Virus record (IMG/VR): IMGVR_UViG_3300021400_001206
Span: 1 to 11,781 of that record
Length of the DNA stretch: 11,781 nt
Strand: one strand, 5' to 3'
From: a virus
Shown here: in pieces, positions 1 through 11,781 of the stretch
Layout: each line of letters starts with the position of its first letter
Numbering within the stretch: position 1 is the stretch's first letter
Position numbers and translations under genes: made by a program
The notes under the pieces: model-generated
The model's input: the letters and a program-made list of their open reading frames with translations, nothing else
Databases searched by the model: none
What the model was told of the DNA's origin: nothing

Positions 1-26
1 TTAAATACTATGAAAGGAATAAAAAC

Positions 27-233
27 ATGATTAAAGTATTTACTTTAAATAAAAATGGAAAAATAGAATTAACAGAAAAAGAATTAAAATAGTTATTAGA
101 TAATGTATATTGGGAAGGATATAGAGATAATAATAAATCATCTTGGACTTACACAACTCCATTAACTTACCCTTATTATTCAAATATAACAGCAGACTCA
201 ATTACTTTAGGATCAGCTATAAAGGAGGAATGA
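27..233 (+). CDS. Hypothetical protein of 68 aa (if it starts at ATG 27), with one internal TAG at 90-92.
   Basis: ATG at 27 is preceded by aaagga at 13-18, and the ORF ends at TGA 231-233. The frame is also open upstream to the window edge, so this may be the 3' end of a longer gene. The TAG at 90-92 is read through as protein-like sequence (ELTEKELKxLLDNVYWEGYRD). No family recognised. Confidence 0.5.
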
Positions 234-239
234 AATAAA

Positions 240-935
240 ATGAAATTTGAAAATACCGAAGTTTGGGGTTTTGAACATGCTTTAAGAGGTATGAGAAATC
301 CCAAAAATAGTTGGGATAAAAGTGATAGCAATTGGGAATAGCACCCTTATAATCCTATTGGACCTAATGATATGAAATTAGCTAGAGCTCTTATTTAGGG
401 TGGTCCAGAGCATCGTAAATTCTTACGTCAAATTTTTGTATCTGTTGATATTACCGCACCTTTATATTGGTGGAAATAGTTTGACACTTATAAAATTGGC
501 ACAGTCGCTAATAGTACGTCAACTATGCATAAATTAACAAGCAAACCAATCACTCTTGATTGTTTTGAAACAGATGATTTTAATTCAGATTTAGTTTATT
601 ATACTGAACCAAATCCATATTCTGATGTTTATATTGAAATGGAAAATACAACAGGTATGTTATCTGAAATCATTATTGAGCAACTTGAATTTCTTCGTCA
701 AAAATATCTTGAAACAAAAGATAAGAAATATTGGAAATAGCTTGTGCGGTGGCTTCCTTAGGGGTGGCTTCAGACTAGAACTTGGACAGCAAATTATGAA
801 GTCATTCGAACTATTGTTCATCAACGATAGATGCATAAATTAAATTAGTGGAGCGGTTTAGACGATCCATCTAAACCTAATTTTATAAAATGGGCAAAAA
901 CATTACCTTATGCTGATGAATTTATTTTTAATTGA
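240..935 (+). CDS. ThyX-fold (flavin-dependent thymidylate synthase-like) protein of 231 aa with 7 internal TAG codons and a degenerate RHR motif.
   Basis: RBS aaggagg at 222-228, ATG at 240, stop TGA at 933-935. In-frame TAGs lie at 339, 396, 477, 738, 759, 828 and 846, all followed by continuous protein-like sequence. From memory of Thermotoga ThyX, the segments GGPEHRKFLRQIFVSVDITAPLYWWKxFDTYKIGTVANSTS and LVRWLPxGWLQTRTWTANYEVIRTIVHQRxMHKLNxW align with the [41 protein letters not shown] and [36 protein letters not shown] blocks. The catalytic RHR is replaced by TYK. The track ORFs 525..740 and 625..843 are fragments or overlaps of this gene. Confidence 0.55.
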
Positions 936-960
936 AAAATAAAAAATAAAATGTTATAAT
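932..960 (+). promoter_or_regulatory. Sigma70-type promoter: -35 TTGAAA (932-937), 17 bp spacer, extended -10 TGtTATAAT (952-960).
   Basis: Read directly from the sequence. It shares the TGTTATAATATAA motif with four other sites. It would drive the small ORF 1002..1163 and the gene at 1176..1562. Confidence 0.55.
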
Positions 961-1001
961 ATAATTATAAAATGAAAATTATGTTATAGAGGAGATTAAA
1001 A

Positions 1002-1163
1002 ATGAAGCTCGAAGGAAATAGAAAAGAAAAGTTTATACAAATGCTTGAAAAAGAAATCTTTAATGACGAGAGTGGTTTTATAGAGAATTATGAAGAAGAT
1101 TGGTATGATTTAGTAATTTTCTTTGAAGATTTAAAAAATGGTCAAATTGTAATTGCATATTAA
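1002..1163 (+). CDS. Small hypothetical protein (53 aa). It is a paralog of the N-terminal domain of the next gene.
   Basis: RBS gaggag at 989-994, ATG at 1002, TAA at 1161-1163. KEKFIQMLEKEIFNDESGFIENYEEDWYDLVIFFEDLKNG aligns with KERFIEFVNELMEMADVNEWDDEERKDWKDAFDFFEELKNN in the downstream gene. No TAG. Confidence 0.55.
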   Translation: MKLEGNRKEKFIQMLEKEIFNDESGFIENYEEDWYDLVIFFEDLKNGQIVIAY

Positions 1164-1175
1164 GAGGAATAAGAA

Positions 1176-1562
1176 ATGGCTAAGACTAAAAAAGAAAGAT
1201 TTATTGAATTTGTTAATGAACTTATGGAAATGGCAGATGTAAATGAATGGGATGACGAAGAAAGAAAAGATTGGAAAGATGCTTTTGATTTCTTTGAAGA
1301 ACTTAAAAACAATAAAGTAAAAACCGCAAAAGAAATGACTGAAAACGGTGCTAAACTTCTTTCTTGGATGCAAGAGAATAAAGAAAAGATGTCAAATGTT
1401 TTTACGTCTAAAGAAGCCGCAGAAGGACTCTTTACAAGCGGTCGCTCCATTGCAGGAACCATGAGAAAGCTAGTAAATGATGGTTATGTAAAGAAAACTG
1501 GTAAAGACCCTGTCCAGTATTCATTAACTGAAGCTGGAGAAAATTATCAGTTTGACAATTAA
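1176..1562 (+). CDS. Small protein (128 aa) with a C-terminal winged-helix-like DNA-binding domain; a possible early transcriptional regulator.
   Basis: RBS aagagg, ATG at 1176, TAA stop. The C-terminus FTSKEAAEGLFTSGRSIAGTMRKLVNDGYVKKTGKDPVQYSLTEAG has the helix-turn-helix plus wing pattern typical of MarR/PadR-like wHTH domains. The N-terminal domain is paralogous to ORF 1002..1163. Confidence 0.7.
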   Translation: MAKTKKERFIEFVNELMEMADVNEWDDEERKDWKDAFDFFEELKNNKVKTAKEMTENGAKLLSWMQENKEKMSNVFTSKEAAEGLFTSGRSIAGTMRKLVNDGYVKKTGKDPVQYSLTEAGENYQFDN

Positions 1563-1580
1563 AAAAATTTTTATTATAAT
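1552..1580 (+). promoter_or_regulatory. Consensus sigma70 promoter: TTGACA (1552-1557), 17 bp spacer, TATAAT (1575-1580).
   Basis: Perfect -35 and -10 hexamers at optimal spacing, starting within the last codons of gene 1176..1562 and lying upstream of the RBS aaggag of gene 1620. Confidence 0.65.
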
Positions 1581-1619
1581 ATAAAAGTAAAGTTGATTTA
1601 ATTTAAGGAGATAAAATTA

Positions 1620-2621
1620 ATGAAAAAGAACGCAAGATTTATTAACACAGAAAGAATTGAAGGATATGTTTATAGTACAGGTAGTAATTTTAATCAGCTT
1701 TCTGAAAGAACAACAGGAGAGAATTCTAAGCATCCTGGAACAAAATATATTGCGGGAGACCTTGATATTGCTGTAGATGAATCTGGTCTAAATGTAGTGA
1801 CTATTCATTATACATATGTAACACCAACATATGGCAGTGGTCAGGTAAATAATACTTATACAGCTCTTAAAAGAATTATTGATAATCCAGATAAAATTTG
1901 GATTAATGGCGGTAAGGAAAATGCCTTTAAGGTCCAGTGTACTGGAGTTTCTATCGCAATCAATGATTTCATTGGAGCAGATGGAAAATTTGTTGCCGCA
2001 ATTAGAAATGAAGGTGGATTTTGTTCTATCGTAAATGAATTTGGTCCAGAATCAAATAGAAATACTTTCTCTGCTGATATGCTTATTACAAAAGTTACTC
2101 ATATTGATGCAGATCCAGATAAGAATATTGAAAATGATTTCACAACAGTTAGTGGAGCAATCTTTGGATATGGAAAAACAATTCCTGTTCTTCTTCCTGT
2201 TTCATTTACAGTTCGAAGCGAAAAGGGTATGGAATACTTTGAAAATCTTGATGCTACACCTTCAGACCCCGTTTTTACAAAAGTTTGGGGACATGTTAAT
2301 TGTATGACTGTTAAAGTAAAGAAAACTGAAGAGTCAGCTTTTGGTGGTGATTATGTTCAGGAGTCTGAGCGTAAGAGTCGTGAGTACCTTATCACAGGAA
2401 CAGCAAAAGTACCATATGACTTTGGTGATGAAGAAGTTCTTACTGCTAATGATGTAAGCACAATGAATCAGAATCGTCAGATTATGCTTGCAGAGGTTGA
2501 AAGCAGACATAAGGAACGCCAGGCAGAAAAGGCTGCAAATGGAGTAAGCTTTGAAGCTACTACAAAAGCTCCTGCCGCAACAAAAACAGCAGGTGTGCCT
2601 GAAGGTGGATTTGTATTTTAA
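1620..2621 (+). CDS. Hypothetical protein (333 aa). It sits immediately upstream of the Sak4-like ATPase. A possible ssDNA-binding or annealing partner, by position only.
   Basis: Long uninterrupted ORF with RBS aaggag at 1605-1610 and a TAA stop. No TAG. GC content is noticeably higher than in neighbouring genes. The C-terminal tail is low-complexity (ATTKAPAATKTAGVPEGGFVF). No family recognised from sequence. Confidence 0.8.
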   Translation: MKKNARFINTERIEGYVYSTGSNFNQLSERTTGENSKHPGTKYIAGDLDIAVDESGLNVVTIHYTYVTPTYGSGQVNNTYTALKRIIDNPDKIWINGGKENAFKVQCTGVSIAINDFIGADGKFVAAIRNEGGFCSIVNEFGPESNRNTFSADMLITKVTHIDADPDKNIENDFTTVSGAIFGYGKTIPVLLPVSFTVRSEKGMEYFENLDATPSDPVFTKVWGHVNCMTVKVKKTEESAFGGDYVQESERKSREYLITGTAKVPYDFGDEEVLTANDVSTMNQNRQIMLAEVESRHKERQAEKAANGVSFEATTKAPAATKTAGVPEGGFVF

Positions 2622-2637
2622 TGAGAGGTAATAAATA

Positions 2638-3678
2638 ATGGCAGATATTAATATTTTTAACATCTAGCCGCATCAGGTTAGCCGTAATCTAAGAGGATAT
2701 TCAATCTTCTTTTACGGCTAGCCAAAAAGTGGCAAAACTACAACAGCATCTAAGTTTGAAAAGAATCTTCTTTTAGCTTTTGAAAAAGGTTATAACGCAA
2801 TTCCAGGAGTTATGGCACAGCCTATTAATAACTGGGCAGAATTTAGAAAAGTTCTTCGTCAGTTAAAAGACCCAAAAGCTAAAGATATGTTCTATACTAT
2901 CACTATTGATACTTGTGATATTGCATATGATTATTGTACAAAGTATATTTGTGATAACGCCTTGAGACCTGATGGCGGTTATGGTGTAGACAGTATTAGT
3001 GATATTCCTTTTGGAAAAGGATACGGTCTTGTATCAAAAGAATTTGATGAATGTCTTAGATCTATTGTTATGATGGACTACGGTCTAATTCTTATCTCAC
3101 ACGCAACTGATAAAGTTTTTAAAGATGAAGCTGGAAATGAATATAATAAAATCGTTCCAACTCTAGACAAACGAGCCAATAATATTGTTGCACGAATGGC
3201 AGACATTATTGGATACTCAAGAATTGTTACTGATAAAGAAGGTAATAACTTAACAAAACTTTTTATGCGTGGTACACCGAGATATGAAGCTGGTTCTAGA
3301 TTTAAATATACACCAAATTATATTGATTTTTCTTATGATAATCTTGTTTCCGCCATAAGTGATGCTATTGATAAACAAGCACAAGAAGATGGAAAAGAGT
3401 TTTTTACAGATAAGAAAAACAATCTTTATGAAGATACAACTAAAGACCTTAATTTTGATGAACTTATGAAAAATTGTAATGATTTGATTAAGGGAATGAT
3501 TGATAATAATTCTGAAGAAGTGTTTAAAGAGTTTTATCAACCTCGTATTGTTCAAATTACAGATCGTTATTTGGGCAGAGGTCAAAAGATGAGTCAGTGT
3601 TCAAGAGAACAGGTTGAAGCTTTGTCTTTAATTTATGATGATCTTCTCTTACTTTCCAAAGAGCCTGCTTCAGAATGA
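2638..3678 (+). CDS. Sak4-like / AAA_24-family RecA-fold ATPase (phage recombination-associated ATPase), 346 aa, with 2 internal TAG codons.
   Basis: RBS gagagg at 2623-2628, ATG at 2638, TGA at 3676-3678. The N-terminus reads MADINIFNIxPHQVSRNLRGYSIFFYGxPKSGKTTTASKF. The Walker A motif (GxPKSGKT) is intact only if the TAGs at 2665 and 2719 are translated. Downstream motifs ITIDTCD (Walker B-like) and LISHATD resemble AAA_24/Sak4 proteins. The track ORF 2812..3678 is the TAG-truncated fragment and lacks the P-loop. Confidence 0.8.
2676..2723 (+). other. 12-bp stem / 24-nt loop hairpin inside the 5' end of the ATPase CDS. It spans the Walker A coding region and holds the second TAG codon in its 3' arm.
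   Basis: ggttagccgtaa (2676-2687) pairs with ttacggctagcc (2712-2723) with one G-U pair. The first TAG (2665) lies 9 nt upstream of the stem. The pentamer TAGCC occurs three times in 60 nt. Confidence 0.5.
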
Positions 3679-3692
3679 TTATATATTAAAGG

Positions 3693-3731
3693 CTTGTCAA
3701 AGTCCCGTTCTTTTGACAAGTCTTTTTTTTT
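3693..3731 (+). terminator. Rho-independent terminator after the ATPase gene.
   Basis: Stem cttgtcaaag (3693-3702) pairs with cttttgacaag (3710-3720), loop tcccgtt, followed by tcttttttttt (3721-3731). Confidence 0.8.
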
Positions 3732-3741
3732 ATGTTATAAT
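3713..3741 (+). promoter_or_regulatory. Consensus sigma70 promoter: TTGACA (3713-3718, inside the terminator's 3' arm), 17 bp spacer, extended -10 TGtTATAAT (3733-3741).
   Basis: Read directly from the sequence. It drives the zinc-ribbon gene, DnaB and the downstream operon. Confidence 0.7.
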
Positions 3742-3771
3742 ATAATAAGAAATTTTTTAAGGAGATTTTTT

Positions 3772-4287
3772 ATGGCTCATAAAGTAAAATGTTTATATTG
3801 CGGTGAGCAATTTGATCGAGATATAGAACCAACAAAACAAGTCTCCGCACGCAGATACGCTCATTTAAAGTGTTGGGAAGAACATCTTGCAAATATGTCG
3901 CAAGAAGAAAAAGATATTGCAGCATTTTATGATTATACTCGGCAACTATTTGGAGAAGATTATAATTATGTATTAACTAAAAAGTTAGCTGAAAGATATG
4001 TAAAAGAAAATCAATATACATATAGTGGAATGTTAAAAACTCTTAAGTGGTATTATGAAAAAGAAGGCCATTCACTTGATAAAAGTAATGGAAGTATTGG
4101 TATTATTCCTTATATATATAAACAAGCATTAAATTATTATTATGCACTTTATCAAGCTCAATTAATAAATAAAGAGAAGGATATTTCAAATTTTATATTA
4201 CCAAAAGAAAGAACTATAGAAATAGAATCTCCACGAGTGTATGTACGTCCGCCGCATTTGTGGCTAGAAGAAGAGGAGGATGAATGA
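3772..4287 (+). CDS. Zinc-ribbon protein (171 aa), translationally coupled to DnaB. A possible helicase loader or replication-initiation accessory (positional inference).
   Basis: RBS aaggag at 3759-3764, ATG at 3772. The track ORF starts at 3694, but that start lies within the terminator. CLYCGEQF...HLKCWEEH is a C2-HC zinc-binding motif. Stop TGA overlaps the DnaB ATG (ATGA at 4284-4287). Confidence 0.7.
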   Translation: MAHKVKCLYCGEQFDRDIEPTKQVSARRYAHLKCWEEHLANMSQEEKDIAAFYDYTRQLFGEDYNYVLTKKLAERYVKENQYTYSGMLKTLKWYYEKEGHSLDKSNGSIGIIPYIYKQALNYYYALYQAQLINKEKDISNFILPKERTIEIESPRVYVRPPHLWLEEEEDE

Positions 4288-5828
4288 GTTCAAAATATGT
4301 AGATGTATCTGCGAATATGCAGGTAATAGGAGACGTTTTTATAAATCCATCTTTATTAGATTTAGAAGATAAATATAAATTCAATGAACAAGATTTTCCT
4401 CAAGAATTTCATAGAATTTTATTTGGTTCAATTTATAATCTCCATCAATTAGGAGTAAAACAAATTTCAATTGAGGATATAGAAAAATATTTAGAACAAC
4501 GTCCAAAGAAATATGCAATTTATAAAATGAACAAAGGTTCTGAATATTTAGAGAATATTAAACAAATGTGTCAATTAGCGGCATTTGATTATTATTATAA
4601 TCGAATGAAAAAGATGACTCTGTTAAGAATGTATAATAAAACCGTTGGAATGAATTTATCTTGGCTTTATGATCCAGATAATATTTTAGATGTAAAAAAG
4701 AAAGAAGCTCAAGAGACATGGTTTGATAATACCCCCATTAATGAGATTGCTAATCTTATTAATGACAAGATAGAAGAAATAAAATCTAAATATGTTGATA
4801 ACTCAGAAGATGAAATCATTCAAGCTGGTGACGGTGCGTTAGCTTTACTTGAAAGATTAAGAAAAAATCCTGAAGTTGGTTATCCTTTATATGGAAGATT
4901 AGTCAATACCATTCATCGCGGGGCTAGATTAAAAAAATTTTATTTGCGGTCGGCCGCTACTGGTGTCGGAAAAACGCGTTCCATGATTGCAGACGCTTGT
5001 TTTATTGCTTGTAATAAACTTTATAATCTTGAAACTAAACAATGGGAAGATAATGGAACTCGTGAACCAACTGTGTTTATTACAACAGAACAAGAAGAAG
5101 ATGAGATTCAAACTATGATGATGGCGTTTTTAGCTAATGTAAACGAGTCTCATATTCTTGAAAATACGTATGTTGGAGATGAATGGGAACGCGTAACCGA
5201 AGCTGCGGAGATTCTTGAAAAAAGTCCGTTATATATTAAAAAATTACCAGACTTTTCATTACAAGATATTGAAAATACAATTAAAAGCAATATCCGCAAT
5301 CATGGAGTAAGATATGTATTCATGGATTATATTCATTCAAGTATGAAAATTCTTAGTGAGATTAGTTCAAAAGCAGGGGTTAAAGGATTAAGAGAAGATA
5401 ATATTCTTTTTATGATAAGTGTAAGAATTAAAGATTTATGTAATCAATATGGTGTATTTGTAATGTCTGCAACGCAGTTAAATTCTGATTATGTAACAGC
5501 TCAACAGTATGATCAGAATCTTCTTCGTGGCGCTAAAGCTATTGCTGATAAAATAGATTGTGGCATGATTATGTTACAAACAAGTCAAGACGACAGAGAG
5601 TCTTTAAAAAATATTGTTAATTCAATGGGTATCGAAATGCCTGATATAAAAATGTCTGTTTATAAAAATAGACGCGCTAGATATAAAGATATATTACTTT
5701 GGTGTAAATCAGAACGAGGAACTTGTCGTATTAATCCATTATTTGTAACTAATTATAACTATGAATTAATAGATATAGAAGATTTAAAAATTACAGTAAC
5801 ACCTAAAATAGAAGCAAGCGCATTTTAA
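4284..5828 (+). CDS. dnaB: DnaB-family replicative DNA helicase (514 aa).
   Basis: Walker A LRSAATGVGKTRSM, Walker B VFMDYIHS, SATQLN motif, and a DnaB-like N-terminal domain (FHRILFGSIYNL). No internal TAG. TAA stop. Confidence 0.9.
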   Translation: MSSKYVDVSANMQVIGDVFINPSLLDLEDKYKFNEQDFPQEFHRILFGSIYNLHQLGVKQISIEDIEKYLEQRPKKYAIYKMNKGSEYLENIKQMCQLAAFDYYYNRMKKMTLLRMYNKTVGMNLSWLYDPDNILDVKKKEAQETWFDNTPINEIANLINDKIEEIKSKYVDNSEDEIIQAGDGALALLERLRKNPEVGYPLYGRLVNTIHRGARLKKFYLRSAATGVGKTRSMIADACFIACNKLYNLETKQWEDNGTREPTVFITTEQEEDEIQTMMMAFLANVNESHILENTYVGDEWERVTEAAEILEKSPLYIKKLPDFSLQDIENTIKSNIRNHGVRYVFMDYIHSSMKILSEISSKAGVKGLREDNILFMISVRIKDLCNQYGVFVMSATQLNSDYVTAQQYDQNLLRGAKAIADKIDCGMIMLQTSQDDRESLKNIVNSMGIEMPDIKMSVYKNRRARYKDILLWCKSERGTCRINPLFVTNYNYELIDIEDLKITVTPKIEASAF

Positions 5829-5839
5829 GGAGGATATAT

Positions 5840-6052
5840 ATGCAATATGGTAAGTGTTATAAATGTGCCCATAATGGAATTTGCAGAATTTTGATGGCAG
5901 AAGCCATATCTTCATTAGGATAGTTTGTGCGACTTTTTAATAAAGCACAAACCAGAAAAACGGATAGTAAATGTATTTTACAAATAGATTATACTTGTGA
6001 AAATTTTGTAGAAAAGAATAGTAATGAAGATATACTAAATATACAAGAATAA
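5840..6052 (+). CDS. Small Cys-rich (zinc-ribbon-like) protein, 70 aa, with one internal TAG.
   Basis: Strong RBS aaggagg at 5827-5833, ATG at 5840, TAA at 6050-6052. The TAG at 5921 is read through. The product is MQYGKCYKCAHNGIC...KCILQIDYTC with two Cys pairs. An 8-bp hairpin begins at the G of the TAG. Confidence 0.4.
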
Positions 6053-6068
6053 AAGCGAGTACATTTTA

Positions 6069-6239
6069 ATGAAAAAGAAATTTAGAAAACCAAGACCACA
6101 ACCTCCTAAATGGTTCTGGGCTGATAATGATAATTGTTGGAATTGTAAATACAATCATACAAAATGTAATAGTTGTAAAAGATTAAAAATATTTAGAAAA
6201 AAATATAGAGATAAAAAAACAATAAAGGAGAAAAGATGA
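6069..6239 (+). CDS. Small basic zinc-ribbon protein (56 aa), translationally coupled to the kinase-like gene.
   Basis: The product MKKKFRKPRPQPPKWFWADNDNCWNCKYNHTKCNSCKRLK has a CxxC-x7-CxxC motif. Stop TGA at 6237-6239 overlaps ATG 6236 (ATGA). No TAG. Confidence 0.5.
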   Translation: MKKKFRKPRPQPPKWFWADNDNCWNCKYNHTKCNSCKRLKIFRKKYRDKKTIKEKR

Positions 6240-6643
6240 TTATTTGTGGTTTTCCTGGGGTCGGAAAATCTACCTTAGCAAAATTTTCTAATTGGATAGA
6301 TTTAGAAAGCACCCCATTTGAAAAAGATTGGGTTCGTTATGCAAAAGTAGCAAAACATATGAGTGATAATGGATATAATGTTATGGTATCTACTCATCCC
6401 CAGTTGTTAGAACAATTTGAACAAATGGAAGTAAGATATACTGTTGTAGTACCTCCTTTTACTGATGTTTCTATTTATAAAGATAGATATATCAAAAGAG
6501 GAAACAATATTGATTTTACTTCCTTAATTGAAATAAATTGGGATAAATGGATTGGAGATATTATAACAAAATCTTCAGTTAATAAAACTGTTGTAATATT
6601 ACCAAAAAATGGTTGTTTACAAGCCTATATTGAAAAAATATGA
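6236..6643 (+). CDS. P-loop NTPase, small nucleotide/nucleoside kinase-like protein (135 aa).
   Basis: N-terminal Walker A MIICGFPGVGKSTLA. The small size and fold pattern are typical of AAA_17/18 or dNMP-kinase-like proteins. Substrate unknown. Confidence 0.75.
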   Translation: MIICGFPGVGKSTLAKFSNWIDLESTPFEKDWVRYAKVAKHMSDNGYNVMVSTHPQLLEQFEQMEVRYTVVVPPFTDVSIYKDRYIKRGNNIDFTSLIEINWDKWIGDIITKSSVNKTVVILPKNGCLQAYIEKI

Positions 6644-6737
6644 AAATATATAAAGAATTAAAATACTTATGGAGTTAGTTAGGTTTTGTACTATGGTGCG
6701 GGAATTGGAGGAAAGCTGAGGAAACTTGTCAAAAAAT

Positions 6738-6746
6738 TGATATAAT
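6738..6746 (+). promoter_or_regulatory. Possible extended -10 element TGaTATAAT upstream of the primase gene, with no good -35.
   Basis: tgatataat at 6738-6746. The nearest -35-like hexamer, ttgtca at 6726-6731, is only 9 bp away. Weak call. Confidence 0.25.
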
Positions 6747-6804
6747 CGCAAAACAACATCCAATTATAAAATTTTTTGCCATGATATTACATTAAGGAAT
6801 TGAT

Positions 6805-7902
6805 ATGAAATTTAAATATGATAAAGACATTTTAAAAGAAAACTTATCAATAGAAGAAGTATTTGATTTAGTTAGTGAGTTAGGCGGTGAACCAATTATG
6901 GGTAATGGATTATTTACCGCCCGCACTATCTGTCATGGCGGCGATAGTCACAAACTTTATTATTATGAAAATACTCATTTATTTCATTGTTATACAGGAT
7001 GCGGGGACGCATCATTTGATATATATGATTTAGTTTTAAGAGTAAATAAAACTGCTGGAATTGAAAGTTTTTCTCTTTCCAGAGCAATATCTTTTGTAGC
7101 TAGATATTTTGGATATACAGCTGAAATATTTGATTTTGAAGATAATCAAGATGTTAGTGAAGACTGGAAAATTATTAATAATTTTAAAAGAAATAGAGAA
7201 AAATCTCAACCACAAATTATAGAATTAAAAACTTATGATGATAAAATATTAAAATATTTACCTCATCCCCATATCTTACCGTGGGAGAAAGAAGATATAA
7301 CATTTGATATAATGGAATCAAGAGGTATATGTTATAATCCAATAAGCGAAGGAATTGTTATTCCACATTATGATATAGATAATAAATTAATTGGGATTCG
7401 AGAAAGAACTCTTATAAAAGAAAATGAAATATATGGCAAATATCGTCCAGCTATAATTGGTGGCAAGATGTATAACCACCCGCTCGGTTTTTCACTCTAT
7501 AACCTCAACAATAGCAAAAAAGCAATTTCTATATTTCAAAAAGTAATTGTTTTTGAAGGTGAAAAAAGTTGTCTTAAATATGCTTCTTATTTTGGTAAAG
7601 ATTCAGATATTAGTGTAGCATGTTGCGGTAGTAATTTAATTAATTATCAAGTTAAACTACTTTTATCTCTTGGAGTAAAAGAAATTATTATTGCACTTGA
7701 TAAACAGTTTCAAAAAATTGGTGATAACGAATGGCAAAAATGGGTTATTAAATTAAAAACTTTATATAATAAGTATGGTAATTATGTAAATATTAGTTAT
7801 ATGTTTGATAAAGATAATTTGCTTGGATATAAAGATTCGCCAATAGATTGTGGGAAGGATACGTTTTTAGAATTATTTAAAAGGAGAGTTACAATAGAAT
7901 GA
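6805..7902 (+). CDS. DNA primase with CHC2 zinc finger and TOPRIM domain (365 aa).
   Basis: CHGGDSHKLYYYENTHLFHCYTGCG matches the DnaG-type CHC2 zinc-binding signature. VIVFEGEKSCLKYA (TOPRIM glutamate) and IIALDKQ are also present. RBS taaggaa. Stop TGA overlaps the next ATG (ATGA at 7899). Confidence 0.85.
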   Translation: MKFKYDKDILKENLSIEEVFDLVSELGGEPIMGNGLFTARTICHGGDSHKLYYYENTHLFHCYTGCGDASFDIYDLVLRVNKTAGIESFSLSRAISFVARYFGYTAEIFDFEDNQDVSEDWKIINNFKRNREKSQPQIIELKTYDDKILKYLPHPHILPWEKEDITFDIMESRGICYNPISEGIVIPHYDIDNKLIGIRERTLIKENEIYGKYRPAIIGGKMYNHPLGFSLYNLNNSKKAISIFQKVIVFEGEKSCLKYASYFGKDSDISVACCGSNLINYQVKLLLSLGVKEIIIALDKQFQKIGDNEWQKWVIKLKTLYNKYGNYVNISYMFDKDNLLGYKDSPIDCGKDTFLELFKRRVTIE

Positions 7903-8699
7903 ATGCAAATCCGTGGAGACATAAAGAAGATAATAAAATAAAAGCACAAAAACAAATTAAATACATGGATGAGAACTTTGCTAATGAAACTGCGGAGGCC
8001 GTCGCTAATACAGTTATATATACTGGTCCTGTAGATATATGGGATTGGACTAAAAATGGTTTTAATCCAGTCCCCTATTCACAATTACTTGATATGGGTA
8101 CTGTTGATGCGATTTTTCATGTTCGAGAAGTCTTAGGAGAAGATAATAAAGAAGTTAAAGTTGCTGCGCTCAACTTTGCGTCATATAGAAATCCTGGTGG
8201 GAAATTTGTTGATGGTAGTAATGCTCAAGAAGAATGTCTATGTCATGAATCTAATCTTTATAATATTTTAAGAAACTTCACATCATATTATAGAGAAAAT
8301 AATTCTAAGCCAAATAAAAATCTTTATACTGATAGAGCCTTATATTCTCCAGATGTGATTTTTAACAAAGGAAATCATATAGTTAAAGCAGATGTAATTA
8401 CTTGTGCCTCTCCAAATTGGACTGCTGCACGTAAATGGAATGTTTCTCAAGTTGAAAATACTCTTGTATTAGCTCAACGTATTCAGTTTATTAAAGATAT
8501 TGCAGAACTTGAAGCAGTTGATATTCTTATTCTTGGGGCTTGGGGATGTGGAGTATTCGGACAAAATCCAAGAACTGTTGCAAAATTATTTGATTTTATT
8601 TTTAGAGAAAGTGAAATTAAAAATATTGTATATGCAGTTCCTGGAGGATTAAATTCTGATAATTTTAAAGCCTTTGACGAATGTATTAGAAAGAGTTGA
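7899..8699 (+). CDS. Bacterial-type poly(ADP-ribose) glycohydrolase-like macrodomain protein (DUF2263 / TIGR02452 family), 266 aa.
   Basis: ALNFASYRNPGGKFVDGSNAQEECLCHESNLY matches the microbial PARG signature (NFAS...PGG-x8-QEE). LILGAWGCGVFGQNP is the macrodomain diphosphate-binding loop. No TAG. TGA stop. Confidence 0.85.
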   Translation: MNANPWRHKEDNKIKAQKQIKYMDENFANETAEAVANTVIYTGPVDIWDWTKNGFNPVPYSQLLDMGTVDAIFHVREVLGEDNKEVKVAALNFASYRNPGGKFVDGSNAQEECLCHESNLYNILRNFTSYYRENNSKPNKNLYTDRALYSPDVIFNKGNHIVKADVITCASPNWTAARKWNVSQVENTLVLAQRIQFIKDIAELEAVDILILGAWGCGVFGQNPRTVAKLFDFIFRESEIKNIVYAVPGGLNSDNFKAFDECIRKS

Positions 8700-8721
8700 C
8701 TTGACAACTCTTTCTTTTTTT
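8691..8721 (+). terminator. Rho-independent terminator after the PARG-like gene.
   Basis: aagagttg (8691-8698) pairs with caactctt (8705-8712), loop acttga, followed by tctttttttt. Confidence 0.75.
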
Positions 8722-8729
8722 GTTATAAT
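8701..8729 (+). promoter_or_regulatory. Consensus sigma70 promoter: TTGACA (8701-8706, in the terminator loop/stem), 17 bp spacer, extended -10 TGtTATAAT (8721-8729).
   Basis: Read directly from the sequence. It drives the RecJ-like gene. Confidence 0.7.
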
Positions 8730-8768
8730 ATAAAGTAGAAATATTATAAAATTAAAGGAAGAAAATAT

Positions 8769-10571
8769 ATGAAATATGAATTAATAAATAAACCAAATGA
8801 AAACTTTTCAACAATACAACAAATATTATATAATAGAGGAATTGCGAAAGATGAAATTTTACATTATGTAAATCTATCTGATTAGGATATTAATTCCCCA
8901 TTGTCTTTAGGAGAAACAAATCTCAAAAATGGGTTAATGGCTATTATTAATACTGTAAAAGAAAATGCTGATGCTTTAGTAATTGTAGACTGTGATTGTG
9001 ATGGTTACACATCTGCAGCTCTTCTTATTAATTATTTATATAAAATATTTCCCACTTGGGTCACTAATCATTTAGACTGGTACATGCATGATAGTAAGCA
9101 ACATGGGTTAAGTGATTGTATTGATTTTGTATTAGCTCATAATCCAAGGCTTGTGATTTGTCCAGATTCAAGTAGTAATGATTATAGTTATCATAAGACA
9201 TTAGCAGATAAAAATATTCAAGTATTAGTTTTAGATCATCACTTAGCAGATCGTATTAGTGAAAATGCTATTATTATTAATAATCAATTATCAGATTATC
9301 CTAATAAAGAATTATCTGGTGTTGGAGTCGTATGGCAATTTTGTCGATATATAGATAGATTTTTTTCTAATCCAAAAAATTATAAAATATGTAAAATGGC
9401 AGATGAATTTTTAGATTTAGTTGCTCTTGGGAATTGCGGTGATATGATGTCATTACGGTCTTTTGAAACTCGTTATCTAATTACAAAAGGGTTTAAAAAA
9501 GAAAATATTAAAAACCCTTTTATTGATTATATGATTGATAAAAACTCATTTCCTTTATCAAAAGCAGATTATGTATCATCAAATCCTGATATGGGATGCA
9601 CATCTATGGGCGCTGCATTTTTTATTGTACCATTTGTTAATGCTATTACTAGAAGTGGAACGATAGAATAGAAAAACTTACTTTTTAATTCTATGTTAAA
9701 TCATAAAGCTTTTACAGAAGTTATTTCAAACAAGCGTGGGCATAAATTAGGTTAGAAAGAAAAATTAATTTTACAAGCAATTAGAACAGTTACGAATGTT
9801 AAAAATAGACAAACGAGAGCAGAAGATACAGGATTAGATATGTTAGAGAAAATGATTGAAACTAATCATATGCTTAATCATAAAATTCTTTTATTCTTAT
9901 TAGAGCCTAATAAAATTGATCCTGAAATTCGTGGTTTAATTGCAAATAAATTTATGGCAAAATATCAAAGACCTTGTTGTCTATTAACTAAAACTAATAG
10001 AAATGGCAAAGAAACTTATGAAGGCTCTATGCGTGGATATACAAAAACTGGAATTGACAGTTTTAAAGAAGTGCTTGAACAATGCCCAGGAGTTTTATAT
10101 GTAGAAGGACATGATAACGCGGCTGGGCTTGGTATAGAAGCAGATCATGTAAATGATTTTCTTTATAAGATTGATTAGCTTCTTGAAGATGTCTCTGTTG
10201 AACCTATTTATAGAATTGATTATAATTTTAATGAAAAAGAAAACAACAATCAGCGCATTTTAGATATTGCAGATATGAATGACTATTGGGGTCAAGATGT
10301 AGATAGAGCTTATGTAAATATTAATTTTAAAGTTACTGATTCTAATTTTAAAGTTATGAAAAGCAATACTTTAAAATTTAATTTACCTAACGGATTATCT
10401 ATTATTAAATTTAATGGAACTGAAGAAGAAATTACTAGATTTACAACAACAGGGTATCTAGAAGTGAACGCTATTTGTAAATGCAATAAAAATTAGTGGA
10501 ATGGTTGCGTCTATCCGCAACTTATTATGTAGGATTTTGAAATTGTGGATTCTGCTAAATACTACTTTTAA
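8769..10571 (+). CDS. recJ: RecJ-like DHH/DHHA1 phosphoesterase (ssDNA exonuclease family), about 600 aa, with 6 internal TAG codons.
   Basis: ATG at 8769. In-frame TAGs at 8883, 9669, 9753, 10176, 10494 and 10530. True stop TAA at 10569-10571. RecJ N-terminal pattern ILYNRGIAKDEILHYVNLSDxDINSPLSL. DHH motifs IVDCDCDGYTSAALL and VLVLDHHLAD. DHHA1 motif VEGHDNAAGLG lies in the segment after the second and third TAG. The track ORFs 8901..9671, 9840..10178 and 10275..10496 are all in the same frame and are fragments of this one gene. Confidence 0.75.
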
Positions 10572-10601
10572 TGGCTCGGCGCGCAAACACCCGTACCTAG
10601 G

Positions 10602-10657
10602 AAGCAAAAATGCATTTGGATTTTTTTATTTGCATTTTTGCTTTTTGATTTTTTTAT
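10602..10657 (+). terminator. Rho-independent terminator after the RecJ-like gene.
   Basis: 13-bp perfect stem: aagcaaaaatgca (10602-10614) pairs with tgcatttttgctt (10631-10643). 16-nt loop, followed by a T-rich tract to 10657. Confidence 0.75.
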
Positions 10658-10673
10658 AAAAATTTGTTATAAT
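10645..10673 (+). promoter_or_regulatory. Sigma70 promoter: TTGATT (10645-10650), 17 bp spacer, extended -10 TGtTATAAT (10665-10673).
   Basis: Read directly from the sequence. It drives the NADAR gene and the downstream helicase. Confidence 0.6.
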
Positions 10674-10703
10674 ATATATAAATAAAATGTTAGGAGAATA
10701 AAT

Positions 10704-11156
10704 ATGGATATTGGAAGTGGTTCAGGTTATCCTGCAGCCTCATTAAGTAATTTTGCACCGCATCCTTTTATTATAGATGATGTACCTTGTAATTCAATGG
10801 AAGGCTTTCTACAATCTTTAAAATTTAAAAATATTGACATGCAAAAATATGTATGTTCTTTAGTTGGAAAAAGCGCAAAGTATAAAGGAAAAGATAAAAA
10901 ATGGTGGAAAACACAAACTCTATATTGGCAAGGTAAAGAATATAAACGTGATAGTCAGGAATATCAAATTCTTTTAAATAGAGCTTACAATGCGTTATAT
11001 CAAAATGAAGGATTTAGAAAAGCTTTAGAAGCTAGCCGTCCGGCAATCTTATCACACTCAATAGGGAAGAATAATCCTTCAAAAACAGTTTTAACTCAAG
11101 CAGAATTTGTGGGTCGTTTAATGAAGCTAAGAATGGGAAAAAAATTAGATGAATAA
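10704..11156 (+). CDS. NADAR-family (YbiA-like, DUF1768) ADP-ribose/N-glycoside hydrolase, 150 aa.
   Basis: SLSNFAPHPFIIDDVPCNSMEGFLQSLKF matches the YbiA/NADAR signature (SNFA-P...E..Q..KF). RBS taggag. TAA stop. No TAG. Confidence 0.85.
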   Translation: MDIGSGSGYPAASLSNFAPHPFIIDDVPCNSMEGFLQSLKFKNIDMQKYVCSLVGKSAKYKGKDKKWWKTQTLYWQGKEYKRDSQEYQILLNRAYNALYQNEGFRKALEASRPAILSHSIGKNNPSKTVLTQAEFVGRLMKLRMGKKLDE

Positions 11157-11171
11157 TAGAGGTGCATAGAT

Positions 11172-11414
11172 ATGTCAGATGAAAGTTTAAAAATTAATAC
11201 AATAAATGAAAAAAAATTAAAAGGCTATCAATATGATTCTTTAATATATAGATATATTCGAGCTAGAGAGCAAATGGCAGAATATGAATATCTAAGAGAT
11301 AGACAGAGCAATGTCTCTAATCATACTGAATGGACTGTGTATCGGCAAAGAGCGAATAGAGATATAATGCGTTTTGTTCAAATTTTAGATGAAGTGATTG
11401 GAGAGCATGAATAA
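11172..11414 (+). CDS. Hypothetical protein (80 aa).
   Basis: RBS agaggtg, ATG at 11172, TAA at 11412-11414, which overlaps the next start by 1 nt. No family recognised. Confidence 0.6.
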   Translation: MSDESLKINTINEKKLKGYQYDSLIYRYIRAREQMAEYEYLRDRQSNVSNHTEWTVYRQRANRDIMRFVQILDEVIGEHE

Positions 11415-11781
11415 TGATATTAACTAAAAAACAAGAGGAAGGATTAAAAACTGCTGTAGCGCGACATCGGGACGGAGAAAAATATACGGTGATTGCTGGC
11501 TATGCTGGAACTGGTAAAAGTACACTTGTAAGATATATTATTGATGCTCTTAATGTTGAAGAAAGTAGAGTATGTTATTGCGCTTTTACTGGCAAAGCTG
11601 CAGAAGTATTAAAGAAAAAAGGAAATAAAAATGTAGCAACACTTCATCGGTTGCTATATGAACATATTCCGCGACCAGCGGGCGGTTTCTTTAGAAAGCC
11701 GAAACCACTTATTGATTATGATGTAGTTGTAGTTGATGAAGTTTCTATGGCTCCTAAGTCTTTGATGGAGTTACTGTTTAA
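11414..11781 (+). CDS. SF1 RecD/Dda-like DNA helicase (AAA_30-type), N-terminal fragment; it continues past the window end.
   Basis: Walker A IAGYAGTGKSTL and Walker B VVVVDEVSM. ATG at 11414 in frame 2. No stop before the window end. Confidence 0.8.
   Translation, partial: MILTKKQEEGLKTAVARHRDGEKYTVIAGYAGTGKSTLVRYIIDALNVEESRVCYCAFTGKAAEVLKKKGNKNVATLHRLLYEHIPRPAGGFFRKPKPLIDYDVVVVDEVSMAPKSLMELLF

What the first reader, a model, noticed from the sequence alone, without database searches (positions are those of the whole stretch)
27..10571. Amber (TAG) codon is translated: a stop-codon-recoded phage genome, probably TAG->Gln.
All 16 complete genes end in TAA (8) or TGA (8), and none ends in TAG. 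At least 17 in-frame TAG codons occur inside genes whose reading frame, codon periodicity and conserved motifs continue across them. The Walker A P-loop of the Sak4-like ATPase (GxPKSGKT) begins with a TAG, and a second TAG lies 18 codons upstream. The RecJ-like gene has its DHH motifs before, and its DHHA1 motif after, TAG codons, all in one frame across three 'ORFs'. The ThyX-like gene needs 7 TAGs read through to reach full ThyX length. In the ThyX-fold alignment (from memory) one TAG falls on a Gln that sits 3 residues before the RHR position in canonical ThyX (QxxRHR), which fits genetic code 15. The standard-code ORF track therefore mis-segments five genes.
Basis: partly seen in the sequence, partly recalled or inferred. 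Interest (0 to 1): 0.85.

Follow-up and report, generated by a model that had tools for sequence, protein, structure and literature searches.

The report
Phage reads TAG as glutamate
This stretch of a gut or rumen phage genome does translate the stop codon TAG, but comparison with about 130 related phage loci indicates it is read as glutamate, not the glutamine seen in all recoded phages described so far, and only a fixed subset of genes use it.

Summary
The window holds 15 complete genes ending in TAA or TGA, none in TAG, and 17 in-frame TAG codons in five genes whose homology runs across them. These genes are a small ORF, a ThyX-fold protein, AAA_24/Sak4, a second small ORF and a RecJ-like exonuclease.

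- In codon-aware alignments, 24 related contigs including the window phage carry TAG only at conserved-Glu columns (8 distinct columns, 0 conserved-Gln).
- A sister lineage of 8 contigs carries TAG only at conserved-Gln columns (10 against 0; Fisher 2e-5). This lineage also serves as a positive control.
- At one invariant-Glu column, TAG and GAA/GAG have swapped at least 9 times, which is about the synonymous rate. CAA/CAG never appears there.

Relatives encode a syntenic tRNA(CUA) in a tRNA array next to a phage sigma factor. That tRNA lacks tRNA-Gln features, but its isotype is not settled.

TAG use is gene-specific across the clade. Replisome genes are TAG-free. Recombination and nucleotide-metabolism genes carry TAG in the window phage, and tail-region ORFs carry it in relatives.

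TAG→Glu has not been reported for phages in the papers I could search. Proteomic proof is lacking.

The parts
1..30 (+). 3' end of a GIY-YIG nuclease gene (313 codons, 10 in-frame TAG in the full gene), ending in TGA
   Evidence: The full gene was read in L088 7914-8855. Pfam GIY-YIG E 1e-7.
27..233 (+). Small ORF g27 (68 codons) with one in-frame TAG at 90-92
   Evidence: In 35 relatives this column holds TAG in 16, and otherwise K7, Q4, E3, T3. Relatives also carry TAG at an invariant-Glu column of this gene (col 18: 4 TAG plus 31 GAA/GAG).
240..935 (+). ThyX-fold protein (phrog_6721, no Pfam family) with 7 in-frame TAG at 339, 396, 477, 738, 759, 828 and 846
   Evidence: phrog_6721 matches end to end, E 1e-54. 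AlphaFold2 pLDDT 95, Foldseek ThyX E 3e-8, TM 0.64-0.71. Thy1 is hit weakly by 11 of 64 family members. Residues of relatives at the TAG columns: 339 variable; 396 K/R; 477 E 60/60; 738 E 76/76; 759 E59, N6, S6, Q2; 828 R/K; 846 E 75/75.
477..479 (+). TAG on an invariant-Glu column (YWWK-TAG-FDTYK)
   Evidence: The column holds 22 TAG plus 60 GAA/GAG and nothing else. TAG and GAR have switched at least 9 times on the gene tree, against 10-15 for GAA<->GAG and 12-14 for CAA<->CAG at invariant columns. The column is at least 90% Glu in 64 diverse representatives.
738..740 (+). TAG on an invariant-Glu column (YWK-TAG-LVRW)
   Evidence: 6 TAG plus 76 GAA/GAG.
846..848 (+). TAG on an invariant-Glu column (HKLN-TAG-W)
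   Evidence: 7 TAG plus 75 GAA/GAG. The column is at least 90% Glu in 64 diverse representatives.
1002..2621 (+). TAG-free genes g1002, g1176 and YorF-like (1620-2621)
   Evidence: g1176 and YorF have 0 TAG here and in 57-61 relatives; g1002 is TAG-free in the window phage but had no family alignment. The relative's gene carries Pfam YorF.
2638..3678 (+). AAA_24 / Sak4-like ATPase (SPbeta YorG position) with TAG at 2665 and 2719 (first variable residue of Walker A, G-x-PKSGKT)
   Evidence: Pfam AAA_24 E 2e-35, residues 20-222. Column 2719: E15, G10, T5, D2, P2, plus 13 TAG. Column 2665: Q24, E5, K5, plus 15 TAG.
3772..5828 (+). TAG-free YorH-like gene (3772-4287) and DnaB-type helicase (4284-5828)
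   Evidence: Pfam DnaB_C and DnaB. DnaB has 0 TAG in 42 relatives. YorH has 1 TAG in 46 relatives.
5840..6052 (+). Small ORF (70 codons) with one in-frame TAG at 5921
   Evidence: The code-15 gene calls of L082/L093 also call it as 70 aa. No gene family was available to test the column.
6236..8699 (+). TAG-free genes g6236 (phrog_4182), primase-like (6805-7902, weak Toprim) and microbial PARG-like (7899-8699)
   Evidence: Primase has 0 TAG in 30 relatives. g6236 has 0 TAG here, but 3 of its 16 relatives carry one.
8769..10571 (+). RecJ-like DHH/DHHA1/OB exonuclease (SPbeta YorK position) with 6 in-frame TAG at 8883, 9669, 9753, 10176, 10494 and 10530
   Evidence: Pfam DHH 5e-13, DHHA1 6e-7, RecJ_OB 6e-4, the last below Pfam's cut-off. 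Of 21 relatives, 15 carry 1-12 TAG and 6 carry none. Residues at the TAG columns: 9669 E9, D3; 9753 E13, D2, A2, Q1; 10176 Q7, E5; 10494 E8, D4, Q2; 10530 E4, V2, I2; 8883 variable.
10704..11781 (+). TAG-free gp30.3-like gene (10704-11156), g11172, and the start of a Dda/RecD-like helicase (11414 onward, 393 aa in full)
   Evidence: Pfam Phage_30_3 7e-55. phrog_325 Dda-like helicase. 0 TAG.

Best explanation
The window is the yorF-to-yorL-type replication module of a roughly 110-140-kb SPbeta-like phage from animal gut or rumen metagenomes. Its host is probably a member of the Bacillota, but this is not settled.

**What the sequence shows**
- In this phage TAG is never a terminator. It is a rare sense codon, 34 of about 9,300 codons in the 30 kb examined.
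- TAG most likely encodes glutamate.
- TAG use is gene-specific, and the split between TAG-bearing and TAG-free genes is largely conserved across the clade.
  - TAG-free: DNA polymerase III alpha, DnaB, primase, Dda helicase, gyrase, ligase and YorF. The sigma factor was checked in two relatives only and is TAG-free there.
  - TAG-bearing in the window phage: RecJ, Sak4/AAA_24, the ThyX-fold protein, GIY-YIG, NrdD, a guanylate-kinase-like gene and an FNT-like gene. In relatives the tail-region ORFs carry many TAGs as well.

**Inferred decoding mechanism.** Decoding is by a phage-encoded tRNA with anticodon CUA. In the closest large relatives this tRNA lies in a tRNA array immediately downstream of a TAG-free phage sigma-70-type factor.

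**Inferred logic of expression**
1. TAG-free genes are translated in the host's standard-code state.
2. The suppressor tRNA then accumulates.
3. TAG-bearing genes are completed only after that. This is a translational gate of the kind proposed for code-15 phages, but acting gene by gene inside one co-directional module.

**Inferred reason for Glu rather than Gln.**
- The suppressor lacks the U1-A72 first base pair that bacterial GatCAB needs.
- It has the long D loop that GatCAB rejects.
- If a glutamyl-tRNA synthetase that tolerates position 36 charges it, it would stay Glu-tRNA.
- A sister lineage of the same phage group reads TAG as Gln.
For: **TAG is sense**
- Homology continues across all TAGs.
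- There are 0 TAG stops in 29 genes.
- TAG positions are shared with relatives.
- Independent assemblies agree.

**TAG is Glu**
1. *Window-only leave-clade-out profile test.* TAG gives E -1.86, K -2.28, Q -2.68 nats per column. Control codons for Q, E, K and D all decode correctly. LL(E)-LL(Q) is +13.1 over 16 columns. Resampled true Gln codons give -7.0 +/- 3.2 (0 of 20,000 reach the observed value) and true Glu codons give 17.5 +/- 2.7.
2. *Conserved-column test over 153 loci merged by contig.*
   - 24 contigs, including the window phage, have TAG only at columns that are at least 90% Glu in the out-clade.
   - 8 contigs have TAG only at columns that are at least 90% Gln. None has both.
   - Distinct columns are 8 E / 0 Q against 0 E / 10 Q, Fisher 2.3e-5.
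   - TAG occurs at only 5 of 1,457 other conserved columns.
3. *All well-aligned columns, by set.*

| Set | TAG occurrences / columns | Best residue | LL(E)-LL(Q) per column | Reference codons in the same set |
|---|---|---|---|---|
| E-set | 211 / 80 | E | +0.87 (sum +69.8) | GAA +1.04, GAG +1.19, CAG -0.37 |
| Q-set | 82 / 48 | Q | -0.15 | CAA -0.26 |

4. *One column in detail.* At window 477 the column holds 22 TAG plus 60 GAA/GAG and no other codon. TAG and GAR have switched at least 9 times on the tree, which is about the synonymous rate.
5. *Wider family.* Positions 80 and 203 of the protein (window 477 and 846) are at least 90% Glu in 64 diverse representatives of a family of more than 4,000 clusters.
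6. *Closest relative.* Where the 97%-identical relative has TAG and the window does not, the window has GAA four times, ACA once, and never CAA/CAG.

**Gene specificity**
- Heterogeneity chi-square is 127.5, against a simulated mean of 26.6 and maximum of 79 in 20,000 simulations.
- The same genes are TAG-free in 30-60 relatives.

**Suppressor tRNA**
- A tRNA(CUA) scoring 46-65 bits on the Rfam tRNA model lies just upstream of tRNA-Met and downstream of a sigma factor with Pfam regions r1.2, r2, r3 and r4. It is syntenic in L270, L277, L279, L281 and L282, which are the contigs of L078, L026, L025/L096, L004/L125 and L044.
- Its first pair is C1-G72, G1-C72 or G1.U72, with A73. Its D loop is 8-9 nt, like the phages' own tRNA-Glu (8-10 nt) and unlike their tRNA-Gln (7-8 nt).
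- Bacterial GatCAB selects U1-A72 and rejects the extra D-loop base of tRNA-Glu (PMC2811023).

**Published record.** Phage surveys report only TAG->Gln and TGA->Trp (bioRxiv 10.1101/2021.08.26.457843).
Against: - There is no protein-level evidence.
The suppressor tRNA was seen only in relatives with 84-89% protein identity or less.
- My per-isotype HMM classifier (cross-validated accuracy 75%) does not clearly call the suppressor tRNA-Glu. Only L282 is a clear Glu call (39.6 against 26.9 bits). The others score best as Trp, Cys, Lys or Asn, with Glu in the top four for 8 of 11.
- Within the E-set alone, conserved columns give 8/83 Glu against 0/31 Gln, p = 0.1.
- Close relatives pair TAG with CAA/CAG in 17% of nearest-neighbour events, against 2-6% for true Glu codons. 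Three of these events involve window TAGs: 2665 and two in the RecJ-like gene.
- Distant cultured homologues of the ThyX-fold protein show a mix of E, Q, D, K and R at the TAG columns.
- One short family (g6236) has TAG at a Gln-only column in three E-like loci.
- The timing model and the GluRS/GatCAB mechanism are inference only.
- The host is not identified.
Confidence: 0.72

Rival explanations
1. Standard genetic code 15. TAG is read as glutamine by a Gln-type suppressor. The TAGs on Glu columns would then be E->Q replacements at tolerant sites.
For: - Every phage TAG reassignment described so far is Gln, and this has been proteomically validated for crAss-like phages (PMC9523058; 10.1101/2021.08.26.457843).
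- The distant relative phAss-1 is reported as Gln (PMC10607447).
- Some window TAG columns are Gln-majority (2665: Q24/E5/K5; 10176: Q7/E5).
- TAG pairs with CAA/CAG in 17% of nearest-relative events.
- Distant cultured homologues have Gln at some TAG columns.
- Public databases already translate these contigs with code 15.
Against: - The sister lineage shows what TAG=Gln looks like under the same test: 10 of 32 conserved-Gln columns and 0 of 60 conserved-Glu columns hold TAG. The window lineage shows the opposite, 0 of 31 and 8 of 83.
- TAG=Gln would need nine independent E<->Q changes at a column that never shows CAA/CAG or any other residue.
- In the ThyX-fold gene, none of the 7 TAGs falls on the 5 invariant-Gln columns. 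Under synonymous use of TAG for Gln, a hypergeometric count gives a chance of 1/792 (my calculation from the counts).
- Neutral CAG->TAG transitions should make Gln columns dominate, but the observed Glu:Gln majority ratio is 32:9.
- The suppressor tRNAs lack U1-A72 and G73.
Confidence: 0.14
2. Ambiguous 'Glx' decoding. The tRNA(CUA) is glutamylated and only partly amidated, or two suppressors coexist. TAG sites would then receive a mixture of Glu and Gln, and TAG would be tolerated mainly where either residue works.
For: - Pooled over all loci, the fraction of columns with TAG is similar for Glu-majority (12.0%) and Gln-majority (9.5%) columns, and far above Lys or Asp (2.2%).
- TAG-column conservation is slightly weaker than for GAA/GAG.
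- TAG<->CAR exchanges are elevated.
- phAss-1 carries two different tRNA(CUA) genes, one with a Glu-like D arm.
Against: - Once loci are separated, no contig shows both behaviours at conserved columns. The pooled similarity is therefore a mixture of two lineages.
- TAG is kept at nearly invariant Glu sites, including positions that are at least 90% Glu across more than 4,000 clusters. This argues that Glu is the main product.
- Each relative examined has a single tRNA(CUA).
Confidence: 0.08
3. TAG is still a stop. On this view the five genes are pseudogenes, split genes or assembly artefacts, or TAG is pyrrolysine or leaky read-through supplied by the host.
For: Standard-code gene callers do produce fragments (and the code-11 calls in L084 and L089-L092). 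No tRNA lies in the window or within 10 kb either side of the ThyX-fold and NrdD anchor genes.
Against: - Frame, domain order and profile matches continue across every TAG.
- TAG positions are conserved among relatives over 67-97% identity.
- There are 0 TAG terminators in 29 genes.
- The sequence is identical in at least 6 assemblies.
- Relatives encode a canonical-length tRNA(CUA), not a tRNA-Pyl. ARAGORN's 'Pyl' label only reflects the anticodon.
- TAG columns are Glu columns, not Lys-like.
Confidence: 0.02

Closest known systems
TAG-recoded ('code 15') phages: crAss-like, Lak, Garnet/Amethyst/Topaz clades and the phAss-1 group
   Same: - In-frame TAG occurs in conserved genes, and TAG is not used as a terminator.
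- The phage encodes its own tRNA(CUA).
- Some genes are kept free of the recoded codon.
- A translational switch is the proposed function (10.1101/2021.08.26.457843; PMC10607447; PMC9523058).
   Different: - Here the inferred amino acid is Glu, not Gln.
- TAG-bearing and TAG-free genes are interleaved gene by gene inside the replication module, not arranged as a late block.
- The suppressor sits next to a phage sigma factor, not upstream of NrdD as in phAss-1.
- Database translations that put Q at these sites are probably wrong for this clade.
Eukaryotic nuclear codes with UAG/UAR = Glu (peritrich ciliates, NCBI table 30, from my own knowledge; Blastocrithidia, UAR = Glu, PMC12153298)
   Same: The amber codon is assigned to glutamate through a tRNA with a stop-matching anticodon.
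   Different: - Those are cellular, genome-wide codes in eukaryotes.
- This is a virus-borne code used in a bacterial host that presumably keeps the standard code. Only a subset of genes use it, and a sister lineage uses Gln.
Bacillus phage SPbeta replication module (yorF, yorG, yorH, yorI, yorJ, yorK, yorL)
   Same: - The gene order matches: YorF-like, AAA_24, YorH-like, DnaB-type helicase, primase, RecJ-like exonuclease, PHP-type DNA polymerase III alpha.
- Pfam YorF and YorH families are hit.
- YorL is about 40% identical over 98% of its length.
   Different: - SPbeta uses the standard code and has no tRNA array.
- This phage adds a ThyX-fold protein, a PARG-like gene, gp30.3, gyrase, ligase, NrdDG, a sigma factor and 10-20 tRNAs.
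Flavin-dependent thymidylate synthase ThyX (Pfam Thy1, PF02511)
   Same: The fold matches: the top 50 Foldseek PDB hits are all ThyX, E 3e-8, TM 0.64/0.71. Eleven of 64 family members give weak Thy1 matches.
   Different: - Identity is 13-17%.
- The window protein has no Pfam match.
- The ThyX signature RHR...S.RY is replaced by TYK...STMH (read directly from the sequence; the motif itself is from my own knowledge).
- The protein is probably not a thymidylate synthase. Its activity is unknown.

Membership tests
Stop-codon-recoded phage (TAG as sense codon) | In-frame TAG inside genes whose homology continues across it | tested here: met
   17 TAGs in 5 genes. phrog_6721, AAA_24 and DHH+DHHA1(+OB) profiles span them.
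Stop-codon-recoded phage (TAG as sense codon) | TAG absent or strongly depleted as a terminator | tested here: met
   0 of 29 genes end in TAG (19 TAA, 10 TGA). 0 of 25 in relative L001.
Stop-codon-recoded phage (TAG as sense codon) | Phage-encoded suppressor tRNA with anticodon CUA | tested here: inconclusive
   Present and syntenic in five large relatives (L270, L277, L279, L281, L282). Not in the window or its 30-kb surroundings. The rest of the window phage's 110-kb contig could not be read.
Stop-codon-recoded phage (TAG as sense codon) | Release factor 2, or an aminoacyl-tRNA synthetase, encoded by the phage | not tested
   Only about 30 kb of the genome plus the tRNA-array regions of relatives were examined. 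None was seen there.
Genetic code 15 (TAG = Gln) | TAG aligns with Gln in homologues | tested here: not met
   In the window lineage, 8 conserved-Glu columns and 0 conserved-Gln columns hold TAG. The profile decodes TAG as Glu. The feature is met in the sister lineage (L057, L098-L100, L108, L131, L143, L144).
Genetic code 15 (TAG = Gln) | Suppressor tRNA of glutamine type (U1-A72 or weak first pair, G73, short D loop) | tested here: not met
   The family suppressors have C1-G72, G1-C72 or G1.U72, mostly A73, and an 8-9-nt D loop. Gln is almost never among the top isotype scores. tRNAscan-SE isotype models were not available.
TAG = Glu code (proposed) | TAG interchanges with GAA/GAG at conserved Glu sites at about the synonymous rate | tested here: met
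   Column of window 477: at least 9 TAG<->GAR switches and no other residue in 82 sequences. 24 contigs show TAG only at conserved-Glu columns.
TAG = Glu code (proposed) | Glutamate found at TAG positions in the protein | not testable with these tools
   This needs mass spectrometry. Glu and Gln differ by 0.984 Da.
TAG = Glu code (proposed) | Suppressor tRNA charged with Glu | tested here: inconclusive
   The D-loop length and U11-A24 resemble tRNA-Glu. L282 is called Glu by my HMMs (39.6 against 26.9 bits). The other suppressors are ambiguous.
ThyX (Pfam Thy1) | ThyX fold | tested here: met
   Foldseek against PDB: E 3e-8, probability 1.00, TM 0.64/0.71, on a pLDDT-95 model.
ThyX (Pfam Thy1) | Pfam Thy1 at gathering score, and the RHR...SxRY dUMP-binding motif | tested here: not met
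   No Pfam hit at E<=10. No PDB sequence-profile hit. The motif positions read TYK...STMH.
AAA_24 (Sak4-like) ATPase | Pfam AAA_24 above the cut-off, with Walker A | tested here: met
   122.9 bits against a cut-off of 27. G-x-PKSGKT is present, with x = TAG.
RecJ-like DHH phosphoesterase | DHH and DHHA1 domains in one polypeptide | tested here: met
   DHH 49.8 bits and DHHA1 30.3 bits, both above their cut-offs. RecJ_OB scores 20.2 bits, below its cut-off of 27.
SPbeta-like phages | yorF-to-yorL gene order with YorL-type polymerase | tested here: met
   Pfam YorF and YorH. The polymerase is 40% identical to SPbeta YorL over 98% of its length.

The most novel reading that the evidence does not exclude
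One group of SPbeta-like gut and rumen phages contains two different amber reassignments: TAG->Glu in the window's lineage and TAG->Gln in a sister lineage. The choice would be set by the suppressor tRNA's determinants for the host's indirect Gln pathway. Both suppressors would be glutamylated by a GluRS that tolerates position 36, and only a U1-A72, short-D-loop tRNA would be amidated by GatCAB. That would make this a naturally switchable virus-borne genetic code, and public databases would mistranslate a whole clade as code 15.
Probability: 0.35. Interest if true: 0.9.

Novelty: new variant of a known kind. Interest (0 to 1): 0.78.

Why it matters
- **A third amber meaning in phages.** Stop-codon recoding in phages is known, but only as TAG->Gln and TGA->Trp. 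A TAG->Glu phage code would be a further natural reassignment in the bacterial-virus world.
- **One codon, two meanings among relatives.** It would show that one codon can carry different meanings in closely related phages.
- **A testable cause.** The difference may come down to recognition of a suppressor tRNA by GluRS and GatCAB, which can be tested directly.
- **Databases.** Gene callers and databases that apply table 15 would put Gln at every TAG site of this clade. That includes nearly invariant Glu residues, which affects protein families, structure models and proteomic searches.
- **Regulation.** The conserved gene-by-gene split, with replisome genes TAG-free and recombination, nucleotide-metabolism and (in relatives) tail genes TAG-bearing, gives a clean case for testing the idea that recoding gates translation in time. 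So does the suppressor sitting beside a phage sigma factor.
- **Synthetic biology.** A Glu-inserting amber suppressor that works in standard-code hosts would be of interest for engineering.

Tried and rejected
- **Nucleotide search.** Megablast of the window against GenBank phages found nothing.
- **Masking a codon in all sequences.** The raw profile likelihood from this approach failed its own controls, because it is biased towards K and E. I replaced it with leave-clade-out profiles.
- **Nearest-relative codon partners.** These did not separate Glu from Gln. Pooled per-column TAG rates did not either. The pooled signal was a mixture of two lineages, resolved.
- **Distant cultured homologues** (phiCTP1, PMBT24, Fnu1, phiCD211) were too divergent to decide.
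- **tRNA hunt.**
  - No tRNA or Rfam family lies in the window or its 30-kb surroundings. In 130 related loci, ARAGORN found no tRNA(CUA) within 10 kb either side of the ThyX-fold or NrdD anchor gene; only a few distant, non-recoded loci had other tRNAs.
  - Walking through tail-fibre genes reached only one contig.
  - A generic anticodon-loop plus T-loop pattern scan succeeded by chance.
- **tRNA isotype.** Overall identity was uninformative. Home-made isotype HMMs were ambiguous.
- **Sister lineage's suppressor.** It was not found. No pattern-match locus is related to that lineage.
- **First AlphaFold2 model.** A shallow alignment gave pLDDT 45, which was unusable.
- **ThyX sequence tests.** A PDB sequence-profile search and a Pfam search at E<=10 found no ThyX.
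- **Host.** The genome-collection scan did not settle the host, because relatives are binned into MAGs of several phyla.
- **Literature.** Searches for a phage TAG->Glu code found nothing.

Full report
**1. What is in the window.**

All long ORFs lie on the + strand, and GC content is 28-36%. If TAG is read through, the window holds 15 complete genes, the last 30 bases of an upstream gene, and the start of a helicase gene.

Pfam and PHROGs identify the following:
- a phrog_6721 protein (240-935)
- AAA_24/Sak4 (2638-3678)
- a DnaB-type helicase (4284-5828)
- a weak Toprim primase (6805-7902)
- a microbial PARG-like protein (7899-8699)
- a DHH/DHHA1/OB RecJ-like exonuclease (8769-10571)
- gp30.3 (10704-11156)
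- a Dda-like helicase (from 11414)

The window is identical to parts of ENA contigs found in at least six assemblies. One of these is ERZ1756080 NODE_862, 110,397 bp at 324x coverage. With those loci the region extends to 30 kb:
- Upstream lie RNase H, GyrB, GyrA, an NAD-dependent ligase and a GIY-YIG nuclease.
- Downstream lie a 1,321-aa PHP-type DNA polymerase III alpha, a guanylate-kinase-like gene, NrdD, an FNT-like gene and NrdG.

The polymerase is 40% identical to SPbeta YorL and 41% identical to the polymerases of Enterococcus EF1-type phages. Pfam families YorF and YorH are present. The module is therefore syntenic with SPbeta yorF-yorL.

**2.

There are 17 in-frame TAGs in five genes, and none of the 15 complete genes ends in TAG. 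Homology continues across every TAG; coordinates are in the observation check.

In the 30-kb region, 29 genes end in TAA (19) or TGA (10). Thirty-four in-frame TAGs lie in 10 genes, and 385 TAG trinucleotides lie off-frame.

A relative with 89-99% identical proteins (L001, an 83-kb ENA contig) shares 15 of the window's 17 TAGs. Its database gene calls were already made with TAG read as sense.

**3. Which amino acid?**

The first lead came from that relative. Where it has TAG and the window does not, the window has GAA four times and ACA once, and never CAA/CAG.

In 120 database homologues of the ThyX-fold protein, the window's true Gln codons sit on Gln columns that are invariant or nearly so (115-120 of 120). 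The TAG columns look like Glu/'Q' or Lys/'Q' mixtures. The 'Q' in such database proteins may itself be a translated TAG.

I therefore fetched DNA for 80 IMG/VR loci around the ThyX-fold gene and 50 around NrdD, and built codon-aware alignments.

Three of the seven TAGs in gene 240-935 sit on columns where every other sequence has GAA/GAG:

| Window position | Other sequences with GAA/GAG |
|---|---|
| 477 | 60 of 60 |
| 738 | 76 of 76 |
| 846 | 75 of 75 |

A fourth TAG, at 759, sits on a column that is E59, N6, S6, Q2.

A likelihood test used profiles built only from sequences less than 80% identical to the target. It decodes every control codon correctly: CAA/CAG as Q, GAA/GAG as E, AAA/AAG as K, GAT/GAC as D. 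It decodes the window's TAG as E. LL(E)-LL(Q) is +13.1 over 16 columns. That value lies outside 20,000 resamplings of true Gln codons and inside the lower tail of true Glu codons.

**4. Two lineages, two meanings.**

Pooled over all loci, TAG occurs in Glu-majority columns (12.0%) about as often as in Gln-majority columns (9.5%). This looked ambiguous.

Separating the loci resolved it. I used columns that are at least 90% one residue in the out-clade and merged loci by contig:

| | E-set | Q-set |
|---|---|---|
| Contigs | 24 (window phage; the 144-kb contig of L004/L125/L146/L281; L001-L003, L005; others) | 8 (L057, L098-L100, L108, L131, L143, L144) |
| Conserved-Glu columns with TAG | 8 of 83 | 0 of 60 |
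| Conserved-Gln columns with TAG | 0 of 31 | 10 of 32 |

- No contig shows both behaviours.
- Fisher's exact test on the distinct columns gives 2.3e-5.
- In the E-set, TAG occurs at only 5 of 1,457 columns conserved for other residues.

Over all well-aligned columns, E-set TAG behaves like GAA/GAG and Q-set TAG behaves like CAA/CAG:

| Codon | LL(E)-LL(Q) per column |
|---|---|
| E-set TAG (80 columns) | +0.87 |
| GAA | +1.04 |
| GAG | +1.19 |
| Q-set TAG (48 columns) | -0.15 |
| CAA | -0.26 |
| CAG | -0.46 |

Each reference codon is taken from the same set as the TAG row above it.

The Q-set is thus both a finding and a positive control: the method does return Gln when TAG is Gln.

On the gene tree, TAG and GAA/GAG have swapped at least 9 times at the column of window 477. 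Purely synonymous flips at invariant columns number 10-15 for Glu and 12-14 for Gln. No other residue appears at that column in 82 sequences.

In 64 diverse representatives of this protein family, which has more than 4,000 clusters at 50% identity, the positions of window 477 and 846 are at least 90% Glu.

Mutational logic agrees. If TAG were Gln, neutral CAG->TAG transitions should place most TAGs on Gln columns. The observed majority residues of TAG columns are E 32, Q 9, K 6, D 4.

**5. Caveats on the amino acid.**

- There is no peptide evidence.
- Within the E-set alone, the conserved-column contrast is 8/83 against 0/31 (p = 0.1).
- TAG pairs with CAA/CAG in close relatives more often than true Glu codons do (17% against 2-6%). 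This includes window TAG 2665 and two TAGs in the RecJ-like gene.
- Distant cultured homologues are uninformative.
- I put Glu at roughly three in four, Gln at about one in seven, and mixed decoding at under one in ten.

**6. The suppressor tRNA.**

The window and its 30-kb surroundings hold no tRNA. No tRNA(CUA) lies within 10 kb either side of the ThyX-fold or NrdD anchor gene in 130 related loci; a few distant, non-recoded loci carry other tRNAs there.

A pattern scan of IMG/VR for a CUA anticodon loop plus T loop hit the contig of relative L078. There, a 12-tRNA array includes a tRNA(CUA).

The array lies directly downstream of a TAG-free sigma-70-type factor with Pfam regions 1.2, 2, 3 and 4. 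Using that protein as an anchor, I recovered the same region from the contigs of L004/L125 (L281), L026 (L277), L025/L096 (L279) and L044 (L282). Each carries one tRNA(CUA), and it lies upstream of, and mostly next to, tRNA-Met. Rfam scores these as tRNAs at 46-65 bits.

Features of the suppressors, read from the sequences:
- The first pair is C1-G72, G1-C72 or G1.U72, with A73.
- U11-A24 is present.
- The D loop is 8-9 nt, like the phages' own tRNA-Glu (8-10 nt). Their tRNA-Gln has A1-U72 or U1-A72, G73 in two of the four, and a 7-8-nt D loop.

Bacterial GatCAB requires U1-A72 and rejects the extra D-loop base of tRNA-Glu (PMC2811023). A glutamylated suppressor of this shape should therefore stay Glu.

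Isotype assignment is not settled, however. My per-isotype HMMs have a cross-validated accuracy of 75% (21/23 for Glu, 10/19 for Gln). They call only L282 clearly Glu. The others get mixed top scores, with Glu in the top four for 8 of 11 and Gln almost never. The window phage's own array, and the sister lineage's suppressor, were not reached.

**7. Gene-specific use.**

In the window phage, TAG is 34 of 691 Glu-type codons but is confined to 10 of 29 genes. The chi-square is 127.5, against a simulated mean of 26.6 and a maximum of 79 in 20,000 simulations.

The split between TAG-bearing and TAG-free genes recurs across the clade:
- YorF, g1176, DnaB, primase and Dda have zero TAG in 12-60 relatives each.
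- RecJ-like has 1-12 in 15 of 21 relatives, the ThyX-fold gene has 0-10, and AAA_24 has 0-4.

The polymerase (1,321 codons), gyrase and ligase are TAG-free in the window phage. The sigma factor is TAG-free in the two relatives checked. Tail-region ORFs of relatives carry up to 14 TAGs each.

This fits the published idea that recoding delays translation of a gene set until the suppressor is available (10.1101/2021.08.26.457843). Here the two classes are interleaved within one co-directional module. Timing has not been measured, so this remains inference.

**8. The ThyX claim.**

The window protein has no Pfam match even at E<=10 and no PDB sequence-profile match. With a deeper alignment, AlphaFold2 gives pLDDT 95, and the top 50 Foldseek PDB hits are all ThyX (E 3e-8, TM 0.64/0.71, 13-17% identity). 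Eleven of 64 family members touch Pfam Thy1 weakly.

The protein is therefore a ThyX-fold paralogue that lacks the RHR...SxRY signature.

**9. Comparison and novelty.**

Recoded phages are well known, but the surveys state that only TAG->Gln and TGA->Trp are seen (10.1101/2021.08.26.457843). Proteomics has confirmed Gln in crAss-like phages (PMC9523058). Predicted isotypes of phage suppressors in one survey were Gln, Trp, Ile and Tyr (PMC10879173). The distant SPbeta-like relative phAss-1 is reported as Gln (PMC10607447).

UAG/UAR = Glu is known only in some eukaryotes (for example PMC12153298). My searches found no report of a phage TAG->Glu code, though the searchable library is incomplete.

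I file this as a new variant of a known kind.

Noticed in passing
L057, L098, L099, L100, L108, L131, L143, L144 (IMG/VR relatives): A sister lineage has NrdD about 75% identical and other proteins 40-56% identical to the window lineage. It uses TAG at conserved-Gln columns only (10 distinct columns), so it appears to read TAG as Gln. Its suppressor tRNA was not found.
   Followed up: partly
L277 10087-10161: A tRNA with anticodon UUA, which would read TAA, lies in the tRNA array of an E-set relative (Rfam tRNA 51 bits). TAA is the commonest stop codon in the 54 genes tallied from the window phage and relative L001 (35 TAA, 19 TGA).
   Followed up: no
L270 9549-10175: A full-length ROOL RNA (RF03087, 338 bits) lies inside the phage tRNA array, a few kb from the suppressor tRNA.
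   Followed up: no
L279 10791-11071; L222 5686-5940; L294 3404-3758: tmRNA genes are encoded within the phage tRNA arrays of relatives.
   Followed up: no
L160 2059-2964 (same as L270 6001-6906); L281, L277, L279, L282 at about 6001-6900: A phage-encoded sigma-70-family factor (regions 1.2, 2, 3 and 4) lies directly upstream of the tRNA array that holds the suppressor. It is TAG-free in the two relatives checked (L160, L147). This may be a combined transcription and code-switch module.
   Followed up: partly
L145 12442-12532 (phAss-1, OQ749652): The second tRNA(CUA) of phAss-1 is 91 nt long, with an insertion of about 17 nt in the variable region. Its D arm, GUCUAAUGGUAGGAC, resembles tRNA-Glu. 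The published Gln assignment appears to rest on a single suppressor tRNA gene, presumably the other one.
   Followed up: no
window 240-935: The ThyX-fold family (phrog_6721) is very large, with more than 4,000 clusters at 50% identity, and has no Pfam model or known function. Its invariant residues (D44, K60, R63, Y84, S92, S94, H97, R196, H199) differ from the ThyX catalytic set.
   Followed up: partly
L001 755-6518 compared with L088 871-5371: The close relative L001 has extra small ORFs, a GIY-YIG / I-HmuI-like pair, and a GyrA gene called in two overlapping pieces where the window phage has one gene. This may reflect homing-endonuclease or intein-type insertions.
   Followed up: no
window 8736-8738 and 11154-11159: Two TAGs in the open frames are not in genes. 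One lies in the leader upstream of the RecJ start codon (8769). The other directly follows the TAA stop of gp30.3, forming a TAA-TAG tandem.
   Followed up: yes
window 6053-6235 and 6644-6804: Two AT-rich stretches of about 160-180 bp have stops in all frames, inside an otherwise tightly packed module. They could hold promoters or terminators separating TAG-free gene blocks.
   Followed up: no
L354-L414 (genome collection): Relatives of this phage group occur as whole contigs of about 100-150 kb binned into MAGs labelled Clostridia, Lachnospiraceae, Bacilli, Treponema, Bacteroidaceae and even Absconditabacterales. Bin labels are therefore unreliable for host assignment.
   Followed up: no

What the first reader, a model, noticed from the sequence alone, without database searches (positions are those of the whole stretch)
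27..11781. TAG-containing and TAG-free genes are interleaved; the likely immediate-early and anti-defence genes are TAG-free.
Genes with TAG: gene 27..233 (1), ThyX-like (7), Sak4-like ATPase (2, both in the first 30 codons), small ORF 5840 (1), RecJ-like (6). Genes without any TAG: DnaB (514 aa), primase (365 aa), the 333-aa gene at 1620, PARG-like, NADAR, the kinase-like gene, the SF1 helicase, and the wHTH protein and its paralog. A host with the standard code could make DnaB, primase and both ADP-ribose hydrolases straight after injection. The ATPase, RecJ-like nuclease and ThyX-like protein would be truncated until a suppressor is available. This looks like codon-level temporal gating within a single transcribed module: replication and counter-defence first, recombination and nucleotide-metabolism functions later. 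Recoded stops in such phages are usually described in late lysis and structural genes, not in the replication module.
Basis: inference. Interest (0 to 1): 0.6.

Follow-up and report, generated by a model that had tools for sequence, protein, structure and literature searches.

The report
Gene-by-gene amber codon mosaic
In this rumen phage the stop codon TAG is read as an amino acid (most likely glutamate, not the usual glutamine) and is strictly kept out of some replication genes but common in their neighbours, which looks like translational control set gene by gene.

Summary
The uneven spread is non-random (window p=0.001-0.005; 30 kb of the same genome p<1e-5). It is conserved in about 60 relatives at about 80% nucleotide identity. 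DnaB, primase, YorF, gyrase, ligase, the SF1 helicase and PolIII-alpha have essentially no TAG.

- The window is not one transcript. It holds five sigma70-type promoters and two terminators.
- TAG-rich units (RecJ, the GIY-YIG operon) have the same promoter type as TAG-free ones, so the difference is translational.
- In a close relative, early small genes have almost no TAG and late genes have 17 per 1000 codons.
- Against pure timing: the major capsid protein is also TAG-poor. In two relatives the suppressor tRNA lies behind an early-type promoter.
- Borges et al. already reported variable recoding in replication genes.

A stronger result emerged. TAG here fits glutamate, not glutamine. The support is standard-code outgroups, a catalytic glutamate codon, and a tRNA(CUA) most like tRNA-Glu.

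The parts
27..233 (+). 68-aa gene with 1 in-frame TAG (90-92). It is the third gene of the TAG-rich operon that starts upstream of the window (95-aa gene, GIY-YIG nuclease, this gene, 240-935).
   Evidence: 23 of 26 related loci carry 1-2 TAG.
240..935 (+). It has 7 in-frame TAG, at 339, 396, 477, 738, 759, 828 and 846. That is 30 per 1000 codons, or 32% of its Glu-type codons.
   Evidence: No Pfam, NCBIfam or PDB sequence match. Orthologs carry 0-10 TAG.
932..960 (+). Sigma70-type promoter TTGAAA-17-TATAAT with an extended -10 TG. It lies upstream of the TAG-free pair 1002-1163 / wHTH.
   Evidence: The same position in relative C64 (IMG/VR contig IMGVR_UViG_3300021256_000064, 144 kb, about 91% nucleotide identity to the window) also has a promoter.
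1002..1562 (+). 53-aa gene and 128-aa wHTH-like gene. Both are TAG-free.
   Evidence: wHTH has 0 TAG in 47 of 47 loci at only about 70% identity.
1552..1580 (+). Perfect sigma70-type promoter TTGACA-17-TATAAT upstream of YorF-like.
1620..2621 (+). 333-aa YorF-like gene, TAG-free.
   Evidence: PF27337. 0 TAG in 52 of 52 loci.
2638..3678 (+). 346-aa AAA_24 (Sak4/YorG-like) ATPase, co-transcribed with YorF (16-nt gap). It has 2 TAG, at 2665 and 2719. The second lies inside Walker A.
   Evidence: Across the clade, distinct TAG positions fall at 3-47% of gene length.
3688..3741 (+). Terminator hairpin (3688-3725) that overlaps the -35 of a perfect sigma70-type promoter (3713-3741).
3772..8699 (+). 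Operon of YorH-like, DnaB, 70-aa, 56-aa, kinase-like, primase and PARG genes. It is TAG-free except for one TAG at 5921 in the 70-aa gene. The doubtful ORF 6640-6795 carries one more.
   Evidence: DnaB has 0 TAG in 60 of 60 loci, primase in 39 of 40, YorH in 64 of 65. PARG matches PF10021 and TIGR02452.
8688..8729 (+). Terminator hairpin (8688-8715) that overlaps a perfect sigma70-type promoter with TG (8701-8729). The promoter serves RecJ alone.
   Evidence: It is conserved in C64.
8769..10571 (+). 600-aa RecJ-like exonuclease (DHH, DHHA1, RecJ_OB). It is monocistronic and has 6 TAG, at 8883, 9669, 9753, 10176, 10494 and 10530.
   Evidence: 21 unique orthologs carry 2-12 TAG, none zero.
10645..10673 (+). 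Weaker sigma70-type promoter (10 of 12, with TG) upstream of the TAG-free genes that follow.
10704..11781 (+). All are TAG-free.
   Evidence: SF1 helicase has 0 TAG in 16 of 16 loci.

Best explanation
TAG is a sense codon that depends on a suppressor tRNA, and its presence or absence is set gene by gene.

Proposed mechanism:
- A phage tRNA(CUA) reads TAG, most likely as glutamate.
- Wherever that tRNA is scarce or loses to host release factor 1, ribosomes stop at TAG.
- Genes kept free of TAG are translated regardless. These are the host-takeover small genes, PARG and Phage_30_3, RNA-repair enzymes, gyrase, ligase, DnaB, primase, PolIII-alpha, the SF1 helicase and the most abundant virion proteins.
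- Genes that carry TAG are made only in proportion to suppressor activity, so later and/or in smaller amounts. These are the GIY-YIG intron-endonuclease-like gene and its operon, the RecJ-like exonuclease, a RuvC-like resolvase, the lysis cassette, terminase, portal, tape measure and fibres.

Shown: the distribution, its conservation, the shared promoter type, the tRNA in relatives, and the comparative evidence on what TAG encodes. Inferred: the delay, competition with RF1, and the benefit of holding back DNA-cutting and lytic enzymes.
For: Non-random distribution.

Conserved gene-specific TAG density over about 60 relatives, regardless of how fast each gene evolves:
- wHTH, ligase and RNA ligase are 65-70% identical yet never carry TAG.
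- RecJ and TerL are 84-86% identical yet always carry TAG.

Ancestral synteny: RecJ (YorK-like) belongs to the SPbeta-like YorF-YorL module, which the standard-code phage PMBT24 also has. Its TAGs are therefore not a mark of recent import.

Promoters: all eight sigma70 matches of at least 11 of 12 in 30 kb are intergenic. They precede both TAG-free and TAG-dense units and are conserved in C64, the closest large IMG/VR relative (144-kb contig, about 91% nucleotide identity).

Class gradient:
- 0 TAG in 43 early genes (3672 codons, 357 GAA/GAG) in one relative.
- 16.9 TAG per 1000 codons in late genes of C64.
- The lysis cassette carries 1, 3 and 13 TAG between TAG-free neighbours.

Position within genes: in TAG-sparse genes, 30% of distinct TAG positions lie in the first fifth of the gene, against 19% in TAG-dense genes (p about 0.014 against that 19% rate).

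Gene identity: the GIY-YIG gene passes TIGR01453, group I intron endonuclease. This parallels the recoded endonuclease described by Borges et al..
Against: - There are no expression or proteome data.
- The suppressor tRNA was not found in the 30 kb of this genome or in about 100 kb of its closest large relative.
- In two more distant relatives the tRNA sits about 100 nt behind an early-family sigma70-like promoter. Any delay may therefore be short.
- TAG-poor late proteins (MCP 0.3 per 1000 codons; the 192-aa, 265-aa and 335-aa virion proteins) show that avoidance also tracks abundance.
- A second GIY-YIG gene in C64 has no TAG.
- Consensus sigma70 matches also precede some late genes, so promoter class may say little about timing.
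Confidence: 0.55

Rival explanations
1. Dosage or efficiency only. TAG is simply a slow, leaky codon. Selection removes it from proteins needed in bulk or with high fidelity and tolerates it elsewhere. There is no temporal programme.
For: - MCP and three other virion proteins are TAG-poor although they are late.
- The tRNA(CUA) lies behind an early-type promoter in relatives.
- Intermediate densities exist: AAA_24 5.8 and NrdD 3.9 per 1000 codons.
Against: - Replisome enzymes are not bulk proteins, yet they show absolute absence: 0 TAG in 6622 codons here, and 0 in PolIII-alpha in 12 unique orthologs.
- 43 tiny early genes of unknown abundance have none.
- TAGs in sparse genes lean towards the N-terminus. 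That fits an on/off gate better than a rate effect.
Confidence: 0.27
2. History, not selection. TAG-free genes were acquired recently from standard-code sources or evolve too slowly to have gained TAG. TAG-rich genes are old residents or fast evolvers.
For: - Gene content is mosaic among relatives, with insertions between DnaB and primase and a variable 240-935 gene.
- Genome rearrangements occur.
Against: - TAG density is unrelated to divergence.
- RecJ, AAA_24, DnaB, primase and PolIII belong to one ancestral syntenic module.
- The same genes stay at zero in dozens of lineages in which neighbouring genes gain and lose TAG at 18-33 different columns.
Confidence: 0.07
3. Containment of selfish or harmful genes. 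TAGs mark mobile nucleases and other risky enzymes, either because the phage silences them or because they time themselves. The rest of the pattern is a by-product.
For: - The densest non-late genes are a GIY-YIG intron-endonuclease-like protein (32 per 1000 codons), a RuvC-like resolvase (49 per 1000) and RecJ.
- Borges et al. describe the same for an Agate intron endonuclease.
Against: - NrdD, guanylate kinase, AAA_24 and the unknown 240-935 gene also carry TAG.
- A second GIY-YIG gene in C64 is TAG-free.
- This idea does not explain the strict zero in replisome genes.
Confidence: 0.1

Closest known systems
Stop-codon recoding as a regulator of late and lysis genes (Borges et al., bioRxiv 10.1101/2021.08.26.457843; Lak, crAss-like, Agate and other clades)
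   Same: - In-frame stop codons are dense in structural and lysis genes and absent from early genes.
- A phage-encoded suppressor tRNA is present (here seen only in relatives).
- The proposed block on translation lasts until the code change takes effect.
- Use in replication genes is 'variable'.
- A recoded intron endonuclease sits inside an early region.
   Different: - Here the alternation is resolved to single transcription units and single genes inside one replication block.
- It is shown to be conserved across about 60 relatives.
- It is coupled to identical sigma70-type promoters.
- The codon fits Glu, not Gln.
- Abundant virion proteins are also TAG-poor.
phAss-1 / 'Phassvirus' group (Babkin et al. 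2023, PMC10607447; OQ749652)
   Same: - It is a distant relative: 25-50% aa identity with shared synteny of TerL, portal, MCP, a tape measure of about 3000 aa, PolIII-alpha, RecJ and NrdDG.
- Its genome size is similar, at about 136-144 kb.
- TAG is recoded.
- It has a large tRNA array with tRNA(CUA).
   Different: - Its authors assign TAG to Gln. I did not test this for phAss-1.
- phAss-1 has three dissimilar tRNA(CUA) genes, two of them next to NrdD.
- No gene-by-gene analysis was reported.
Block-wise dual coding found by Mgcod (Pfennig et al., bioRxiv 10.1101/2022.06.29.495998)
   Same: One genome holds parts that read correctly under the standard code and parts that need TAG to be sense.
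   Different: Inside the 43-kb plus-strand block the units are one to four genes long and alternate at least six times. A block model would miss most of this.
Genetic codes with TAG read as glutamate (peritrich ciliate nuclear code, NCBI table 30; from my own knowledge)
   Same: The codon-to-amino-acid assignment UAG = Glu.
   Different: That code is eukaryotic, genome-wide, and also reassigns UAA. I know of no bacterial or phage code with UAG = Glu, and none appears in the papers searched.

Membership tests
TAG-recoded phage (amber read as sense) | In-frame TAG inside conserved genes, whose read-through restores full-length homologs | tested here: met
   - RecJ-like: DHH, DHHA1 and RecJ_OB domains span 6 TAG.
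- AAA_24: a TAG lies inside Walker A.
- NrdD, Gmk and GIY-YIG also carry in-frame TAG.
TAG-recoded phage (amber read as sense) | TAG is not used as a terminator | tested here: met
   31 of 31 genes in 30 kb end in TAA or TGA. 43 of 43 do so in the L303 early block.
TAG-recoded phage (amber read as sense) | Phage-encoded suppressor tRNA(CUA) | tested here: inconclusive
   - None was found in the window, in 30 kb of the same genome, or in about 100 of 142 kb of C64.
- It is present in two relatives, L305 and L333, inside an 18-19 tRNA array.
Genetic code 15 (TAG = Gln) | TAG positions align with glutamine in homologs, and the suppressor tRNA is of the Gln type | tested here: not met
   - Partners of TAG sites follow the profile of true Glu sites. 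LL(E)-LL(Q) is +21 with cultured standard-code outgroups, +73 at 25-55% identity and +231 at 55-95% identity.
- Within the clade, 217 of 1017 E-majority columns carry TAG, against 44 of 477 Q-majority columns.
- TAG occupies the GH73 catalytic Glu position.
- The tRNA(CUA) is 68-74% identical to a tRNA-Glu and at most 58% to any tRNA-Gln.
Code-switch control of late and lysis genes (Borges model) | Structural and lysis genes are recoded; early genes are in the standard code | tested here: met
   In relative C64: late genes 16.9 TAG per 1000 codons, lysin 13 TAG, holin 1 TAG, early small genes 1.3 per 1000. The L303 early block has 0 TAG in 3672 codons.
Code-switch control of late and lysis genes (Borges model) | Translation of recoded genes is delayed until the suppressor is active | not testable with these tools
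   This needs time-resolved proteomics or ribosome profiling, or reporters.
Block-wise dual coding (Mgcod type) | Long contiguous blocks, each with one code | tested here: not met
   TAG-bearing and TAG-free units of 1-4 genes alternate within the plus-strand block.
SPbeta-like YorF-YorL replication module | Syntenic YorF, AAA_24, YorH, DnaB (YorI), primase, RecJ-like and PolIII-alpha genes | tested here: met
   - PF27337 (YorF) matches; PF26927 (YorH) matches weakly.
- DnaB is 40% identical to SPbeta yorI.
- The same gene order occurs in phage PMBT24.
ThyX (flavin-dependent thymidylate synthase) | Match to the Thy1/ThyX family and presence of the RHR...SxR motif | tested here: not met
   - No Pfam, NCBIfam or PDB sequence match; only PHROG 6721, of unknown function.
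- The corresponding stretch reads TYK...STMH (read from the sequence).
Microbial-type PARG | Match to PF10021 / TIGR02452 above the curated cut-offs | tested here: met
   88.8 bits against a cut-off of 23.5, and 184.5 bits against a cut-off of 50. Catalytic residues were not examined.
NADAR | Membership of the NADAR superfamily | not tested
   The only match is to PF08010, Phage_30_3 (185 bits). The link to NADAR was not checked.

The most novel reading that the evidence does not exclude
This rumen phage clade has reassigned UAG to glutamate, through a suppressor tRNA derived from tRNA-Glu. That would be a genetic code not described for any phage or bacterium. The clade also uses the codon as a per-gene switch: it is absolutely excluded from takeover, counter-defence and replisome genes and is required in nuclease, lysis and most virion genes.
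Probability: 0.6. Interest if true: 0.85.

Novelty: new variant of a known kind. Interest (0 to 1): 0.65.

Why it matters
- If TAG placement is a per-gene translational switch, phages have a layer of temporal or dosage control that does not depend on promoters. It could be read straight from sequence, and it would explain why recoding persists.
- Practically, block-based or whole-genome code callers will mis-annotate such mosaics.
- If TAG is glutamate here, every pipeline that applies table 15 puts the wrong residue into hundreds of proteins of an abundant rumen phage group, including catalytic sites.
- It would also show that amber reassignment in phages is not limited to Gln. That bears on how such codes arise in hosts that may make Gln-tRNA indirectly. 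A host that makes Gln-tRNA indirectly is my inference; the host is not identified.

Tried and rejected
- **Near-identical annotated phage:** none in INPHARED.
- **Suppressor tRNA near the replication module:** ARAGORN on more than 120 loci and Rfam on 147 kb found none.
- **Walking the genome:** this used all 8 viral scans, the metagenome scan and the genome scan. About 30 kb of relative C64, and most of the window's own 110-kb contig, remain unseen.
- **tRNA-Lys(UUU) in the early block**: considered as a TAG reader and rejected. Its anticodon is ordinary, and Lys columns rarely carry TAG.
- **An apparently gene-free 6.4-kb stretch in L150:** it turned out to be a 3028-aa tape measure gene with 64 TAG that my ORF caller had missed.
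- **TAG = Gln:** rejected.
- **A Gln/Glu mixture:** considered. The outgroup profile shows no excess of Gln (0.07, the same as at true Glu sites), so it is not needed.
- **ThyX identity of gene 240-935:** no support.
- **The 335-aa TAG-free virion protein as major tail protein:** no similarity to the PMBT24 protein, so it is left as 'virion structural protein'.
- **Divergence or recent import as the cause of the pattern:** rejected (synteny).


Full report
**1. Observation**

I re-called genes with TAA and TGA as the only stops. This gives 18 plus-strand genes. The wHTH, YorF-like, YorH-like, DnaB, kinase-like, primase, PARG and Phage_30_3 genes, 11172-11414 and the SF1 helicase start have none.

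Two small ORFs with one TAG each were not listed: 972-1163 with the longer start, and 6640-6795. In the second, TAG alternates with TGG in relatives, so I doubt it is a gene.

TAG is truly read through:
- The 600-aa product of 8769-10571 carries DHH, DHHA1 and RecJ_OB domains across six TAGs.
- One TAG of the AAA_24 ATPase lies inside Walker A.
- No gene ends in TAG.

**2. Is it more than chance?**

I dealt the TAGs out among the window's complete genes. By length this gives p=0.0014; by Glu-type codons, p=0.0046.

Exact-protein look-ups extended the same genome to 30.2 kb. That stretch has 34 TAG in 9491 codons.

| TAG-free | TAG-bearing |
|---|---|
| RNase H, GyrB, GyrA, NAD ligase, PolIII-alpha (1321 aa), the SF1 helicase, NrdG and the window's TAG-free genes | a GIY-YIG nuclease just upstream of the window (10), 240-935 (7), RecJ (6), NrdD (3), AAA_24 (2), guanylate kinase (2) and a few small genes |

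The TAG-free genes total 6622 codons with 492 GAA/GAG; P(no TAG)=2.5e-11.

**3. Conservation**

About 60 relatives share about 80% nucleotide identity with the window. Most are rumen metagenome contigs.
- 0 TAG in: DnaB 60 of 60 loci, YorF 52 of 52, wHTH 47 of 47, YorH 64 of 65, primase 39 of 40.
- Among unique orthologs, GyrA, GyrB, ligase, PolIII-alpha and the SF1 helicase are always zero.
- GIY-YIG (35 orthologs, 3-17 TAG) and RecJ (21 orthologs, 2-12 TAG) are never zero.
- TAG load is unrelated to divergence. wHTH and ligase are about 65-70% identical with no TAG. RecJ and TerL are 84-86% identical with many.
- RecJ, AAA_24, DnaB, primase and PolIII form the SPbeta-like YorF-YorL module. 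It is also present in the cultured standard-code Enterocloster phage PMBT24.

Gene history therefore does not explain the pattern.

**4. Genome context**

I walked the closest large IMG/VR contig, called C64 here. It is 144 kb, its ends overlap, and it is about 91% identical to the window. About 97 kb were recovered.

A 43-kb plus-strand block holds the replication genes. Minus-strand late genes flank it.

| Class in C64 | TAG per 1000 codons | TAG-free genes |
|---|---|---|
| Late genes | 16.9 | 3 of 27 |
| Plus-strand replication block | 4.7 | 27 of 43 |
| Second plus-strand block of tiny genes | 1.3 | 13 of 15 |

- Late examples: tape measure 64 TAG, TerL 17, fibres 10-14.
- In a relative (L303), 43 early genes (3672 codons) have no TAG.
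- A lysis cassette (holin 1, 228-aa protein 3, lysin 13 TAG) sits inside the plus block between TAG-free neighbours.
- The major capsid protein and three other virion proteins are TAG-poor across the clade.

Being TAG-free is therefore not the same as being early.

**5. Transcription units**

All eight sigma70 matches of at least 11 of 12 in the 30 kb are intergenic and lie 26-225 nt upstream of genes. The same sites exist in C64.

The window holds promoters at 932, 1552, 3713, 8701 and a weaker one at 10645. Strong terminators at 3688 and 8688 overlap the next -35 element.

RecJ has its own perfect promoter with an extended -10. The operon of the 95-aa gene, GIY-YIG, the 68-aa gene and 240-935 has an 11 of 12 promoter. 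TAG-sparse genes (AAA_24, the 70-aa gene, Gmk, NrdD) sit inside otherwise TAG-free operons.

The module is therefore not one transcript. Promoter class does not separate TAG-rich from TAG-free units, which places the difference at translation. Consensus matches are not proof of function, and some also precede late genes.

**6. The suppressor tRNA**

No tRNA(CUA) was found in the window, the 30 kb, or about 100 kb of C64.

A scan of bacterial genome bins found related phage contigs. One of them (L305) and a 144.5-kb cattle rumen contig (L333) carry an 18-19 tRNA array that includes tRNA(CUA). The array is on the strand of the early and replication genes. TTGATT-17-TATAAT lies 99-103 nt upstream, and the leader resembles the early promoter array of C64.

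This weakens a long temporal gate. It does not remove a lag set by tRNA accumulation and competition with RF1, which is inference.

**7. What TAG encodes**

Four independent lines point to Glu rather than Gln.
- **Within the clade:** 217 of 1017 Glu-majority columns carry TAG, against 44 of 477 Gln-majority columns. The log-likelihood is -1085 for E and -1250 for Q.
- **Against cultured standard-code outgroups** (PMBT24, EF1 and three prophages of isolates): 131 TAG sites have partners E 0.29, D 0.10, Q 0.07. This is the profile of true Glu sites, not of true Gln sites. LL(E)-LL(Q)=21.0, bootstrap 95% interval 5.9-35.8. The difference is 72.9 at 25-55% identity.
- **A catalytic site:** in the C64 lysin, TAG occupies the catalytic glutamate of the GH73 domain. 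LIGQMCL-TAG-TGYG aligns with FlgJ AQAALETGWG, and the entry 3K3T carries Ala at that position. Two relatives have GAA there.
- **The tRNA itself:** the tRNA(CUA) is 68-74% identical to a tRNA-Glu(UUC) of phage EF1 and has an identical anticodon stem. It is at most 58% identical to any tRNA-Gln. It has a 4-nt variable loop, which I recall as typical of tRNA-Glu.

The papers searched assume Gln.

**8. Mechanism and rivals**

The best reading is a suppressor-dependent translational control assigned gene by gene (confidence 0.55). The main rival is pure dosage or efficiency (0.27). The capsid result shows that abundance matters. The absolute zero in low-copy replisome genes and in tiny early genes favours a gate, as does the N-terminal lean of TAGs in sparse genes (30% against 19% in the first fifth, p about 0.014 against that 19% rate). 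History (0.07) and containment of selfish nucleases (0.10) explain less.

**9. Comparison with known work**

Borges et al. describe recoding in late and lysis genes, variable use in replication genes, and a recoded intron endonuclease in an early gene. The GIY-YIG gene here passes TIGR01453.

phAss-1 is a distant relative with three tRNA(CUA) genes, and its authors assign TAG to Gln.

New here are the single-gene resolution and clade-wide conservation of the mosaic, the shared promoter type, and the Glu assignment.

**10. Limits**

There are no expression data. The window phage's own tRNA was not seen. Late-gene and tRNA evidence comes from relatives. Reference tRNA features for Bacillus subtilis are from memory. 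The 'ThyX-like' and 'NADAR' labels are unverified.

Noticed in passing
All TAG codons of the window (for example 339, 477, 738, 2719, 9669, 9753, 10530); L120 7724; L305 17532-17608; L333 5468-5543: TAG behaves as a glutamate codon, not glutamine. The evidence is its alignment partners in relatives and in standard-code outgroups, a TAG at the GH73 catalytic Glu of the lysin, and a tRNA(CUA) most like tRNA-Glu.
   Followed up: yes
L291 13300-16900 (relative C64): An array of at least 12 strong promoters. Each has an A-rich upstream element, TTGACA, a 17-nt spacer and TGnTATAAT, often inside a terminator hairpin. Each is followed by a tiny TAG-free ORF. It looks like the immediate-early region.
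   Followed up: partly
L291 12860-13280: A cluster of imperfect direct repeats of about 20 nt (CACTTCACCGCGTTAAAGCG and variants) with no ORF. It may be an origin, a packaging site or a regulator-binding site.
   Followed up: no
window 3688-3741 and 8688-8729: Terminator hairpins whose 3' arm contains the -35 hexamer of the next promoter. The same cassette design recurs in the early array of the relative.
   Followed up: partly
window 6640-6795: A 51-aa ORF in which TAG alternates with TGG in relatives at two columns, unlike every other gene. It is probably not a gene, or the TAG there is a true stop.
   Followed up: partly
window 2719-2721: The TAG inside the Walker A motif of the AAA_24 ATPase (G-TAG-PKSGKT). 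Relatives have GAA or GAG (18 sequences) or GGT (11) at this position.
   Followed up: partly
L073 7914-8855 (just upstream of the window, ending at window position 30): The TAG-richest gene of the block is a GIY-YIG protein that passes the group I intron endonuclease model. It has an N-terminal hydrophobic helix and a long coiled-coil-like stretch, which is unusual for a homing endonuclease.
   Followed up: partly
L303 12000-12074; L293 6913-6988; L296 9171-9246: An ordinary tRNA-Lys(UUU) is the only tRNA in the early small-gene block of close relatives. In L296 a sigma70-type promoter lies directly upstream of it.
   Followed up: partly
L305 15012-15087 and 15342-15425: ARAGORN calls two tRNA-like genes with irregular anticodon loops ('gcat' and 'cc') inside the tRNA array. 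The array lies next to a nucleotidyltransferase-like gene and a DUF2828/DUF7788 gene. That DUF2828/DUF7788 protein has more than 7800 database relatives with E <= 1e-50.
   Followed up: no
L300-L302 (phage phAss-1, OQ749652: 62445-62610 and 105747-105820): Three mutually dissimilar tRNA(CUA) genes, one of 88 nt. Two lie directly beside NrdD in the nucleotide-metabolism region. Which amino acid each carries is open.
   Followed up: partly
L120 766-3267 (relative C64): An 833-aa protein that is TAG-free in 38 unique orthologs and conserved at 54-100% identity in 48 viral contigs. It has no PHROG match. It lies beside an RNA-ligase-like gene and kinase/phosphatase genes that are also TAG-free.
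   Followed up: no
IMGVR_UViG_3300021256_000064, both ends (L050, L051): The two ends of the 144-kb contig overlap over about 2.5 kb at only 90-96% identity. It is probably a circular genome assembled across two strain variants.
   Followed up: partly
L335 11341-11985 (phage PMBT24): The cultured standard-code relative encodes a SigK-like sigma factor between the exonuclease V and PolIII-alpha genes. Whether the recoded clade has one was not checked.
   Followed up: no

What the first reader, a model, noticed from the sequence alone, without database searches (positions are those of the whole stretch)
240..935. ThyX-fold protein lacking the catalytic RHR motif (TYK instead), with very high TAG density.
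The length (231 aa) and two sequence blocks match the ThyX (flavin-dependent thymidylate synthase) fold. The ThyX-defining RHR-x7-S motif is replaced by DTYKIGTVANSTS, so canonical dUMP methylation chemistry is unlikely. ThyX- and ThyA-fold paralogs in phages are recurrent scaffolds for DNA hypermodification or other nucleotide chemistry. This gene carries 7 TAGs in 232 codons, far above the window average, so it may have a distinct origin or expression class.
Basis: partly seen in the sequence, partly recalled or inferred. Interest (0 to 1): 0.6.

Follow-up and report, generated by a model that had tools for sequence, protein, structure and literature searches.

The report
ThyX-fold phage protein, amber codons sense
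This is a real phage gene for a protein that has the shape of the ThyX thymidylate synthase but lacks its catalytic residues, and its seven in-frame TAG 'stops' are sense codons that, unusually, look as if they are read as glutamate rather than the glutamine reported for other TAG-recoded phages.

Summary
Bases 240-935 are one 231-codon gene, open only if seven TAGs are read through. The product matches PHROG 6721 (unknown function) end to end, and the family has more than 4,000 clusters at 50% identity.

The phage is a distant SPbeta-like gut phage with reassigned TAG: no gene ends in TAG. TAG is dense in this gene, the GIY-YIG gene upstream, the RecJ-like gene and tail genes. It is absent from the core replisome genes.

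In this clade TAG sits where relatives have invariant Glu, and it exchanges with GAA/GAG. In other recoded lineages of the same family it exchanges with CAG/CAA. I read TAG here as probably Glu (about 0.6). No suppressor tRNA could be reached to test this.

The parts
240..935 (+). Gene for a 231-aa ThyX-fold protein (PHROG 6721 family). It starts at ATG 240 and ends at TGA 933-935, with seven in-frame TAG sense codons.
339..341 (+). TAG, codon 34. This column is variable in the family.
396..398 (+). TAG, codon 53. TAG-free homologues have K (30 of 61), R (14), S (7) and others here.
477..479 (+). TAG, codon 80. It is Glu in 61 of 61 TAG-free homologues and aligns with ThyX Q75. Relatives with in-frame TAGs in this gene carry TAG, GAA or GAG here, never CAA or CAG.
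486..494 (+). Codons T83-Y84-K85, which occupy the place of the ThyX R78-H79-R80 motif. Y84 is invariant in the family, and T83 and K85 are at least 90% conserved.
510..533 (+). Codons N91-S92-T93-S94-T95-M96-H97-K98, the counterpart of the ThyX active-site loop (N85...S88-G89-R90-Y91). It is the most conserved stretch of the family. The N85 and S88 equivalents are kept; R90 and Y91 are replaced.
   Evidence: Roles of the ThyX residues come from PMC8316439 and PMC11940539.
738..740 (+). TAG, codon 167. It is Glu in 50 of 61 TAG-free homologues and aligns with ThyX E144.
759..761 (+). TAG, codon 174. It is Glu in 44 of 61 TAG-free homologues.
825..836 (+). Codons R196 to H199, including the TAG at codon 197 (828-830). 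R196 and H199 are the equivalents of ThyX R174 and H178 and are conserved in 97% and 96% of the family.
846..848 (+). TAG, codon 203. It is Glu in 59 of 60 TAG-free homologues and aligns with ThyX E182.
221..228 (+). Shine-Dalgarno-like AAAGGAGG, 11 nt upstream of the ATG. It lies within the last codons of the upstream ORF.
   Evidence: read directly from the sequence.
27..233 (+). Upstream 68-codon ORF with one in-frame TAG (90-92). In the fuller contig L172 it lies between a TAG-rich GIY-YIG gene and this gene.
932..960 (+). Sigma-A-type promoter-like site (TTGAAA, 17 nt, TG-TATAAT; 11 of 12 matches). It overlaps the stop codon and probably starts the next transcription unit.
2638..3678 (+). 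AAA_24 / Sak4-like gene with two in-frame TAGs (2665-2667 and 2719-2721). It belongs to the same recoded genome.
8769..10571 (+). RecJ-like (YorK-like) exonuclease gene with six in-frame TAGs. Under the standard code it reads as three ORFs.

Best explanation
Bases 240-935 encode a functional 231-aa protein of a very large, uncharacterised phage family (PHROG 6721). The family descends from the flavin-dependent thymidylate synthase ThyX and keeps its fold.

The residues that make ThyX a thymidylate synthase have been replaced (inferred from alignment):
- R78, which stabilises the reduced flavin;
- H53, which stacks on flavin and folate;
- R90 and Y91, which are needed for methylene transfer;
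- the RHR motif as a whole, which is T-Y-K here.

The counterpart of the ThyX active-site loop is still the most conserved part of the family. The equivalents of N85, S88, R174 (the uracil-activating arginine) and H178 survive. I therefore infer that the same pocket is still used for a different reaction or ligand. My best guess is a pyrimidine base or nucleotide handled without FAD/folate methyl transfer. This step is inference only.

The gene sits in the replication and recombination module of a distant SPbeta-like phage of gut Firmicutes.

The seven TAGs are sense codons. The whole phage has reassigned TAG, uses only TAA and TGA as stops, and concentrates TAG in accessory and late genes while keeping it out of the core replisome genes. 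One consequence would be that translation of this gene depends on, or waits for, whatever decodes TAG (inference).

In this clade TAG is most likely decoded as glutamate, not glutamine.
For: **The gene is real and TAG is sense**
- The match to PHROG 6721 is full length, E = 7.6e-58.
- There are more than 8,000 relatives, and 4,033 cluster representatives at 50% identity.
- All seven TAGs are kept in a contig that is 95.5% identical across this gene.
- All 16 complete genes in the window end in TAA or TGA.
- Three other window genes are whole only if TAG is read through.

**Fold**
- The AF2 model has pLDDT 95.8.
- 29 of 119 relatives give weak hits to PF02511.
- Foldseek against viral structure models finds phage ThyX proteins.

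**Residue mapping**
- The mapping comes from hhalign.
- The roles of the ThyX residues come from PMC8316439 and PMC11940539.

**Genomic context**
- Neighbours are YorF, AAA_24, YorH, DnaB, primase and RecJ.
- DnaB is 40% identical to SPbeta YorI.
- Tail genes in a related contig are of the YomU/V/W type.

**Uneven TAG use**
- The GIY-YIG gene has 10-21 TAGs, this gene 0-8 and the RecJ-like gene 6-11.
- Tail genes have up to 11.
- PolIII, LigA, DnaB, the tube protein and YonB have 0-1.

**TAG read as Glu**
- Codons 80 and 203 are Glu in 61 of 61 and 59 of 60 TAG-free homologues.
- In otherwise invariant columns of this clade, TAG occurs in 12 of 78 Glu columns, 1 of 37 Gln columns and 10 of 1,361 columns of the other residues.
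- Where TAG alternates with a single residue, that residue is Glu in 16 columns and Gln in 1. This differs from CAG (p = 4e-11) and not from GAG.
- Among orthologues 60-80% identical, TAG pairs with GAA or GAG 265 times and with CAA 30 times.
- The same method gives CAG 82, CAA 17 and GAG 3 in other recoded lineages of the family.
- The RecJ-like protein scores 6.3 bits higher against its PHROG profile with E than with Q at the TAG sites.
Against: **Against the fold and function reading**
- The protein itself has no Pfam or NCBIfam ThyX hit.
- The profile-profile E-value is only 0.02-0.04, so the residue-by-residue mapping rests on a weak alignment and on a model whose coordinates I could not inspect.
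- Nothing tested shows ligand binding, flavin content or oligomeric state. The proposed function is a guess.

**Against TAG read as Glu**
- No tRNA of any kind was found in about 60 kb of this phage and its close relatives.
- The PHROG 6721 profile scores the E and Q versions equally, 196.7 bits each.
- After de-duplication against distant TAG-free homologues, the likelihoods are nearly tied: -80.8 for E and -82.7 for Q.
- In the tail module, TAG pairs with Glu codons 14 times and Gln codons 7 times, which is about their relative abundance.
- A few columns are clearly of the Gln type.
- The direct comparison of Glu and Gln invariant columns gives p = 0.058.
- Published surveys report only TAG to Gln in such phages, and explain TAG aligned with Glu as GAG-to-TAG mutation.
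Confidence: 0.72

Rival explanations
1. The gene and fold are as described above, but TAG is read as glutamine (genetic code 15), as in every described TAG-recoded phage. On this view the Glu-aligned TAGs are GAG-to-TAG mutations that put Gln at positions where it is tolerated.
For: - All published cases are TAG to Gln. These include metaproteomic proof in crAss-like phages and a Gln-type tRNA-CUA reported in phAss-1.
- The Lak phage authors saw some TAGs aligned with Glu and explained them this way.
- ThyX itself has Gln at the position of codon 80.
- The E and Q versions score the same against PHROG 6721.
- Some columns are of the Gln type.
- The de-duplicated likelihoods are nearly tied.
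- In the tail module the ratio of Glu to Gln partners is only 2 to 1.
Against: - Under code 15, synonymous CAG-to-TAG transitions should dominate. They do in other recoded lineages of this very family: CAG plus CAA 99, against GAG 3.
- Here the ratio is reversed.
- TAG avoids invariant Gln columns (1 of 37) and favours invariant Glu columns (12 of 78).
- Codon 80 is never CAA or CAG in any relative, recoded or not.
- This reading would require four Glu-to-Gln changes at strongly conserved Glu positions in one protein.
Confidence: 0.28
2. The protein is an enzyme of DNA base hypermodification or unusual nucleotide synthesis. The TAG-rich membrane-anchored GIY-YIG nuclease encoded upstream would then degrade unmodified host DNA.
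For: - The pocket loop is highly conserved, and the equivalent of the uracil-activating arginine is kept.
- A GIY-YIG gene lies just upstream in 41 of 142 loci.
- This resembles T4's pairing of a ThyA-fold hydroxymethylase with the GIY-YIG nuclease EndoII (my own knowledge, not tested here).
- NrdD, NrdG, a guanylate-kinase-like kinase and dUTPase are encoded within about 20 kb.
Against: - Residues needed for flavin and folate chemistry are gone (H53, R78, R90, Y91).
- No folate, glycosyl, amino-acid or other transferase genes are among the conserved neighbours.
- The family occurs in small (42-60 kb) and large phages alike.
- The dUTPase points to ordinary thymidine metabolism.
Confidence: 0.15
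3. The protein is a non-catalytic descendant of ThyX (a pseudoenzyme). It could be a structural or regulatory partner of the replication and recombination proteins next to it, or a small-molecule binder.
For: - Four or more catalytic or cofactor residues are lost.
- The gene consistently sits next to recombination and replication genes: AAA_24/Sak4, and Erf and UvsX in cultured phages.
Against: About 35 positions are at least 90% conserved across relatives down to 41% identity. Many are polar residues clustered in the former active-site loop (D82, T83, Y84, K85, S92, S94, T95, H97, R196, H199). That pattern is typical of an active site.
Confidence: 0.2
4. The gene is an ordinary ThyX that is active as a thymidylate synthase, with the RHR motif merely shifted or misaligned.
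For: The fold is that of ThyX.
Against: - No RHR tripeptide occurs anywhere in the sequence.
- None is among the conserved columns of 119 relatives.
- There is no PF02511 or TIGR02170 hit.
- Two independent hhalign runs give the same register, with TYK on RHR.
Confidence: 0.03
5. The gene is a pseudogene inactivated by seven nonsense mutations.
For: Under the standard code the frame is broken seven times.
Against: - Only TAG interrupts the frame; there is no TAA, TGA or frameshift.
- The TAGs are conserved in related contigs.
- Other intact conserved genes share the feature.
- No gene uses TAG as its stop.
Confidence: 0.01

Closest known systems
Flavin-dependent thymidylate synthase ThyX (PF02511; for example T. 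maritima 1O26 and H. pylori 3AH5)
   Same: - Similar length.
- The equivalents of N85, S88, N163, R174 and H178 are kept.
   Different: - Only 11-15% identity, and no hit to the family model.
- RHR is T-Y-K here. H53, R90, Y91, R165 and E86 are replaced, and the position of R147 is not conserved.
- The family has its own invariant residues: Y84, S92, D82, K85, H97, R19, D29, S30 and D44.
- Canonical FAD/folate-dependent dUMP methylation is therefore not expected.
PolB, the ThyX-like UMP/dUMP C5-methylase of polyoxin biosynthesis (PDB 4P5A)
   Different: PolB is a recognisable ThyX by sequence: phmmer with T. maritima ThyX finds it at E = 3.7e-34. By my own knowledge it is also still a flavin-dependent methylase. 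The window protein has lost those sequence features.
TAG-recoded (genetic code 15) phages: crAss-like, Lak, the 'gemstone' clades and phAss-1
   Same: - In-frame TAG in conserved genes.
- TAG is not used as a stop.
- TAG is enriched in late and accessory genes and avoided in replication genes, as Borges et al. describe.
- The host phylum is likely Firmicutes.
   Different: - In those phages TAG aligns with Gln and exchanges with CAG/CAA, which is also what I see in other lineages of this gene family.
- In this clade TAG aligns with Glu and exchanges with GAA/GAG.
- No suppressor tRNA was found in the parts of the genome I could reach.
Nuclear codes of peritrich and some phyllopharyngean ciliates (TAG, or TAA and TAG, read as Glu)
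   Same: These are known cases where UAG means glutamate. I know the peritrich code (NCBI table 30) from my own knowledge. PMC11687900, which I did not read, reports UAG reassignments in phyllopharyngean ciliates.
   Different: They are eukaryotic nuclear genomes with altered release factors. They are not viruses that impose a code on a standard-code bacterial host.
SPbeta-group phages of Bacillus (replication module yorF to yorL)
   Same: - The same gene families in the same order: YorF, YorG (AAA_24), YorH, YorI (DnaB), a primase, YorK (RecJ-like) and a PolIII alpha.
- The tail genes YomU, YomV and YomW.
   Different: - Only about 40% identity for DnaB.
- tblastn found no PHROG 6721 homologue in any Bacillus phage record.
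- SPbeta uses the standard code.

Membership tests
ThyX / flavin-dependent thymidylate synthase (PF02511, TIGR02170) | A match to the family's sequence model above the curated cut-off. | tested here: not met
   There is no Pfam hit even at E = 10 for the Q version, and none at E = 0.01 for the E version. There is no NCBIfam hit. Only sub-threshold hits occur in relatives: 29 of 119 for PF02511 (best E = 9.6e-5) and 5 of 119 for TIGR02170.
ThyX / flavin-dependent thymidylate synthase (PF02511, TIGR02170) | The ThyX fold. | tested here: met
   [not shown]
ThyX / flavin-dependent thymidylate synthase (PF02511, TIGR02170) | The RHR motif (R78-H79-R80 in T. maritima). R78 stabilises the reduced flavin. 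| tested here: not met
   hhalign places T83-Y84-K85 there. Family frequencies at these positions are T 0.93, Y 1.00 and K 0.93. The role of R78 is from PMC11940539.
ThyX / flavin-dependent thymidylate synthase (PF02511, TIGR02170) | The S88, R90 and Y91 residues of the active-site loop. | tested here: not met
   S94 aligns with S88 and is kept. R90 and Y91 align with M96 and H97. In T. maritima ThyX the S88A, R90A and Y91A mutants are severely slowed (PMC8316439).
ThyX / flavin-dependent thymidylate synthase (PF02511, TIGR02170) | H53, which stacks on the flavin and the folate. | tested here: not met
   It aligns with P56, a column that is S, T or P in the family. The role of H53 is from PMC11940539.
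ThyX / flavin-dependent thymidylate synthase (PF02511, TIGR02170) | R174, which activates dUMP. | tested here: met
   It aligns with R196, conserved in 97% of the family. H178 aligns with H199, conserved in 96%. The role of R174 is from PMC8316439.
ThyX / flavin-dependent thymidylate synthase (PF02511, TIGR02170) | Bound FAD, a homotetramer with active sites at subunit interfaces, and dTMP synthesis. | not testable with these tools
PHROG 6721 (phage protein family of unknown function) | A full-length match to the family profile. | tested here: met
   E = 7.6e-58, 196.7 bits, residues 2-229 on profile positions 9-215 of 218. Cultured-phage members are all annotated 'hypothetical protein'.
Phages with TAG reassigned to a sense codon | Conserved genes are interrupted only by in-frame TAG, and TAG is not used as a terminator. 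| tested here: met
   Five window genes carry 17 in-frame TAGs, and 16 of 16 complete genes end in TAA or TGA. The same holds in related contigs.
Phages with TAG reassigned to a sense codon | A phage-encoded suppressor tRNA with anticodon CUA. | tested here: inconclusive
   ARAGORN found no tRNA in the window, in the 21 kb read of its 110-kb contig, or in any related locus. Most of the genome could not be fetched.
Genetic code 15 specifically (TAG read as Gln) | TAG aligns with conserved Gln and exchanges with CAA and CAG. | tested here: not met
   TAG aligns with conserved Glu and exchanges mainly with GAA and GAG. The control lineages behave as code 15. The signal is weaker in the tail module.
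SPbeta-like phages | The SPbeta-type replication and tail gene families in conserved order. | tested here: met
   Pfam families YorF, Phage_SPbeta_YorH, AAA_24, DnaB_C, DHH, YomU_Tube, YomV_2nd, YomW and YonB are present. The best cultured matches to DnaB are SPbeta-group YorI proteins at 40% identity.

The most novel reading that the evidence does not exclude
A clade of SPbeta-like gut phages, including this one, reads the amber codon TAG as glutamate rather than glutamine. As far as the searched literature shows, this would be the first amber reassignment in phages to anything other than glutamine.

The codon is concentrated in accessory and late genes. One of them is this founding example of a large family of ThyX-fold proteins that have a new active site and an unknown function.

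A mechanistic route exists in principle, from my own general knowledge. Many Firmicutes make Gln-tRNA by first charging it with Glu and then amidating it with GatCAB, which recognises U1-A72. A CUA suppressor that is glutamylated but not recognised by GatCAB would insert Glu.
Probability: 0.55. Interest if true: 0.85.

Novelty: new variant of a known kind. Interest (0 to 1): 0.62.

Why it matters
**The protein family**

It shows that the ThyX fold, so far known essentially as a thymidylate or UMP methylase scaffold, has given rise to a very large phage-specific family. The family has more than 4,000 clusters at 50% identity and a rebuilt pocket. It is unannotated in every cultured phage that carries it (phages of Clostridium, Clostridioides, Enterocloster, Fusobacterium and Desulfovibrio). 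It is a well-defined target for biochemistry.

**The genetic code**

- If TAG is Glu here, gene callers and databases that translate recoded phages with code 15 are putting Gln at hundreds of Glu positions. The close homologues retrieved here carry Q at every one of these sites.
- The belief that hosts only allow TAG to Gln and TGA to Trp takeovers would need revising.
- The very uneven use of TAG inside one replication module would also offer a clean system for testing whether recoding times or throttles translation of particular genes.

Tried and rejected
**Sequence-only routes to ThyX**
- Pfam and NCBIfam on the protein gave no hits.
- The PDB sequence search gave nothing, either with the single protein or with a 119-sequence profile.
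- hhalign against T. maritima ThyX, alone or as a 35-sequence profile, gave E = 0.04 and 0.02. That was useful for the register but not significant.

**First AlphaFold run**
- A shallow alignment (64 close relatives) gave pLDDT 58.8, and I discarded it. A diverse alignment fixed this.

**Hunt for the suppressor tRNA**
- ARAGORN found nothing on the window or on about 180 loci.
- 'Walking' along an IMG/VR contig by exact-match searches failed, because the collection is served in fixed chunks of about 10 kb. The neighbouring 142-kb relative had diverged where I needed to continue.
- Looking up the window's own proteins, and a NrdG homologue, extended the known region to about 60 kb but revealed no tRNA.

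**Metagenome scan with the Q-translated protein**
- It mostly missed close relatives, because their TAG codons do not match patterns back-translated from Q.

**Tests of Glu against Gln that did not discriminate**
- PHROG 6721 scored the E and Q versions equally, and the GIY-YIG domain profiles were mixed.
- Amino-acid composition was not decisive: reading TAG as E puts Glu +2.4 SD above the TAG-free homologues, and reading it as Q puts Gln +3.9 SD above.
- A first tally of aligned residues was contaminated by off-frame and antisense ORFs (many Leu), so I redid it with non-overlapping ORFs.

**Other**
- A search for TAG-free cultured-phage homologues of a TAG-rich tail protein found only two weak records.
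- Literature searches for a ThyX-like family lacking RHR, or for TAG read as Glu in phages, found nothing relevant.
- The afdb50 fold library was unavailable.
Full report
**1. What is in the sequence**

On the + strand an ATG at 240 opens a frame that runs to TGA at 933-935. It has 231 sense codons. Seven of them are TAG (codons 34, 53, 80, 167, 174, 197 and 203), and there is no in-frame TAA or TGA. Under the standard code the region breaks into short ORFs.

An AAAGGAGG lies 11 nt upstream of the ATG.

Chance alone is not an adequate test. Shuffles of the window gave TAA/TGA-free runs of up to 233 codons over six frames. Homology settles the question:
- The read-through translation matches PHROG 6721 from end to end, E = 7.6e-58.
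- It has more than 8,000 relatives in the 5.8-billion-protein database.
- It has 4,033 representatives among clusters at 50% identity, 997 of them below 1e-30.
- A contig that is 95.5% identical across this gene keeps all seven TAGs and has an eighth.

**2. The fold**

The protein itself hits nothing in Pfam, NCBIfam or the PDB by sequence. Among 119 diverse relatives, 29 give weak hits to PF02511 (Thy1/ThyX; best E = 9.6e-5), and no other family recurs.

An AlphaFold model built on that diverse alignment is confident: pLDDT 95.8 and pTM 0.88. An earlier model built on close relatives only was poor.

**3. The active site**

I checked my T. maritima ThyX sequence against the PDB, and it is identical to 1KQ4/1O26. 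hhalign of the family profile against it, alone or as a 35-sequence profile, gives a weak score (E = 0.04 and 0.02) but the same register over about 140-150 columns.

Residues of ThyX that are replaced:

| ThyX residue | Window residue or family column |
|---|---|
| R78-H79-R80 | T83-Y84-K85 |
| H53 | P56 (S, T or P in the family) |
| E86 | S92 |
| R90 | M96 |
| Y91 | H97 |
| R165 | E187 |
| R147 | a column that is not conserved |

Residues of ThyX that are kept:

| ThyX residue | Window residue | Family conservation |
|---|---|---|
| N85 | N91 | 91% |
| S88 | S94 | 99% |
| N163 | N185 | 76% |
| R174 | R196 | 97% |
| H178 | H199 | 96% |

Recent ThyX papers give the roles of these residues (PMC11940539 and PMC8316439):
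- R78 stabilises the reduced flavin.
- H53 stacks on the flavin and the folate.
- S88, R90 and Y91 are needed for the methylene-transfer step.
- R174 activates dUMP.

The chemistry that defines ThyX is therefore not expected here. Yet the counterpart of the ThyX active-site loop (residues 82-98) is the most conserved segment of the family. Y84 and S92 are invariant, and D82, T83, K85, T88, S94, T95, M96 and H97 are at least 90% conserved. That argues for a working pocket with a new specificity rather than a decayed enzyme. What it binds or does was not testable. A pyrimidine-related ligand is my inference from the retained R174 equivalent.

**4. Genomic context**

The window is the replication module of a distant SPbeta-like phage. 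Its genes, in order:
- a 68-codon ORF;
- this gene;
- ORFs of 53 and 128 aa;
- YorF;
- AAA_24 / Sak4-like;
- YorH;
- DnaB;
- small ORFs;
- a primase;
- a microbial-type PARG;
- a RecJ-like exonuclease;
- a T4 gp30.3-family protein;
- an 80-aa ORF;
- a PIF1-like helicase.

The window is 100% identical to ENA contig ERZ1756080 NODE_862 (110 kb, 324-fold coverage) over 1172-11781.

Fuller contigs show the regions on either side:
- Upstream: endolysin, RNase H, GyrB, GyrA, LigA, then a GIY-YIG protein.
- Downstream: PolIII alpha, a guanylate-kinase-like protein, NrdD and NrdG.
- In a related contig, further downstream: dUTPase and SPbeta-type tail genes.

DnaB is 40% identical to SPbeta YorI.

Across 142 loci that carry a family member, the recurrent neighbours are:
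- the GIY-YIG protein, just upstream (41 loci);
- AAA_24 (40 loci);
- YorF (37 loci);
- LigA (36 loci);
- the 128-aa protein (32 loci).

No folate or base-modification genes recur. In cultured phages the gene lies among clamp-loader, UvsX, Erf, helicase and primase genes and is always called 'hypothetical'.

**5. The TAGs belong to a recoded genome and are unevenly spread**

Five window genes carry 17 in-frame TAGs. All 16 complete genes stop at TAA or TGA.

This gene has 3.0 TAG per 100 codons, against 0.29 for the rest of the window (p = 3.9e-5). DnaB, the primase, YorF, YorH and the PARG-like gene have none.

Related contigs show the same pattern:

| Genes | In-frame TAGs |
|---|---|
| GIY-YIG gene (about 320 codons) | 10-21 |
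| RecJ-like gene | 6-11 |
| This gene | 0-8 |
| Tail genes | up to 11 |
| PolIII (1,324 aa), LigA, gyrase, DnaB, tube protein, YonB | 0-1 |

This is the pattern Borges et al. describe, with recoded codons in late genes and not in replication genes. Here it extends to accessory genes inside the replication module.

Perfect sigma-A-type promoters precede both TAG-free genes and the TAG-rich RecJ-like gene (1552-1580, 3713-3741 and 8701-8729; an 11-of-12 site lies at 932-960). Any gating would therefore act on translation, not transcription. An alternative is simple avoidance of a poorly decoded codon in essential or abundant proteins. Both are inferences.

**6. Which amino acid does TAG encode?**

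Database relatives show Q at the TAG sites. That reflects code-15 translation by gene callers: the nearest one does not translate under table 11.

*Evidence from DNA for Glu*
- In 61 TAG-free homologues, codon 80 is Glu in 61 of 61, codon 203 in 59 of 60, codon 167 in 50 of 61 and codon 174 in 44 of 61. Codons 53 and 197 are Lys or Arg, and codon 34 is variable.
- Recoded relatives split into two groups. The window's clade has TAG at Glu columns and never at the family's conserved Gln columns. Four other loci have TAG at the conserved Gln columns.
- Among orthologues in the window's clade, TAG pairs with GAA 231 times, GAG 34, CAA 30, AAA 28 and GAT 27. That is the profile of GAG, not of CAG.
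- The same script run on all other loci gives CAG 82, CAA 17 and GAG 3.
- Counting columns once, TAG alternates with a single residue that is Glu in 16 columns and Gln in 1. For CAG the counts are 3 and 43 (p = 4e-11). For GAG they are 72 and 1 (no significant difference).
- Normalised by opportunity, TAG occurs in 12 of 78 otherwise invariant Glu columns, 1 of 37 Gln columns and 10 of 1,361 other columns. Glu against all others gives p = 8e-11. Glu against Gln gives p = 0.058.
- In the GIY-YIG domain, TAG falls on an invariant Glu.
- The RecJ-like protein scores 434.8 bits with E, 428.5 with Q and 429.2 with K against its PHROG profile.

*Evidence against Glu*
- PHROG 6721 scores the E and Q versions equally.
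- The de-duplicated comparison with distant homologues is nearly tied on likelihood, although its conserved columns are Glu in 5 and Gln in 0.
- The tail module gives Glu 14 to Gln 7.
- A few columns are of the Gln type.
- No tRNA was reachable.
- The literature reports only TAG to Gln and explains TAG aligned with Glu as GAG-to-TAG mutation.

*My reading*
- Mainly Glu: about 0.55-0.6.
- Gln: about 0.28.
- Ambiguous Glu/Gln decoding: the remainder.

**7. Comparison with what is known, and verdict**

The protein works on a ThyX scaffold, but it fails most of the sequence-defined membership tests for ThyX. It belongs instead to PHROG 6721, whose function nobody has described in the literature I could search.

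The recoding is of the known 'amber-recoded phage' kind. The codon's apparent meaning departs from the only one reported. The TAG density is a property of a recoded genome, and it puts this gene in the same codon-usage class as late genes.

Noticed in passing
window 7899-8699 and 10704-11156: A microbial-type PARG catalytic domain (PF10021, E = 6e-25) and a T4 gp30.3-family protein (PF08010, E = 7e-55) flank the RecJ-like gene. Both are TAG-free. They may remove ADP-ribose as a counter to host defence. The related contig L001 lacks the PARG gene.
   Followed up: partly
window 1552-1580, 3713-3741, 8701-8729, 932-960; hairpins at 3688-3725 and 8688-8715: Three perfect 12-of-12 sigma-A consensus promoters and one 11-of-12 site with an extended -10 all lie in intergenic gaps on the coding strand. 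Two of them are overlapped by terminator-like hairpins whose 3' arm contains the -35 box. The overall count of weaker matches equals the shuffle expectation.
   Followed up: no
L172 7914-8855; L077 5015-5998; L001 9024-10001; L084 7685-8665: The gene just upstream of the ThyX-fold gene (one small ORF away in this phage) encodes a protein with an apparently hydrophobic N-terminal segment, a long repetitive stretch rich in charged residues (possibly a coiled coil), and a C-terminal GIY-YIG nuclease domain. It is the most TAG-dense gene seen, with 10-21 TAGs in about 320 codons. It is upstream of a family member in 41 of 142 loci.
   Followed up: partly
L168 16161-16736, 16805-19114, 19104-19664 (downstream of the window in the same contig): Three genes carry TAGs and are split in contigs whose genes were called with the standard code: a guanylate-kinase-like gene (2 TAGs), the anaerobic ribonucleotide reductase NrdD (3 TAGs) and a formate/nitrite-transporter-like membrane protein (1 TAG). 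NrdG and PolIII alpha are TAG-free.
   Followed up: partly
L090 4474-4845, L099 4384-4754, L106 3778-4150: tmRNA genes were predicted about 5-6 kb upstream of the family member in distant (about 42% identical) metagenomic relatives. These may be phage-borne tmRNAs or prophage integration sites at ssrA.
   Followed up: no
L055-L057, about 7100-9200: In some standard-code relatives, a small array of four tRNA genes (Leu-AAG, Arg-TCT, Leu-TAA, Gly-TCC) lies 0.5-3 kb downstream of the ThyX-fold gene.
   Followed up: no
L089-L107 and other loci: In a group of about 42%-identical relatives, TAG aligns with TGG (Trp) in homologues; about 20 loci each give a count of 4. This could be a true stop, a pseudogene or a different recoding.
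   Followed up: no
window 1-225 compared with L001: The window and the 95%-identical contig L001 are mosaic. Window 1-225 (the 68-codon ORF), about 5829-6813 and 7899-8765 (the PARG gene) have no counterpart in L001.
   Followed up: partly
L179 4713-7964: In one relative, the NrdD gene appears to be interrupted by an inserted GIY-YIG gene. The pieces are called separately, which suggests an intron or a homing endonuclease.
   Followed up: no

Follow-up and report, generated by a model that had tools for sequence, protein, structure and literature searches.

The window analysed here, the whole stretch of 11,781 nucleotides, belongs to the replication module of a phage with TAG recoding, which comes from rumen metagenomes, has a size of ~110-145 kb and probably infects a host among the Bacillota (Clostridia). 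Two junctions in this module are likely to be variable slots, each holding an independently acquired single-domain ADP-ribosylhydrolase. Slot A, the primase/RecJ junction, harbours a PARG-type macrodomain gene and slot B, the RecJ/helicase junction, a gene for a NADAR enzyme of the gp30.3/AdfN type. The analysis established the families and folds of both enzymes, the intactness of their active sites, the synteny, the presence or absence of each gene independently of the other and, as sequence patterns, the transcription signals; a counter-defence role of both hydrolases in this phage, with the corresponding substrates, may be proposed from characterised homologues. The region contains the following features.

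6805..7902, + strand: primase at the SPbeta YorJ position, a core replication gene (weak Toprim match; yorJ slot in the SPbeta order)
7899..8699, + strand: bacterial-type PARG macrodomain (PF10021 / TIGR02452), accessory, slot A (profile and fold matches)
8688..8715, + strand: terminator-like hairpin with U-run, right after the PARG stop codon (folding -13.8 kcal/mol, z -4.1)
8701..8729, + strand: perfect sigma-70 consensus promoter TTGACA-17-TATAAT with TG upstream of the -10, before RecJ (12/12 matches)
8769..10571, + strand: RecJ-like DHH/DHHA1 exonuclease, SPbeta YorK homologue with six in-frame TAG codons (DHH and DHHA1 domains, YorK homology, synteny)
10598..10656, + strand: long AT-rich terminator-like hairpin (10598-10646) with U-run, after the RecJ stop codon (folding -22.3 kcal/mol, z -7.2)
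10645..10673, + strand: promoter-like extended -10 site TTGATT-17-TATAAT with TG, upstream of gp30.3 (sequence scan)
10704..11156, + strand: gp30.3/AdfN-type NADAR ADP-ribosylglycohydrolase, accessory, slot B (PF08010, catalytic residues, fold)
11172..11414, + strand: small conserved ORF of 80 aa, in the same orientation as gp30.3, its end overlapping the helicase start codon
11414..11781, + strand: RecD/PIF1-like helicase, N-terminal part (393 aa in the full contig; AAA_30 and UvrD_C_2 domains)

Pfam families mapped along the 110-kb source contig revealed a replication array in the SPbeta yorF-to-yorL order, namely YorF, AAA_24 (YorG), YorH, DnaB (YorI), primase (YorJ), RecJ (YorK) and then PolIII alpha (YorL). 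The primase is kept in all relatives compared, as is the RecD/PIF1-like helicase, the core gene that closes slot B. The RecJ-like gene, found in every relative compared and occupying the yorJ-yorK-yorL position, comprises 600 codons and is broken into fragments by standard-code ORF calling. Its product is 30-33% identical to yorK of SPbeta-group phages over 99-100% of its length. RecJ is the SPbeta YorK homologue and belongs to the core of the yorF-yorL replication array, not to a hydrolase set. The 80-aa ORF between gp30.3 and the helicase has no match in Pfam or PHROG and occurs in relatives with or without gp30.3 (in L033 the ORF is present and gp30.3 absent).

The contents of the two slots differ among relatives, as seen in related loci that had been picked up because they carry PARG or gp30.3 and were read over ~6 kb on each side. 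Slot A is empty in L009, L011 and L012, holds a 127-aa membrane ORF in L007 and a GIY-YIG protein in L008/L024 and L121, or harbours PARG, alone or together with the membrane ORF. Slot B contains gp30.3, small ORFs or a GIY-YIG protein (L078). Relatives sharing the primase-RecJ-helicase array were found to be PARG-only, gp30.3 being absent from slot B (L030, L033, L034/L035, L078, L121), or gp30.3-only, PARG being absent from slot A (L007, L008/L024, L009, L011, L012). HMM scans of IMG/VR detected gp30.3 within 6 kb at none of 77 PARG loci and PARG within 6 kb at none of 23 gp30.3 loci, and the two co-occurred at one of the 88 PARG loci from bacteria and metagenome assemblies. A conserved two-gene PARG and NADAR module, co-occurring above expectation, was thus not observed. 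The first-pass annotation had proposed a dedicated paired set bracketing RecJ, to be checked by a search for DUF2263/NADAR co-occurrence in phage genomes. The 0/100 outcome for IMG/VR loci within 6 kb, together with the PARG-only and gp30.3-only relatives, contradicts this proposal. Because relatives have just one of the two genes, the pair is not a new joint system but two separate additions, a lineage-specific coincidence of accessory genes. The same annotation had held that no anti-defence locus resembling the paired arrangement had been described. However, Macro and NADAR domains of phages and DNA viruses were reported in 2022 to co-occur, to be fused and to share gene neighbourhoods (Iyer, Burroughs, Anantharaman, Aravind 2022; PMC9503650), and reports on AdfN followed in 2024-25 and on AdfM in 2026 (PMC13309987).

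Profile matches confirmed both hydrolase ORFs and the families to which they had been assigned. The PARG ORF at 7899-8699 encodes 266 aa and matches Pfam PF10021 PARG_cat_microb (E 6e-25, 88.8 bits, cut-off 23.5) as well as the full length of NCBIfam TIGR02452 (E 2.6e-54, 184.5 bits, cut-off 50, profile positions 25-265 of 266). The sequence also matches the solved PARGs of D. radiodurans (E 6e-23) and T. curvata (E 1.5e-18). The predicted model (pLDDT 88) displays a macrodomain fold with the PARG-type N-terminal helical extension, and Foldseek aligned it with T. curvata PARG (E 1e-18, TM 0.83) and D. radiodurans PARG (TM 0.72). The PARG signature GGG-X6-8-QEE with its catalytic Glu-Glu is present and reads NPGGKFVDGSNAQEE; the third Gly is a Lys in the window protein (GGK, not GGG), and G100, G101, Q110, E111 and E112 are invariant in a 39-sequence family alignment. 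The diphosphate-binding loop GA(W/F)GCGVF reads LGAWGCGVFGQNP, with G213, A214, G216, G218, V219 and F220 invariant in the family alignment. Intactness of the active sites had been singled out as a point to check, and it is borne out by the alignments for both enzymes. A macrodomain of the DarG/TARG1 type was considered and rejected: the best 13 Foldseek PDB matches are PARGs, followed by MacroD-like and viral macrodomains, and neither DarG nor TARG1 is among the top 50 PDB matches. DarG uses Asn and Lys for catalysis (N22 and K80 in T. aquaticus), and in their place the window protein has the Glu-Glu motif of PARGs. PARG matched no PHROG family and, at E <= 1, no PADLOC model, the coverage of DarG by the PADLOC models not being confirmed. 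Few deposited phage genomes carry the PARG family: it occurs in 20 of 50,697 records, which comprise the Lak megaphages, Bacillus phage G, one fecal contig and two records of uncultured huge phages. PARG homologues in other phages and in mobile-element regions adjoin orphan DNA methyltransferases, an anti-defence-like context elsewhere.

The NADAR ORF at 10704-11156 matches PF08010 over nearly the complete profile (E 7e-55, 185.1 bits, cut-off 36, positions 1-137 of 138). Its product shares 38% identity with T4 gp30.3 and as much as 65% with homologues from other phages. E33 and K40 align with E36 and K43 of T4 and are invariant in 7 diverse and 26 closer sequences; H118 (LSHSIG) aligns with the clade-specific His of T4 (LKHSIA) and is likewise invariant in the two alignments. 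The predicted model (pLDDT 93) has the YbiA/NADAR alpha+beta fold, as confirmed by fold matches. The C-terminal helix is intact, the alignment reaching past the T4 C-terminus and the model showing a helix at residues 132-143. The RB69 allele of gp30.3 is reportedly inactivated by loss of this helix. T4 gp30.3, founder of the Pfam family, has been renamed AdfN (anti-DarT factor NADAR) and removes DarT1-made ADP-ribose from phage DNA; it strips ADP-ribose from DNA in vitro, and T-even phages both require it to counter DarTG1 and need no other factor for this, while E36A and K43A mutants are inactive (PMC11257639, PMC11825919). In the gp30.3 clade a His in the last strand replaces the Glu/Asp of other NADARs (PMC11125620, PMC11257639), and the clade is active on G-ADPr, not on T-ADPr (PMC11125620). 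The function of this family, defeat of DarTG1, is already known, having been reported in 2024-25.

PARG, RecJ and gp30.3 are judged to form three separate transcription units on the basis of hairpins and promoter-like sites. The promoter at 8701-8729 is the sole perfect site in a sequence scan of 6500-11781, and none of 200 shuffles folds as well as the hairpin at 10598-10646, in agreement with the earlier view of the RecJ-like gene as a separate promoter-terminator cassette. The promoter-like site at 10645-10673 is followed by an AGGAG ribosome-binding site 7 nt before the gp30.3 ATG. Going by these sequence patterns, a strong U-run hairpin and a promoter-like site lie at each of the boundaries that set PARG, RecJ and gp30.3 apart, and PARG and NADAR are not predicted to share an operon. 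The claim that each hydrolase has its own terminator or promoter boundary stands for the hairpin after PARG and the promoter-like site before NADAR. It does not extend to a promoter for PARG: the gene has none to itself, and its ATG and the stop codon of primase overlap in ATGA (7899-7902).

In-frame TAG codons are gene-specific, frequent in RecJ and absent from its neighbours. Across orthologues, RecJ has 52 in 5798 codons, against 0 in 4030 for primase, 0 in 1595 for PARG and 0 in 750 for gp30.3, and RecJ differs in this respect from both hydrolase genes. The TAG-free status noted for the hydrolase genes at first pass is consistent with these counts, while the window taken by itself does not give a significant result (P about 0.16). 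Where in-frame TAG occurs, it aligns with Glu more often than with Gln. The PARG and NADAR genes are TAG-free, like those for DnaB, primase and helicase, and can therefore be read with the standard code as soon as infection begins. Translation of the intervening RecJ cassette, with its six TAGs, would need suppression.

From the characterised T4 homologue, the slot B NADAR is predicted to act on ADP-ribose attached to guanine N2 in phage DNA by hydrolysing the N-glycosidic bond. A DarT1-like ADP-ribosyltransferase defence would be reversed in this way, allowing replication to proceed. Activity on the DNA of this phage is an assumption, since T4 AdfN works best on hydroxymethylated T-even DNA and rescues other phages only partially (PMC11257639). 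Bacterial PARGs cleave 2'-OH RNA ADP-ribose and phosphate-end ADP-ribose (PMC11833690). By comparison with such enzymes the slot A PARG may cleave O-glycosidic ribose-ribose bonds or phosphate-linked ADP-ribose, candidate targets being 2'-OH ADP-ribosylated RNA, ADP-ribose-capped 5'-phosphate ends and PAR-like linkages. By analogy it would most likely protect against a different host ADP-ribosyltransferase or an ADPR-derived product. Side by side, the two hydrolases plausibly amount at most to a layered counter-defence, not coupled and excluding RecJ. It is possible, though doubtful, that phage PARG represents a new class of anti-defence enzyme, directed at an ADP-ribose linkage removed by neither AdfN nor AdfM and stacked with an AdfN-type NADAR. 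If so, the linkages countered by phages would extend beyond those of AdfN (guanine N-glycosidic) and AdfM (thymidine) to the 2'-OH ADP-ribosylated RNA of RhsP2-like toxins, ADP-ribose-capped 5'-phosphate ends or the 1''-2' glycocyclic ADPR bond, and the stacking would provide layered protection against several host ADP-ribosyltransferases.

Other explanations fit parts of these data. A dedicated two-eraser system, removing thymidine- and guanosine-ADPr from replicating phage ssDNA with RecJ in the same cassette set, is quite improbable. Both genes are intact, are no more than 2 kb apart in the replication module and, being TAG-free, could be translated early, and the NADAR half agrees with the published function of AdfN (PMC11257639). 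The suggestion that these enzymes are counter-defence erasers holds up for NADAR, which keeps its catalytic residues, but the Foldseek matches do not place PARG among the thymidine erasers: reversal of thymidine-ADPr has been reported for DarG/TARG1-type enzymes only (PMC12879935, PMC9411070). The PADLOC result, the independent variation of the two genes among relatives, the three transcription units and the identity of RecJ as core YorK argue further against such a system.

It is also unlikely that either enzyme, or both, serves not in macromolecule repair but in the degradation of soluble ADPR-derived immune signals or toxins, with PARG opening 1''-2' glycocyclic ADPR as an anti-Thoeris activity. 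PARG chemistry would suit a 1''-2' ribose-ribose bond (for the linkage, PMC11833690; we infer the extension to gcADPR), and RyR-domain proteins are a phage precedent for enzymatic breakdown of a Thoeris signal (PMC13232231). However, the chief bacterial Thoeris signal is 3'cADPR, with a 1''-3' bond that is not the PAR linkage, the literature search found no link of PARG with gcADPR, and the gp30.3 clade has been demonstrated to act on DNA (PMC11125620, PMC11257639). A ribose cap, owing to which bacterial PARGs bind only terminal ADP-ribose units (PMC8120803), may not admit a cyclic substrate. Little probability is likewise given to a housekeeping role, in which PARG clears ADP-ribose caps from 5'-phosphate DNA or RNA ends for RecJ, ligase or primer processing, or in which the hydrolases reverse marks of phage-encoded ADP-ribosyltransferases (cf. 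T4 Alt, ModA, ModB). The PARG of D. radiodurans is located in a ligase-PARG-PNKP repair operon (PMC11833690). In the window PARG is translationally coupled to primase and directly upstream of a 5'-3' ssDNA exonuclease homologue, and an NAD-dependent ligase gene is found a few kb upstream on the source contig (L002). Most relatives, however, keep primase and RecJ without PARG, which is thus dispensable for the replication machinery, and a strong hairpin, a promoter and a difference in TAG content separate PARG from RecJ. Moreover, no ADP-ribosyltransferase was detected in the ~30 kb examined of the ~110-kb genome. Independent occupation of two variable slots remains the preferred reading.

Compared with known systems, the slot B enzyme resembles T4 AdfN (PF08010) in being a single-domain protein of ~150 aa with the NADAR fold, catalytic Glu and Lys, the clade His and an intact C-terminal helix. 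It differs in belonging to a TAG-recoded phage with an SPbeta-like module that probably infects Clostridia, whereas the Straboviridae, in which the family is described as concentrated, infect Proteobacteria. Furthermore, its gene lies between RecJ and helicase and that of T4 beside the DNA ligase gene, and the T4 enzyme appears tuned to hydroxymethylated DNA, while the activity of the window NADAR is predicted from sequence. AdfM of a chimallivirus, which is DarG2-like and counters DarTG2 (PMC13309987), is like the window PARG a phage-encoded single macrodomain-fold ADP-ribosylhydrolase, and counter-defence is a plausible role for the latter. However, AdfM is of the DarG/TARG1 type, uses catalytic Asn and Lys and removes thymidine-ADPr (PMC13309987), whereas the window protein is of the PARG type, has a catalytic Glu-Glu pair and finds only PARGs as its best structural matches. 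With T. curvata PARG, D. radiodurans DRB0099 and S. coelicolor SCO0909 it shares the full-length TIGR02452 match, the fold, QEE and the GAxGCGVF loop. Unlike these bacterial enzymes, it is phage-encoded, is just 24-27% identical to those with solved structures, has GGK as first motif and is located in a phage replication module instead of a bacterial repair operon or beside a PARP partner.

A phage carrying both Macro-fold and NADAR enzymes fits the tendency reported for these domains (PMC9503650), but here they are separate genes in separate transcription units ~2 kb apart, and the PARG-type and gp30.3-type pair shows no conserved linkage in the loci compared. The gene order of the module is that of SPbeta yorF-yorL. 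In SPbeta itself yorJ and yorK overlap, yorK and yorL are 13 nt apart and no genes are inserted, whereas this phage carries accessory insertions at the J/K and K/L junctions and an extra RecD-like helicase, and its TAG recoding is concentrated in the YorK homologue.

The long open reading frames of the window all lie on the + strand (GC ~29%). Several genes are interrupted by in-frame TAG codons and by no other stop, and reading TAG as sense restores them:

240-935, + strand: gene of phrog_6721, 232 codons encoding 231 amino acids, seven in-frame TAG
2638-3678, + strand: AAA_24 ATPase gene, two in-frame TAG
5840-6052, + strand: small ORF, one in-frame TAG
8769-10571, + strand: RecJ-like gene, 600 codons, six in-frame TAG

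A 110-kb contig and other contigs, from ENA metagenome assemblies and a single assembly at NCBI, contain the same DNA; the sample names SHIW14 and AUXO presumably denote sheep rumen. Gene order on these contigs is YorF, AAA_24, YorH, DnaB, small ORFs, primase, PARG and RecJ, followed by gp30.3, an 80-aa ORF, a RecD-like helicase, PolIII alpha, guanylate kinase and NrdD. Megablast with the whole window revealed no DNA-level relative among deposited phages, and neither the window nor the related locus L030 had an Rfam match at gathering thresholds, with noise alone at E <= 1. ThyX was rejected as an identity for the 240-935 gene, which has no Pfam match and belongs to phrog_6721 (function unknown). 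Phages of Clostridium, Enterocloster, Clostridioides and Fusobacterium encode homologues of its product, a distribution that favours a Bacillota host. A scan of bacterial genomes with the primase yielded no host, and the nearest bacterial homologues in the PARG alignment are from gut and rumen Bacillota. The phage probably infects Clostridia.

The RecJ-like protein shares 30-33% identity over its full length with YorK of SPbeta-group phages, and all its phage homologues are from Bacillota phages. SPbeta has the order yorF-G-H-I-J-K-L, with overlapping yorJ and yorK and a yorK-yorL gap of 13 nt. This order is kept in the window, and the extra genes stand exactly at the J/K and K/L junctions. 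The first-pass annotation had counted RecJ within a hydrolase set; its synteny with SPbeta identifies it instead as a core YorK gene, and both hydrolases occupy variable slots beside it, slot A between primase and RecJ and slot B between RecJ and helicase.

Contents of the two variable slots in related loci (L numbers designate individual loci)
Slot A, L009, L011, L012: empty
Slot A, L007: 127-aa membrane ORF
Slot A, L008/L024: GIY-YIG protein
Slot A, L030, L034: PARG
Slot A, L031, L033: membrane ORF and PARG
Slot A, L121: GIY-YIG protein and PARG
Slot B, L007, L008/L024, L009, L011, L012: gp30.3
Slot B, L030, L033, L034/L035, L078, L121: small ORFs or GIY-YIG protein only

Each relative seen carries either PARG or gp30.3 alone, including L007, whose core proteins are 91-99% identical to those of the window; the two genes were found together only in the window's own strain (L001, L003, L004). 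Both junctions look like hot spots for accessory-gene exchange. GIY-YIG homing-endonuclease-like genes with up to 10 in-frame TAG were observed at the PARG and gp30.3 junctions:

L008/L024, 2834-3586: GIY-YIG gene
L078, 2719-3402: GIY-YIG gene
L121, 5333-6004: GIY-YIG gene
L002, 1191-2132: GIY-YIG gene

An insert of ~1.03 kb (8187-9220) divides the RecJ gene of L030 exactly within the DHHA1 motif, between YVEG and HDNAAGLG; it holds no long ORF and has no Rfam match. The AAA_24 gene of L030 is similarly interrupted by ~1.1 kb, between ~698 and 1793. Both interruptions could be introns or insertions of another kind.

Profile HMMs of both families were run against six-frame translations with TAG as sense. 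In flanks of ~6 kb, around loci chosen via one of the two genes and with distant NADARs liable to escape the profiles, PARG was present at none of 23 IMG/VR gp30.3 loci and a gp30.3-type NADAR at none of 77 IMG/VR PARG loci. The IMG/VR contig lists for the two families do not overlap. Among 88 PARG loci taken from bacterial genomes or metagenome assemblies, one had a NADAR-like ORF within the same distance. This is L175 (~3440-5690, a Limisphaerales MAG), where a YbiA-like NADAR ORF, its C-terminal part seemingly degenerate, lies ~0.7 kb upstream of the PARG-type gene. The combination of PARG and gp30.3 is not a recurrent arrangement, and the new paired system that had been proposed finds no support in these counts or in the single-gene relatives.

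No conserved partner of PARG emerged from 70 other phage loci either, as no neighbour family was present in more than 22 of 68. The commonest neighbours, in other phages and in mobile-element regions, are orphan DNA methyltransferases. In IMG/VR, PARG loci of other large phages (L037-L106) adjoin N6_N4, Dam-type and C5 methyltransferases and methylase-helicase fusions, and the same context was observed in seemingly mobile-element regions of long bacterial contigs, of up to 839 kb, from metagenome assemblies or MAGs (L115-L120, with P0058 or P0098). This methyltransferase context resembles an anti-restriction island. The family is present in 20 of 50,697 deposited phage records, mostly of huge phages, such as Bacillus phage G (JN638751, gp114) and the Prevotella Lak megaphages (MK250015-MK250029), which are also TAG-recoded.

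ORF 7899-8699 encodes a PARG of the bacterial type, with matches to Pfam PF10021 (E 6e-25), to NCBIfam TIGR02452 along the whole protein (E 2.6e-54) and to the solved PARGs of D. radiodurans (E 6e-23) and T. curvata (E 1.5e-18). For an AlphaFold model built with 39 homologues (pLDDT 88), superposition gives a TM of 0.83 with T. curvata PARG and 0.72 with that of D. radiodurans. Key residues of the PARG signature, NPGGKFVDGSNAQEE, and of the diphosphate loop, GAWGCGVFGQNP, are invariant in the family alignment. Family profiles, solved structures and fold thus bear out the domain call of the first-pass annotation; the equation of this macrodomain with DarG did not hold. DarG, TARG1 and the phage macrodomain AdfM belong to the TARG1/ALC1-like class with an Asn/Lys active site (PMC13309987, PMC9411070), whereas the window protein is of the PARG class with a Glu-Glu active site. 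Its best 13 structural matches are all PARGs, and neither DarG nor TARG1 is among the top 50. In published panels hydrolysis of thymidine-ADPr is confined to DarG/TARG1-type enzymes (PMC12879935). Together with protein class and structural matches this makes cleavage of O-glycosidic ribose-ribose or phosphate-linked ADP-ribose the most likely chemistry, rather than removal of thymine-ADPr. No PHROG family matches the PARG, and PADLOC models matched neither the PARG (E <= 1) nor the NADAR.

ORF 10704-11156 was correctly recognized as a NADAR; its Pfam match is PF08010, 'Bacteriophage protein GP30.3' (E 7e-55), and it is assigned to phrog_652 (function unknown). A sequence-only PDB search with the protein found no NADAR, and the fold was recognized by fold search. 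T4 gene 30.3 has been renamed adfN (anti-DarT factor NADAR) and is necessary and sufficient for escape of T-even phages from DarTG1. Purified T4 AdfN strips ADP-ribose from DNA, activity is lost in its E36A and K43A mutants, and an RB69 allele without the C-terminal helix does not function (PMC11257639, PMC11825919). The gp30.3 subgroup of NADARs is distinguished by a last-strand His, and its members cleave guanine-ADPr but leave thymidine-ADPr intact (PMC11125620). Identity of the window protein is 38% with T4 AdfN and reaches 65% with other phage homologues. Its E33, K40 and H118 correspond to T4 E36, K43 and the clade His and are invariant in both alignments, and the C-terminal helix is present in alignment and model. 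On the basis of family membership, identity and these retained features the protein is classed as an AdfN-type NADAR, with a predicted activity of the same kind.

Boundaries had been proposed for each gene, and the corresponding signals exist as sequence patterns:

8688-8715, + strand: hairpin and U-run directly 3' of PARG, -13.8 kcal/mol, z -4.1
8701-8729, + strand: perfect TTGACA-17-TATAAT sigma-70 promoter pattern, with TG
10598-10646, + strand: long hairpin and U-run 3' of RecJ, -22.3 kcal/mol, z -7.2
10645-10673, + strand: extended -10 promoter-like site before gp30.3

PARG itself lacks a promoter, since its ATG overlaps the primase stop codon (ATGA). The promoter of RecJ shares bases with the descending arm and U-run of the post-PARG hairpin (8688-8729), so that termination of primase-PARG and initiation of RecJ would occur within the same 40 bases. 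An AGGAG ribosome-binding site precedes gp30.3 and no terminator was found 3' of it; the gene seems to be the first of an operon that continues with the 80-aa ORF and the helicase. The apparent layout is therefore primase-PARG, then RecJ, then gp30.3, the 80-aa ORF, the helicase and onward.

In-frame TAG codons in orthologues of window genes
RecJ: 52 in 5798 codons
Primase: 0 in 4030 codons
DnaB: 1 in 4503 codons
PARG: 0 in 1595 codons
gp30.3: 0 in 750 codons
Helicase: 0 in 985 codons

That the two hydrolase genes are TAG-free, as remarked at first reading, could be chance in the window alone (P 0.16). The orthologue counts rule this out: at the rate of RecJ ~14 TAG would be expected in PARG and ~7 in gp30.3, against none observed, which indicates a real class difference. 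Gene-specific TAG use was noted in the window and in relatives L007-L012, L030-L036, L078 and L121. This TAG-poor class is shared with most replication genes. By analogy with published ideas about recoded phages, genes free of TAG would be translatable ahead of any suppressor tRNA, and the absence of TAG from the hydrolase genes fits early expression. The RecJ cassette differs from both its neighbours in TAG content. Being TAG-dense, with its own promoter and terminator, it suggests a separate, suppressor-tRNA-dependent expression class inside the replication module. No tRNA, suppressor or other, was detected in the window or in 18 related loci.

As to the meaning of TAG, in-frame TAG in this phage group aligns with GAA/GAG (Glu) about twice as often as with CAA/CAG (Gln). 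Several TAG columns have Glu in every TAG-free relative, and separate lineages have acquired TAG independently at identical Glu columns; the window TAG sites considered in these comparisons include RecJ codons 301, 329, 576 and 588 and codons 79 and 198 (of 231) of the 240-935 gene. In the closest pair, the window and L007 (RecJ 93% identical), each of the four TAGs unique to L007 has GAA as its counterpart in the window. Per-codon exchange is similar for both residues (42 TAG-E pairs against 2217 E-E pairs; 26 TAG-Q pairs against 1158 Q-Q pairs), and at one or more TAG columns all relatives have Gln. The alignments are ambiguous between Gln (the code 15 reading), Glu and a use for both.

Taken together, the phage would carry two independently acquired, early-translatable ADP-ribosylhydrolases. 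The NADAR would remove guanine-linked ADP-ribose placed on phage DNA by DarT1-like enzymes, a role that we consider rather likely from its kinship with AdfN. The PARG may remove a chemically different ADP-ribose adduct, or open a PAR-like linkage, produced by another host system; a counter-defence role of this kind is a tentative proposal that we rate somewhat below even. A coupled system erasing both T- and G-linked ADP-ribose from DNA has the joint occurrence in one strain on its side and the PARG-class active site and single-gene relatives against it, and is improbable. Degradation of soluble ADPR-derived signals would be an alternative task for such hydrolases; no link between PARG and gcADPR was found in the literature, and we think this unlikely. 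End repair, or regulation of a phage-encoded ADP-ribosyltransferase, is likewise improbable.

The novelty claimed for a locus with both enzyme types has been overtaken by earlier work, as AdfN is already described and Macro and NADAR domains were reported in 2022 to occur together in phages (PMC9503650). A DarG-type macrodomain anti-DarT factor was reported in 2026 (PMC13309987). New are the AdfN-type gene in a TAG-recoded phage with an SPbeta-like module, probably infecting Clostridia, and the phage copy of a bacterial-type PARG. The latter flags this enzyme as a rare, mobile phage accessory gene and, if it proves to act in counter-defence, would point to a host defence using ribose- or phosphate-linked ADP-ribose. 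The authors of the AdfN studies found the gp30.3 clade to be concentrated in T4-like phages; with the window, this counter-defence family, experimentally validated in T4-like phages that infect Proteobacteria, reaches a TAG-recoded phage of the rumen. AdfA and AdfN are stacked in T-even phages, and the NADAR and PARG described here would at most form layered defences of that kind.
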